A stretch of 64,000 nt of DNA, taken from positions 52,702,001 through 52,766,000 of the forward strand of contig OZ076409.1 in the NCBI GenBank assembly GCA_964187785.1, read 5' to 3'. The stretch comes from Amphiscolops sp. MND2022 (taxonomy: Eukaryota). Below the pieces are notes generated by a model. The model was not told the origin of the DNA and did not search any database. It worked only from the letters and a program-made list of their open reading frames with translations. Made by a program: the position numbers and the translations under genes. Below, piece after piece: positions 1 to 64,000 of the stretch (positions within the stretch are counted from its first letter, which is position 1; each line of letters begins with the position of its first letter).

Positions 1-2146
1 CCCTTTGTGACTTTGATTGGGGGGAAGAGAGAATGACTGTAAGTACTACCTTTTCGCTTTACTTACAAACTCCCCCTTTCGAATTTAGTTAGGTTCTCAA
101 CTCATTCCCCTTTCCAGGCCATATTCCAGCATCTCTTCAATTGCAGCATGCATGACATTGCAGACCACATCTCTTCCTCGCAGTTCTTCGCTCTGGAATT
201 TGAGGATGAAGGAGCTAGCCGCTTCATGTCACTCAGGTACTGGAAGGGTCAACACTTGTGCAGGGTCGTCATCTGCCGCAGCGGGTTGCCCAGTACAGAT
301 CTCACTGGCGAGTTAGGTTCTTTGGCCCGCCTGCTCTCGGTGGTCTCAACGAAGGCAGATATTGTGGCCTGTTCCGGATGCCCTTCTGAATTGATCCGAC
401 ACTAGATGAACTCCCGACCTCTTCCCGAGCTGTCCAAAGTTGCTTCCGATTCAGCCAACTGAGTTTACCCAAATTGATGCACAAAAGCAGTTACAGTGTT
501 TTCGGGCATCTGGACTTCTTCTCAGTGTTACGAGGTCTGGTTATCTCTTTGGGTGGATCTTCTCAAGAAGATTGGGTGCAACGCAGTCCTGAATTAGCCA
601 AGGTTAGCAAAAATTGGGGTTTCAATGTTAGGCGCACTTCTGACTAGTTTGGGACGTTAGCCTAGGTCTTACAATGATTCTGAATTTTCTCCTTAGGCTA
701 TCTCTAAAAGTGACTTGGAGCTCTCCACCTTGCCAATTCTGTGTCAGGAGCTCATGGAAGAGTGGAAATTCGTAGGTATGAAATTCTTTAGGTAGGAATG
801 ACACAGGCTTACTATTGTTTCCTGTTATGTTCTAGGTCCAGAGTTTTGAGTGGTCGCTCATCTGTGATGAGTTTTTCCTTGTCAAGCTGGAACTCTTCTA
901 CCACCTCGTCAGCGATTGTTAGTATCACAAGGTGGACTAATTTGTCTTGTTGAGACTAGTGGGGATTGTTCCTTTGTTTTTAGACAACTCCAGTTTTGTA
1001 AACAATCTGCAATGTAGACGAGACTCGTCCTTCTACCTTTTTGGAGAAATAGCCCGGTACATTTATCGGCTCTGCTTCCGCTGTTATTCTCCCGACACTA
1101 TCCCGCTAGAAAATTCATGGGTCCTTCTCTTGAATTTCCAGACCAGCGAGGGGACCTTCATGCCAGCGGACGAGTTCCTGACCCGGCTGAAGATGACCAA
1201 TAAAGTTGCCAAATCTTGCAAGCAGAAAGCGGAAGATGTGCATTCTGGCAAGAAGATTGACAGGGCTGCTGTTCAGAAGACCGCCACTACCATTAAGAAT
1301 GATTTCGTCCGGGACACTCAATCCTACTTGCAGTATCTGATTGGAACAGTCCTTCGACAAGCCGGCCTTTGCTCTAACCTCGTCAGGGGGCTTGCTGCCT
1401 TTGACCCTCACATTATGGTGCACAGGCCTACCGAAGTAGCTCTCCGTCATTTTGACCTCTTGTACCGTACCTTCCAGCTTCGATCTTGGGTTAGCTCTGC
1501 AAACGAGTCTGCCTGTCGAGACGAGTACGTGGAGTTGCTAGATCAACTTCGTGCCGCCTCTCTACCTTCCTTTGATGTCACCCAGGGTTCTCCGGATCTG
1601 ATTGACTTCCTCATCAACCTTGCTTTTATGCAGGAGCACAGTCACTTGCTGTACCTATTCAAATTGAGCTGTTTGTGTGTTACCTCTAACAGTCCTCGTT
1701 ATCCGGTAGTAACTGTGGGGTCCCTCAGCACTTCAAACTATCAAAGCAGGCTCACTGACGTAGTTTTACCCGTGCAGAGTTACCTGTCTGGAGTTCCTGA
1801 CTCTGTTGTTTTCTGTAGCAATGAGTCCAATCTGAGTAAATTCTCTCTTCTTTCCGCCTCATTCGGTCGATCGGCCTTATCCTCCTCCTATGACCCCTGG
1901 ACATTCGTTGATGAGTTTGGCAGGGGGAAGATCTACAAGACCTTATTGACGACGTATCGTTCTGCACTTTCCGGACTGGGGGAAGAAGTTGGAGACCCTC
2001 ATGGGAATGAAACTTCTACCTTTGGAGAGGCACCTGCTGTAGTACCCCCTAGTGATCGCAAGCGAAGACGGATGGAGAAGAGCAATTCGATGTCAAGGGC
2101 CTCTTCTGTCGTAGAAGAATCTCCTGCTGGCACTTCTAAGGATTAA
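1..2146 (+). pseudogene. 3' part of spliced antisense accessory gene of element A (hAT-transposase-like, homolog of B gene); last exon ORF 947-2146
   Basis: GT-AG introns 39-117 and 603-696 keep frame; peptides align with the B gene (RRDSSFYLFGEIARYIY/RSDYSFHFYTEVCQFVY, GLAAFDP/GFYAFSP, LFKLSCLCV/VFKLCCLVV, YDPW/FDPW); lesions near 400 and 920-945. Confidence 0.8.
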
Positions 2147-2357
2147 TTGTACATATGTATTTATGTACCTACAAACTGTAAACTTTGTTGATTTTCTGTT
2201 TTGTTTCTTTCGATTTCTTGATGTCTTGATCCCTTATTTATTCCTTTTTGTATGGGATCCTTTGGAATGCCCCATTATTTATTCAAAAGAAGTTCTCAGA
2301 GGGGCTCAAAAACAAAGATAAAAGAAAAGAATTCCCGTTTCCGGGAAAATTCAATTC

Positions 2358-3454
2358 TTAGTATCTGAAGTCTTCTGAGTAGTTTGGGTTAGGGTTAGGC
2401 CTGAGAATATATTTCCTTCCTCTAGGGCTCAGACTTTCATTTCTAGCATCGTTTTCAGATATTTCGGGCACGATAATATCATCCCCCTTTTCGGAGAACT
2501 TTGTGCATCGTTTTCATTCGTCAAATTTCTTTCTGAAAGAATTTCATCATTTTTTGGTCTTTCATCCGTATTCGGCAAAGTTTTTTCTTGACTTTTGGGG
2601 TGACCGGCCGGATTCGGCCAATCAGATTTGCTGTTGCTAGCCGCTTCACTAGCTTCATTCCTTTTTGTGACGTCATGATTTAATCTTTCATTCCGGCTCC
2701 GCGCCGCGTGGTCAGCGTAGTTTGTTTCGTCTCTCGTGATTATGTAATCCGCTTCATTCTCGTCTACGTCACTGTTACTCGGTTCTGCCGGATTCGGTTG
2801 TTTGCCATTCGGCAAGCTAGTCGGAATAGGATCATGTCCTCGTGTAATAAGCTGCTCGCCAAAGTCAGTTTCCTTGATATATTATATATGATTATATATA
2901 TGATTATATAATAAGTCATCTTGCGGAATAACAATTTCTTCGTCAGGCTGTAGCTGCTGTTCTTGGAAATTGTCCTCAAGAGGCTAATTAGGGACAAACT
3001 TTTTAACGCGAATTCGATGCAGTATTTGAGTTTTGTTTGTGTTGATTCGTCGTACAATATAATTTTCGTTAGGTAAGACCGTTTGGACTATAAATGGTCC
3101 AACCCAGCGATAATCGCGGAATGGAATCTTTGATCCTTGATGATCTGACTTCGGCTGTAGGACAAAGCAGTAATCATTCTCCTTTAGTGGAGCAGCTTTT
3201 GCCTTGCGATCATAGTATTCTTTGTACTTGATGTAGGACTGCATAATACTTTGCTTCGTTTTGTCAATCACGTTTTTCGTCCGATTTTGTCTTTCTTCAG
3301 CAAATTCGGTTGTTGGATTGACTTGCTCGTTTGGATTGTTTCCAAGCTTGTGGTCGAGAATATTATATGGAATTCTTCCGTGGAATACTCTCGTCGGTTC
3401 ACAACCGATGCTGGCGTGACAACTAGTATTATGATTCAGTACTGCTAATGGCAA
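2358..3454 (-). pseudogene. pol: Element A integrase C-terminal region and tail (frameshifted)
   Basis: ORF 2984-3454 with WVGPFIV...NYIVRR...LHRIR (GPY/F-type); tail ends RKYILRPNPNPNYSEDFRY*, matching B KYNLLSNPKPNANPDFR. Confidence 0.85.
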
Positions 3455-3469
3455 GTATTCATGCCATTG

Positions 3470-5248
3470 TCAGCGATATTCTCCACATGCCATTTTTAGA
3501 TTTGTTTTCAATGAGGCATGGGTTCGCTCTAATTTCCCAATTGTTTGCGGGTGTTTTGTTGTTGCGCATTTGAGTGTTATGCCCAAAATCTGCGTAATCT
3601 CCGCAATAATTGTAGAAGTAAATGCAGTACCTTTGTCAGTGATGAGTGTTGTAGGTAAATACGCATGTTTGGTCATAATGTCAATGAGCGCTTTTGCTAC
3701 ATTGATCGCTGACGCGTCCGTAAGAGGATAGGCAAACAAATATCTAGAGAATACATCAATTGCTGTTAGGACATTTTCATATCCTCCACTTGGAGGAAGA
3801 TTCGGCAATAGGTCGATCTGCATGGCGTCCTCAGGTCCAAGGTCCCATTCGGGCAAGTTGAGTAATTCAGGCGTAATTGTTGCATTGGGGACTCGTTTGT
3901 CCATTGCACATTCTGCACACCCTTCTACCCATTTTTTGACGTGTTTAGCAATGCTGGGGTAGTAATACCTCTGTCGAATTTCCTGCAACATTTTTGAGAT
4001 ACCAGGATGTTTATGCGCTGTCCCATGGAGGGACTGAAGCAATTCCAGGAGTAGGTGTTGCGGGAGCAGAATTTGATGGTATTTGACATTCCCTATTTCG
4101 TCAAAGTATTGCCTTGTCAGGATTTCGTCCTTAAGTACAATCCGTTCCAGGTTGTTTGCGTAATGTCTGTATCGGGCATCCTCTTGTAGTAAGTTCTCCG
4201 AATACTCTTCATGAAGGAGTTTTGCCTTTAGTTGTTGTAGTACTGCATCTTTGGATTGCTCGATGATGATTTGGTTCGTTTTCCTTAATCGGTCTTGTGT
4301 ATCAGGGTGTTGTTTGACTAAGTTTGTTGACAGAGTTTGTATTGTAACCGTGGGCTCATCAACAGCTGGATTCTTTCTGATTGCTTCTTTTCTTGCCCAG
4401 TATTGTTCCTCTGTCTCATCGTCGTCATTAGTGTAGAAGATTTGTTCTTCTTGTGTGACCCCTGCAGATTGGACGTTAATTTCGATTGGTAACGTTTGGA
4501 CGTCTTCACGAATTTCCATCACCAATTTGTCCTTCGGATCTGCTTCCAATGGGGACAAATAGTCGGCAGCTGTATTTTGTGCCCCTGGGATGTGTGCTAT
4601 GACAAAATTGAACTGGATGACATAATCACACGCGTTCCACAGGGCTGGGGGTATTATTTTTGTTTGGAAAAATATCGTGACAGCTTTGTTGTCCGTAAGG
4701 ATGATGACTGGTTTCGGCGCACCCCAGAAGATATGTCCGAATTCTTTGAATGTAAAATAAATTGCAAGGAATTCCTTGGCATAAATTGACATTTTGATCT
4801 GTGCTGGGGTGAAAGTTTTTGATCCATATGCGACTGGTGCATACGATTTTCTGAGCGACGTAAATTTCTGGCTTGGGTCGTCTTCGATTAGGACCGCGTA
4901 CCCGGCTGCACCAAAACTTGCATCAGTCATTAGTGCTATTTGCTTGTTTGGAATGGGTTGCTGTAGGTCCAACTCGCAACATTTGTCTAGTGCTCTGTTA
5001 ATTTCTTCGAATTGTTGGACTAATTCTTTCGATACTAGGACCTTTTCGTCACTTTTGAGCATCTTGTAGAATGGAGCAAGGCGTTCGGAGAGTCTTGGGA
5101 CATAATTCCTGTAGTAGTTTAGGAATCCCAAATATCGTTGTAAAGCCTTTTTCGACTTCGGGAATTTGGTCTTTTCCAGAAAGTTTTGCATGTTCTGTTT
5201 CTGGGGTTTGACGCCTTGTGTTTGACGCCAAATCAATTTCTTTTGCAC
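3470..5248 (-). CDS. pol: Element A pol fragment: RT thumb, RNase H, integrase zinc finger and core
   Basis: LGFLNYYRNY, LMTDASF, YAKEFLA, TDNKA, H-x5-HPG...CAEC, QIDLL, LITDKG, GKLERTH motifs. Confidence 0.95.
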   Translation of the reverse strand: MQKKLIWRQTQGVKPQKQNMQNFLEKTKFPKSKKALQRYLGFLNYYRNYVPRLSERLAPFYKMLKSDEKVLVSKELVQQFEEINRALDKCCELDLQQPIPNKQIALMTDASFGAAGYAVLIEDDPSQKFTSLRKSYAPVAYGSKTFTPAQIKMSIYAKEFLAIYFTFKEFGHIFWGAPKPVIILTDNKAVTIFFQTKIIPPALWNACDYVIQFNFVIAHIPGAQNTAADYLSPLEADPKDKLVMEIREDVQTLPIEINVQSAGVTQEEQIFYTNDDDETEEQYWARKEAIRKNPAVDEPTVTIQTLSTNLVKQHPDTQDRLRKTNQIIIEQSKDAVLQQLKAKLLHEEYSENLLQEDARYRHYANNLERIVLKDEILTRQYFDEIGNVKYHQILLPQHLLLELLQSLHGTAHKHPGISKMLQEIRQRYYYPSIAKHVKKWVEGCAECAMDKRVPNATITPELLNLPEWDLGPEDAMQIDLLPNLPPSGGYENVLTAIDVFSRYLFAYPLTDASAINVAKALIDIMTKHAYLPTTLITDKGTAFTSTIIAEITQILGITLKCATTKHPQTIGKLERTHASLKTNLKMACGEYR

Positions 5249-7130
5249 CGAAGTGACATTTGTGCATTGTTAACTTAAGGCCTGCATCCTGAATGCATTT
5301 GAACGTAGCTCTCAGGTTCGTCATGAGGTGGTCAACATCATTGGCTACGATGCCGATATCGTCCACATACTGGGCACACTGATCCGCTTTAATGACTTTA
5401 TCAAGGTGTTCTCTCATGAAACTCGAGAATGCGGATAGTGACCGGCTAAGGCCTTGTGCCAATCGTCTGTAAGCGAATGTGCGACTGGCAAAATTGAAAG
5501 CCAACATTTCTATTGAACGTTGGTTGGCCATTGGTAGGCAGTGGTATGCCTGCGAGCAGTCCAATTTACAGAACAGTTTTTTGCCTGCTAAGTGCTGGGC
5601 AGCATCGACTAGTGTACTGACGGGGTGATTATTGTTGATATAATCATCTGAGATAAGGTTGTTGATTTTTCTCAAGTCAACCAAGAGTCGGAGTTTCCCA
5701 TTCGGCTTCTTTTGTGCGAATATTGGACTTGCATATTTCGAAAATGGCAGTGTAGTTATTATGCCATATTTGTGTAATATGGCTAATTCAACTAGGATGT
5801 CCTCCTTCAAGTTGATAGGAGCTGGAAGGCTTTGACTATAGGCTGGGGAATCGTCCTTAGGCGTCAATTTCACCTTGAATTCCTCGTTCATGCCTATATT
5901 AAATCGGTGTCGTGCAAAGATGTCATGGAATTCCACTAACAATTCCTCAATTTTCTCCTTTTCTTCAGGAGTAAGGGTGGAATCTTTCCAGTCAAAGTTT
6001 TCTAAGAATTTTGCACGCGATTCTGCATCTGTAGTGGGGTCGAGTGTCTCTAGGTTCTGTAGGGCCTGTAACTCGCGTAGGATTCGTTTTTGTATAGGTG
6101 TGTGTTCCTCAGGATTTCCAGGATTTTCTGGAGTTGGGAACCAATAATTTTCGGAGTTTTGTGGATTTCTATTGGTCTTGATGAGACTGCTGACATAATG
6201 GGCTGCTTGCTCCTGGTCATTCTGCAAAAGGTGCCAGGTTGATGCCGGATCTACCGGTTTGACATACTTCATCTGTTCTGGCGTCATGACTGAGAAATTG
6301 GCAATATGAAGTCCCTTTTTAAGTTTATAAGGATGGTCTGTGAAATTATTCACAGGTATGGATATACTGCCGTCATTTAGAGTGACCAAGGCTGGGCAAA
6401 ATGTGATGTCGCCTTCTTCATGTAGAAGGTCGCTCGGCTGCCAAATCCCAGTAACCGCATTCTCAGGATACAGTAAGGAATTGGTCCTAATTAGGACTCT
6501 GTCGTTTGGCGGAATTGTTATTTCAGTGGGGTTGAGAATCGGTTCTAGTACGTTGGAGTATTTGTGGTCAGCTGTTTTAAGTTGCATTGAAAAGAACGGG
6601 AAGTTCAGAATTCCTTGTCTCATATCCAGAACTGTATGATTTCGCTGAAGGAACATCAGTCCAATAATCGGTCCTGTCAAGTGTTCCATTACTATGAAAA
6701 ATTCGTGGAATTCAATGTCACCAACTTCAAATTTGAGCTCTATTGTACTCTTGGGAGTTTCCAGTTGCCCATTAGCGACCATGATTTGGAAATTTGGAGG
6801 TGGACCTTCCCGGATGACAGATTGTGGAGATAAAAGGCGGATTTTCCGGAGGTCCATTTCAGGGATTGCACTGGACAATGCTCCAGTGTCTATAAGTCCA
6901 TCAATGGTCAATTCCCCAAAGTCCATTGGGAAATAAAGCATGCGTTTGTTGCATTTGAGATTAATGTTGGTTGACAGGGGTATACAGTCTGGTTCACCAT
7001 CTCTGGTAATGAGTACATTTTGGAATTGTTTCTCGTCTAATAGTGATTGTGGTATGGTGTCGGTAGTATTTTCAGGATTCTCGGTTCCCAGAGGGTTTGG
7101 GAACACTGGGTGGTTTGTACCATCGTTCAT
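5049..7130 (-). CDS. pol: Element A pol fragment: aspartic protease and reverse transcriptase
   Basis: LIDTGA protease site; LRLLVDLRKIN, KLDCSQAYH, LAQGL, YVDD; frameshift near 5240. Confidence 0.95.
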   Translation of the reverse strand: MNDGTNHPVFPNPLGTENPENTTDTIPQSLLDEKQFQNVLITRDGEPDCIPLSTNINLKCNKRMLYFPMDFGELTIDGLIDTGALSSAIPEMDLRKIRLLSPQSVIREGPPPNFQIMVANGQLETPKSTIELKFEVGDIEFHEFFIVMEHLTGPIIGLMFLQRNHTVLDMRQGILNFPFFSMQLKTADHKYSNVLEPILNPTEITIPPNDRVLIRTNSLLYPENAVTGIWQPSDLLHEEGDITFCPALVTLNDGSISIPVNNFTDHPYKLKKGLHIANFSVMTPEQMKYVKPVDPASTWHLLQNDQEQAAHYVSSLIKTNRNPQNSENYWFPTPENPGNPEEHTPIQKRILRELQALQNLETLDPTTDAESRAKFLENFDWKDSTLTPEEKEKIEELLVEFHDIFARHRFNIGMNEEFKVKLTPKDDSPAYSQSLPAPINLKEDILVELAILHKYGIITTLPFSKYASPIFAQKKPNGKLRLLVDLRKINNLISDDYINNNHPVSTLVDAAQHLAGKKLFCKLDCSQAYHCLPMANQRSIEMLAFNFASRTFAYRRLAQGLSRSLSAFSSFMREHLDKVIKADQCAQYVDDIGIVANDVDHLMTNLRATFKCIQDAGLKLTMHKCHFGAKEIDLASNTRRQTPETEHAKLSGKDQIPEVEKGFTTIFGIPKLLQELCPKTLRTPCSILQDAQK

Positions 7131-7144
7131 CTGCCAGTTTTCAA

Positions 7145-7582
7145 TTAGTGCCCGTGTTTCTTGTTGTGAGTGATTGGAGGGTTCTCGTGGGCTGTTTTAT
7201 TGTAGAGCTCGATGTCGTCTAAAACATACTGGAATTGCAGGAGGTCCTGGTTATAGATCTCTGTATCCCAATAGGGATCTCTGCCATAATCCGGGTCGAT
7301 GTATGTTGGGTTGTAATCATCGATAAGGGGAATGGGCCTGAACCGAGTTCTGAAGGTGGTTGTATAATCTGGGTCCCAAACAGGAATTGGTTTCTGGAAC
7401 AAATGGGTGTTATTGTAGGTAATGACGGTGGCTTTTTCCATCTGCTGCTGCCAGACAACAGAGGGATAGCCCATCAATTGCTGATTGTATTGATGAAAAG
7501 TTTTCGTTGGAGGATCCGACCTGATGTATTGGCGGACGTATATGAGTTCGCTATATTGGAGTCGTGGCAAAGTTAGTTTTTT
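7145..7582 (-). pseudogene. pol: Element A pol N-terminal segment entered by -1 frameshift
   Basis: -1 frame from the AAAAAAC heptamer reads KLTLPRLQYSELIYVRQYIRSDPP, homologous to B KLITPRLRFGETVDARAYSPEDP. Confidence 0.7.
7573..7582 (-). promoter_or_regulatory. -1 ribosomal frameshift site A AAA AAC followed by gag stop TAA (element A)
   Basis: TCAAAAAACTAA on the minus strand, identical in element B; the -1 frame opens into the pol-proximal ORF. Confidence 0.75.
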
Positions 7583-8685
7583 GACTCATTATTGGAAGAT
7601 GAGGATTGGGAGTTTGATGACGTTTGTTTGTTCTGAGGCTTCTGGGCCTTTGGGTTGGGCTTATTGTCAGTTGAGTCCTCAGGCCTAGTGCGTTTGGGTT
7701 TAAGATGCGCACCTGCACCTTGCCAACATCTTTCTTCCGGGTGGTTCTTTTAGCCACAAGTGCCACACTCCGGATATGTTTTCTTTTGAGTCGACTTGCC
7801 TTGTTGGGCGTCTTTTTCTTTTTTTTTTCAACTTTTCTCAGTCCTTGACCATGTGGCCCTTTTCCTTGCAGTAGTTGCAGGTGATGTCCGACATTTGTCC
7901 AGTGGACAGAGGCGTTTTGGGCTTAGTGGTTGAGGAGGTCATTGTTGCCATCGGTAGATCGTCTGACTCCTCAAGGGCGTTAAGCTCCAGCTCTCTCTCC
8001 AAATGAGCAACTATCTCATCATATGAGCCATTTTCTAGCCTGGCCATATTGACTGATCTTTTTAGTTTTGGTGGCAGTTTTGCGTATAGCAAACTGTCAA
8101 TCATTTTCTGCGCATGGTCTCCGAATGCCTTTTCTGCCCCTTGATTTAACTCTTCAAGGAAGTCAGGCAATTTCATCGTATTGGGATCAAAGACCAGACG
8201 GTGCCAATTGTGTTTGGCAGTCGCCTGGGACTCAGGTTTGACGTATTTCCGTCGGAAAATGACTAGTACGTCTTCAACAGTTTGACGATTTGTTGAGCTG
8301 ATATTTCGGAATGTTTGGAGAGCATTCTTCCTCAATAGTGAATGAAAATGGTTAATTTTCATTTGCTCAGTCATTTCTGGCTGCATCTTGATCATGGTAT
8401 GGAAAAGATCTTCAAACAGCTCAAATTTCTCACTTTTGCCGTCGAACGTCATAGTATTTGAGTTGACTGGACGTATTGTGAGTTGCTGGGCTGTCGGTCT
8501 ATTCTGCATCGTAGTCAAGACGTCTGCCAGTCGAGTGATGGTGTCAGGGCCAGCAGCCGTAGCAATTCTCTCCTGCGCTGGGATCGTCGTATCGAGGTTA
8601 ATGTCCTCATAGGACCTGTCGAGATGATTCCTTGATGAGATTCGTCCTGTGAGAAACTCAGGAACTTGGTTTGGAGATTCGTTGT

Positions 8686-8697
8686 CTCCTGTCACCA
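8686..8697 (-). promoter_or_regulatory. Primer binding site TGGTGACAGGAG (element A)
   Basis: TGG-starting 12-mer directly adjacent to the LTR end; identical in B and C. Confidence 0.9.
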
Positions 8698-10648
8698 TGT
8701 CATGACCAATCAGGTCAGGGTATTCATCATTTGGTAGGCTTTCATCCTGTCCTTCTCTCAAGCCGTTCTTTGCGTTTAGGTTTCGCTGAACTTCGGAATT
8801 TAGTTCAGGTCTCTCGGACGGAAAGTCCCATCCTTTTCTGGTCCCGTGTCCTGATCCGGCCATAATAACATTTTGAATTTGAGGAAGTACTTGGGTACTT
8901 AATGCATCACTTATGGCCCTCTGTATTTGGACATTCACAGAATTCATCATCTCATCCATTTCTCGTGAGATACGAGAGTTTAAATTGCTGGACAACCTAT
9001 TTATTTCAGCGCTAGAATTACCTGTGACTGAATTTCGGTCACATTCGGTGTTCATCCCTGTGTCAATATTTCTCTGAGATCTGTTCATGTTCTCATTTCC
9101 ATTTTCAGATTCATTACTTACAGAACTCCTATACCTTCCAGGTAAGTTGCTATTCAAGCTGCCTTCCCTTTCCCTCGTACTGAAATGACTCTCACCTAAC
9201 ATTATATCTAAGTTCTCGATATCAGATAACATTTCGTGTCCTCTTGACTTTCTTTCTTTCTTCTGTTTTCTAGTTGTAGGCATTGAGACAGATCTGGGTC
9301 GAATATTTCAATTATCAGAACCGGAAAACGGTATTTCGTTATAGGTTTGCAACAAAGATTATTTTCAACTGATTGTAAAGAGCAGAACATAAGATTGTGT
9401 CTGACCAAGGAAGTAGCACCTATATATACTGCCTCGGGCATGACATACATAGTTCGAATACTAAAAATGTGATGACCACATTCCGAGAGCACCTGATTTT
9501 CATAATTTTACAAACATCAAAGTACCGCTAAAATGTGATCGGAACAGTCACACGACCATTCAAATTCTTACTTTGACCTCACTAATAAACATTTGAAAGG
9601 CACGCAGAGCATCAAAGAACATCATATAAAATGCACAAGCCGCTCATATTCAAGGAATGCCAACAATCTCGTGCCGGCACGTGCCCCGTTATCAGACAGG
9701 ACTGACTATAAATCAACATTATTACATGCTATTGTACATGCTAATTTCTATGAAATATTGCCACAGATTGCACAGGTTAGTTGGTGAAAGTGGCCAGAAA
9801 GGTCTTTCAGACCGGCGCATGCAGTAACATCATAGATTAGCATCGATCACACTAATTAGTTTAGAGAACTACATGAATGTTTATAACACGATTACAAACA
9901 TACATTACATTTAAAGTACATGAACTCATCAAACAAAACATCCGGTTATTAATTTGAATAGGAGCCTTAACCGGCTACTACCCGGTTGGTTCTGGCAATG
10001 CGAAACAATAATCAGGCAATTGGCCTTATTCGGCCCAGTATCAAGACAAAGCACTAATTACTAAATTGAACATTTAACCAGTGTTAAAGCACAACTATTG
10101 TATTAGTAATCAACACTCAAAGGTATTACAATGTGTTTCTTTCATTACTGCTTCGTGGCCGGAATCGGCCGTTTGACTAAAGCACCGATAGATAAAAACA
10201 GAGTTCTGTCGAGTGGCCTTAACCGGCCATTTGTCGAATACAGCAATAATAGCACAAGGATGGATAAATATGATTGGCTAACGAGGTGAGCTCAAGTGAC
10301 GTCTCCGGAATCAGAGTTGCGTTCACTTGAACTCGTTTCCTTTACGCTATTTAGCCGTGTTTGCTTCAATTATATTATTGTACTGCACTTCAAGCTTTGC
10401 AAATATCAGCTCACTATTTGAATCTTTCAGTTGTTGGCATTAACGGACTAATACTGGCAAAAGGTGTACAGTAATTAAAAAATTGGCAACAGTAACAAAT
10501 CTAACTTACAAAACTAGCAAATAAACATAAGAGTTTGAGTTTTAAACGTTTTTACTTCTCTAATAGATTGGTAGGGTGCCGGTCGCTATCTCTTGCATTT
10601 CTGCTGAAGTCGTGATTCTAGTGCCATCACAGGCGGCAGCCTGCGACA
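8698..10648 (-). repeat. 5' LTR of element A (~1.95 kb)
   Basis: Inner edge fixed by the PBS; outer edge inferred from TGTCGCAG resembling the TGTCACAG start of B/C LTRs; TATATATA at 9421-9428; partner LTR not in window. Confidence 0.65.
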
Positions 10649-11029
10649 GCTCTCAAACGTCCAGACCCACTATCGGAAAGTTACAAAAGAAAGACCTTAA
10701 AATCCTGAAATTTTTGTAAAAATCATTTTTCCAGCTTTCTTTGAGCCTGTTACAGCAGCCTTATTACTGCTAGAAACGGCGGTCATTGCTCTAATTTGGG
10801 TAATGATTCTGCTCAAGGCTTTTCTGACGCCGTTGTTGGCGTCAGTTTTGCAATTGAAAGAACAATATCGATATCGAAATGGTTGTAAAAATCATTCAGT
10901 AATTTTGTTTTGAGTGATGTCTAGATTATTTTTCCATAACTCTTAATTTAATGGTTTTCTGATTCTACTTTTTCTCGATATCGAGCAGTTCGTAGCAATT
11001 TTTTTCTTGCCATATTCGGCTTCTTAGTT

Positions 11030-11219
11030 AGATTTTTCTTGCCATTTTGGGCTTCTTAGTAAGATTTTTCTTGGAAACATGGCTCTCTTGATAAGATTTT
11101 ACCATGGCATCTTGCAATTCTTGGCAATATCTTGTCACGATCTTAGCTAAGATTTTTCCAAGATCTTGGCAAGATCTTGCCAAGATCTTACTAAGATATC
11201 CATGGAGGGTCGTTCCGGG
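11030..11219. repeat. AGATCT/CTTGGCAAG-rich palindromic repeat, MITE-like; related to the repeat starting at 20251
   Basis: TCTTGGCAAGATCTTGCCAAGA palindrome; reverse complement of its end (CCCGGAACGACCCTC) resembles CCCGGGTTGACCTTC at 20251. Confidence 0.45.
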
Positions 11220-12168
11220 CCGTCTAAATTGGGGAAAACTCTTGGACCCTCCGGGCTTAAAATGCTGGTTTTTCTCTGATGGAGACCTCAAAAAATGGCG
11301 AAGAAAACTCGAAAGAGGATCCTTTGATTTCCTATTGGTCTGTGGATCGTGTAAAATATCAAAAAGAGACACTTTGGGGAAGTAAATTTTAGGGGGTAAA
11401 AGGTAAAAAAATTGACCGTTTAATTTGGAGTCTGTCATATGAGGACAAAGCCACTGTAAGATTCGAGAATTTTTTCATACAAATGGCTGAGACTAAAAAT
11501 GGGAAAATTCGAATATTCGAATATTCCAGTGTCTGACGAAGAACTGGGTCATGAGCTCGATTTTCAACCCTTTTCCACGAGCAATGGTTTGACACTAAAA
11601 AATTATGGGACTGTCATTAATGACTGCAAAGAAAATTTTCCAATAAAAACGTATAAAAACATGTCTAAAACAGTGTAAAATTATCAAACTGTTTCATCGC
11701 AAAGAATTTTCCAATTTTTTCATAGTGAATTTCAAGTGCCGCTTGGATGAGAAGTTGTCTTGCTTGTTTGCCGAACTGCGAAATGGATTGCCTTGCTGGT
11801 GCCTTAAACTTTCAAGTCGCCCGGTCATTCACGTCACTCGCAACAAATGGGAGGTTAAAAAAGCTTGAAAATGATTTTTAAATGTCTTAGAAGTGATGTC
11901 GGTTCTGGAAATGGGAGACCAACAATGAGTTGAAAAGGATCATTGAAATTAAGGCACGGGAGGTAGAAATGCTTTGAAAATCACATTTTACAGTCGAATA
12001 CAAAAGCTAATTACCCGAAAACAACTTCAGAAAGGAAAGCGCATCTTCAAAAAATGCCCTTTGGGCATGCTAATTTTTCTTCAACTGCAAAAAGGGTCTA
12101 AAAAAACTTCAAAACATTTCATTTATCACTTACACAATAATATTTAGGATAAAATCAATCAACAAAAT

Positions 12169-12756
12169 ATTCCGGAAATAAATCGTACGATTTGGGAGTG
12201 ACAGATTTCGTCCCACATGGAAATTTTGACAGATTTCGTCCCACACAGATTTCGTCCCATTTTTTAACATTAAAACAGATTTCGTCCCATTTTTTACAGA
12301 TTTCGTCCCAACTAATTATTATAACGTAGTCAGCTATGTTCACATACCCCTAGTGCCCTAAATGCAGGAGCGAAGCGAAGCGGAGCGACGTGCCATATGG
12401 CCATGCCTCAATGTTGCTACTTGGCGAAGGCAGCGAAGCGACCGAGCCATACAACAAATATGCTAAACTGTTCAAAAAATTCAAGTTCCATACATATTGG
12501 CTGTAACAGCTCCGAATGAAGAATCACCGAATTGATTATACCGATTTGCGCTTAATTCTGTGTATAGCATAGAATAATTTCCCATACTATTAGTAATCCG
12601 TGACAAAATCTGTCAAAAGTGGGACGAAATCTGTCAAAAATGGGACGAAATCTGTGTGGGACGAAACTTGTCAAAAATGGGACGAAATCTGTTTAAAATG
12701 GGACGAAATCTGTCTGGGACGAAATCTGCCACATTCGTACGATTTATTTCCGGAAT
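12169..12756. mobile_element. MITE/foldback element with 22-bp terminal inverted repeats and subterminal CAGATTTCGTCCCA arrays
   Basis: ATTCCGGAAATAAATCGTACGA (12169-12190) inverted at 12735-12756; five 14-mers on the left, about six inverted on the right; non-coding. Confidence 0.85.
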
Positions 12757-12771
12757 TAAATACGTAAGAAG

Positions 12772-14332
12772 TGTCACAGTCCGCGCCCGGACTGGATTGA
12801 ATTAAAAGCAAACTAAAACTAATATAGGTCACCGCTTCGCCAATACGATTGAATTTGCGTCGCGACTACGCTACGTCACAGCTATGGCAGCTAGCTAGAA
12901 TTTCATTCCAAAATGTGACGTCAGCATGTCGTCTAACTTGGCAGCTAGTCAGAAATTCATTCCAAAATGTGACGTCAGCATCTCGTCTAACTTGGCAACT
13001 AGCTAGAAAGTATTCTAAATCAGACGACGATATGACGTCACAGCTATGGCAGCTAGCTAATTTTCATTCCAAATTTACGTCCACTATATCGGCGGACTAA
13101 GTCTAATACTAATACGTACGTCCAAGTTACGTCGCAAATCCATCAAAATAGCTGTTTTATTCCATCCAAAACACCACATTGACGTCCACGCTACGTCCAC
13201 TATAATGGCGGACTAAGTGTAATACCAAATTTACGTCCACTCTACGTCCCAATTTTATAAAATTAGGCGTTTTAGTCTGTATTAAGTTTAAAAGAAGCTT
13301 TATTTTACTACGGTTAAACTAATCGAAGCTAAAATATGAATCAACGTCAACACTACGTCGCAATTTAACTAACCAAACCAAATTTTGAATCTACGTCAGT
13401 ATTGCGTCGACTAAGATTCAATTCGAACGGAATATGGTATTTAAGCCAGGATTTTTCAGATTTACTTAAAATAACAGTGTTTTGATACGATTTACATTGA
13501 AAAGTCACAGTTTATATTCAACTTGTGTTAACAAAATGAAGTCCAAGCTGGATTTTAAATGTACGTTTTGACTACCTAATTTCATAAGTTCATATGCTGT
13601 TTGACGATGTCACGTCGTCTTTTATTGTTGCTCAAAGGTGTTGCTCCTAACTTTAATCAGATAAATATTTATCAATTGTTGAAATATATAATTGTTTAGC
13701 CTCATGTAAATCAGTCACTCTCTTAGCATCACCAAATTGCCTAAATCAAGATAATTAGTCATAATTTTCTTCAAGTGGAAATTCAAAATCAGGTATTAGT
13801 TGTTCACGTCAGCGTCATCTCCGCGTCGGTTTCTTACGAACCAAAGCAGAAAAACGGGGAAGTATTTCCGGTTTGACAGACTGAAGTAATATCTACTTCC
13901 TGCTTGGGAGGAAGCAAAAGGACGCCGGAATGAAATGATATGATCATGATTGATGTCTAATACTAGATTAGAATTGCCGTGTCTTAAAAATTGACGAAAT
14001 GCTGACGAAGATCAAAGTTTTCCCGCAAAATTACAGGAAGTGACTAATATCTCGATAGAAATTAAAGTACGCGAGTATGAACAGATGATGCTAGGAGGGT
14101 ATATATAGCTTGTACCTGTAAACTTATTCATTCAATTTCTGATTCAATCTGCTGTCTTGTATCAAATTCTACTTTGTTTTGTTAAAACAATTACTCTGCA
14201 AACTTCAATTCAAAATTGATAAATCCGAAAATCTTTTCATCAAGAGAAGCTAGAAAAGAAGAATGACCTTCAAAAAAGCAACAACAATAATCAGAAATGT
14301 ACAGAACAACGACCCTAACAGGAGTCGTAACA
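12772..14332 (+). repeat. 5' LTR of element C
   Basis: TGTCACAG...CGTAACA; direct repeat of 16077-17637; 54-bp internal repeats from 12914; TATATATA near 14100. Confidence 0.95.
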
Positions 14333-14344
14333 TGGTGACAGGAG
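14333..14344 (+). promoter_or_regulatory. Primer binding site TGGTGACAGGAG (element C)
   Basis: Directly follows LTR CA; identical to A and B. Confidence 0.9.
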
Positions 14345-14466
14345 TTTTGGACCTTTCAACAAATGTACCCAAGAAAACCTCAGCTTAAACTAACGTCCAA
14401 AGAGCGTCCCTGCATTTTGCGGAAACTCTTCGTCCCAGAAACGAAGACGAACATACACTAATTGAG

Positions 14467-14592
14467 CAACGCAACCCAAACGGCAAATGGAGACTACTTG
14501 TTGACCGACTGATGATAAACGAGTTAAAATTCGACGACTACACCAACAACACTCAACCCGTCAGTACATCGTCAGATGCAGTCCAACACCTG
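14467..14592 (+). pseudogene. Reverse transcriptase remnant in element C
   Basis: QRNPNGKWRLLVDRLMINELKFDDYTNNTQPVSTSSDAVQHL aligns with A QKKPNGKLRLLVDLRKINNLISDDYINNNHPVSTLVDAAQHL. Confidence 0.85.
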
Positions 14593-15015
14593 CCGAAGAC
14601 ATCGTTTACCACAACACGAGGTTCCAAAAGCTGGCAACATACCCCTGGGGCGTTACCTTTGCCCAGAGTCGGGTGAATTAGCTCACATCGGTAAGTATTA
14701 AAAAAAAGAAAAACTAGACTCTTCCTGAGGCCGAGATGTGCGCTCGAAAGATGACAAAGACGTAATCACTGAAGCACACATTCCCGAATCGACTAGTCAG
14801 AAAATCTAAGCTATGAACATACAAAAGCAGAAAAGGCCTATCTGCAGTTTCGTATGATTCAGAAAAGCTTAATGGAACGCGGAATGTTACAAACCTAAGG
14901 GTTGCTGAAAAACCAGCGCGTTGGCGTCACTAAGACGCACATCTCCCTCAGAGAACAAAAATGAGTCCTATTATCGTCTTGCAGACCATGACCTTTTAAG
15001 ATCATATGTATCTTA

Positions 15016-15175
15016 AAATGACCGGGTTATAACAGCCCATATGCAAAGACGACGCAAGATTGACGTCGCAAATGACCGGGTTATAACAACCCATATACAA
15101 AGACGACGCAGTATTGACGTCGCAAATGACCAGGGTTATAACAGCCCAATACTGATACGACGTCATTATGACGTC
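15016..15175. repeat. 54-bp tandem repeat, about 3 copies, containing TGACGTC
   Basis: AAATGACC(G/A)GGGTTATAAA-like unit starts at 15016, 15070 and 15124. Confidence 0.85.
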
Positions 15176-15224
15176 AACAGTGACCGCAAAAAATTGAAGT
15201 TGGCTTATCGCTAACAAAAGACGC

Positions 15225-15500
15225 TGACGTCATCAAAACGGTGACAAAATCTAAAGTTGGCTAATTACCAACGAAATTGACGTCGGCATAACGTCGACAC
15301 AAAGGTTATCAGGGTTAAGAATTAATCCTATAATCTATAATGACGTCATCAAAACGGTGACAAATTCAAAAGTTAGCTATGCTAACGAAATTGACGTCAG
15401 CAAAACGTTGACAACTTTGGTCAAACGAATTAATTTAATTCGTGGCCAATAAAAACGGGACGTTGGCAAAACGTCAACACCTGGGACTATAAAGGAATTA
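15225..15500 (+). promoter_or_regulatory. TGACGT-rich putative internal promoter, homologous to B 27640-27910
   Basis: Colinear with the reverse complement of the B spacer; CCAAT at ~15446 and TATAAA at ~15488 upstream of the 15549 ORF. Confidence 0.6.
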
Positions 15501-15548
15501 AAAGACAGCTTCTACCACCTCCCAAAAAGTGCTATACCGAACTACAGA

Positions 15549-15752
15549 GTGGTACCGGAAATGTCACATTCCTCTGGGAAAGCGTACAACCAAAACAATC
15601 CTCTGTTCAGTTTTGACAACCCCACGAGATATCTTCGTCCCATGAGAGTGGCCCTGTCACAGTCCGCGCCCGGCCTGGATTGTGGTTGCCGAGAGGCGCA
15701 GTTTGGACGTGATCATGGATGCATTATGAAAACAGTTAGACTATCTTATTAA
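15549..15752 (+). CDS. Short accessory ORF with CGC...FGR.HGC motif, homolog of the C-terminus of B ORF 26746-27501
   Basis: RPMRVALSQSAPGLDCGCREAQFGRDHGC vs RPMTVALSQSAPGLGCGCLRVGFGRGHGC, with many synonymous differences. Confidence 0.55.
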   Translation: MVPEMSHSSGKAYNQNNPLFSFDNPTRYLRPMRVALSQSAPGLDCGCREAQFGRDHGCIMKTVRLSY

Positions 15753-16076
15753 ACTGAAATAAACTGTGACAAGTTAAAACCATCAAAATCTAAATTATGA
15801 ATGATTTCAGAACTTAAAACATTCCGAGATAGTTTCACACATTTCCGGACATGCGTAGTGATGACAGTAGAATTTTAATCATTTTCCTGCAAAATGCAAC
15901 CGAGACATATCATTGGAATTACTTGTCGCAAAAAGAACGAAACTACGTCAAAATTTAGGACTAAAGAAAACAAAAACAATTTGATAACCAATTAATTGAC
16001 GGTAAAATACTTCCCTAACATCATCTCTTTCATTTTATCAAGCCCCCGAGAACCATTCGTCCTATGAGAGTGGCCC

Positions 16077-17637
16077 TGTCACAGTCCGCGCCCGGACTGG
16101 ATTGAATTAATAGCAAACTAAAACTAATATAGGTCACCGCTTCGCCAATACGATTGAATTTGCGTCGCGACTACGCTACGTCACAGCTATGGCAGCTAGC
16201 TAGAATTTCATTCCAAAATGTGACGTCAGCATGTCGTCTAACTTGGCAGCTAGTCAGAAATTCATTCCAAAATGTGACGTCAGCATCTCGTCTAACTTGG
16301 CAACTAGCTAGAAAGTATTCTAAATCAGACGACGATATGACGTCACAGCTATGGCAGCTAGCTAATTTTCATTCCAAATTTACGTCCACTATATCGGCGG
16401 ACTAAGTCTAATACTAATACGTACGTCCAAGTTACGTCGCAAATCCATCAAAATAGCTGTTTTAATCCATCCAAAACACCACATTGACGTCCACGCTACG
16501 TCCACTATAATGGCGGACTAAGTGTAATACCAAATTTACGTCCACTCTACGTCCCAATTTTATAAAATTAGGCGTTTTAGTCTGTTTTAAGTTTAAAAGA
16601 AGCTTTATTTTACTACGGTTAAACTAATCGAAGCTAAAATATGAATCAACGTCAACACTACGTCGCAATTTAACTAACCAAACCAAATTTTGAATCTACG
16701 TCAGTATTGCGTCGACTAAGATTCAATTCGAACGGAATATGGTATTTAAGCCAGGATTTTTCAGATTTACTTAAAATAACAGTGTTTTAATACGATTTAC
16801 ATTGAAAAGTCACAGTTTATATTCAACTTGTGTTAACAAAATGAAGTCCAAGCTGGATTTTAAATGTACGTTTTGACTACCTAATTTCATAAGTTCATAT
16901 GCTGTTTGACGATGTCACGTCGTCTTTTATTGTTGCTCAAAGGTGTTGCTCCTAACTTTAATCAGATAAATATTTATCAATTGTTGAAATATATAATTTT
17001 TTAGCCTCATGTAAATCAGTCACTCTCTTAGCATCACCAAATTGCCTAAATCAAGATAATTAGTCATAATTTTCTTCAAGTGGAAATTCAAAATCAGGTA
17101 TTAGTTGTTCACGTCAGCGTCATCTCCGCGTCGGTTTCTTACGAACCAAAGCAGAAAAACGGGGAAGTATTTCTGGTTTGACAGACTGAAGTAATATCTA
17201 CTTCCTGCTTGGGAGGAAGCAAAAGGACGCCGGAATGAAATGATATGATCATGATTGATGTCTAATACTAGATTAGAATTGCCGTGTCTTAAAAATTGAC
17301 GAAATGCTGACGAAGATCAAAGTTTTCCCGCAAAATTACAGGAAGTGACTAATATCTCGACAGAAATTAAAGTACGCGAGTATGAACAGATGATGCTAGG
17401 AGGGTATATATAGCTTGTACCTGTAAACTTATTCATTCAATTTCTGATTCAATCTGCTGTCTTGTATCAAATTCTACTTTGTTTTGTTAAAACAATTACT
17501 CTGCAAACTTCAATTCAAAATTGATAAATCCGAAAATCTTTTCATCAAGAGAAGCTAGAAAAGAAGAATGACCTTCAAAAAAGCAACAACAATAATCAGA
17601 AATGTACAGAACAACGACCCTAACAGGAGTCGTAACA
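16077..17637 (+). repeat. 3' LTR of element C
   Basis: Direct repeat of 12772-14332; about 7 substitutions seen by eye. Confidence 0.95.
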
Positions 17638-17950
17638 AGAAGGTCAAATTTTTGCATATTTCAGATATTTTAGTTTCATTCTGTTTCAATCTTACTTCAC
17701 TTTTTCAGACATATGGGTGTTCCGTTTTGGGGATGTCATCTGCATCGAAGATTTATTAATTTTTTTGTTACAATTTTTCATGTTAAGATTTCGAGATGCC
17801 TCTGTTTGTTGTGGATTGTATTTCGGAATCCGTCAGTCGATTCCTGATACATTTCTTACATTCTGAGCATTCTCTTGAGCTTATACTGTCATGTAAATTA
17901 TTTATTTCCAATCTTTTTTCATAGTAGTCCCTTAGAAAGTTGTTTTTTAT

Positions 17951-18039
17951 ACCCTGGCAAAAAGGTCGGCGGACCATCGATTGGCCATCGATGGGAATGC
18001 GATGGTCCATCGATGGCCCATGGATGGGCTGCCCTGGGA
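17951..18039. repeat. Short CCC...GGG element with CCATCGATGG palindromes
   Basis: Repeated CCATCGAT(T/G)G motifs bounded by CCCTGG and CTGGG. Confidence 0.4.
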
Positions 18040-19047
18040 TCCGAACTCGGGGTACAATTTAATCAGATTTCACAAAATAGTTTCCAAATTTTTAAAAATG
18101 TAAACGTTGAAAATTTGATTGAAAGACCCGAGTCATGGATTAATCATTTGTTGAGTTAATGAAAACAATTATTACAGTAAATGATTATTAATACCTTTTT
18201 GTGGTCTTAATTCAATACAGGCGAAGCTCTCAGCGAACGAATGATTACTTATCACTCGCTGGCTTTTTGTCAACTAAATTGTCTTCTCTAGTTGCTAAGA
18301 GAGAAAAATCGTCAGCGATACAAAAACATTCTTTGACAATTTTTCTCTAATTTTCTTGAATTTTCAAAATTGAAGGAAATTTTCAAAAAACAGTCCCTTG
18401 AAATGTTCTTCACTAATTTCGAAGCCATATTTTGATCTATGGTCCAGGAGTTTTCGAATTTCCCGAACTACTCGTTCAATTTTCAGGCTGGAAGCTCATC
18501 TAAAAAAGTTTTTCCGTTGAAAACATTTTACGATGCAATCTGATGCAATAAAATTTTATATTTTTCATCAGTCAAACATCTCATTCGATGTGCTTAAATT
18601 TGTCAAATGCAATATTATTTGAACGCACGCAACCTTAGAAAGATCACAGAGTCCCATATTTCTTTCGAAAGTTTAAAGTTTGACTGTCGATAGATTTGTT
18701 CATTGCTCCAAGTCTCAACAACTGGAAAATTCAGTCAGTCATGTAACATCTAACTAGGCGCATCCATAACGTCGACTAAATTTGACGAAATTTATGGCTG
18801 CAAAATGGTGGTTGACTTTCCTCATCTTTGCGCCAATTGAAAAATTTTCTGACTATACAAATATGTAAATATGTAAACATCAAGATATTATCAATTTTTA
18901 TTAACCGTTTCATTTTATAATCAAAATGAATTGTTTGGATGAAGTATAGAAATGACACATGTCAATTATCATGGTACGTTACATTAATTTGATTTAGTAC
19001 CAGCTCGATAATATCATTGATACGGGGGATTTCAACGCGTGATCAAA

Positions 19048-19383
19048 CCCATGTAGAGCTTTCCTTGAGAATCTGTTCAGATCTGTGTACCTTTTTTCCT
19101 CGCGGATCTGTAAAGATCGTGCCACTGCTACGTTAGGACAACTGCAGATCTGCAAGGATCTTTACAGATGTTCTAGGATTTTCTGTACAGATTTTTCAGT
19201 AAATTTTTTTTCAAAGCTTTTAACCGAACAATGTAATGATTTTTCGCGCTTCTTCAACTACTTTACCAATTAAATTTCAATTCCAAAACTGTATTTACGA
19301 CTAATTAATTTTCGATAAATCCTGGAGTATCTGCCAGGATCTGTACAGATCTGTACAGATTCGCAGAGAGGGCTCAACATGGG
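19048..19383. mobile_element. MITE with ~40-bp imperfect TIRs (CCCATGT...ACATGGG)
   Basis: CCCATGTAGAGCTTTCCTTGAGAATCTGTTCAGATCTGT matches the reverse complement of the end, CCCATGTTGAGCCCTCTCTGCGAATCTGTACAGATCTGT; AA on both flanks. Confidence 0.75.
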
Positions 19384-20368
19384 AATTCATTCTTGGACAT
19401 GTTTTGCAAAGATTTGACAAAGATTGGACATATCCTGCAAAGACACAACTAAATGTATGTGGATTGTACATGCACTAGTTGAATCTGCTGGGAAGTTTTT
19501 CAAGATGCTTCCATGCATGCTGGGTTAGTTTTTTATGTGTGGAATCATTCATCCAGAATGGAAAATTCTGGGAATCCGGTTGGAAACACTTTGCAATCAA
19601 TTAAAAGCGAAAACAATTCCTCTCCTTGACCGCTTCGATCACTTTGTTTTCACACTTTATTTTCCCAACACCTAATTTTGTGTAATCTCCATTAGTCGAA
19701 GTGCACGCTGGATATGACGCTACTTTTGAAACTAGAAAGAAATTGAAGGTTGTTTACATTGAAATGGCAGTAAAATTGATGAGGTCTCCGCTGCTTTTTT
19801 GCCAGGCTTCGTGGCTCCGAATTGCCGCCAAATTTAGGATGCATCCTATAGGCAGCTTGGTAAAATTGAATCGGTGAAGTTTAGATTCATAGAAGTTTCA
19901 TGGAAGAGTTCTATTAAAGCGTGATAAATAAAAATGGGTAACCTACAGAAACCTGTAAAAATTCAAGCAGTATCAACTTCGGGTGTAAAACGAAATATTG
20001 TCAAAATAATATTGCGATAACATAGTCAGCTACGATTGCATACCTCTAGTACCTTATATACAAGAGCGAAGAGAGGCAGAGTGACTTGTCATTAGAAGTC
20101 CAGCAGCTGATTTTGACAAAGGTTGAGTCGTACAATCAATATGAAATGCCTATAAGGCATTCCATAAAGCCGATACTAATTTGACAATCATTATTGTTGA
20201 AATATTGAACTTTTTGGCTAAACGGAACCAATTTCATTTTTGGATAAGTGCCCGGGTTGACCTTCTTATTACAATCTTGGCTGTCATGGCAAGTTCTTGA
20301 AAAATTCTTACTACATCCTGGCAACAATGGATCCCATGGCAAAATTCGTTCCGAGATCTTACTAAGAA

Positions 20369-20686
20369 TGTCAAGTTTTACCATCCGCCTCGCAAGGCGG
20401 GAATGATCGAATGGTGAGTCACGACCCTTAAGGTTCAAGTACCTGCTAGATGACATCGCACACACAACGCTTGATGCCGCACATTCATGTATCTGTTTGT
20501 GCGATACAACAGACAACTCTTGAATCCACACATTTTTGTTGACTGACAGGTACCTGTCGAGGTGCTATTTATACCCGATGCTGAACCACTTCTACCATCA
20601 ATTGCAATTGTAAATACATGAACCAACTCTGATCATAACTAATCAATCTCAATTCAGTTCTTCATTCCTACCCAACCTGTTTTGAA
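20369..20686 (+). repeat. Copia 5' LTR
   Basis: Direct repeat of 22909-23154 with an extra ~100-bp block. Confidence 0.85.
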
Positions 20687-20700
20687 GGTTATGGGCCCAG
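20687..20700 (+). promoter_or_regulatory. Copia PBS GGTTATGGGCCCAG (internal tRNA-iMet complementarity, as in Drosophila copia)
   Basis: Motif recognised from copia, directly after the LTR. Confidence 0.85.
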
Positions 20701-20759
20701 CAGCTTCCCAGACGACGCCATCTATTCAGCTGATCACAGCCTCACCAACGCAGATCACG

Positions 20760-22900
20760 ATGACGGCACCACGACACTCTCGACAAGAGAAGCTGCTGTT
20801 TAGTGGACGAGAAGATGACTTCCCACTTTTCTGGAGCAATTCGAAGCAAGAGTCTATGCCCTGGGACTTTCTGACTGCCTTCTGGACAGAATCAAAACAA
20901 AGCCTCAGAAAGATGTGGAGACGAATGACGAACGTGTCAAGCGAGAAGGGGAAGAAGCAGATCGAGCCAAACTACAGTACATGGTGTGGTGCGAGCTGGT
21001 TCAGTACCTTGACAAGGCAAGCATCAACTTCATCAGAGGGCACAAGCCGAATGGGACTGCAGCCTGGACAGTTTTGGCGAAAATTGATCAGTCCACTCGG
21101 CGCATGGCAAGACCTCTTTTGAGATGTTTCACGGAAGCAAGCCTGACCTTTCATCTTCACGTGTTTGGGTGCCAGTCGTTTGTGCTCAACGAAGTCAGGA
21201 AGAAGCTGGACAGCAAGGCACGGGAAGCTAATCTACTGGGATACTCGGGAAACTCTAAGGCATATGTGGTGGCCTCAACAGACGGGTCAGAGACAAGGGC
21301 ACCAAAGGTCTGGGTATCACGAAACGTCAACTTCAACGACGATGCATTTCCTTACCAACGTGGTTCTGCAGTCATCCAAGAAGAGAGCGAGAACGATGAT
21401 GCATCTCAATCGGATGTTGATGATGGAAATCGGTGTTAGATGAACAATGCGAGGCCACATCTACGAAAACCCATGCAATCCAGGACGAATCAGAAGATAA
21501 CATCAATCCAGATGAAGGGACACCCAATGTTACAGACAGTACAGCACCAGTGCAGCAGACGACAACCAGATGTTCGGGAAGGACTCGAAGGGTCCCTCAA
21601 CACTTCGGCGACTATGTGACAGGGAAGGAATTGGAGAACCTGGCACTTCACTGTGATGCTTTGATTTCAAGCGGCCTTTCAAGCAATACAGCAGACGCAC
21701 TTGCGGATCCCAACTGGACACCAGCGATGGACAGAGAATTCAAATCACTGAAAGAAAATGGTGTCTGGGAGCTAGTCAAGCCACTATCAGGACGAGGCAT
21801 CATCAGCGGAAAGTGGCATTTTGCTCATAAACTAGATGACAAAGGAAACGTGGTAAGGGTACAAGGCGCGATTCGTGGCACGGGGGTTCACTCAGACAAC
21901 AGCCCTTGCTTACTGACTCTGACGAGGAGTGGTCACAAGTGCTGGATACTGATCTGGGTGGATGATATTTTTTACGGGTCAACTGACAATCAATTTACCA
22001 CGTGGTTCATTGACAAGATGAGTGAGCGGTTTAACATTGGCGGAAGCGGTCCTCTGACGTGGTTCTTGGGATTTTTCCTTCAAGTGTGGTGACGGTTCGC
22101 TGACAATGAAGCATCAGGGGTATGTGAGCACCCTACTTCGCAAACACGGAATGGGCAAGTGCAAGGCAGCTTCAACACCACTCGCAGACAAGCTGGAGCC
22201 GACGAAGGACCAGATGCCAGAAGACGGATAGGATGAGCAACAGGAAATGTTGAGACATGACTACAGAGGCCTAGTGGGTAGCATTGCTTACCTCTCACTG
22301 TCCACTCGACCTGACATGGCTATCCCGGCCCACCTACTTTCTCGATTTCTTAGCAACCCTGGATTTGCTCACTGGCGAGTAGCGAAGCACGTGTTACGCT
22401 ACCTCAGAGGCACAGCTGACGTACTTTCATGAAGTGTGATGATACAGGCCTAAATGAATACATGGATTCAGACTATGCCAGCTGCAAGGACAATAGAGGA
22501 AGCATCACTGGTTTCTGCTTCAACGTGGGTAGTGGGGCAATATCGTGGGCTAACAGACGACAAACGTGTGTAGCGATTTAAACCACTGAGGCAGAACTTC
22601 ATGCCTTGAGCGAAGCCGTAAAGGAAGCGGTGCTTTCGCGTGGGATTCTGGACACTCTTGAAGAAACCATAGCGACGACTTTGTTCACGGACAGTCAATC
22701 GTGCTTAGCATTGGCAACCAGAGATGACAACAGCGCAAAGACGAAACACTTTGCAACTCGGATGGCTTATGTTCGGGAGACAGTAAAGAATCAGTCGATT
22801 GATCTGAAGTTCATTGCCAGTGGTGAAAATTGCGCTGACATTTTCACGACGTGACTGGGTAAGACGAAGACCCAACAACACATTGCTCAGCTGTTGGCAA
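20760..22900 (+). pseudogene. Fragmented Copia gag-pol (gag N-terminus, IN tail, partial RT, RNase H)
   Basis: HVFGC...KKLDSKA...LGYS...KAY; WTPAMDREFKSLKENGVWELV; IWVDD; YRGLVGSIAYLSLSTRPD; TDSQS; ADIFT; protease and IN core deleted. Confidence 0.9.
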
Positions 22901-22908
22901 TGCGGGGG

Positions 22909-23154
22909 TGTCAAGGTTTACCATCAGCCTCGCAAGGCGGGAATGATCGAATGGTGAGCCACGACCCCTAAGGTTCAAGTACCTGCAAGATGACATCGAA
23001 CAAACAACTTTTGATGCCGCACATTCATGTACCTGTTTGTGCGATACAACAGACAACTCTCATGACAACCTCAGACAACAGACAATCTCAGATACCGCAC
23101 ATTTTTTGTTGATTCTGAATTCAGTTCTTCATTCCTACCCAACCTGTTTTAAAA
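22909..23154 (+). repeat. Copia 3' LTR
   Basis: Preceded by GCGGGGG; followed by TSD AAGAA. Confidence 0.85.
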
Positions 23155-23359
23155 AAGAAAAATCATTGTTTCACGATGGAATCTTACGACGATCCACAAA
23201 TTCTATGATTTCAAAACTTCGATGAAGAGTTCTTAAGAGAATTACAATTGTATAATAATTCATTCTATTGCCGGGTCTTTACACGTTTTTTCAGCATAAG
23301 CATGATCTGTAAAGATTCAAAATATCTGCAAATAAGATTTGAAAGATCATCGTTGTACT

Positions 23360-24340
23360 GAGGAATTTAAGACCTTATTCCATTCCAGTGGTTCTAGATC
23401 TCATTCCACTGAAATAAGAACCAATGTACAAAGTGTTTTGGACCTTTTCGCTGGTTTTCTGCATAGAATTGGAGAAATATCGTCTATCTGGGGAATTTTA
23501 GATCTGATTCCAGATGTTTCAGTATTTATTCCAGTGACTTTAGATCTTATTCTTTAGAGGATGATTAGAATCTAAAATCTATTGATACTATTCCGTTGGA
23601 TACTGTTCATGGTCCTTGATTTTAGATCTTGTTGACTTTGGATCTTATTCCCGTTTTTGACATTAGGTCTTGTTTTTTATAGGTACGTATAACGTCTATA
23701 GGAATTACGTCTAAAATCCAATGTTCTGATATAGGGAATGAGCATGACTTGGTTTTTGTTGTTATTCCCCTTCTGCGTTTAGACGTTATTCTTTAGACGT
23801 TTTCAGCGTGCTCAATCACTATATTAAAAACATTGAATTTTAGACGTTATTCCCGAAACAGTTTAGGACGTTATTCGCGCCCCTAGTTCCAGATGCTTTA
23901 GCCCGTATTCGAATGGCTTCAGATCTTATTCAAGTAAATTTTAAATGTTTTAGTGGTTTTAGTTTCTAATAGAATGATTTTAGATATAATTCTAGTGCTT
24001 TTAAATCGTATGACTGTAAATTTTGTAATTTCCAGTGGTTTTAGTTCTCAATTTAGTGGTTTTAGATTTTATTCCTGTAATTTTTTGCGTACAATTTTTT
24101 TTCAGGGGATTTCAGTACGAAATGGGAGAATATATCTTTGTTCTGGAGAATTTCACATCTTATTCCGGTGCTTTTTAGATTTTCCAGTAACTCTAGTTTT
24201 CATTTCAGTGGCTTCACATATCATTCCAGTGCTTTTAATCTTTATATCAGAGGTTTTAGTCCTTATTCAAATGACTTTAGATCTTATTCCACTGAAAAAA
24301 GGGTTTTTGGAACTTTCCAGACGTTTTCAGTCAGAAGTTT
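23360..24340. repeat. Degenerate ~19-20-bp tandem array (TTTAGATCTTATTCCAGTG-like)
   Basis: Many diverged copies of TTTAGATCTTATTCC; same motif inverted at 47190-47290 and 54360-54400. Confidence 0.65.
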
Positions 24341-24495
24341 TGTGTTTTCCCAAGATGGAGTCAATTACTTCGATGATCTGAAAGTTTTGAACGATTTTTT
24401 TCTTCCTTTAGTGGGTACATGAATTCTTAACTTGGAACAACTACCGATCACGTTGGAATAAGCTTCGCCTGTAATTTCTGGGAAACGATCATCAT

Positions 24496-26855
24496 TGTTA
24501 CGACATATATCCTGGTCGTTTTGTGTTGAACTTATCCTAACTGATCTAGTAGGGTGTAGAAACTCCTAGTTTCATTTTCCATCCCCTCTTCAACATTCTC
24601 TCTTGTTTGAGGTTTCAAGAGCTTCATCATTTCCTTTTGGGATTCAATTAGGAGATTCTTAATCTGGGAGGTGATTTCCTCCTTCAGAGATGCTCTCAAA
24701 CTTTCTAGAAGGCTATTTTCAATCCTGGGGGATTTTGGTTTTGAAGGCCCCGCCGAACTAACGTCTTGTTCTGGAAAACAAGGATCCTCTCCTACTACTG
24801 GTGAAACGAAACCATCACTTACATTTTCACTATTTCCCTGTTGGAAGTTCTTTCTCTTCTGACTTCGAGTTGTAGACATTTCAATGGAGAAAAGATTTTC
24901 TGATGGGTTGAATTTCTTTTCAAGGTTTTCAACAAAGTTGAGTTAAAATGAGGTTGAGACAAGCAAGTTTGAAACAACTGATTATCGCAAGAGGCAAAAG
25001 ACTGAGTCCCTTAATCATCAAATTTCACCGTATTTATACCTTCCCAGCATCATTTGATCACGACTATAATCCCTAATTTTCCTCGAACAATTAGTCATTT
25101 CCTGTTTTACCGATGGAAAAATCACGAAGTTCCCAAATTTGCGTCGACATTTCGTCAATTTTTAAGACACGGCAAATTTAAACTAGCATTAGTCATCAAA
25201 CATGATCATATCATTTTATCCCGGCGTACTTTTGCTTCCTCCCAAGCAGCAAGTAAATATTACTTCAGTCTGTCAAACCGGAAATGTTTCCCTGTTTTAC
25301 TGCCTTGGTTCGCGGGAAATTGACGCTGAGATGACGCTGACGTGAACAACAAATACTTGATTTTGAAATTCGGTTTGATCAAAATGCTATGACTAATCAC
25401 AAAGCAGGATTATTTGAATGATGCTAAGACGAATTTTTAATGAATTTGGACTCATTCTTTTGTCGGGAAAAGAATTAAAACTCATGGTATTAAAATAATA
25501 CACCATTAACAAATTTGTCATGTCGCGATAAGTGCGACAGATTTCACAAGAGTAACAGCAACATTTGTTTGATAGCAACAGCAACATAATGAGTTTAATG
25601 AATAGCAACATTGAACTGGTATTTAAATATGATCACAATCATAATTATAGAATAGCATCTGAGATCGTCGGGTACAAAAATGCAAAAGATATGAAAATAC
25701 ATCTTTTGTACAAAATACATTTTAGTTGAAGACGTACACTGTGACTTCCTGTTTGTTCTGCTATGAAATTTCGTAATAAAAATAGCCTATGCGAGGAAAT
25801 TCCCTTATTATTGAAAACACATGACGATTAATTGACGTGGATTTGAATTATCCTATGCGTGCCAAAAATATACCTAAAGTCAGAACTTTAAATCGCGGAA
25901 TCTTTGCAATACACTTGTTTTACAATCTGAAATAGTCTGCAATTATCTCTCCCTAGGAAATAACGGCGTTAGTGCGACGAACACTTGGCTGAATTCAGCG
26001 AATTCATTCCTTTTATTCAATTTCATAAACTTGTCAACGTCATGTTCACGAGTTTTCTTGGCAGAATTTAAGCTTCATAAACTTGTCAACGTCATGTTGA
26101 CGAGTTTTCTTGGCAGAATAGAGATTTTGACTAGTTTGACGCAATGCTGACGAGTATTTTAGAAATGAGTCTCTCGCTAGCTGCCCGAGCAGTGACGTCA
26201 CAGCAGCGGTAAATTGGATTGATTTCTAGCAATGCTATTAGTTTAGGCGGATAATTGGAATGATTTCCTGGTACGCGTATGCGAGGCAGTGACGTCAATT
26301 GGTATACCTTCAAACTTGTCTGCGTCTTACTGACGACAAATATACATGTATTCTTATTTTCTCCGCTGCCGTGTTTACTCAGCGCAATATTGACGTCCTA
26401 AATCACACTAATTGCTATCCAAAGAGTAATTAAGCTGCCTTTCTAAGAAAAGTCTTAATCCTTTCGGTGTGCCTTCTCAGAGTATTTTCCATTTTAGATC
26501 TGATTGATGTTCTTTTTGAGAGATGACTTTGACTATGCTTTCATTTAGATTGGGCTGTGGTTTTCTTTTTTCTAAGCGTGTTTTAATTTAGTTTTCAGGT
26601 GGCGGATGTCATTGAATTGACGTGGCAAAAGCGTCTCAACCGGAAATGTAAGATTCAATTTAGCACATTCATTCTTTGTAACTAGTTTCATTTGAAATTT
26701 CCGTTGATCAGACGTAATTTTGTTTTCTTAGTCACAGTTTAATAATTAGTTTTGATAGTTAAAGTAAGTTTTTTCGAACCTCGCGGTGCAGCCGTGGCCT
26801 CTCCCGAAGCCAACTCTTAAACACCCACAACCCAGTCCGGGAGCGGACTGTGACA
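24496..26855 (-). repeat. 3' LTR of element B (contains gag N-terminal copy 24532-24879 and the end of the accessory ORF)
   Basis: Direct repeat of 40461-42790 with scattered substitutions and small indels. Confidence 0.95.
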
Positions 26856-27501
26856 GGGCCACTGTCATAGGTCTTATCGTCCTCCCTTGGAAACTCGGTT
26901 GGTAGAGAGGGTATTGTAGCTCGTAGACATTTGGGTCAACTGCTTGGTCCCTGGATGGAGGCACTACTGCCGGGCCCCTTTCTTCATCTAGCTCGTTTTG
27001 AGATTCCTTCTTCTGCTCTCCCCAAACTCTCAGAGGGCCGCGGGGGGATTCAAAGTAAGAGCTGGCATCGTCCTCTTCTGCTTGTCTTATGAATTCAGCA
27101 ACTTTACTGCTAGTCATGGAGGACGTTTCTTCTTCGTGAGGTTTCTCTACGACAAACACATCTGAATTCAGAGAGGGGTCAGGACTTTCCGTCGAGTCCG
27201 CTATTATTTCCTCCTCGCTTTCTGATTGAGGGTATTGGCCCGATTCTACTGTTTCAAAACTTGTGTACGATTCACTGAGTTTCATCCTTTTACATTCAGT
27301 TTCCAAGGAGTTTAAGGAAAGATCGAGAAATTCTTCCTCATCTGCCTCGGCTTCTGCAGACGAATTTAATATCTCTACTACTATTCTAGGGTATATTTCG
27401 CTGTCTCTAGGCAGTGGGGTAGAAGATCTTGTAATTTCGCCTTCCTCTTCGCTTGACGATGAAATGTCGAATAATTCGTATATGTCCAGTAAACTGTTCA
27501 T
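26746..27501 (-). CDS. Acidic Ser/Glu-rich accessory protein (251 aa) overlapping the PPT site and U3 of the 3' LTR
   Basis: Intact ATG-initiated ORF; last ~36 codons inside the LTR; C-terminal motif conserved with the element C ORF. Confidence 0.7.
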   Translation of the reverse strand: MNSLLDIYELFDISSSSEEEGEITRSSTPLPRDSEIYPRIVVEILNSSAEAEADEEEFLDLSLNSLETECKRMKLSESYTSFETVESGQYPQSESEEEIIADSTESPDPSLNSDVFVVEKPHEEETSSMTSSKVAEFIRQAEEDDASSYFESPRGPLRVWGEQKKESQNELDEERGPAVVPPSRDQAVDPNVYELQYPLYQPSFQGRTIRPMTVALSQSAPGLGCGCLRVGFGRGHGCTARFEKTYFNYQN

Positions 27502-27966
27502 CTTCTTTATTTGACTTCTCTCCTCTGCGACTGTTGATCGTATTTTAATTGTTCCACAATGAATTTCAGCTTATTTGGGATTAAGGAGAATATTGGGAAA
27601 AATCCCTCCATTCTGATTGGCTGTTCAATCATTTTAATCCTTTTAAACCTCAGGTGTTGACGTTATGTCGACTTTGCATTTTTATTGGCTTTAAATTGAA
27701 ATAATTTACTTAGCCAAACTTGTCAACGTTATGCTGACGTCATTTTCGTTAGCTGAGCTAACTTTCAGGGTTTGTCACCGTTATGATGACGTCATTGTAG
27801 ATTACAGGATTAATTTCTTAACCCTAGTGACCTTTTTGCCGACGTTGTGCCGACGTCAGTTTCGTTGGCAATTAGCCAACTTCCATTTTTGTCACCGTTA
27901 TCATGACGTCATTTTGTTGTTGTTTTCACGTCTTCTCTCGTTTCAGATTTCTTGCTAGTTTCGACA
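27502..27966. promoter_or_regulatory. Putative bidirectional promoter between two head-to-head accessory genes
   Basis: Spacer between ATG 27501 (-) and ATG 27967 (+); multiple TGACGT(CA) motifs, CCAAT boxes; conserved in element C. Confidence 0.6.
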
Positions 27967-30900
27967 ATGGATTCTGATGTGGGTCCCTGTGTTCAAAGTG
28001 GACATGAGACACAATACTTGTTTTCGGAGGGGGACATCCATGAAATGATCCTTTGATTTCCCAACCTGCCGTTGGTAAGTTCATCATTCCCCGATCCATT
28101 AAGCTGTTGTGAATAATACTAGTTTCAGATGGGCCTTTTCCTGATTTCGCATTTTCACAGCTTAGATTTTCTGACGCGTCGATTTGGGAATGATGTTTCA
28201 GCTTCTGTGTCAGCAGTGTCTCCTCCTGTGTGCGCTGCTCCTGCCCTTGCTTCTGGGGTTTCTCTTCCAGCTGATTTGACTGGAGTTTCCATTGAGCCGG
28301 TCAAGGCTAGTTCTGCTGAGTGTCCTGTCGACGACCTGGATGTGACTCTGGGGGCACTCGCACGACAGCTTGTTTCTTCTTCCGCAGTTGTTCCTCACGG
28401 AGGTGAGGGTTATCCCCCCTCCTAGAGTTGTTGAGTGAGAAAGCGGGGAGCGGCAAGGGACTTCCGAAGGGACTGGTGGAGAGTTCTGGAAATCGTCTCC
28501 TCGATTCACTGGTTTCCTACCTGGCTTCAGTCGGACTTTTGGTGCACAGGGATCGTCTCCAATACCCAAGCGTGGTAAGTATACTGTTTGTTTGGGGTGG
28601 TCATTTCTGGTTGTTTGTTAGTAGTATAGCATTGGTGATTGGTTGACATCATTGTGATGTATTTCTAGTTGATGGTTTTGATATTTGCTAATTCTGGTGA
28701 GGAAAATTCCGTGGTCAATGAGGCTTCTCAACAGCTTCGTCCTGGTACTTCTCGAGGCACTGGCAGAGTCGTGCAGTTCAACTTGGGTTGTAGTGGTGAC
28801 GAAGAGGTCGAGGAATCAGTTTTGCCCCGGGGTTCAACATCCAGGGGAGGACGAGACGTAACTGCCGTCACTAGTACGGATGTTCACGCTGTGGATCCAT
28901 TTGTTGCCAGTAGGTACAGTTTATTTTGGGTGATGGGGGAACGTCTTGTTGTAAATGGTTTGGTTATCTTTAGTGGAGGAGTAAGGATATGAGTGGTTAC
29001 TGTTAGGGTTTTCCTCTATCCCATTGAGGATGTGTTTGTTGTTTCAGAGTTCGAAGAGTTGCTTAGACGAATGGAGATGACTCTCGATGATGCTTCTCGT
29101 AGTCGGAAACGAAAGTATAGCCCTCGAAATCGATTGCGGCGGGATATGGTTACTGGGAATCCCATTTTCGAGCTTTTCGTCAGTGGGTCCAATACTGGGT
29201 CAGACAAGACCTTCCACTGCATGCTCTGCCAGCGGGACGTGTCCATGGAGTCGCGGGGGGCAGCTGAGTTTACCCGACATTTCTTTGGCAAGCGGCACTG
29301 GCAGCTCGATGTGGCCTATCGAGTTCGAAACAACATGCCGATTTACAATGGACTGATGGACCCAATGGTACCCAACGAGAGTCAACTGGCAGAATATCGC
29401 GAGTGGCCTTCAAAAGGCAAAAGTGAGGATTTGGCTTCCCTGAGGACTTACTACCGGCATGTACCCAGGTCAATTCGAGTGTGCCATTGATGACAATGGT
29501 TAATTGTCTTGTTGTGCTGTTGCGTTCCGGAGGGAGTTATACGCTGCTACGAAGACTGTGGGGGAGTTTCCGGGCCACTTTGGGTCGTGACAGTCCTCTT
29601 TACAGCTTGAATTGGAGACAGGCTGAGTCATTGGTTAGTTGTAGTTTTTGCAATATCTTCCTCTCTTTTTTCTCTCTTTTTTTCTCGGTGATTAGCGTCA
29701 TCCGTTTGTGTGCGTAAGGTTGGATGACGGTCAGTTTAGGTTGTGTTTTATTCGCTGATTTGTCGTGCACTATTTCCACGGGCCTTACGTCTGCTGATCT
29801 CTCGCATCTCAGCTTTCCGGGAATACAGCATATTCTTTGTGGAGGATGACGAGTCACATAGGTGCTTCGTGCAGACATGGAACGACCATATCCTGATGAG
29901 CGTTTGTGTCTGGGTGGAGCCTGTGGGGCAAATCGTTCCAAAAGCGGAGTTGTCGGGGTTGTCGCGGATTATCGACAGTACGACGTCGTGCCAGTTGCCT
30001 CTCTCGTGTCATGGAGGCAGCCTCACACTCATGCGCGTTCTCAGCGAGAACCGGATTGACAATCGGAGTTTCATTGTGTACCGGGAGTTCAGCGTGGACG
30101 TGTTCTTGCATTGCTTCCGACTTGCCTATCAGGAGACGATCGGAGGACTGGAGGTGACAACAATGGCCGATTTCCTTGTCCTCCGCCTGCGGGGTGCCTT
30201 GCAGGAATCCTGGCTAGAGAATGCGACTGCATTGCGTCGATGTGTTGCTGCAGGACGAGTTCCCTTCAACGATCTCTGTGGTGTCGTGCGAGATTTGATC
30301 TCTGTGTGGCGTTCCGTTCGGAAATTCATCAAGGAAAGTGCTCCACGACAAATCAAGACTGAGGCTGACAGGGTAATTCGCTTCAATTGTATCATTTTGG
30401 ATCTTGTTTGGTTGGGGGGGTTTATGTGGTCATATCCTTCTCTGTTGTTTTATTTCTCTTTTTTTCTTTTTTTTCGACTTGTCCTGTTTTGATTGGTTGG
30501 TAGTAGACTAGAGCATTTGGTTTTGTACTATTCACGGTCTTCCTTGACTGTTATAGATGCGTGGTACAGACTGGACTGTGTATTCTGATTGTATTGGCGA
30601 ATTGCGCTTGGGCTTGTTGTTACACATTCTGGAGCTGTACCATTGTTCATTCAAGAAACAAATGTCCGGACGATCAGATTACAGCTTTCACTTCTATACG
30701 GAAGTGTGTCAGTTTGTGTATTGTTTGCTGTCCCGCACCCGAAAAATCGCCTCGCTCCCTGAGTTGAATAGTTGGGAGGAGTATATGGATGAGCAGAGAG
30801 TCGATGAGTTTGAAAACGTTGCCGCTTCCGACTTTTTGCGTAATCACTCTTTTGGTGTTGTGTTGCAAGGCCGTAAAGATAGTGATGGCCGATCCTTTCG

Positions 30901-32020
30901 TGAACAGTGTATTAAATTTATGGATCGCCTAGTTGATGCTGTTCTTATGCAGCAGCCTGTAACTGGGGAGTTTTTTTGTGGATTTTATGCCTTTTCTCCT
31001 GAGTTGCTGTTGGAGGGCGACGACTATCGCATGTTGGAGCTCTTCCGAAAAATGGTGCGTGTGTTGGAATCCAGCGGATGCGTCACATCTTTGGAGTCAA
31101 GGACTGCCGTCGAGGAGTATTCGACTTTTGTTGTAGATGCCCGGAAACGTCATATGGTCGGTGGAAGTAGCGCTGAAGATATATCTGATGTTAGGCAGCA
31201 TTTGTTGTCGGATTATAGTTTCCTGTCACAAAAACCTCTGTGCCGCGTTTTCAAGTTATGCTGCTTGGTCGTCTTGAAGCCCCGTAGTGGCTTCCCTGTC
31301 GATATTGTGCCTACTCATTGTGAAGTGCCGGAGTGGGTGGTGGCCACATGCGTGAGTGGCGTGCAGAGTAGTGTTTCGTCTAGCGATTTTAAATTGAGTA
31401 CTTTCTTCACCAAGTTCACTATGAATGAAGTTCGGGATTCAATTGACGCTGCTCAGACGTTCATGTCGCAAGCGGACTTCGATCCATGGGCAGGAATCTG
31501 TGGTGGTGGTGGTGGTCAGGCTGCTTTTGTGGAGCGCTACACAGATTTATTCAACGCGCGGGTGAGTCGCAAAAAGAGCAGAGTTTCCCAGCAAGTTAGT
31601 GCTTATGATGAGTCCAGTCGGGGTGTGCAGCCTGGTGACGACGATGGTGTTTCTGCTGCTGTTCTTTATGATAGTGCTGCTTCAGCGGTATCTGCACCTC
31701 CTGTATCTACGTCAAGTGGTTCGAATTCGTTCAGACAGAGCAAAACTCCTATTCATAGCAGTTTAGCTTCATTACTGGGGCGAAAGAAAGATGCGTCGAA
31801 AAGTAGTAGTCAAGTCGTGAAGAAATCCAAGAGGGAGTCTAAGAAATCTGTTACCAAGTGTGGGGTTCAAGCTCGAAGAAAAATTGAATGTCCCCTTTTA
31901 GACTGTTGTCAAACTTTGTCGTATCGTAGACTTTGTAGTATAGATTGTATTATTTGTTTGTTTCTATGTTTGCATATTAGTAGCAGGAAAACCGGACGTA
32001 TAAAGTTCGGCTGGAGTTAG
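27967..32020 (+). pseudogene. Six-exon antisense accessory gene (~1100 aa) with BED/hAT-like zinc finger; exons 27967-28074, 28129-28574, 28669-28909, 29048-29633, 29740-30372, 30557-~31887/32020
   Basis: Five GT-AG introns with compatible phases (0,0,1,0,0); CMLC-x16-H-x5-H finger at 29218-29298; one TGA in exon 1 and 1-bp frameshifts near 28420 and 29428. Confidence 0.8.
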
Positions 32021-32135
32021 TCAGGTTGAGAAAAAGAAAAGAAAGGAAAGAAAAAAATTCCCAGGCCGTAGTATTCCTATAATTGAAAATCGTCAGATCG
32101 GATCGGTCTGGACTCCTGATATTATCTTTTTCTTT

Positions 32136-34470
32136 TTAGTGAGTCGTAGTCATAGCGTCAAGTCGTCTGAAGTCGGGATTCGCATTAGGTTTAGGATTAG
32201 ATAGCAAGTTATATTTTGCTATTTTCCTCGCATTATATCCAACAACTGTAGGCGGTGATCTTGGGGGAATAGGTGGGCTTTCAGTGAGGGGAGGGCGGCG
32301 TATATACGGGTTATCCCCCACGTCTGTAGTAAGGTTTGAAAAATCCGGTGACGGTGGTGCCACGTCATGCGTGTCTTCATTTTGATTGTCTGATATTTGT
32401 TGTGTGATCGTGTCGTCATCTGTGTTCACCACCTCTTGTGTGACTATTTGCTGATTGTTTTCTGCACTTCTTGTCACTTCGTGTTCGTCTATTTGTTTGG
32501 CAAAATCCATTTCCCACGATAGGGCATACCATTCATTGTGCGACACTTTGACGTCCTGATCAGGAAGGTTTTGATTTGTTCGTACTGTGACGTCGGGCAG
32601 TCGTTGTTCTGGCACGTAAGGACGTATTCTAATCCGATGTAACGTTTGTGTGTATCGTGTGCCAAGTCTTCGTATTGTGTAGTTGTTATTGGATAGTATT
32701 TTTATCACAATATACGGTCCTGTCCAGATGCAATCTTGGAACGCAAACTTTGTCGTTTGGTTGTCGGCTTTCGGGTTGAGGATGTAGCAATAGTCGTTTA
32801 ATTTGAATGGAGCTGCCGACGCTTTGCGGTCGTAATATTTTTTATATTTAAGGTAAGACAGCATGATGTTGTCTTTCGCTGTCGCTCTTACTTCGTCAAT
32901 TTGTTTTTGTAGCTGCTCTGCTATGTCCGAGTTGGGCGTAGTTTTCCACTTTGGCTTGATACCAAGTTTTAAATCGAGAACCTTGTAGGGTATACGTCCG
33001 TGGAATACTGTAGATGGTGCGCAGCCCAGTGTTTCGTGATATGTTGTATTATAATTCATGACTGCAATTTGAACATATTTGTGCCACATTGAACGTCTTT
33101 CTCCCGTCGATATTTTTAGTGCAGTCTTGATTGAAGCGTGTGTTCTTTTTAAAACTCCAATTGTTTGTGCATGTTTTGTGGACGCATGGCTGATTTGGAT
33201 TTCAAGAATCTGTGTTATTTCTGCGACAACTTCTGACCTGAATTGTGAGTCTTTATCTGATAAGATTAATGTTGGCAAATATGCATGTCTTGTCATGACG
33301 TCGACAATGCATCGTCCAATTGTCTTTGCTGTGGCATTCTGCGTTGGGTATGCGAATAGGTAACGCGAGAACACGTCGATCATTGTGACAATGATCTGGT
33401 ATCCTGCAGAGTTTGGTAGGTTTGCCAGTATGTCGATTTCGAGTATGTCTTCTGGTCCCAATACGTGTTCTGTATTGTTGATCCTTTTCGGTCGGATTTG
33501 GCTGTTGTTGATTCTTTTGTATTTGATGCAGTCTTCGCATTGCATTACCCATTGTTTGATCCTCTTTGCCAAGCCAGGGCAGTAATGTTTCGATCTGCAT
33601 TCATGGATCATTTTGGTGATTCCTGGGTGTTTTCCCATTTGTCCGTGAATGGCTTTCAGTAGTTCTGTGATTAGGTCTTCGGGGATTACTATTTGATGAT
33701 GCGTGACTTGTCCGCATTCCCCATAGTATTTTCGCATTAGGATTCCGTCTTTGACTATTAGTCTGTTTTCGTGGACTAGGAGGCGTTTGGCTTTCGGATC
33801 TGTTTGTAGTAGGTGTTTGTCATATTCTTCGCAGATCAATTTCCTCTTGATTGCTTTGAGAACCAAATCTGAGTCTTGTTCAACTCTGATGCGTGCATCT
33901 TCTTTGATGGCCCCAAAGGTGTATGATGCCTTGTTTATTGGGATTGGGGTTGTTTCTTTGATTGACAGTTTTATTTTCATCGTCTCCTCATCACGTGCAT
34001 TCTGTCTTGCTTGATCTTTCTGTAAAAGGATCTCTTCTTCTGTTCCAATCGTTTCCTCTGGGAGACAAAAGAGTTGTTCTTCATCTGTGACGTCCGTCGA
34101 TTGTAGGTTTACTTGTATTGGTTGGATCGTAATGTCGTTTCGGATTTTTAGTTCGACTTTTTCGTTAGGGTTAAGGTCAATTCTCGATAAGAAATCAGCA
34201 GCGATGTTTTGCGTTCCTGCTACGTGCATGATGTGAAAATTGAATTGTAGTACGTAGTCACACGCGTTCCATAGAGTAGGGGGAATAACTTTTGTTTGGA
34301 AAAACCTCGTTACTGATCTGTTTTCAGTCATTACAAGAGTTGGTAGGGTTGTTTCCCACAACATGTGGCTGTATTCTAAGAACGCGTGGTAGATTGCCAG
34401 AAATTCTTTGCAATAAATTGACATTTTCAGTTGCGCTGGTGAAAATACTTTTGATCCAAATGCTACAGGC
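32136..34470 (-). CDS. pol: Element B RNase H C-terminus and full integrase (duplicated copy; ORF 32136-34424)
   Basis: HGQMGKHPG...CEDC, EIDIL, LSDKD, WTGPY motifs; core E appears mutated (VLKRTH). Confidence 0.9.
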
Positions 34471-36817
34471 GCTTGTTGTTACACATTCTGGAGCTGTACC
34501 ATTGTTCATTCAAGAAACAAATGTCCGGACGATCAGATTACAGCTTTCACTTCTATACGGAAGTGTGTCAGTTTGTGTATTGTTTGCTGTCCCGCACCCG
34601 AAAAATCGCCTCGCTCCCTGAGTTGAATAGTTGGGAGGAGTATATGGATGAGCAGAGAGTCGATGAGTTTGAAAACGTTGCCGCTTCCGACTTTTTGCGT
34701 AATCACTCTTTTGGTGTTGTGTTGCAAGGCCGTAAAGATAGTGATGGCCGATCCTTTCGTGAACAGTGTATTAAATTTTTGGATCGCCTAGTTGATGCTG
34801 TTCTTATGCAGCAGCCTGTAACTGGGGAGTTTTTTTGTGGACTTTATGCCTTTTCTCCTGAGTTGCTGTTGGAGGGCGACGACTATCGCATGTTGGAGCT
34901 CTTCCGAAAATTGGTGCGTGTGTTGGAATCCAGCGGATGCGTCACATCTTTGGAGTCAAGGACTGTCGTCGAGGAGTATTCGACTTTTGTTGTAGATGCC
35001 CGGAAACGTCATATGGTCGGTGGAAGTAGCGCTGAAGATATATCTGATGTTAGGCAGCATTTGTTGTCGGATTATAGTTTCCTGTCACAAAAACCTCTGT
35101 GCCGCGTTTTCAAGTTATGCTGCTTGGTCGTCTTGAAGCCCCGTAGTGGCTTCCCTGTCGATATTGTGCCTACTCATTGTGAAGTGCCGGAGTGGGTGGT
35201 GGCCACATGCGTGAGTGGCGCGCAGAGTAGTGTTTCGTCTAGCGATTTTAAATTGGGTACTTTCTTCACCAAGTTCACTATGAATGAAGTTCGGGATTCA
35301 ATTGACGCTGCTCAGACGTTCATGTCGCAAGCGGACTTCGATCCATGGGCAGGAATCTGTGGTGGTGGTGGTCAGGCTGCTTTTGTGGAGCGCTACACAG
35401 ATTTATTCAACGCGCGGTTGAGTCGCAAAAAGAGCAGAGTTTCCCAGCAAGTTAGTGCTTATGATGAGTCCAGTCGGGGTGTGCAGCCTGGTGGCGACGA
35501 TGGTGTTTCTGCTGCTGTTCTTTCTGATAGTGCTGCTTCAGCGGTATCTGCACCTCCTGTATCTACGTCAAGTGGCTCGAATTCGTTCAGACAGAGCAAA
35601 ACTCCTATTCATAGCAGTTTAGCTTCATTACTGGGGCGAAAGAAAGATGCGTCGAAAAGAGTAGTCAAGTCGTGAAGAAATCCAAGAGGGAGTCTACGAA
35701 ATCTGTTACCAAGTGTGGGGGTTCAAGCTCGAAGAAAAATTGAATGTCCCCTTTTAGACTGTTGTCAAACTTTGTCGTATCGTAGACTTTGTAGTATAGA
35801 TTGTATTATTTGTTTGTTTCTATGTTTGCATATTAGTAGCAGGAAAACCGGACGTATAAAGTTCGGCTGGAGTTAGTCAGGTTGAGAAAAAGAAAAGAAA
35901 GGAAAGAAAAAAATTCCCAGGCCGTAGTATGCCTATAATTGAAAATCGTCAGATCGGATCGGTCTGGACTCCTGATATTATCTTTTTCTTTTTAGTGAGT
36001 CGTAGTCATAGCGTCAAGTCGTCTGAAGTCGGGATTCGCATTAGGTTTAGGATTAGATAGCAAGTTATATTTTGCTATTTTCCTCGGATTATATCCAACA
36101 ACTGTAGGCGGTGATCTTGGGGGAATAGGTGGGCTTTCAGTGAGGGGAGGGCGGCGTATATACGGGTTATCCCCCACGTCTGTAGTAAGGTTTGAAAAAT
36201 CCGGTGACGGTGGTGCCACGTCATGCGTGTCTTCATTTTGATTGTCTGATATTTGTTGTGTGATCGTGTCGTCATCTGTGTTCACCACCTCTTGTGTGAC
36301 TATTTGCTGATTGTTTTCTGCACTTCTTGTCACTTCGTGTTCGTCTATTTGTTTGGCAAAATCCATTTCCCACGATACGGCATACCATTCATTGTGCGAC
36401 ACTTTGACGTCCTGATCAGGAAGGTATTGATTTGTTCGTACTGTGACGTCGGGCAGTCCTTGTTCTGGCACGTAAGGACGTATTCTAATCCGATGTAACG
36501 ACTTTTTCTTTAGGGTTAAGGTCAATTCTCGATAAGAAATCAGCAGCGATGTTTTGCGTTCCTGCTACGTGCATGATGTGAAAATTGAATTGTAGTACGT
36601 AGCCACACGCGTTCCATAGAGTAAGGGGAATAACTTTTGTTTGGAAAAACCTCGTTACTGATCTGTTTTCAGTCATTACAAGAGTTGGTAGGGTCGTTTC
36701 CCACAACATGTGGCTGTATTCTAAGAACGCGTGGTAGATTGCCAGATATTCTTTGCAATAAATTGACATTTTCAGTTGCGCTGGTGAAAATACTTTTGAT
36801 CCAAATGCTACAGGCGC
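34471..36817. repeat. Tandem duplicate of 30612-34472 carrying a 1.5-kb internal deletion
   Basis: 34473-35675 repeats the antisense last exon; 35992-36500 repeats the IN tail; junction at 36500/36501 skips the equivalent of 32645-34155. Confidence 0.92.
34473..35675 (+). pseudogene. Duplicated, 5'-truncated last exon of the antisense accessory gene
   Basis: Near-identical to the 30557 ORF from LLHILELY onward. Confidence 0.9.
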
Positions 36818-39426
36818 AAAAATTTTCTTTTTGGAATTGAGTTTTTTGTCGTTTTCTTCTTCGATCATTAACGCATATCTTGAGGCGCGAAAACTAGCAT
36901 CCGTCATTAGGACGTATTGTCGTCCTGTGATTGGTTGTTTGAGGGCTAGTCCACATGCTTCCGCTAGCGCTGCGTTGATCGCTTTGTAGTCTAGCAATTC
37001 TTCTGTGACCTTGATTTGTTTGTCTGCTTTCAGTAGCTCGTAGAAGCCGAGTAGCTTTTCTGATAAACGCGGGATAAAATTGCGGTAGTAGTTGACAAAG
37101 CCTATGAATCTCTGTACTTGTTTCTTTGATTTCGGGAATCGTACATTTGCAAGAATTTCTGGATTTTGTGGCCTTGAGGGGCGATTCTTTGTGGGGTAAT
37201 CGTTCTTCCAAGGAATTCGACCTCGGTCACTCCGAAGTGACATTTGTCGATGGATAGTTTGAGTCCTGCTTGTCTGATGCATTCGAAGACAGCTCGAATG
37301 TTCCGTATCAGTTGCGTCACGGAGTTGGCAGCTATTCCGATGTCGTCTAATTATTGCGCGCACTGGTCAGCCTTGATTACCTTGTCCAAATATTCTCTCA
37401 TGAAACTAGAGATGCTGACAGAGCTCTGCTCAGTCCTTGTGCCAGTCGTTTGTAGGCGAACGTTCTGCTTGCAAAGTTGAACGCTAGCATTTCGATTGAT
37501 CTCTGGTCTGCCATTTGTAGACAGTGGTATGCTTGGGAGCAATCTAATTTACAGAACAACTTTTTCCCAGCTAGGTGTTGAGCTGCGCCCGACAGGGTAC
37601 TGACTGGGTGGTTGTTGTTGAGATATCAGTGCGTCAGATATCAGTGCGTTGGTTTTTCGCAGGCCAACGATTAGACGTAGTTTACCATTTAGTTTACGTT
37701 GTGCAAAAATAGGACTGTCATATTTTGAAAATGGTAATGTACTGATTATGCCATACCTATGCATGAGTGCCAGTTCGACTGTTAGGTCTTGTTTGAGGTT
37801 GATCGGTACTGGTAGACTCTGTGTATATATGGGTCGTTCGTCTTTTGGCGTCAGTTTCACTTTGAAGTTATTATTGATGCCGATGTCGAGTCTGTGACGC
37901 GCAAAGATGTCGTTGTATTCAACTATCGTTTGCTCTAGTTGTTGCTTGTCATTGCCTTCAATCTGTGATCCTTCCTATTTGAACATATCGAGGAACTCTT
38001 TCCTTGATTCTGGATCTTTGGTGGGGTCGAGGTGTTCTTTCTTCATGAGTTCTGTGATTTCTTTTAATATTCGCCTTTGTATTGGCGTGTGTTCATCTTC
38101 ATTTCCTGGGTTTTCGGGTGTTGGGAACCAGAGGTTTTCGTCATATTGTTCGTTGTTTGTGGATTTCATGAGTTCATTTACATACATGTGCGTGTCATCT
38201 GGGTCTTGTAGGGTGGTCAACGTTGCAACGTCTACAGGTCGTATTTGTTTGGTGTCCTCTGGCCTCAGGATTTGCAGTTCTGCCATTTTGGTATGTTTTT
38301 TTATGGTGTGCGGGAGATCTGTCAAGTTGGCTATTCGGAGATTGATTCGTTTGTTGTGAGCTGTGGCTAGTGCTGGTGCGACAATGATGGTGGCTGTTTC
38401 ATCGAACTGTGGTAGTGGTTGTACTGCCCCTGTGATGTCGATTGCATTGGTGGTTATTACTATTGCATTTACGGTTGTTGTTTGTTGTGGTAGCAACGTC
38501 TGGTTCCCTTCAGCTATGATTTGGAGAGGTTTGGGGTTACAGTTTTTCTTTTCATCTGTCATGGCTAATGTCATTTCGACGTGAGGGACGGTGATGGCCC
38601 CGTTGGCGGTATCTATCACTGCTTGATGGTTTCTCATGAAATTCAATCCGATTATGGAGAATGACGTCTTTGATAGTATGACAAAGGTGTCAGTGAACGT
38701 GTAGGTTCCGATTTTGAATTGAATGTCGGCTGTGGCGATAGGTTGCTCCAGTTGTGCGTTGGCACATTCAATTTTGAAAGGAGGTTGTGGGTACTCCTTT
38801 ATGACACAATTATTGCTGTTCATTTTAATGGCGTTGTAATCAGACCATGACATGGCATTGATGAACGCTCCTGAGTCGACGAGGCCGTCCGTTGTTAGTT
38901 CTCCCAATTCCAGTGGCAAGTAAACCATTCGTCTTCTGTTCTTGAGGACTATTGTTGAGTTTAGATGTATATAGGTATCCCCGTCTCTTTCGGTTATGTA
39001 CTCTTTGATTGGTTGAGCGCGGTGGGGAAGTCGTTATGGAAGATAGATAACTTGGTAGTTTTGTGAGTATCTTCATCAGTCGTTTGTGACGGGAGATTGT
39101 CGTCGTGGGCGTTTTCATTGTTGTCTGTTTGTGTTGTAACAGAGAGTTCCTTGGTATTGGTGGTTGGCTGAGAGAATGGATTTGTGTGATTTTGATAATT
39201 GCTTCTATAATCTTGATCTTGCAGGAATGTTGTTTCCTGTTCTTTTTCTGGGGGTGGTCTCTTTATGGAGGCGATGGCTAGTTGCCTCAGGCAGGGAATT
39301 TTCTGTTGGAGTACCAGTGCATTCTGCTGTTGTGTCGGTTGTGTATATGGTACGGGGGTCTTCTGGTGAATACGCCCTCGCGTCTACTGTTTCCCCAAAG
39401 CGCAGGCGCGGCGTAATTAGTTTTTT
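35992..39426 (-). pseudogene. pol: Element B pol (protease, RT, RNase H, truncated IN tail), frameshifted
   Basis: LVDSGA protease (ORF 37975-38928); RT fragments with *LDD replacing YLDD; FIGFVNYYRNF, LMTDASF; integrase core deleted in this copy. Confidence 0.92.
39417..39426 (-). promoter_or_regulatory. -1 ribosomal frameshift site A AAA AAC TAA (element B)
   Basis: Same TCAAAAAACTAA as A, followed by a GC-rich potential stem (GCCGCGCCTGCGC...GACGCGAGGGCG). Confidence 0.75.
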
Positions 39427-40448
39427 GATTCATTTTCTGGTTGGTTCGTTGGTTGTGGGACAGAGGTGTCCATTTTATACGTTCTTGTGTGTTGTGACGC
39501 TTAGGGCGTGGGTCGTTGGCAGCATTGGCTCCGTTCCAGCAATCTTCTGTTTTGTGGGGTTTGCCGCAAGTGTCGCATTTGGGTGGTTTGCCTGCACTGT
39601 GGTTGCTCGGGACGTTGTTTTTGCGGGTTTGCGTCCATTTGTTCCTCTTCATTTTACGGCATTCAGCTTTATAATGTCCAAATTTATTACACTAAAAGCA
39701 GTACCCTTTTTTAGTGGTCTGAGCGGTAGTTTCCGCGGTTTGGGTTCAGTTTTTGTTTGAGCGGGTTCGATTTTGTTCAAGGGTACTAACGTTACCTCGT
39801 CTGGTGCTCCTAGTCCATTCAGACGCATTTCTCTCTCTAGGTGGAGTACTATGTCGTTGTAGGGTTTGTCTTCGAGGTATGCGCGGTTTAGTATTTTCTG
39901 GACATGGTCTGGCATTTTGGCGTATATAGCCTTGTCTATGAACTGCTGCGCCTCTGATCCAAAGGCTTCTTTTGCAGTTTTCTGGAGTACATCCAGAAAT
40001 TCATGGAGGTTTTGTGTCGAGGGGTCAAATTTTAGCGCGTCCCATTCACATCTAGCCTTTGCCATCGACAGGTAGTCCCCAAATCGTCGTTTGAATATCG
40101 TCATAATCTCGTCTAGTGAGTCTTTCTTGGAGTCTTCGATGTTGCAAAAGGCTTGTAAGGCATCTCCCCGGAGTAGGGAGTGGAAGTAGTTTATCTTTTG
40201 TATTTCTGTAAGGTGCGGATACATTTTGGTATTGTTCCTAAAGAGATCTTCAAAGAGCTCGAATTTTTCTGATTTCCCGTCAAAAAATGGGAGTGACGCC
40301 GTTAGAGCTTTTGGCATGGGTAGCGTCGTGGTGCTACTTTTGTCTGGGGCGAACAAAGTTCGCGCTGCTGCTGGGCGTTCTTTTGACGGAGGTTGGTTTT
40401 GAGATCGGACCTTTGTTCTCTTGGGTTGATTGGTGGAGTCGTTTAAAA

Positions 40449-40460
40449 CTCCTGTCACCA
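40449..40460 (-). promoter_or_regulatory. Primer binding site TGGTGACAGGAG (element B)
   Basis: Adjacent to the LTR edge where LTR-LTR identity ends. Confidence 0.92.
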
Positions 40461-42790
40461 TGTTACGACATATATCCTGGTCGTTTTGTGTTGAATTTAT
40501 CCTAACTGATCTAGTAGGGATGTAGAAACTCCTAATTTCATTTTCCATCCCCTCTTCAACGTTCTCTCTTGTTTCGGGTTTCAAGATCTTCATCATTTCC
40601 TTTTGCGATTCAATTAAGAGATTCTTAATCTCGGAGGTGATTTCCTCCTTCAGAGATGCTCTCAAACTTTCTAGAAGGCTATTTTCAATCCTGGGGGATT
40701 TTGGTTTTGAAGGCCCCGCGGAACTAACGTCTTGTTCTGGAAAACAAGGATCCTCTCCTACTACTGGTGAAACGAAACCATCACTTACATTTTCACTATT
40801 TTCCTGTTGGAAGTTCTTTCTCTTCTGACTTCGAGTTGTAGACATTTCGATGTAGAAAAGATTTTCTGATGGATTGAATTTCTTTTCAAGGTTTTCAACA
40901 AAGTTGAGTTAAAATGAGGTTGAGACAAGCAAGTTTGAAACAACTGATTATCGCAAGAGGCAAAAGACTGAGTCCCTTAATCATCAAATTTCACCGTATT
41001 TATACCCTCCCAGCATCATTTGATCACGACTATAATCCCTAATTTTCCTCGAACAATTAGTCATTTCCTGTTGTACCGATGGAAAAATCACAATGTTCTC
41101 AAATTTGCGTCGACATTTCGTCAATTTTTAGGACACGGCAAATTTAAACTAGCATTAGTCATCAAACATGATCATATCATTTTATCCCGGCGTCCTTTTG
41201 CTTCCTCCCAAGCAGCAAGTAGATATTACTTCAGTCTGTCAAACCGGAAATGCTTCCCTGTTTTACTGCTTTGGTTCGCGGGAAATTGACGATAAGATGA
41301 CGCTGACGTGAACAACAAATACTTGATTTTGAAATTCGGTTTGATCAAAATGCTATGACTAATCCCAAAGCAGGATTATTTGAATGATGCTAAGACGAAT
41401 ATTTTATGAATTTGGACTCATTCTTTCGTCGGGAATAGAATTAAACATCATGGTATTAAAATAATACACCATTAACAAATTTGTCATGTCGCGATAAGTG
41501 CGACAAATTTCACAAGAGTAACAGCAACTTTTGTTTGATACCAACAGCAACAAAATGAGTTTAATGAATAGCAACAGTGAACTGGTATTAAAATATGATC
41601 ACAATCATAATTACAGAATAGCATCTGAGATCGTCGGGTACAAAAATGCAAAATATATGAAAATACATCTTTTGTACAAATTACATTTTAGTTGAAGACG
41701 TAAACTGTGACTTCCTGTTAGTTCTGCTATGAAATCTTTTGATAAAAATAGCTTATGCGAGAAAATTCCCTTATTATTGAAAATACATGACGATTAATTG
41801 ACGTGGATTTGAATTATCCTATGCGTGCCAAAAATATACCTTAAGTCAGAACTTTAAATCGCGGAATATTTGCAATACACTTGTTTTACAATCTGAAATA
41901 GCCTGCAATTATCTCTCCCTAGGAAATAACGGCGTTAGTGCGACGAAAACGTGGCTGAATTCAGCGAATTCATTCATTTTATTCAATTTCATAAACTTGT
42001 CAGCGTCATGTTGACGAGTTTTCTTGGCAGAATTTAAGCTTCATAAACTTTTCAACGTCATCTTGACGAGTTTTCTTGGCAGAATAGAGATTTTGACTAG
42101 TTTGACGCAATGCTGACGAGTATTTTAGAAATGAGTATCTCGCTAGCTGCCGGAGCAGTGACGTCACAGTGGCGGTAAATTGGAATGATTTCTAGCAATG
42201 CTATTAGTATAGGCGGAAAATTGGAATGATTTCCTGGTACGCGTATGCGAGGCAGTGACGTCAATTGGTATACCTTCAAACTTGTTTGCGTTTTACTGAC
42301 GACAAATATACATGTATTCTTATTTTCTCCGCTGCCTTGTTTACTAATTGCTATTCAAAGAGTAATTAAGCTGCCTTTCTAAGAAAAGGCTTAATCCTTT
42401 CGGTGTGCCATCTCAGAGTATTTTCCATTTTAGATCTGATTGATGTTCTTTTTGGGAGATGACTTTGACTATGCTTTCATTTAGATTGGGCTATGGTTTT
42501 CTTATTTCTAAGCGTGTTTTAATTTAGTTTTCAGGTGGCGGATGTTATTGATTTGACGTGGCAAAAGCGTCTCAACCGGAAATGTAAGATTCATTTTAGC
42601 ACATTCATTCTTTTAACTAGCTTCATTTGAAATTTCCGTTGATCAGACGTAATTTTGTTTTCTTAGTCACAGTTTATTTATTAGTTTTAATAATTAAAGT
42701 AAGTTTTTTCGAACCTCGCGGTGCAGCCGTGGCCTCTCCCGAAGCCAACTCTTAAACACCCACAACCCAGTCCAGGAGCGGACTGTGACA
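40461..42790 (-). repeat. 5' LTR of element B (2330 bp)
   Basis: Direct repeat of 24496-26855; TATAAAT on the minus strand near 40998-41004. Confidence 0.95.
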
Positions 42791-45139
42791 ATCGTTCCTT
42801 ACGATTATTGCTATTTGTAAAAGCTTGGAAGCTAACCCCTTATCAGTTGGAACAAGTCAAAAAAAAACATTTTAGTAGAAAATGAGCGCAGCTGTTACAG
42901 TGGCTAGTTTTTTTCGTCAGATAACAGAACGTATGCTCAGTGAGCAATTTTCACAAAAACTATTGGAACCGGTCAGCAGAAACGCTACAAAGTTAGGACA
43001 AAGGGTTTCATATTTTCTTTTTTACCGTAACATAAGAAACTGGACGAGACTAAAGGGTAACCCCTTTCGATTTTTCGGCTGTTATTCCGGGGGTGTTAGA
43101 TCCTATTTTAGTGATATTTAGTAGGTATTTCATTGGTTTTAGATGTTTTTCTAATTGTTGTAATGATTGACCAGTAATTTTATAGTTTGGAGTAACTTTT
43201 AGAATCTCAATAGCTTTCAACTTAAGGTTTTTCTGACGCTGCATTTTTCCAGAAATCAAGCAGTTGGTCGCAAATTTTTCCTGCCGTCTCGGGCTTCTTA
43301 ATAAGATTCTTCTTGCTACCTTTGTACAGCGACAGGTTTTATAAATGTACATATTGATACGTGCATAAATGTACAACAGCGCAATTATGTATACATAAGG
43401 TTATACATGACATATAACATAAGCAAGGTAACTTGTGAAAGTCAGTTTTGTGAGCTAAGTCCCGTTCTTGTTATTCTCCGAAGCCCCTTGTTTAATTCGA
43501 CCTCAGAATTGTTGTGGAATCTCAGAATATGTCAGTTCTTTAAATTGGCACGTTCGAAGTGTAACGTCAGGCAATCGATGTTACAAAATTTCGATGAAAA
43601 AATCGAAATGTGCGGTATTAAATAAGCAGATTCAATATGGCCGACCTGGCAGATACGAAAATCGTAGAACCCAAAAAACGTAAAAACAGACCACCCCGTA
43701 GTCCCCGACACCCGAAGGCACCCCAAAGAGGCTGAAAAGAGCGAAACCCAGTGTGGTGCCATATCATCCAGGAAAATGTCGGAAGAGACCCTCCAGAATC
43801 ATGGTGCTACCTGTCAGTGGATCTTTGCAAGAACTCCGGAACCTTCTTGAAGATGCCCGAGGAACTCTTAGTAGTTAATTTCATTGTTATCAATGTTTTT
43901 GGCAGATTTGTTATGAAATTGGATCTAGCAGATCGCAATTTTGCTGATTTTAGATCTAATTCTGCAAATATAATGTACTTTTGCTGAACACCGTTTTTGG
44001 ACCTCGGAGGTATGTAGAGTGGCAGGAACGTTAGGAACCTTAGGATACGTTTTTACAGGCTTGTGGGACGTGTCCGGACTTTGAGTGCGCCGGCATGTTG
44101 CCACGGAGCTTTAACTGAGGAGCCTCCTTTGACGTTTGAAAAAGTCCCTTTTAGGAGACCATTTCGGGATTAAGAACTAATGTCTAGGGCTGTAGTAAGA
44201 CAACGGTCTCCTGTTTAAACACCCTAGGCATTATCCCACTTCTATGATGTACTCTGCTAGGTGCACGTTACAAAGCTACATGTATTGGTAAATTATTTTG
44301 ATATTCAAAAAATCCAAACTGTTCATTTCTCTAGAAATTACCAAAAATTTTAGGAAAATAGTTAGTCAGATTTGAAATTTTCAGACTTCTAGATCAATAC
44401 TAAATTGAAATCGAATGAGCCGAGGTGTTGAAAACCTAAAAGAAGCCGAAAACTGATGTTCTAAATCTAACAGTAGACAATAATACAAAAGAATGACCAC
44501 ACGAGTCATTAATTAGCTTACGAAATTTGTTCACTTTCTATTTTTTTACGCGTGCTAGTACGTTTTTATTAATAACTCCTCGTACTTCATTATTGCGACT
44601 TGGACTGGTTTTACAAAAAGGACTCGTTGAATTTCGAACCCACTTAGGAGATGTATACCTTATGAAGTGAACTCAATTATTCAGGACTAATTCAATTGGA
44701 AATTCTCCAGAAGTCTCTCCAAGCCACTTGCTAACCAAGAAGAAAAGATTGATTTCCATAATTCTCCCAGCATAAAGTGGCAATTATTCACCCAAGGCGT
44801 CAAATCAAGCTGAAATTATAAACTCGGGCAATATTTTACTTGAGGAATTTCTTTTGGAATAACAATTCGTCATAAAAATTATATATCAAATCTATATACC
44901 AAATATACATATGTATACATATGATTTGATTGTAGTCTGTCAAAAATTGAAATGGAGCCATTTGCAACCGTCTGGAGATTTTCCGCCATTGTAAAAAACC
45001 GTTCAAGACCTTGAGTACAATGTATGTTATATATGATCGTAGGAAAATATCAACATATAAGTACAAACATAAAATTAATATAGCACCTGAAAAGGCTTCC
45101 TAAAATCACAGAGGCAATTCGAGGGAAAACCTTTTAAAA

Positions 45140-47110
45140 CAGTTTTTTTGTTTTCGTTTTTATTTTTTTACTGAGGCAGAGGTTGACTTTTATTGAACAG
45201 TTTCCATCTATGCAGCCAAAAACTTCTAAGTGTAAATGAGATCAATTAATTAACCATTACAAAAAATTTAAAGATCTGCAATTTGGTCGTAGAACTTTTG
45301 AAAAAACTTTCCGTGCATTTCGCTTAACAGTTTTGGTATCTGGTTGAGTGAAAACTTAAGAATCTCGTAGATATGATGCTCAAATACTGTTCCGATTCTT
45401 AGATCTTTGATATTTTCTGTAACGCTGGTCCTGATGGAAAGCCTTATGGCTATCCTAATTAACGTTTTTGGAGCACGAAACTTTTGCCTATACAGAAGGA
45501 CGCCATACTGAACAAGAAGTGACATAAATGATGGAATATATTGTAATAATTGTATTTCGTTCAACGTTGCCCTTAATTTGTAAAAAAATTCCGCTATGTT
45601 GCGCTAGTTTGGCAGTAACTTGATTATTATGTTCATCGAAGTTCAATTTCTTATCGAAATGTATGCCCAAGTATTTGTAACTCTCGAAAGAGTAAATTTC
45701 ATGATCCCCAATTACTATGTTCGGATGTTTCACTCATCTTTCCTCAAAACGACAAACTTCGTTTTCGCGTAATTACAATCCAAGTGATTCATATTTGCCC
45801 AGCTTGGAAACAAAAGTTTATCCTCGGACTGAGTGCTCAGTTTCGCGATCATAACTCTATCATCAGCATATTTTATAACTCCGCTCTGCCAATCTTCATG
45901 TACGCCCAGATCATTGATATAAACAAGAACGGAATGAATGAGGGCCTACTATAGATCACTGCGGGATTCCACGTTTTACTTATTTCATGGTTGAGCATTC
46001 ACTTTCAATTTTTACATACTGAAACCTATTTGTTAAGTAACTCGTCAAGAGTTTATGAGAAAAACCTCTGATACCGACATCATTCAATTACTTCAATAAA
46101 ACGCTATGATCAACTGCATCAAATGCTTTCCTTAGATCAGCAAAAACACAGTTTGTTTGACTTTGTACCTCCAATTTGCTTCTGTTTGTTTGAAAAACGA
46201 TGTTGCGGCTCGGACAGAATCTTTCTTTTTTTCTGATCCCGTATTAATTTCCTAAAAGAATTCCAAGTTTTTCAAGATAGTTCATCAATCTTTCATGTGT
46301 TACTTTCTCGAACAGCTTTGATAAGTTACCCAGAATAGAAAATGACCTGTAATTGGAAGGTAAGGTAGTTTATCCGGCTTCAAAAATGGGTAAGATTTTA
46401 GCAGTTTTCAAACTTTGAGGAAACATGCCTGCATATATGCATTTATTGAAGGCAGTGTCAGATAAGGACTAACAATTTGTAATGCTTTCTTCAAAACTGC
46501 TACCTCAATGCAATGCATCCGAATGGATTTTTTGTTTTTTCGATGTCGAAATGTGTTTCAAAACTTCATCATCAGTAACTGGACGGAGGAATATTGATTG
46601 CGGTTATTCAGCTTGCTGACTTTTCCAATGAGAAGTTAAGATAGTGTCTGAGGTATCAACAGCAGTTATGAAGTAATTATTGAAATATTCAACAGATAAG
46701 TCACCACATTTTGTCACTTGATCGCTAGTGCCTTTCACTTGTTTACATATCTAAAATCTTCTTTCAATTTATTGTGGTCAGCTTTAGTTTGAATTTCTTT
46801 TCGCTTTGCTTTTCTGATTTCCATATTGACTTCATTTCTTTTCTTCTTGTATTGATAGTAATCTTCATTTGATTTTGTTTTGATCCTTAACTGATATTGT
46901 TTATCTCTGTTTGCGATGCGTCTTTAATACGATTTGTTATCAAAGATTTTTTGGGTTCACGTCTTTTCCCTTTTCGACTAAATTGAAGCTGTTTGTTATT
47001 TTCCGACCCACATTTTCAATGGGGACGAAAATCATCATCTGTGTTGCGTTTTTTCCCAAATTCTGCCAAATCTCCACGCTAAATCACTTAACTCACCACT
47101 GTAGGCGGTG
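45140..47110 (-). mobile_element. Decayed 5'-truncated non-LTR retrotransposon (CR1/L2-like LINE), RT region
   Basis: Minus-strand remnants NYRSFSILGNLSKLFEK, VFADLRKAFDAVDH, KYADD, YKYLGIHFDKKLNF; many stops; A-rich tail near 45142-45170. Confidence 0.85.
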
Positions 47111-47188
47111 AGTCAAGTAACTATGGTGGGAATTAAGACCCACAAGATTATTAAGTGGGAATGTGGGAAAATAGGATTAAGATCCAAA

Positions 47189-47287
47189 GGGAATAAGATC
47201 TAAAATTTCAGAACGGGAATAAGATCTAAAAGGAATAAGATCTAAAATCACTAAATTTTAGATCCTATTATTTAGATCTTATTCCCT
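47189..47287. repeat. Inverted array of GGAATAAGATCTAAA motifs (MITE-like)
   Basis: Three direct copies followed by inverted TTTAGATCTTATTCCC. Confidence 0.6.
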
Positions 47288-48819
47288 TCCCAAAATAGCT
47301 TTGGCTCAAGTGATGAAGGCGAAAAGGGAGGAAAGTATCCCGGTGCTTAGGATAAATATATTTATCCTCTTGGTCAGAATCGAAGCTCTTAGTCATTTGC
47401 TGTAGGGACATTCAAGAAACTCTAGAATAACTGTGTTACATCGAATGTGTTATTCGGTTCACATTGCTTCTGAGGAAAACACGCTCACCAATTTTTTTTG
47501 CTGGATAGATTATCCGCCCTGCGAAAGCCGCCAACAATTTCTTTTATTCGTTGGAAAATGCTAAATACCCTCTGCGAATTTTTAAAGCACACTCTTTATT
47601 GAAAAGAATCCGTGTTTTGATTCCAATACACTATTCAAGCAGGTCATACAGGGATATATATGGGTATGTATATTTCCACTTGGGCAATACAATGACCAAA
47701 AATATGATTCCTTGAAAATCATACTATGACCTTACAAATTTATGAAAAACAAGATTTCCCCAGACTATGACCGTCTGGGATATTTGTGACAAAGTATCGT
47801 CCTTTTAAGGAACAATTGCTTCTATACATGGCATAATGTATGATGGCAAAGACCATAAGGAAGTCAATTAGTGTAGACAATAATGTACTTATTGAAAATT
47901 TCTCAACCAAGGTGCCAATTTTTATCAACAAATTGAAAACAGTATCGAAGTCAAATGTACACTAGGGCATCGAAATGCTACCAAAACGGGAACGTATGAA
48001 GTCGGCGCTACACTTAAGGCCCAAAAAGCGCAAAGTTGGTAAAGAATGCTCATGGCTTTTTATGAAAAACCCACAAAAAAGTATCGAAACATCCAAAGGT
48101 ACCGGAACTTCTGAAGTCGGCGTTATAACTAAGGCTTAAAAAGCGCAAAATTTTCGAAATATGTACAGAACTTTTTTCATGCTCGATAAGACTCCGAAAT
48201 CACTTTTCCTCAACTGAAAACAAACAAAAACATTTTTTAGAAAGAAATTCGGATTTTTTTCGGGATAGTGCCGAAAAATGTAAGAGAGGGGAACCTTTTT
48301 CAATATTCCAATTTGTTGCAAATTACTGAAACAATTGAAAGGAGAACTTTTGGAGACATCAAAAAATGCTCAGAAGGGGGCCCTTTAGCTTTGTCCGGTT
48401 TTGTATGTAACGTTCAAAATGGAATCAATGAAAGTGGATTTGCACTACTTACATGCGTTTCCACTGGCCGGACTTGGCAGGTCCAGTAGTTTAGTAGTTT
48501 CTGTAAAACGTGTCCTCTATGCATACATTCTGTTATCGGACGAACTTCCTACTAGAATGCGTTGACTTAAAAAATAACTATTTTCATAACGAAAATTCTT
48601 CAAATCGCAATACTTCTCACGTAATCAAATTGCACAGAAGTCCTAGAATCAAACCTTCAGTTAGAATACTGAACTCATTTTTGACTTCGGTCGTTTTCTG
48701 GAACTCATCCTGTAATTTCTCCAAAATTGATGTTGATAACAAAACAATGCCGGGACTAACTTTTTGCCTTTGATTCTGATTTTTGATTGAGTCAAGAAGA
48801 ACGAAATTAGTTCAGCAGA

Positions 48820-51632
48820 AACAACAAGTAGAAATTCGTCAAGTGAGGTATCCGGAGACAAGAAGGGAAGAACAACAACACATAAGAAGATAAATTTGCC
48901 AACATCCAAGAGGCAAAATTATGGTGGAGACGATTTATACAATATGTCAAGGTGACACAGAAAATCGATCTCAACACGATGACAATGGACAAGGAAATTA
49001 CAGAAGAATACAGAGGAGAACTGGAGATAAAAATAAAAGACATTTTTATCTGGGCTCTAGGAGAAGAAGCAAAAACCGAAATGACGAAAACCGTGAGAGA
49101 CAATGACCCGAACAAAATGAATATCAACCAGCTATATTCACTATTCTGCCTTCATTTTAAACAAGAAAGAAACAAGTTTCACAATCGGGCAGTTTTTTTC
49201 GGAATACTGCAAGAACCAAACGAAACGTCCGAAGATGTCTGGACTAGAATAATGCAGACAGGAAAAATTGTGAATTTAGCCTTGTTACACCAGCCGTGTT
49301 TATTGCATCGAAGTTCTTATCACCGATCGGAAGATCAACGGGAGAAGATGAACTTAAGTAAAACATACGGAAGAGCAACATGATCATCGAAACAATCACC
49401 GGTCTAATACACGAAAATATATATGACCGGTTGAACAACTCAAACAACTCTAACGATGGAAGAGACGTCAAACACGTACAAGAAAAGCCACGAAAAAAAT
49501 GGTCAGATAAGTCCGGATACGAAAGAAATAAATAACGACCAGAGTATAACAGACAAATGTACAAAGACAACCGTTGTGGACAATGTGGAGCACCATACAA
49601 GTCAAGACAACACGGGTATCCAGTTGGAACAGCAGAGTGCCAGAACTGCAGAAAGAAAGGGCACTACGAAAAAATGTGCAGACTTCCTAAAAAGATTCAA
49701 TACGTTGACAAAGCATCATCATCGGCCGATGAAGATAACTGGGACTACAACAAAATACAAAGCATAAACAACAACAATAACAACAACAACAAGAACAACA
49801 ACAACAACAACAAGAAGAAGAAGAAGAAGAAGAAAAGGGACTACTTTCACGCAACACTATTGGTAAATGATTTACCTATAAAATTCATAATACAAAGCGG
49901 ATCACCAGTTGCCTTAATATACCAACGCCTTTCCAATGATATCTCAGACGTGACAATACTAAATACCAGTTACAAAGATGAAAACAACAACAAAATTGAA
50001 TTTCTGGGAAAACCTAGAGCAACGGTGAAAACAAAAAACAACACTTCAACTACCTCTGCTAATTACCAAAGCAAATATAGCACCGTTATTGGTCGGATTG
50101 GAAAAAGCGGCTTGGAATTGCACTTAACGCAACAACCGACAGTAATAAAAAACATAATATTAAAATGGATGGTACCGAAACGATACTCCTGAAACTGGAG
50201 AATGAATTCAAAAATTTATTTAAAACAACACCGAAATAAAAAAATCTGTCCGTGATATAAAATTTGAAAGAAGACGCAAACATAATACAACATAAAGGCA
50301 GACCAATACCCATACACCAACAATACCAAGTAGCAGACAAAATCAGACCACTAATAAAAATGGCTATTTGGAAAGAGCAACTGATATAACTGAGGACTGT
50401 TTCGTGAGCCCTGCAGTCGTTACGGTGAAGAAAGATGAATCGTTTAAAATCGCCCAAAATTCAAGAGAACTAAACGAAGCAACAATAAAACGAAAACCTC
50501 CGATGCCAAATATAGAACAGACATAAATAGAATAATCCATTGAAAACTAGCAAGTAAACCGTTACAAGAATCATTTCAGAACCCTCTCTCACGCCAGGGA
50601 GAGAACAAGAGGGGAATGGATGGGAAATTCATTCAAATGTCCCTACCCTCACTGGATACAGAAGAAAACAAAGAAGAATAGTCCAAGTCAGAGACAGAAG
50701 AAAGACGAGAAAGCACTCCAACTAGAGACACATCAATGGAACAAATGGACGCGAGTTTTGACTTTACGCCACCAACACCAATAGTGACGGAGCAGACCAA
50801 AGCTTGTCCGCACCAGCTCACCAAAATCACAAGATACAAACAACGTAAAGCTGCATACGGACAGAATGACGGAACAACAACTCGAGCAGGCTATAGATAC
50901 CATAGAAACAATCAATGAGGACCCAACAACAGTTACAATTGTCGATAATAACGGAAACGAAAGCCAAATAATATCAAAAATAATCGAAATACCAAACACG
51001 AAGGAAACAAGGAACAAACAGTAATAATGTCAACCAGATTAGAGGATCCTCAATAATAAGATCCATAAACCAATAGTAAACTTTCGAAACCCGTTAACAC
51101 ATTATTTTTTACAACAAACACCGTTGAGAAAATCAACGAGCAAACCTACCGGTCACAGTAGAGCTGAGCAACGAACGGCATAAGAGAGGATGAGCGAGAA
51201 ACAACCCCGATGATCCCATCATCACAGAAGTAACCTCGGATAAAACGCGAAACTATTTTCACCCGAAAGAAACTCAGCTAGCATTTATCAATCCAATATT
51301 GCAGGGGCAATTTATTTATATAACAACCATGTAAACTCGTATTGTTTATTTGCTTACTTATCTTTACAGCGAACTGTATTAACCTTTATCTTACTTACAT
51401 TGAAGTGTATAATTGGCCCAAAAGGGGGGAATGTGGAATGTGGCGTAAATCAGTTCAAGGTCAAGAAGTCATGTAAACTTAGATAACCATATGACCATTT
51501 TATGTTATGCAATGTATCTGCCACAATTTTGGCACTATTGTAGTATCCTATATGCGGACACATTCGAACGCATTCAGCTACAATACAGTATTACATTCCC
51601 TGAATCTTTTACCTTACTTATGATATTCAACA
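48820..51632 (+). mobile_element. Decayed Gypsy element E related to D (gag, protease, RT start, large deletion, PPT, 3' LTR)
   Basis: IKDIFIWALG...EMTKTVR and FIIQSGSPV align with D gag-PR; PPT AAAGGGGGGAA at 51421-51431; putative LTR 51432-51632 TG...CAACA; no 5' LTR seen. Confidence 0.8.
49765..49835. repeat. (AAC)n(AAG)n microsatellite inside element E
   Basis: Direct reading; encodes poly-N/poly-K. Confidence 0.9.
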
Positions 51633-54600
51633 AAGATGAAAGTAAAAAAACTGTGGTGTGATAAATGTTGCAGGTAGAAGTTGAAGAACTACGTTAAGGC
51701 TAGAAAAAACATCGAGGGGTGTTTTTCTTCTGACCAGAAGTGTTTCAAAAACTGCGTGATCAAACCCAAATTTTCCGATGGTCCTTGAAATACAGTAAGA
51801 TATATCTTATCGAATTTTGATTCGAATTGGAAGCAAAAACACCGTTAAAACCCTAATCAAAACTTCACCTGTTATTATTTTTGAAAAACGATTATGATAA
51901 ACGAATTGCGCTTAGGAAAATTTCGTAGTTCAAATGGAGTGACTTTAGCTTGTCGGTATCCTAGTGTAGCCTCTTATGTCACACTATGAAAAAGGCCTGA
52001 CTTTGAGAAAACAGTTAATGCTCAGTAATAAACTCAATGCTCAATATATACTTTCAAAGAGCTACAAGGTATCAGTTTTTGATACCTGAGAAGAAACTGG
52101 TGTGATTGTCAGTTCCACCTTTTGTAATGGCAAGCCGCAACGTGGCTTGAAAAGGTCACATGAGTGGGAGGAATAAAAGGGTATGGGGCTTTGAGCCTAA
52201 ATAGCCTAAAATCAAAAGAGTTAATATTATCTTGATGATATCTAACAATGATCATTTTTGAAAAACATGAAAACATAAAATGACCATTAAAAACTTTTCC
52301 ATCTATGGCAACTACGTCAGTTTTTTCAACTTTATTTTTGGATTTGGCCTGTAATTAAGATGAAAATGTTGAATAGTCAAACAACGGTCCTTATCTTTTT
52401 TGGGTACGCTCAAGTTTTTAAAAAGTTGATCATTCAAGCGATATCTCTGTGGTCTGGAGAGAAATCTAGTCACTGTAATAGTTGGGCACAATTCCAAAAG
52501 TATCACGACTAAAAATAAAAAACATGTTTTAGGGTTAGGATAATGTGAAGTAATAGCTTTAGTTGTGAACTCAGTATTCACTGTGAATCTGTTTCAGGTC
52601 AATGAAGACAGGAAGCAATACTATATTTTAATATAGACCATATGGCAACTGAGCCAGTCTTCATTTTCAAACTCAACAGTTCTACAGGTACATTGTTGGT
52701 AAATATGTAAATAACTAAATGTACAATTGGCATCAATATTTATGTCACTCATATGTTAGATTAATTAATTGTTTTAATGTTCTTTCTTTTTTATTGTGCC
52801 CTATCACAAAACAATTGAATCAATTTGTTTGCAAATAATGCGAATTGATAGGTTTCTTTTTAGTAGGCGTTTATGAATCAAAATGCGACTTTATAGTGGC
52901 TTTTTGTGGTGATTTCTTTCCAATCCAGGCGAAAATTCCAAACATCCTGTAAACGGTACTTCCTTCCATCCATCATGTTTTGGTTCACATGTGCCAGTTT
53001 GCGGGCTTAAAATAGCTGATAATTCCATGCGTTTGAATATCCGAGTTGTCATTTGAACAAAACTATGATGGTGATCTGATCGCCGGATGCATAGTTTAGC
53101 GAAAAAAAGTGAGTTAGAGCAGACGTCTTATTACAAGCTAGTGATATGGTCCGTTAAAAAACAACTAATGCATGCAATTTGGAATGGATTGAAAGCAATC
53201 GGTTCACAGTCACTTCCATTCATGTAGAACGAAATTAGGATACATTCTGATCGATATTCTTCTGTGAGCATGTGAAATTGGGGCACTTAGTGTTATTCGC
53301 AGCAAGTTTACATTATCATTAGAACAAGCTTGGTGGAATAAGTCGCTTGTGATCCAATCGAAGAATTCTCAGACAACCAAGACAACCGGCCGACGAAAGC
53401 AAGCATACATGCAATTATCTGACGGCTATTATCAAATCCAAAGAAAGTAACATGCCAGCAGGTTTATGCCTCTGGGTTGCATCAAGTTCTTTATTATCAC
53501 CACGTAAGAGTATTTTCCAGAGAATCTCGATTTTGTATCTCCTGACAAAATTAATGCAAGACTTGAAAGACATGTAGACCTACTCTGCGAAAAGACAATT
53601 TTGCAATTTCTTAATAAAAAGATTAACTCAAAAATTCATTGCTTTGATTTTGAAAACAGTAAACTGTTGAAGTTACCCAGGAGAAAAAGCAATGGAGGCC
53701 TTCCCGGGAACATGATTCACGAAAAAACAGAAATAGCAGAGATATCTTTGTTTGTGCCTCTGAAGCTTGATTATTCCACTTTTTCCTTTACATCGCAAAA
53801 AGTTCGATAAAATGCTCAAGATTCCTAATCAACTTCGACATTTCTTTTGTTCAGCACTTGAAAAAGCTGACATGCCAATTAAAACATATTATACTCTCTC
53901 TAGTATGCTGATTCTCCTGCAAATTGAATCAGACAAAATTGAAGCAAGTCTTTTTGAAAATTTCATGTTGTCTAAGTAATGTTCTAACGTCGCTGTTGAC
54001 AAGTTTTCCTTTTTAAGTGAACAAATTCTTTTTCAACTTTTTAACACTGTAGTCTGTCAAATGACATCTGTAATGTAACGGCAAGCAGTTATCGGTCGCT
54101 TAACGCGTGAACAGAGGTGGAGGAACCTGCAGGAATGGGTGAATCGCTCGGGACAGGCGCCCATCGCCACAGATCCATTTTGCCTCCAGGGGTGAAATAC
54201 GTCCCGGGGCCGCGGGTGCTTCGACGAATACTGTCCAACCGGTCCTAGTCTTTGATTGCTAATAATAACGGGCATCTTTCTGACTCTCTAAAGACCACCG
54301 CTTAACTAGCATATAAAAACAATGCCAAGAATAAGGTAAATTTCCAGTTCCAGGGTGACATGTGAATAAGATCTAAAATTGGGGAATAAGATCTAAACTA
54401 GCGCTAGCGCTTCTGAATACAGCCAAAATCACTGAAAGTACATAAAAACAGGCACGAATATGGCAAACCACGCAGCTACAAGCTGGGGCGCAGGGGCTCC
54501 AAGCACCAAACAAGGATCTTTAGGCGAAAAGACTCATTTTTACGGTTTCCGCTACATAGGGTAGCATAATGCTGAAAATCGATAAAACCGGTGTTAGCAC

Positions 54601-55507
54601 CTCAAAAAGAGTCTATTTTCGGATGTTCTTGCCGTCTCTGGCTTCTGTCATGGCGGCGCGCCCGTGTTTTTGCTCGTTCTTGCTCTTTGTTGTCGAATTA
54701 CCTGCCAATTTCGTGGAAACAGCGAAAAGAGCAATCACATGCTCAGTGCCACGTCACACATCGGATTAGAATTTTTGACAAAACTTCTGAACATGTCAAA
54801 GTTGCAAAATCGGTTGATATTGCTGTACCAGAGCTTGCCGTTACATCACTTAAGCTGTATGAATTCAAGCGTACATACAGCGCGCAGTTGCAATGCGAGT
54901 ATTTTTTGTTCCTTTAGTTGAAAGTACATAAAAAACACTGAATTCCCTCCAAATAATAGATATAGAAACAATATACTCTATTTAAAGGGCAGTGTAGATA
55001 AAAATATATATTGTGCGAGTTTCCAATGAAACCGTCCCAATACTGATCGAGCGAAAAGAAACTATTGGTATCAGCGAAATCCCAGCAATGCGTATTTTCA
55101 CAATCCGATGGCAACTTACCATTATATGGGTGATGCCTCCTAACTGAACAAAAAATGGGGACGATATCCTTCTCGAATCAATGCACGGGTTGATCTCATT
55201 ATGAAAAATTCTTTTTTCCGACTGATTTTCTTTCTTTATGGTGTTGTAAGCTTTTTTAGTTGCAAATACATGTCGAATCAAATGGAGAAGTTTTTTAAAA
55301 CCAGACGCAAAGTACAAATCTAGATGAAGAAAGACAAATATAGAACGAATTCAGATGTTTTCAGTGCAAATCAGCTACATGAAAATGAAAAATTGGATAA
55401 GAATCGAACTCTTTGATCAAGTTGAAAAAAACTGACGTTTACAAGTATTCACGACTTTAGCCAAACAATAAGACCACCAAATTACCATATTTTTTCTATT
55501 ATAAGGC

Positions 55508-55652
55508 TGTAGAGGACAGACAAACTCTAACACAAACTAATTAGTCTGCCTTATCGTTATATTGATGCTATTTATAGTTTTGTACCTGCCTGCCACTTAA
55601 GAGCAGATGAAGTCTATCACTTGATGATAATGAAAAAAGAGATAGCTAGAGA
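55508..55652 (+). repeat. Truncated 5' LTR of element D
   Basis: Matches 61212-61356, then runs directly into gag; U5 end and PBS missing. Confidence 0.9.
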
Positions 55653-56931
55653 GACGGCGGGAAATCAATCGAGTGACCAACCGCTACCAAATGACACACT
55701 CAATAGAACCAATGAACGGACGTGTACACAGAAATTAACCATCCCAACATTGGAAAAACAAGATCACACCAATGCCAACATGTGGTGGCGAAAGTTCGTA
55801 CAGTATATAAAAATGACCAAGGACTTGGATTTATCAAAGATGACAAACAACAAAGAGATACTGCCACAATACCGTGACCATTTGGAAACGGAAATAAAGG
55901 ACATATTCCTATGGGCAATTGGACAAAACGCAATCACGGAAATGACCAAGACGGTTAGAGAAAGAGAACCAAGCTCACTCCCGTTACACAAGTTATATAC
56001 GTTATTCCGGTTACACTTCACACCGGAAAGAAATGTTCAACACAGCAGAGCCGACTTCTTCGACCTCAAACGGGAAGACGGAGAGTCCGCGGCGGATGTA
56101 TGGAAACGAATACTAGAAGTCGAGAAAAATTGCGAATTTGAAACAATAACCGCGGCAGAACTTCTAGCATCAAAACTCCTATCCGTCATCGGAAAATCAA
56201 CAGGTGACTATGACCTCAAAAAGGAAATTAGAAAAAGTGACATGTCAATAGAGGCAATCACCGAGGCATTACATGAATACATGTACGAGAAATTGAACGA
56301 CTCACCTGAAACAGAGGAAGAGAAGAAAATCAGATACCTAAATAAAAGAAAAACAAGGAATACAAAAGACTTGTCGGAAAAACCGACAAAATTCAAAAAA
56401 GTAGACTGCAACAGATGCGGAGCACCCAATTGGTCCAGACAACATGAATGCCCGGCCAAAGGAAAGAAGTGCATGAAATGTGAAAAAATCGGACACTACG
56501 CAAAATATTGTAGAACAAACAAAAGAGTAAACCACGTACAGTACGATGAGGCAAGCAGCGCGGAAGAAGACGACTGGTCTCCAAACACAATCCATTCAGT
56601 AAATCAAATGGTACATTCAACACGCCAAACAAAGAAGAACGGTCCAGAATTCTTCACCCTCACCGCATTGGTTAACAATCGGCCAATCAAATTCATAATA
56701 GATAGTGGCTCACCGGTAACCCTAATACCGAAGTCACAGTTCAACAGCACAACACCATTGAGACCGATTGGAACCGAATACAGAGATGTGAATGACAACC
56801 GAATAAAATTCGAGGGAAAAACAATTGCACTAGTCGAAATAAACGGGAAACGGAACAACTTAGAAGTCCTAATAACAACAAAGAAAACTAACCCCTTATT
56901 AGGCTTGGATTGGAGGAGAAACTGGGAATAA
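55621..56931 (+). CDS. gag: Element D gag-protease
   Basis: CNRCG...HECPAKGKKCMKCEKIGHYAKYC double knuckle; FIIDSGS protease; LLGLDW. Confidence 0.9.
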   Translation: MMIMKKEIARETAGNQSSDQPLPNDTLNRTNERTCTQKLTIPTLEKQDHTNANMWWRKFVQYIKMTKDLDLSKMTNNKEILPQYRDHLETEIKDIFLWAIGQNAITEMTKTVREREPSSLPLHKLYTLFRLHFTPERNVQHSRADFFDLKREDGESAADVWKRILEVEKNCEFETITAAELLASKLLSVIGKSTGDYDLKKEIRKSDMSIEAITEALHEYMYEKLNDSPETEEEKKIRYLNKRKTRNTKDLSEKPTKFKKVDCNRCGAPNWSRQHECPAKGKKCMKCEKIGHYAKYCRTNKRVNHVQYDEASSAEEDDWSPNTIHSVNQMVHSTRQTKKNGPEFFTLTALVNNRPIKFIIDSGSPVTLIPKSQFNSTTPLRPIGTEYRDVNDNRIKFEGKTIALVEINGKRNNLEVLITTKKTNPLLGLDWRRNWE

Positions 56932-57326
56932 CACTCGATACCAATAAAATTGATCCTCAGGTAAACCATGTAATCGAGGACTCGGACATAACCGTCCTGA
57001 AGAAAAGATTTAAAAAACTCTTCAACGAAAACCACACCGTGAATGGAATTGAGGTAAAAATACAACTGGAAGAAGACGCAAGACTGATACAGCAAAAAGG
57101 GAGACCAATACCGATCCACTTACAACAATCGGTCGGGAAAGAAATAAATAAACTCATAAAACAAGGCCACGTCGAAAAAGCGAACAACATAGACGAAAAT
57201 TGCTATGTCAGCCCGGCCGTAATCACGGTAAAGAAAGATAAGTCGGTAAAATTGCACTGGACTCACGGAAACTCAACGAAATTACCATCAAAAGAAAGGC
57301 ACAAATGCCCAACATGGAGGAATTAA
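56910..57326 (+). pseudogene. pol: Element D pol linker and RT N-terminus (frameshifted piece)
   Basis: QQKGRPIPIHLQ...VSPAVITVKKDKSVK. Confidence 0.85.
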
Positions 57327-60300
57327 TTTCCAGAATTTCAAGAAAATATGCAGATGGCCCAGCAGACGAAATCTGGACATCAAAACTCGATCTGGATTAT
57401 GCATATGGCCAGCTAATCCTATCCAAAGAAGCCCAAAACCTATGCATTTTCGCCGTAACCGGCGGGGACTTTACCGGAAACTACCGGTTCCTAAAGGGAT
57501 TCTACGGGTTGGCGGACATACCGACCATCTTTCAAGAGAAAATCGACCAAACACTGGAAAACAAACACCCAGCATGGCTAGACGACATCATCATCGTAAC
57601 AAAAGGATCAAAAGAACAACATAAAAAAGAACTAATAGAAGTTCTAACCCGGCTGGAAAATGCCGGTTACAGACTCAGCGGAAACAAATCCGAATTTTTC
57701 AAATCCGAGATAGATTGGATCGGTCATAAAATAGACCAAAACGGTATTAGACCGTTACAAGACAAACTGATGGCGATAAAAAATCTGAAACAACCCAATA
57801 ACGAAAAAGAATTAAAACCATTTCTGGGAGCCATCCAATATCTATCCAAGTACATAGACAATCTCTCCGCCCAAACAGACAGTTTGAGACAGTTATTGAA
57901 GAAAGACAACGAATGGATATGGACGGAAGAACATACGGCGGCATTCGAAAATCTCAAGGAAAAAATCACGGAAATACCGTGTCTGGCTCATTACAATTCG
58001 GATTATCCAAACATAATAACAACCGACGCCAGTACAAAAGGCCTCGGCGCAACACTCTGGCAAGAACAACCAGACGGACGTTTAAAACCAATAGGTTTCG
58101 CAAGTCGATTCCTCTCAGACACCGAAAAGAAATACGCAATCAATGAACTCGAACTATTAGCCGTAGTCTGGGGATTAGAACACTTTCGATTATACGTTTA
58201 CGGTAAGCCGATTAAATTACTCACGGACCACCAAGCACTCGAACCATTGATTAAACGAAACCGATCCAATAAAACGTACAGCGCGCGACTGACAAGGTGG
58301 CTGGACCGGTTGGCACATTTCACCATTAATGTAAGCCATATCGCAGGCAAACATTTAGCACTTACGGATTACTTGAGCAGAAATCCGTCAGCGCCGCCGC
58401 AAACAGACGAAGCGTACGACGAAGAATACGTCATCAATAACGTCATCCCGCACTTCAAATTTATCTCCAAGCACGGTTGCCTTAGCAACCACGTTAACCA
58501 ATCAGAAAGCGAGACGGTCGAAAACAGACGCAAAGCAAATAACAAACCACGGTCACAGGACGCGCGCAAACATATCGCCATTGATTGCCTTAACAGCTCA
58601 GCATTAACACGCAACGCTTTAGAAAGTTTCAAAATGGATATCAAAACAATTGATAATTTGGCAGCAGTAGACTCCTCAGCAGAAACCACTGAAATAATCC
58701 AACGGTGGAAAGAAATAGTAAAACCCGGCATTTATCGTATGACCGGAGGAAAATGGAAAAAGTACCATCAGCCCAAATTCCTACGGAACGAAAGACGGGT
58801 AATAGAAGAGAGACTCCAACAAATCATACAAGGCAGAGAACAGGGCGACTTGAGACAACGAATTGGCCCACAACACCGCGGTGGATTCCAGCCACAAACA
58901 AGAAGATCCGAACAGTGGACCGTAGATCCATTCTGGGAAATGGATAGATCAACGCCGGCCCAATACGAAAATCTACCCGAACCCCCGACAGCCACAACGG
59001 GACATGAACTGTTCGCTCCCATGCCAATGGAAGAGGGCGAAATCGAGTCGGAGACGGACCAAGACCCGTCAATCCTAGAAGTACCCGCAATAAACTGGGC
59101 ACGCTACGTTGGAGTTAAAAGCGTGCAATATGTCAAAATGGGGCACGCTCCAAAAGTCTTGGCACAAGAAACAGACAATTGGGACCTGGAACAGGCGGTG
59201 AGAGAAACCGAAAGGAATTTTTCCACAGACCTACAACTGCTAATGAGCGAGACAACCAACGATCCGGTCCTGCTAAAAACACTGGTTTGCCTCGAACGCC
59301 AGCAACACGACCAAATCCCAGACGAATACCTACCCCACAAAAAGAAATTATCAAGCCAGTTCGGTCTAGTATTCATTGAAGACAAAATAATTGTCCCAAA
59401 GAATCTCCGAACAACGATCATTAGCCTACTACACAAAGGCCATCCCGCCATCAATAAGATGACATCTGCCGCAAGACATTTCTGGTGGCCGAAGATGACC
59501 GAGGCAATTCAAAAGAAATGCGAGTCATGCATCCCCTGCAAAATGTCCGGTAAGAGTATTAAATCTGATATACCAAGTACGGAAAAGAACCACCTCCCCC
59601 GGTTAGAAAATCCAAACGAAGAAGTTCAATTGGATTTTATCGGACCAATCACGGTAGACAACCGTCGATTTCACATTTTACTATCTATGGACCGGTTCAG
59701 TAAGTGGCCAGCGGCAAGCTTCTGCACGTCTACCGATGGCGAAACGGCGATAAAATTTCTTGAACAGTACATTCAATTAAACGGAGTCCCTAAATCGATA
59801 AGGACCGATAAGGCTACCGCCTTTACGGAAAGCTCAATTAGAAACTTCTGTAAAGAACACTATATCAAACTAATATACGGGACACCGTATATCCATACCC
59901 CCACCGGTTTAGTGGAACGGGGGGTCAGAACACTGAAGGAAAATCTGCTTACGAACATTAAAGCCGGGGAACGCTTCAGCAAAGCACTGGACCTATCATT
60001 AGACGTAATGAGAAAAACACCACACTCGCGTTTAAAAAAATCCGCCTTTGAATTACACTATGGACGGAAACCTAACACGGAAATAAGTAACCTACTGAAA
60101 CTTGATAACCTAGAAAAATTAACAAAAAATTCCGTTTCAGCAAAACCAGATACCTTGCAGGTATACTCGTTCAATGGAGCCGGCGGTGTGTCCGACCAGC
60201 TACCAATGAAGACGAAGAAAAACGCAAAAGGAGTTAGTAACTATCCATTCTTCTTTTTAGAAAAAAAACACCAACGTAATAAATTCGAAAGTGCATACTC

Positions 60301-60757
60301 CGATAAACCGCAATTAGCAGTATCGGGCACTAAACATACCATAACCACACCAAATGGAAAAATCCTACATAGGAAAATGATTAGTAAACCCATTTCTAAC
60401 TTTAACCAGGAACAAAACAACAGAGGGATCGGGTCACGTGGACCAGACGGCCGATTTATCACATCACCGTCCAAACACAGACGAACGACGGTAATCGGAC
60501 AGCGAGTCAGAGACGCCATTAATGGATACAACAAGTCCAAAGACCCCGGAACCACAACCCAATACAACAATCAAAACGGGCACAATCGGGAGAGGCAGAC
60601 CAAAGTTGGTTCGAGACCGTACAACCCCAAACTCTCCACAAGCAACAACTACAACGGGCCCACTAACCATAGTCACAGCAAATATGACGGACACGGAAAT
60701 AGACCGTGCCATAACCGACACCAAAAACGCGGACCAAGAACTTTTTCTCAGAGATGA
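57305..60757 (+). CDS. pol: Element D pol: RT, RNase H, long spacer, integrase
   Basis: KLDLDYAY, WLDD, TTDAS, ELELLAVVWGLEHF, TDHQAL, HKGHP...CIPC, QLDFIGP, RTDKA, GLVER. Confidence 0.95.
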   Translation: MPNMEELISRISRKYADGPADEIWTSKLDLDYAYGQLILSKEAQNLCIFAVTGGDFTGNYRFLKGFYGLADIPTIFQEKIDQTLENKHPAWLDDIIIVTKGSKEQHKKELIEVLTRLENAGYRLSGNKSEFFKSEIDWIGHKIDQNGIRPLQDKLMAIKNLKQPNNEKELKPFLGAIQYLSKYIDNLSAQTDSLRQLLKKDNEWIWTEEHTAAFENLKEKITEIPCLAHYNSDYPNIITTDASTKGLGATLWQEQPDGRLKPIGFASRFLSDTEKKYAINELELLAVVWGLEHFRLYVYGKPIKLLTDHQALEPLIKRNRSNKTYSARLTRWLDRLAHFTINVSHIAGKHLALTDYLSRNPSAPPQTDEAYDEEYVINNVIPHFKFISKHGCLSNHVNQSESETVENRRKANNKPRSQDARKHIAIDCLNSSALTRNALESFKMDIKTIDNLAAVDSSAETTEIIQRWKEIVKPGIYRMTGGKWKKYHQPKFLRNERRVIEERLQQIIQGREQGDLRQRIGPQHRGGFQPQTRRSEQWTVDPFWEMDRSTPAQYENLPEPPTATTGHELFAPMPMEEGEIESETDQDPSILEVPAINWARYVGVKSVQYVKMGHAPKVLAQETDNWDLEQAVRETERNFSTDLQLLMSETTNDPVLLKTLVCLERQQHDQIPDEYLPHKKKLSSQFGLVFIEDKIIVPKNLRTTIISLLHKGHPAINKMTSAARHFWWPKMTEAIQKKCESCIPCKMSGKSIKSDIPSTEKNHLPRLENPNEEVQLDFIGPITVDNRRFHILLSMDRFSKWPAASFCTSTDGETAIKFLEQYIQLNGVPKSIRTDKATAFTESSIRNFCKEHYIKLIYGTPYIHTPTGLVERGVRTLKENLLTNIKAGERFSKALDLSLDVMRKTPHSRLKKSAFELHYGRKPNTEISNLLKLDNLEKLTKNSVSAKPDTLQVYSFNGAGGVSDQLPMKTKKNAKGVSNYPFFFLEKKHQRNKFESAYSDKPQLAVSGTKHTITTPNGKILHRKMISKPISNFNQEQNNRGIGSRGPDGRFITSPSKHRRTTVIGQRVRDAINGYNKSKDPGTTTQYNNQNGHNRERQTKVGSRPYNPKLSTSNNYNGPTNHSHSKYDGHGNRPCHNRHQKRGPRTFSQR

Positions 60758-61244
60758 AAACGGTAAGGTACTTATTAATAACTCCAGCCAGAACACTTTA
60801 GAAGATAACTCTGAAAATTCTGATCTAGACTTAGCGAGCAATTTGAGCTCAAGCACTGAAATTGACAAGGAAGAAAAGGAACCCATTCGCAGATCAAAGA
60901 GACTGACAAAAACCAACCCAATCATTAAATATAATAATCCCATTTGTCATGATTACAGGAAACACCGTAAACAGACTGAATTCGGCAACACCGGATCAAC
61001 CAACAGCACAACCGGAGGGGAAAGAAGACGATCTCTAGACCGGTCAGACACACACATCCAGACGTTACGGCCAATCGCGAACCGGAACAAACAAAGTTGC
61101 CAGGAACGGTCAACCGTCCACCAGAAACTGGACCAGTGGAGGAATACCCGCCACAACAAACATTCCAGCAACCCCATTGGCCGATCATCAGCCAATAGTA
61201 AGGGGGGGGAATGTAGAGGACAGACAAACTCTAACACAAACTAA
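60522..61244 (+). pseudogene. Element D integrase low-complexity tail (frameshifted), reading through the PPT into the 3' LTR
   Basis: GRGRPK and PIRRSKR motifs; overlaps the end of the pol ORF in another frame. Confidence 0.65.
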
Positions 61245-61409
61245 TTAGTCTGCCTTATTGTTATATTGATGCTATTTATAGTTTTGTACCTGCCTGCCAC
61301 TTAAGAGCAGATGAAGTCTATCACTTGATGATAATGAAAAAAGAGATAGCTAGAGAACAGTTGAATTTTATACAACGATTCTTTTACAAGTTTCAAACAG
61401 AATACAACA
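61212..61409 (+). repeat. 3' LTR of element D (198 bp)
   Basis: TGTAG...CAACA between PPT and TSD. Confidence 0.93.
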
Positions 61410-64000
61410 AAGGCTTACACCGAATGTCAGACACCCTGAGTTTTTATTGCTCGGTCTAATATGAGACACCCCCAATTTGTAAGGGGTAATTTTCTCTCAA
61501 ATTCTGAACTGTCAACTATTGAACAAATTTTCATACCTTAGTCTTCGATTAATCTCCAGAATAAAAATATTTATTTGAATTTTGAATCTGAAATTGTTAA
61601 TAAATCGATGAATTGATTTCGAATGACAATTGAATAATTCTATTTAATACCCGAATGTAAAACCTCCCCGTTTATGTGACGTAATTTGGCATATTGTGCG
61701 AAATATAAGGAAGCAGAATTTGGATGCATCAATCATCAGTTGCTCTGACTGCTCGTAAAAGCTGCACAACTTTCATCAGCTAAACCTTACTACTGTCTAC
61801 CATAAAAACGATATTTCTTCAGCTATAAATCATTTCCATTGTTGGTCTGTTCTTACTGCCACTACACGAAGGGAAGAATTTTATTGTGAAATATGTGAAA
61901 TATACCAGTTTTTAAGCAGTTTTTTAAACTGGAACAGGTTCAGAAACATGAGTGAAAAAATGGCCAGCAATGAATGAACCTTGTTTGACCGAAACAAGGG
62001 GAACACTTTTTTGGTGCTTGGAAAAACCACTTGGCCTTAAATCTACTCTTGATTTAAATCAAAATTCACCTTTCCAGTTTGAAGAGGGGAGAAAGAAAAA
62101 TCGACCGCGGCAAAAAAATCTTATTTTCCAAAAGAATGGAAGATGTTAAACTTGAGAAGCTTTTAGGAAAAGGTAATCACCTGATAAGAGCAAATGCATC
62201 AGAGGTCGTACTCAGCATTCGTGAACATTTTTCACAAAAAGCCAAGCCCTTAGTATCAAACCTGTGACCCATTGCAGTTCCACTGGGGTAATCGGTAAAT
62301 TACCTTATATTTTTTCAATTCTATTATTCAGAACATGAAAATTGCTGATGTCATTCTGTGGCATCTCAATCAGAAGTAAAGGAGGTATTGTTTGTAATTG
62401 TTGCGTACATTGTTGCGCTTTTCGAGAACGTTAATTCTCATGTAACGTCCAGCAGAAGGAGTATGGCCTAGTGCTGGGAAATTGCTTAGGATGCCTAGGC
62501 AGGAGAATCTAAACACTAGCTTGTACCCAATAATGGACTCCTGGAAATAATTTCCATGTCGAAGAAGATCCTCATTCTAGACTCTGGAGCGGCATGCAGG
62601 CACACCCGAAGTCCGGACACGTCCTCCAAGCATTCAAAACTGTTCCTAGGCTTCATTGAGTTCCTACATGCTTCTGAAGTATAGAGAAACTATTTTGTCT
62701 GAAATATATTAATTTGAACGTTTTTCACAAAATATGTTATCTAACAAATACATCTCACCGTAAAAAGCACACAAAAAAGTCCAGAATCACGTTTTTAGTC
62801 TTCTTTCCATTCTACGGCTTCTTTCGAAATTACGCTCATCGTGCCAGGTCTCGCTGAGACCTGCATGAGGAACAAATTTGAATTTTATTCCGAAAAAGCC
62901 AAAATACGCAATTTATTAGCAGATTTTGCTGAAATTTCTCATCTTCTGAATCTTCTTTACTCTTTCTCTGCTTTCAAGATTCTGGGAGTGTCTTCTTTTT
63001 TAGTCGGCGCTTCATGAAGTGAAACGCGACTATAGTGACTCTTTTTTTCAATCCACACGCACTGGCCAAAATAGTTCTTGAAAGTTCTACGAAATTTTAT
63101 GGTGTCAAATTGAGGCATTTGGCCCAAAAAACTGAATCAAAAAGGTTTTTCCTTTTTATTCCGCCGATCACACAATACCGAGAGAGACTAAAAGTCCCAC
63201 TTTTAGTTTTCTGTCGGCGTTGTGAGACAATTTTTCGAAAAAAAAATTTGTCCTCAAAGGGTCCTGCTTCAATTTTTTTTGATGTTTTGCGACAAAAACA
63301 TTGAAAATTCCAAAAAGGTCCTTCTAGCGCGCCAATTCGGTCCACTTTTTGGGTTTTTCGGGTACAATATAAAAATACTTAAGAATTTGAAGTCCTTATT
63401 TTGGAAGACCTTGCTATTTTTGAGCCCTATATATGGCGCTGACTGTCACAAGCGGCCGCCTGTAATGGGAACATTTATTCAATAAGCCATAACTACCAAC
63501 GGGCTTACCCAATACAATCCCATTGAACTAAAACACCCTCTTCCAAAACGGTGAACCATTATATATTGTTACTTCGTTTTAATATGCAAAATGTTGCTTA
63601 TGTTAATTGCAATCATGTTTTGATTTAATACCGATACTAGACACCAAGTGTACAAGCGAGAAGGAAACGAGTTCAAATGCCTTCCCGCTTGGCGTGGTGG
63701 ACTAGGTGTCCAAATTGCTGTCAGTCAGACAATCACGGTGCAGTGTCATTAGAATCAAAGAATTATTTTATTCTGTCACAATAGCTGACTGAGTCGTTGA
63801 GCCGTACACATCCTAATTATTTTTAGTAACATGACGACACTTCGTTCAGAGATGTATCAGATTAATGATAGCAAATACCTTGATCTATTTATAGCTCGAC
63901 GATCATGGAAATTACGGGTGTCATTCTGGCTTGGGTAATTATACCCGAAACAAAGAGGCCTTGGGACAAAAATGTAAAAGTTACCTGAAATCCAGTCTGA

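Follow-up and report, generated by a model that had tools for sequence, protein, structure and literature searches.

The window, by which we mean the whole 64,000-nucleotide stretch analysed (G000:C1:52702001-52766000 of the 1.07-Gb assembly of Amphiscolops sp. MND2022), holds two minus-strand Ty3/gypsy elements, A and B, both with protease, reverse transcriptase (RT), RNase H and integrase in gypsy order as identified by Pfam, and both with a plus-strand gene antisense to pol. Element A is complete at 16.2 kb, extends from window position -5586 to 10648 and encloses its antisense gene, with LTRs of 1951 bp that are 98.5% alike, have TG..CA ends and are flanked by a 5-bp target duplication (GCTCT). 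Its 5' LTR (8698-10648, minus strand) contains ~580 nt of gag and has its twin, the 3' LTR, at L011:4414-6364, while the gag-pol (2400-9282, minus strand) carries stops and frameshifts in the window copy. Element B spans 24496 to 42790 between a 3' LTR (24496-26855, minus strand) and a 5' LTR (40461-42790, minus strand) that are 95% alike with flanks ATCAT and ATCGT, and its gag-pol (32136-40908, minus strand) is broken by an internal duplication (34471-36817). This duplication is recent, 2.3 kb long and ~99% alike, and it copies the last antisense exon together with the end of pol.

Gag in these elements begins inside the 5' LTR, 394-598 nt within it among the A and B copies with a located start (8698-9282 and 40461-40908 in the window), such that the primer-binding site falls within gag coding sequence and the 3' LTR holds a second gag 5' end. 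The candidate primer-binding site is a TGG-starting 12-mer directly after the LTR that is common to all four clades of related copies (A-D). At the other end, no purine-rich tract occupies the 16 nt adjoining the 3' LTR in the copies examined, and a second small ORF reads through that position.

Further elements lie in the window. A plus-strand, internally deleted B-related element at 12772-17637, with 1561-bp LTRs that are 99.6% alike, is likely non-autonomous; what remains of its interior is a fragment of RT, the beginning of the antisense gene, the stretch separating the accessory genes and the terminal part of the small ORF. A plus-strand gypsy element at 55508-61356 has short 145-bp LTRs and no long antisense ORF, and served as the tree outgroup, while a degraded element at 20369-23060 has 152-bp direct repeats and ORFs that look copia-like by eye.

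Because both window copies of the antisense gene are damaged (A by a frameshift and a deletion, B by a non-canonical first acceptor), we worked out the gene structure from relatives, for which 100 ten-kb loci were fetched across identity bands with open frames favoured, and junctions were placed by scoring exon-end windows. In element A the plus-strand gene starts left of the window, with its ATG at L011:8109 (about window position -1892), and exon 1, which codes for a C2H2 zinc finger preceded by a long low-complexity N-terminus, ends at 1-38. The predicted intron J1 follows at 39-117 (79 nt, GT..AG, phase 0) and is found in clades A, B, C and D, leading into exon 2 (118-602), which codes for a predicted RNase-H-fold core and the start of a helical insertion and has a frameshift near 400 in the window copy. 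Predicted intron J2 (603-696; 94 nt, GT..AG, phase 0) occurs in clades A, C and D and is absent from B. Exon 3 (697-775) has 45 codons when intact and is shortened in the window copy by a ~85-nt deletion near 775 that also removed the next donor, leaving a remnant of predicted intron J3 at approximately 776-835 (phase 0; in all four clades, and precisely absent in 5/35 A-clade copies). Exon 4 (836-917) has 27 codons plus 1 nt in all four clades and is followed by predicted intron J4 (918-983; phase 1; likewise in all four clades, and precisely absent in 6/45 B-clade copies and in window B). Exon 5 runs to the stop codon (984-2146), coding for a predicted helical domain that matches residues 366-609 of the transposase Hermes and then a basic, serine-rich, NLS-like tail.

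In element B, also on the plus strand, the upstream part of the gene has approximate bounds of 27960-29633, ends with the zinc-finger exon and is damaged in the window copy. Intron J1 (29634-29751) has a GT donor and, in this copy, an AT acceptor. The exon at 29752-30372 corresponds to A exons 2 and 3, with 207 codons and no J2, and is separated by J3 (30373-30556; GT..AG, 184 nt) from a last exon (30557-32020) that corresponds to A exons 4 and 5 with J4 precisely absent. Compared with A, B has one extra residue downstream of the first intron.

Across the 100 loci, GT-AG ends were found in clade A (n=35) at J1 in 30, J2 in 28, J3 in 29 and J4 in 33 copies, in clade B (n=45) at J1 in 41, J3 in 44 and J4 in 35, in clade C (n=13) at J1-J4 in 12, 13, 13 and 13, and in clade D (n=7) in 7, 5, 5 and 6, with the remaining junctions either unplaced or having a non-canonical end. 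Exon lengths are constant (162 codons for exon 2 and 45 for exon 3 in clades A, C and D; in 38/45 clade B copies the two form one uninterrupted stretch of exactly 621 nt), and the introns between them range from 62 to >1000 nt, many not multiples of three. From these conserved junctions we infer that the antisense gene is spliced at J1-J4. J4 in clade C (L143-L155) is 371-1046 nt long and contains short tandem repeats in several copies.

An earlier note, made from the window's letters, had proposed that the two antisense proteins are distant homologues, and this held when the alignments were compared with shuffled sequences. The last exon of window A against B gave a Smith-Waterman score of 103 (shuffle mean 33.6, z=14.3, with 0/1000 shuffles as high) and a BLASTP match at E=3e-7 with 20% identity over 230 aa. 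Exon 2, compared as two halves, gave z=4.5 and 5.4 (2 and 1 of 1000 shuffles), and exon 4 gave z=3.1 (11 of 1000), while the shuffle test was not significant for the 26-aa remnant of exon 3. The five motif pairs named in that note (e.g., GLAAFDP/GFYAFSP, LFKLSCL/VFKLCCL, VQSYLS/VQSSVS, YDPW/FDPW) were found in the translations and matched in the family alignments. Its phase-0 intron, six codons after a Trp in both genes (39-117 in A, donor GT at 29634 in B), is likewise real, with the Trp invariant in 25/25 rows from four clades. A single shared intron position proved an undercount, however, since A and B share three at clade level: besides J1, these are J3 (about 776-835 in A, equivalent to 30373-30556 in B) and J4, which is present in 35/45 B-clade copies and absent from the window's B subfamily. 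The intron at 603-696 (J2) was correctly read as missing from B but is not specific to A, as clades C and D carry it too. The integrase tree joins B with C (support 100), which favours a loss of this 'extra' intron in B over its gain in A, although the weakly resolved root of the RT tree (support 29) makes a J2 gain in A+C+D possible. Intron gain and loss inside the element, also proposed, is borne out by the precise absences of J3 and J4 and the missing J2 of B. Extending the sequence leftward beyond the window recovered the 3' LTR at L011:4414-6364 as well as exon 1 of A with its zinc finger, so the LTR encloses the gene as had been anticipated.

Turning to the rest of the genome, searches with the last exon turned up 7597 and 6166 first-look candidates, and scores were computed for 131 and 142 of these, respectively; none of these figures is a copy number. 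Pol lay on the strand opposite to the antisense gene in 100/102 sampled copies: integrase was antisense at a nearly fixed distance in 82/82 A/B loci (the window's two included) and RT in 81/82, and pol was present in 18/20 C/D loci, although these loci were taken from top-scoring, mostly open-frame matches, so that the linkage is over-estimated for degraded copies. The other 2/20 C/D loci had no pol within 10 kb, one running directly into gag and the other having no long ORF downstream. LTR pairs surrounded the gene in 20/20 extended loci, with a perfect 5-bp duplication in 15 and LTR identities of 96.8-99.9%. One clade-D gene (L156, G000:C2:29320823-29330822) looks intact and has no pol or other long ORF in 5 kb downstream, and is either a deleted element or a free-standing copy.

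The gene also carries the mark of purifying selection that the earlier note had expected, with dN/dS of 0.06-0.13. Median values were 0.083 for exon 5 (5 pairs) and 0.059 for exon 2 (4 pairs) in clade A, and 0.113 (18 pairs) and 0.127 (11 pairs) in clade B, against 0.02-0.04 for pol, all taken from pairs with a synonymous difference of 0.1-0.6, which are few (4-18 per set) since most pairs are saturated. Together with the shared place, strand and exon structure in four clades, which fit the single ancient acquisition that had been suggested, we interpret the antisense gene as, with near certainty, an integral and selected part of this Ty3/gypsy lineage. Chance nested insertions, or a DNA transposon still mobile inside the retrotransposon, would accord with the nested insertions common in the window and with the two C/D loci without pol within 10 kb, one of which, however, leads straight into gag as an internally deleted element would. 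Such an origin is very improbable, as the earlier note had argued, given the same position, strand and exon lengths in four clades, the selection on the protein, the lack of conserved catalytic acids (see below) and the clade-level agreement of the trees.

The trees themselves separate two scales of inheritance. The split (A,D)|(B,C) is present in the trees of RT, integrase, exon 5, exon 2 and the zinc finger, each with 25-29 rows, and in none of the copies compared (60 for RT, 70 for integrase) did an A gene occur together with a B pol, counts that leave out 22 and 12 of 82, respectively, as broken or short. Within clades A and B, the patristic correlation between pol and the gene was r=-0.14 and 0.06 for RT and -0.13 and 0.21 for integrase, and few splits were shared (5/57 for RT, 7/65-67 for integrase). 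As the pol protein trees were poorly resolved, we compared the DNA. Synonymous-site differences were 4% in RT and 76% in exon 5 for the pair L065/L104, and 1.5% and 82% for L042/L140, with the reverse for L065/L067 (66% in RT, 8% in exon 5). Identity jumps at the 3' end of the antisense gene, and in the compared pairs the LTR, small ORF and gag go with pol rather than with the antisense gene (L065/L104: LTR 94%, gene 67%; L065/L067: gene 97%, LTR 82% over 25%). These discordant divergences mean that the antisense gene has been swapped as a block between near-identical gag-pol-LTR backbones. Vertical inheritance, put forward previously, and congruence of RT and accessory-gene trees therefore hold among clades A-D and not within A or B, where the gene is exchanged as a cassette.

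We accordingly rejected strict vertical descent within clades, given the low patristic correlations, few shared splits and reciprocal DNA divergences. Nor did gene type and LTR type show tight co-evolution, as the types reassort (L065/L104, L065/L067). The simplest cause of the block swaps would be template switching in the conserved flanks, the gene itself being too diverged for internal crossovers. Balancing selection on gene types is possible and is not needed for the swapping pattern.

To characterize the encoded protein, we evaluated its sequence and then its predicted structure. The protein has a long low-complexity N-terminus, a C2H2 finger, a conserved body and a basic serine-rich tail. 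Basic tails were seen in all clades examined, and the C, C, H and H of the finger are invariant in 25/25 rows, with a weak match to zf-BED (Pfam E 0.14-2.5; the best, 0.14, in 2/25). Pfam scans of the exons and 50 homologues gave no family above cut-off, including PF04195 and hATC, the PF05699 and PF14291 profiles gave no hAT sequence match, and exon HMMs against hAT ORFs of the same genome were not significant. Profile-profile comparison with 49 PRKRIR/Tip-type transposases gave a probability of 0.3, no better than decoys, and Ac-type hATs were likewise not significant. PDB sequence searches with three exon profiles returned nothing under E 0.18, the ESM Atlas gave no usable match, and a search for longer homologues found none, which is weak evidence. 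A profile search of 1.84 billion representatives returned 1243 proteins at E <=0.001, 150 of them listed, and the ten looked up are ENA entries. Three of the proteins had best own-genome matches of just 55%, 35% and 29%, and these three, though the genome search was incomplete, are probably from other organisms.

Structure prediction added to a hAT-like layout that had been noticed by eye beforehand. The exon-2 model (207 aa, pLDDT 80.5, pTM 0.50; other models 55-74) contains, in this order, three strands, one helix, a fourth strand and further helices, and the exon-5 model (306 aa) has pLDDT 78.7. For exon 2, the hAT transposase Hermes ranked first by Foldseek (E=0.047) and by VIA (2bw3, Z 6.6, 166 aligned, rmsd 11.6), and in the wide search came tenth (Z 5.2), tied with other RNase-H-like folds; among the chains listed there, it alone covered the full model (residues 1-207, against Hermes 152-353). 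For exon 5, Foldseek found nothing, and the wide search placed Hermes second of 48,161 (Z 5.0, 182 aligned, rmsd 8.3, 1-252 to Hermes 366-609). All of these scores fall in the tool's 'common' range (Z under 8, rmsd 8-12), with identities of 5-9%. A tenth and a second place, with consecutive ranges in exon order, are nonetheless unlikely by chance, at roughly 20 in 48,000 before allowing for the way long multi-domain chains are favoured.

The antisense gene thus resembles hAT transposases (Hermes 2bw3, 4d1q, 8edg) in its predicted order of C2H2 finger, RNase-H core, helical insertion and C-terminal part, and differs from them in its 5-9% identity, its lack of an hATC match and of conserved catalytic acids, and its place in a retrotransposon, hAT transposases being encoded between inverted repeats. 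On the strength of the models, we consider an origin from a hAT-type transposase probable. A donor of another kind is a less favoured alternative that we think rather unlikely: an RNase-H protein of Mutator, P or Kolobok type, or a host gene domesticated from a transposase, would have become an equally integral accessory gene with a role in integration-site choice or nuclear import. The weak Z scores speak for it, as does a match of the Mutator-type transposase 6xg8 to the core (Z 4.4, residues 4-107), and four or more introns would fit a host-like gene. Few eukaryotic transposases have solved structures, and Hermes may be the nearest stand-in for such a donor. Against this, no chain but Hermes matches the two exon models in order and along most of each, and an N-terminal C2H2 finger ahead of the core is the hAT layout.

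If the origin was of hAT type, catalysis has very probably been lost. Hermes uses the catalytic acids D180, D248 and E572, as described in PMC2533014. Mapping these by register from the aligned ranges rather than by residue-level superposition, we found no acidic residue shared by the clades where D180 and D248 would fall, at the ends of strands 1 and 4, and no conserved Glu after the KL motif where E572 would be expected.

A second accessory gene accompanies the first. In element B it is an acidic ORF in pol sense (26746-27501, minus strand) that has a SIM-like motif near its N-terminus and ends inside the 3' LTR, and in element A it lies at L011 about 6280-7057 (minus strand). This small ORF of 227-342 aa was present in 20/20 extended loci (one N-terminally short). 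It reads in pol sense towards and usually into the 3' LTR and is arranged head-to-head with the antisense gene, lying ~1.0-1.2 kb upstream of the latter's ATG in loci in which this codon could be placed. BLASTP joined the versions of A, C and D as homologues and gave no match between these and the B version. Near the N-terminus, all four clades have a hydrophobic-then-acidic motif (VIYISSDEE, LIDISSSSEEE, VIDISSETEE, IIYISSDEEE), which has the pattern of a putative SUMO-interacting motif. The small ORF of A, C and D also has a CxxC segment. Tandem repeats with TGACGTCA cores occur between the two accessory genes at 27720-27913 and 15225-15413 and are candidate promoter elements.

Bringing these observations together, the reading that we slightly favour as a whole is that of a dead hAT-type transposase kept by the retrotransposon as a predicted nuclear DNA-binding helper. 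An intron-containing hAT-type element would have inserted once, antisense, between pol and the 3' LTR, after which its transposon ends and catalysis were presumably lost and selection kept the finger and the scaffold. The gene would have its own promoter, head-to-head with the small ORF, and its transcript would be spliced. Introns lying opposite to the genomic RNA strand are not spliced from that RNA, and so, facing away from it, the antisense introns survive retrotransposition. The precise intron losses would then come from recombination with cDNA of the spliced message, and within-clade movement of the block from the template switching suggested above. The finger and dead scaffold may bind DNA or chromatin such that, with the SIM-bearing small protein, the element stays expressed.

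What the product does for the element is less firm, with a regulatory or anti-silencing role having close to an even chance. A more specific and rather speculative version is a two-gene counter-silencing module under one bidirectional promoter, in which a dead hAT-type DNA tether would act with a SIM protein engaging SUMO-dependent silencing, and dozens of diverged gene versions would be swapped in an allele-like manner in an arms race with the host. With the same origin, the protein might instead be a brake on its own element (copy-number control) or a poison of host hAT transposases through oligomers. This we hold to be somewhat less likely still: the whole dead scaffold is kept rather than the finger alone, hATs are abundant in the genome (2215 candidates, 150 scored), and numerous, deeply diverged gene types have been maintained on the same backbones, all as a brake or poison would have it, but the carriers are very high in copy number and recently active, and, since the protein shows no sequence similarity to the resident hATs sampled, mixed oligomers are less probable.

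The anti-silencing idea has a parallel in the VANC proteins of Arabidopsis VANDAL transposons, which are described as acting through family-specific tandem motifs (PMC6719617). Like VANC as described there, the antisense product is a transposon-borne accessory protein that diverges much faster than the core enzymes and may have a counter-silencing role. Unlike VANC as so described, gene type and LTR type reassort freely here, and a gene type untied to LTR type argues against tight recognition of a co-evolving LTR motif by the antisense protein.

In Ty3/gypsy elements of plants and fungi, antisense ORFs (aORFs) occupying the interval from pol to the 3' LTR have been described, such as maize Grande gene23, rice RIRE2, Retand TRP28/PF04195 and Botrytis Boty (PMC7264820, PMC11963269), and Grande gene23 has its own promoter (PMC7264820, PMC11963269). 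The gene described here is like these, as they are presented in those papers, in position, antisense orientation, presence in most copies and a predicted nuclear/DNA-binding role. It is unlike the plant aORFs in having no TRP28 (PF04195) or other Pfam match, and in combining a zinc finger, a predicted RNase-H fold and a partner ORF. It also differs from Retand in its four conserved predicted introns, the word 'intron' having 0 occurrences in the main text of the Retand paper. Among retroviral antisense genes, HTLV-1 HBZ is unrelated in sequence type to the antisense gene. HBZ (PMC11963269) and the extra ORF3s of bdelloid rotifer LTR retrotransposons, which are env-like, GDSL or DEDDy proteins (PMC5408684), are nonetheless similar to it, as far as these sources describe them, as captured or antisense accessory genes downstream of pol in animal LTR elements. 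The rotifer case differs in that 'transposase' and 'intron' have 0 occurrences in the main text of PMC5408684. Literature searches, covering chiefly openly accessible papers rather than repeat databases or supplements, did not turn up any animal gypsy lineage with an antisense gene that contains introns and derives from a transposase.

The origin and function of aORFs in LTR retrotransposons are described as unknown in PMC7264820, where the plant aORFs are said to have no similarity to other TEs, leaving a nested-TE origin unsupported for them, whereas the predicted fold here points to such an origin. The Amphiscolops lineage offers an aORF with a traceable source, likely a DNA transposase, and its four clades, many recent insertions and candidate copies in the thousands are material for tests of function. 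If hAT-derived, the gene would be a rare instance of a mobile element being tamed by one of another kind. Spliceosomal-type introns can, on this evidence, last very long in a reverse-transcribed element when they face the opposite way, and the precise losses, which can be mapped, make the lineage a small-scale natural experiment on intron loss driven by reverse transcriptase. From the cassette swaps, a retrotransposon family can behave like a population undergoing recombination, in which the enzyme backbone is held in common and the accessory types are exchangeable.

Other arrangements were seen among the carriers. At L016-L018 (G000:C7, about 31.78-31.81 Mb), an A-type copy whose gene is 97% alike in protein has unrelated 684-bp LTRs and gag outside the LTR, an apparent LTR swap. 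At L025-L027 and L134, the repeated ends are ~4.4 kb long, which suggests tandem or LTR-sharing arrangements.

What the first reader, a model, noticed from the sequence alone, without database searches (positions are those of the whole stretch)
26746..27501. Second accessory ORF spanning the PPT/U3 junction with a selected C-x-C...H-x-C motif
Seen: a 251-aa acidic ORF runs from the internal region into the 3' LTR. Its C-terminal 29 codons match an ORF in element C at 22 residues, and 11 of those conserved codons differ synonymously; within CGC...FGR.HGC, 7 of 9 conserved codons differ only synonymously. Element A's inferred LTR start also reads (L)SQ in this frame. Established: retroviral accessory genes such as HIV nef and MMTV sag overlap the 3' LTR in this way. 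Inference: a real protein with an acidic activation-like region and a possible 4-ligand metal site, perhaps a transactivator; the analogy is positional only.
Basis: partly seen in the sequence, partly recalled or inferred. Interest (0 to 1): 0.78.

Follow-up and report, generated by a model that had tools for sequence, protein, structure and literature searches.

The report
Retrotransposon accessory gene running into LTR
A large family of jumping genes carries a conserved extra gene that runs into the element's terminal repeat, as in complex retroviruses; its probably unstructured protein likely works in the nucleus, where it is predicted to bind SUMO-tagged host factors and so help the element escape silencing.

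Summary
The 251-aa ORF (26746-27501, minus) is a real gene of a Ty3/gypsy clade, with its last 36 codons in the 3' LTR. At least 12 subfamilies carry it, under purifying selection (dN/dS 0.13-0.26 in 12 resolvable pairs). (1) VALSQSAPGL is fixed at DNA level (LTR end); only codons 225-238 show protein selection. (2) The fourth ligand is Gly in a large young subfamily, so the core is C-x-C-x8-H. (3) Element C's match is an internal, apparently decaying relic, not in its LTR. (4) Element A reads VSQ and has its own selected ORF crossing the junction, not detectably homologous. Conserved CRE/CCAAT/initiator-like motifs upstream and a poly(A)-like signal after the stop suggest a separate transcript, back to back with an antisense gene. 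Both clades' proteins start with a SIM-like motif. Best guess (0.4): a nuclear adaptor that engages SUMO-dependent silencing machinery. No RNA or binding data were obtained, and no outside homologue was found. The scan earlier noted the antisense gene, the LTR-initiated gag and a similar 'ORF Z' on other DNA of this genome.

The parts
26746..27501 (-). Sense accessory ORF ('ORF2') of element B, 251 aa; two codons longer than most sister copies
27442..27474 (-). SIM-like motif, residues 10-20 (L-F-D-I then S4-E3 here; L-I-D-I in most sister subfamilies); function predicted
   Evidence: SIM definition in PMC12751080
27280..27291 (-). Basic K-R-M-K (residues 71-74), NLS-like; likeness to the c-Myc NLS is recalled
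26830..26862 (-). Codons 214-224: LTR junction conserved as DNA (plus-strand priming/att region), with two short inverted repeats
26788..26829 (-). Codons 225-238: protein-selected motif C-x-C-x-R-x3-G-R-G-H-G-(C/G)
26738..26743 (-). ATTAAA just after the stop (AATAAA in most sister copies): candidate poly(A) signal of the ORF2 transcript
27558..27911 (.). Candidate bidirectional internal promoter: initiator-like TCATT (27558-27562), CCAAT boxes (27615-27620, 27684-27688), TGACGTCA x3 (27735, 27787, 27904), ACGKTGACAA x3
24496..26855 (-). 3' LTR of element B (2360 bp; TATA-like box about 25031-25038, initiator-like about 25000-25005)
40461..42790 (-). 5' LTR of element B (95% identical to the 3' LTR); carries a start-less copy of the motif codons (42684-42791) and the gag start (40845)
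27967..32020 (+). Antisense, intron-split accessory gene of element B (C2H2-like finger; weak hAT-transposase likeness); interrupted and partly duplicated in this copy
32136..40845 (-). gag-pol of element B (PR, RT remnant, RNase H, integrase), rearranged in this copy
15561..15752 (+). Element C: internal relic of the ORF2 tail and LTR junction (63 codons from the first ATG), behind a copy of the internal promoter
12772..17637 (+). Element C: non-autonomous derivative, 1561-bp LTRs 99.6% identical, 5-bp target duplication
8698..10648 (-). 5' LTR of element A; its 3' LTR and its own junction-spanning ORF lie outside the window (L031:4414-6364 and 6279-7105)

Best explanation
This is a selected accessory gene of a Ty3/gypsy retrotransposon clade whose last 36 codons lie in the 3' LTR; it is likely transcribed from its own internal promoter, and its protein is predicted to be a disordered nuclear adaptor that would bind SUMO-marked host chromatin factors and so likely blunt silencing of the element. 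Shown: the gene, its position, its spread over at least 12 subfamilies, purifying selection along the whole ORF, faster divergence than integrase, and exchange of its N- and C-terminal halves between subfamilies. Inferred from sequence: a short mRNA from a CRE/CCAAT/initiator-like promoter, ending at an AATAAA just inside U3; nuclear import by K-R-x-K; SUMO binding by a hydrophobic core followed by a Ser/acidic run; a C-x-C-x8-H(-x-C) tail that holds zinc, with the fourth ligand optional and perhaps supplied by a partner. Inferred by analogy only: that the outcome is anti-silencing, acting through conserved host factors and not a family-specific DNA site, possibly alongside the antisense transposase-like protein made from the other side of the same promoter.
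For: Selection: dN/dS 0.13-0.26 with upper bounds at most 0.56 in 12 of 12 within-subfamily pairs with dS of at least 0.09; motif codons vary at positions 1/2/3 in 8/4/14 of 14 columns, p=1.8e-4. Own transcription unit: TCATT in 55 of 63 copies, about 58 nt behind a CCAAT box in all 7 subfamilies, purine at -3 in 62 of 63, AATAAA/ATTAAA within 45 nt of the stop in 53 of 63; ACGKTGACAA 9 times in the window against 0.31 expected. Adaptor-like build: pLDDT 48, one short helix, no hydrophobic segment, conservation in short islands. SIM-like motif in the first 60 aa of 41 of 59 B-clade and 70 of 87 A-clade proteins against 2-3% of shuffles, although the two families show no detectable homology. 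K-[KR]-x-[KR] in 10 of 11 B-clade proteins listed. Arms-race-like rates: pN 0.20-0.40 for ORF2 against 0.007-0.07 for the integrase core over 36 pairs. Modules swap freely. SUMO is needed for piRNA-guided transposon silencing in Drosophila (10.1101/533091, abstract); many viral proteins carry SIMs (PMC12751080, passages); transposon-encoded anti-silencing proteins exist.
Against: No RNA, protein or binding evidence was obtained. The SIM pattern was chosen after seeing the sequences, SIMs are loose motifs, and the counts rest on two lineages, not 146 independent cases. The window's own copy (L-F-D-I) and the most divergent subfamily miss the strict pattern. SIMs also recruit repressors, so the sign of the effect is not fixed by sequence. 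Low pLDDT from a 23-row alignment does not prove disorder. The poly(A) hexamer was missing in 0 of 4 copies of the most divergent subfamily and in 3 of 8 subfamily copies printed, and it has no shuffle control. Only 3 of 8 A-clade proteins listed have the basic motif. The search for a host SUMO gene returned ubiquitin-like proteins in the 6 loci read.
Confidence: 0.4

Rival explanations
1. A classical acidic transactivator, like foamy-virus Tas or HTLV Tax: the acidic region is an activation domain and the protein is brought to the CRE-rich internal and LTR promoters by its tail, by host CREB/ATF or by the antisense transposase-like protein.
For: Candidate internal promoter; TGACGTCA and ACGKTGACAA shared by the internal promoter and U3; acidic N-terminal 175 aa and basic tail; Tas is made from an internal promoter and has an acidic activation domain (PMC3798896, passages).
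Against: No folded DNA-binding domain is predicted. The tail does not track U3 type: two subfamilies with 96% identical U3 (nt 450-900) have tails 59% identical, twice over. ORF2 and the antisense gene are not co-inherited: pairs with antisense pN 0.09 and 0.17 have ORF2 pN 0.34 and 0.39.
Confidence: 0.25
2. A self-limiting repressor (like Bet or HBZ in effect): the SIM-like motif recruits SUMO-dependent repressors to hold down copy number or latency exit.
For: The same motifs fit; SUMO drives repression; Bet suppresses the internal promoter (PMC13220597, listing abstract).
Against: Fast divergence and module swapping fit conflict with the host better than stable self-restraint; young, high-copy subfamilies keep the gene.
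Confidence: 0.12
3. A cofactor of the pre-integration complex: it carries the cDNA into the nucleus or tethers it to SUMO-rich chromatin.
For: NLS-like and SIM-like motifs; such roles were proposed for extra ORFs of plant elements (PMC7264820).
Against: Integrase is nearly unchanged while ORF2 diverges and swaps; a separate promoter is not needed for a particle component.
Confidence: 0.12
4. A membrane-anchored, Nef-like adaptor in which C-x-C plus the basic tail is a lipidation site, not a metal site.
For: C-x-C followed by basic and aromatic residues; the fourth 'ligand' is dispensable. The likeness to palmitoylated motifs is recalled.
Against: Invariant His and G-R-G-H-G suggest a shaped motif; conserved NLS-like motif; no N-terminal Met-Gly; no hydrophobic segment.
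Confidence: 0.06
5. Not a protein: the conservation reflects DNA or RNA signals at the LTR end.
For: True for codons 214-224 (pS 0.056; third positions vary in 1 of 11 columns).
Against: Everywhere else third positions are saturated while residues persist; no Rfam match; folding z-scores -0.2 to -0.6 in 3 of 3 subfamilies.
Confidence: 0.02

Closest known systems
Foamy-virus tas/bel2 accessory genes (PMC3798896, passages)
   Same: Accessory genes next to the 3' LTR, expressed from an internal promoter; Tas is acidic and poorly conserved. That bel2 reaches into U3 is recalled.
   Different: No sequence likeness found; the host element is a Ty3/gypsy retrotransposon without env; the promoter here looks bidirectional; no DNA-binding domain is evident.
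HIV nef and MMTV sag (recalled, no call)
   Same: ORF overlaps U3 of the 3' LTR.
   Different: No Pfam hit, no Met-Gly start, no transmembrane segment; likely its own promoter and poly(A) signal, not a spliced LTR transcript.
[quoted passage not shown]
   Same: Family-wide extra ORFs of unknown function, some nuclear and driven by their own promoter.
   Different: Those are antisense or env-like; this one is sense, not env-like, crosses into U3, and sits back to back with a second, antisense gene.
Oikopleura Tor3b/4b env (PMC4402516, passages) and rotifer Vesta/Juno ORF3s (PMC5408684, passages)
   Same: Animal gypsy-type elements with a third sense ORF; in Tor it is driven by an internal promoter.
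   Different: Those encode membrane glycoproteins, esterases or exonucleases; this protein has no membrane segment and no known domain.
VANC and TnpA anti-silencing/regulatory proteins of plant DNA transposons (PMC5735166 listing only; 10.64898/2026.08.24.746577 passages)
   Same: Fast-evolving accessory proteins that help their element against silencing: the role proposed here.
   Different: They are sequence-specific DNA binders of DNA transposons; no homology found, and ORF2 is not matched to one U3 type.
SIM-bearing viral antagonists such as HSV-1 ICP0 (PMC12751080 passages; PMC3174244 listing only)
   Same: SIM with Ser/acidic flank in a largely disordered protein with a Cys/His module.
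   Different: No RING domain; SUMO binding is untested here.

Membership tests
Ty3/gypsy LTR retrotransposon (carrier element) | TG...CA LTRs with target-site duplication and a primer-binding site | tested here: met
   LTRs 24496-26855 and 40461-42790, TGGTG after the 5' LTR; 5-bp duplication with one mismatch in B, perfect in A and C
Ty3/gypsy LTR retrotransposon (carrier element) | gag, then protease, RT, RNase H, integrase in that order | tested here: met
   Pfam hits on elements A and B; order in intact relatives
Ty3/gypsy LTR retrotransposon (carrier element) | Polypurine tract before the 3' LTR | tested here: inconclusive
   The bases before the LTR are conserved as DNA but mixed purine/pyrimidine; priming not testable
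env-like third ORF | Signal peptide and transmembrane segment | tested here: not met
   Highest 19-residue hydropathy 0.36-0.97 in 6 B-clade proteins, 1.34 in one A-clade protein
Retroviral U3-overlapping accessory genes (nef, sag) | ORF runs into U3 of the 3' LTR | tested here: met
   36 codons inside the LTR; same in 8 of 8 subfamily copies printed
Retroviral U3-overlapping accessory genes (nef, sag) | Sequence homology; Met-Gly myristoylation (Nef) or membrane anchor (Sag) | tested here: not met
   No Pfam family, no meaningful PDB sequence match, starts Met-Asn
Foamy-virus Tas-type transactivator | Expressed from an internal promoter | tested here: inconclusive
   Conserved promoter-like motifs and spacing; no RNA available
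Foamy-virus Tas-type transactivator | Sequence-specific DNA-binding domain matched to its own LTR | tested here: inconclusive
   No folded domain predicted; tail does not co-segregate with U3 type; binding itself not testable
Foamy-virus Tas-type transactivator | Acidic activation domain that activates a reporter | not testable with these tools
   Composition fits; activity needs an assay
SIM-containing proteins | Four-residue V/I/L core with an adjacent acidic or Ser stretch | tested here: met
   41 of 59 B-clade and 70 of 87 A-clade proteins, shuffles 2-3% (pattern chosen after inspection; the window copy has Phe in the core)
SIM-containing proteins | Binds SUMO | not testable with these tools
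Four-ligand C-x-C...H-x-C metal site | All four ligands conserved | tested here: not met
   C225 42, C227 42, H236 43, C238 30 of 43 matched proteins (16 of 59 did not match the pattern)
Named zinc fingers (AN1, SWIM, GRF; likeness recalled) | Match to the family profile | tested here: not met
   No zinc-finger family for P0001 at E<=0.1 or five sister proteins at E<=1
VANC-type anti-silencing proteins | Sequence-specific loss of silencing marks on cognate elements | not testable with these tools
   Needs expression and chromatin assays
hAT transposase-derived protein (antisense partner gene) | hAT fold | tested here: inconclusive
   Model of the last large exon (pLDDT 64): Hermes 8edg tied for top Z 4.8, rmsd 5.4, 142 aligned, within the noise range; Foldseek nothing at E<=0.001

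The most novel reading that the evidence does not exclude
Two sister clades of animal Ty3/gypsy elements have a complex-retrovirus-like regulatory cassette: one bidirectional internal promoter drives a tamed DNA-transposase gene one way and, the other way, a small SUMO-binding nuclear protein that runs into U3 and disarms SUMO-dependent (piRNA/SetDB1-type) silencing. It would be the first retrotransposon-encoded antagonist of that pathway that these searches could find, filled by two unrelated proteins in the two clades.
Probability: 0.25. Interest if true: 0.88.

Novelty: new variant of a known kind. Interest (0 to 1): 0.62.

Why it matters
How LTR retrotransposons counter host silencing in animals is largely open; the known anti-silencing proteins come from plant DNA transposons. 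Here a very successful animal-type gypsy clade keeps a small, fast-evolving, selected protein with defined motifs that can be tested one by one (SUMO binding, nuclear import, zinc, reporter activity). The layout (internal promoter, gene crossing into U3, antisense partner, gag starting in the LTR) also shows retrovirus-style genome complexity without env. Each solo LTR carries the motif codons, so annotation pipelines call spurious host fusions.

Tried and rejected
Expression: no RNA holder listed for 26400-28300; this is no evidence either way. Homologues: 98 hits among 440 candidates, all unnamed ENA proteins without Pfam domains; 128 profile hits among 1.84 billion representatives, of which I read 24, all pieces of the same family or LTR read-through calls; no usable Atlas hit; none in viral contigs; PDB best hit ferritin light chain E 0.0095, judged compositional. 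Structure: model of alignment A1 too poor to search. Complex prediction of ORF2 with the three antisense exon products: not available. RNA structure as the cause of conservation: rejected. LIR (Y-E-L-I) reading of the N-terminus: not kept, as the aromatic residue is absent in the most divergent subfamily and the A clade does not fit. Splicing onto gag/pol: the bases before the ATG are A-rich with no acceptor-like tract. Element C as proof that the tail works alone: rejected, pS 0.25 against pN 0.21 over 14 codons against its sister family. Pol-less copies with intact ORF2 (L132, L185) as proof of cis selection: rejected, a pol-bearing copy has a 99% identical ORF2. A/B homology: hhalign probability 0.4%, E 0.14, only at the DNA-fixed junction. 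Antisense gene: no Pfam or PDB sequence hit, no longer homologue, Atlas leads under 0.9 to C2H2 fingers. A third clade could not be sought. Literature searches for a prior description: 0 papers; 2; 121, 20 listed; 12; 3; none listed describes this gene; subscription journals and Repbase/Dfam entries were not searchable.
Full report
OBSERVATION. The ORF is as described: 26746-27501 on the minus strand, 251 aa, 20% Asp/Glu and 13.5% Ser, acidic over residues 1-175 (46 D/E, 14 K/R) and basic over 206-251 (1 D/E, 6 K/R). It belongs to element B, bounded by 95% identical LTRs at 24496-26855 and 40461-42790, with TG...CA ends, a TGGTG primer-binding site and a 5-bp target duplication with one mismatch. 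Pfam finds protease, RT, RNase H and integrase in gypsy order in the window's elements. The 3' LTR starts inside codon 216.

CORRECTIONS. C's match lies inside the element; its real LTRs keep only eight codons of it. The sequence before the LTR is not a purine tract.

SPREAD. In the 1.07-Gb genome the protein gave 3574 candidates, of which 150 were scored, all at E<1e-87. Further searches gave more subfamilies; 12 were aligned, 23-96% identical by region. In one search, 129 of 150 scored matches had no stop inside (my count from the table; best-scoring matches are biased towards intact copies). By a strict pattern 59 of 97 fetched loci held a full-length frame (two of these end inside the motif, and the pattern missed the start of the most divergent subfamily, for which 4 of 6 re-examined loci were recovered). 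Public protein collections return only unnamed proteins; I read 24 of the 128 profile hits. No Pfam family, Atlas cluster, solved structure or viral contig explains it.

SELECTION. All counts are pairwise on natural copies. Over 21 pairs among 7 subfamilies (one copy each) synonymous sites are saturated while residues persist: pS/pN 0.76/0.32 (codons 1-60), 0.78/0.33 (61-110), 0.80/0.38 (111-171), 0.74/0.16 (motif 225-238); the linker 172-207 is weakly constrained (0.81/0.57). Codons 216-224 differ: pS 0.056, pN 0.082, a DNA-level constraint at the LTR end. Variable columns at codon positions 1/2/3 are 8/4/14 of 14 in the motif (p=1.8e-4), 2/2/1 of 11 at 214-224 (p=0.89) and 6/8/9 of 9 in the tail (p=0.17). 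Within subfamilies, 12 of 16 pairs have dS of at least 0.09 and give dN/dS 0.13-0.26 with upper bounds at most 0.56; 3 of the 4 very close pairs have intervals that include 1, as expected from post-insertion mutations. Pairs share ancestry and are not independent. RNA structure does not explain the pattern.

THE MOTIF. C225, C227, R229, G233, R234, G235, H236 and G237 are invariant in the 7 representatives; position 238 is Cys or Gly. Among 59 near-full-length proteins, 43 matched the pattern: C225 42, C227 42, H236 43, C238 30, Gly 10. The Gly form belongs to a large young subfamily (8 of 8 loci; clusters of 173, 40 and 22 members). The conserved core is thus C-x-C-x8-H. In C and its sister non-autonomous family, R229 and G235 or G233 are replaced, C227 is Tyr in 2 of 7 sister copies, and pS 0.25 is close to pN 0.21 over 14 codons (a small sample): a relic.

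TRANSCRIPTION UNIT (inferred). The 400 bp upstream align across subfamilies: repeated TGACGTCA with a linked ACGKTGACAA, two CCAAT boxes and a TCATT about 50-70 nt before the ATG; the most divergent subfamily keeps only the near CCAAT and TCATT. TCATT is present in 55 of 63 copies, typically 58 nt after CCAATC, with no ATG in between; purine at -3 in 62 of 63; AATAAA/ATTAAA within 45 nt after the stop in 53 of 63, but 0 of 4 in the most divergent subfamily. ACGKTGACAA occurs 9 times in the window (0.31 expected): three in B's internal region, two in its U3, three in C, one elsewhere. The main LTR promoter candidates lie 1.8 kb further on (TATA nt 1818, initiator-like 1851, gag ATG 1946). [quoted passage not shown] That CCAAT, CRE and initiator consensus mark promoters is established knowledge; no RNA was available.

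THE PROTEIN (predicted). AlphaFold gives pLDDT 48 and one helix (132-143) from 23 rows; there is no hydrophobic segment. Conservation is in islands: E-L-I-D-I-S-S-S-acidic, S-T-P, C-K-R-M-K-L, E-S-P-D, F-V-V-E, F-x-T-P-P-G, L-N-D-L and the tail. The first fits the SIM description of a V/I/L core with acidic or phosphorylatable residues (PMC12751080, passages). A pattern written after inspection finds it in the first 60 residues of 41 of 59 B-clade proteins, against 2.6% of shuffles; the window's copy and the most divergent subfamily miss it.

A SECOND CLADE. Element A's family (pol about 50% identical to B's relatives) has a ~260-aa ORF at the same place, crossing the junction in the same phase, with dN/dS 0.04-0.13 in the 4 of 7 pairs that are not saturated. 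It shows no detectable homology to ORF2, has C-x2-C and not the B motif, yet starts with V-I-Y-I-S-S-acidic in 70 of 87 proteins. The SIM-like start, the acidity and the LTR overlap are therefore the shared features; this amounts to two lineages.

EVOLUTION. Over 36 pairs of 9 subfamilies the integrase core has pN 0.007-0.072 and pS 0.31-0.66, ORF2 pN 0.20-0.40 and pS 0.66-0.81, the antisense last exon pN 0.09-0.35. ORF2 is mosaic: two subfamilies are 96% identical in residues 1-100 and 59% in the tail, and the tail follows neither the U3 core nor the antisense gene. Interchangeable modules fit action through conserved host factors better than lock-and-key recognition of the element's own DNA.

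MECHANISM. I commit to a nuclear adaptor that binds SUMO-marked host factors and helps the element resist silencing (0.4). Shown: gene, selection, modularity. Inferred: own mRNA, nuclear import, SUMO and zinc binding. By analogy: anti-silencing, since SUMO is required for piRNA-guided silencing in Drosophila (10.1101/533091, abstract and outline), viruses exploit SIMs and plant transposons encode anti-silencing factors (listing; passages). Rivals: Tas/Tax-like transactivator (0.25), repressor (0.12), integration cofactor (0.12), membrane adaptor (0.06), no protein (0.02). The first three share a nuclear regulatory role, about 0.75 together.

COMPARISON. Extra ORFs between pol and the 3' LTR are known in plant and fungal elements (PMC7264820, parts 1-2 of 3; PMC11963269, passages) and in animals (PMC5408684, passages; PMC4402516, passages, with an internal promoter for env). 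Foamy viruses express tas and bel2 from an internal promoter (PMC3798896, passages). The U3 overlap of nef, sag and bel2, the c-Myc NLS and the AN1/SWIM/GRF patterns are recalled. Searches listed no description of this gene or of a SIM-bearing retrotransposon accessory protein; subscription journals and repeat libraries were not covered, and no supplements were read. The antisense gene's hAT likeness, stated in earlier scan notes, was only weakly echoed here (Hermes Z 4.8, rmsd 5.4, 142 aligned, tied top).

VERDICT. A real, selected, unnamed accessory gene in a retrovirus-like layout: a new variant of a known kind. Interest 0.62; if it proves to be a SUMO-pathway antagonist, 0.88 (probability 0.25).

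Noticed in passing
L031:6279-7105 (just upstream of the window); alignment A2: Element A's clade has its own ~260-aa ORF crossing the 3' LTR junction in the same codon phase, with a SIM-like V-I-Y-I-S-S-acidic start and a C-x2-C domain; dN/dS 0.04-0.13 where resolvable; frameshifted in this copy; at least 150 genomic matches.
   Followed up: partly
window 27967-32020 (+) and 941-2146 (+): Intron-split antisense gene in both clades (21-25% identical in the last exon), with a C2H2-like finger and weak likeness to Hermes transposase; swapped between subfamilies independently of ORF2.
   Followed up: partly
window 39649-40845 (-) and 7838-9283 (-): gag starts inside the LTR (nt 1946 of 2360 in B) and reads through the LTR end and primer-binding site; also in element A.
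   Followed up: partly
window 12772-17637; L051-L080, L141-L154: Two high-copy non-autonomous families carry two LTR junctions: an internal relic with the motif and AATAAA, and a trimmed LTR lacking them; several lie in tandem about 3.3-3.5 kb apart.
   Followed up: partly
window 30612-36817: Element B has an internal 2-kb duplication and a rearranged pol, so this copy is defective although ORF2 is open.
   Followed up: no
window 26830-26866: Two adjacent short inverted repeats straddle the LTR start; no canonical purine tract precedes it in clade A or B.
   Followed up: no
L132, L185: Copies of the most divergent subfamily that lack RT/integrase and most or all of the antisense gene but keep ORF2 open.
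   Followed up: partly
P0166, P0167, P0170, P0171, P0175, P0180, P0181: Public gene calls in which unrelated flanking sequence reads into the LTR-borne motif codons: likely artefacts at 5' or solo LTRs, possibly real host fusions in a few cases.
   Followed up: no
window 20369-23060, 55508-61356, 12169-12756: A short-LTR element with copia-like remnants, a second gypsy element with 145-bp LTRs and no accessory ORF, and an inverted array of 21-bp repeats.
   Followed up: no
L195, L197: Long frames made of diverged ubiquitin-like repeats in the host genome.
   Followed up: no
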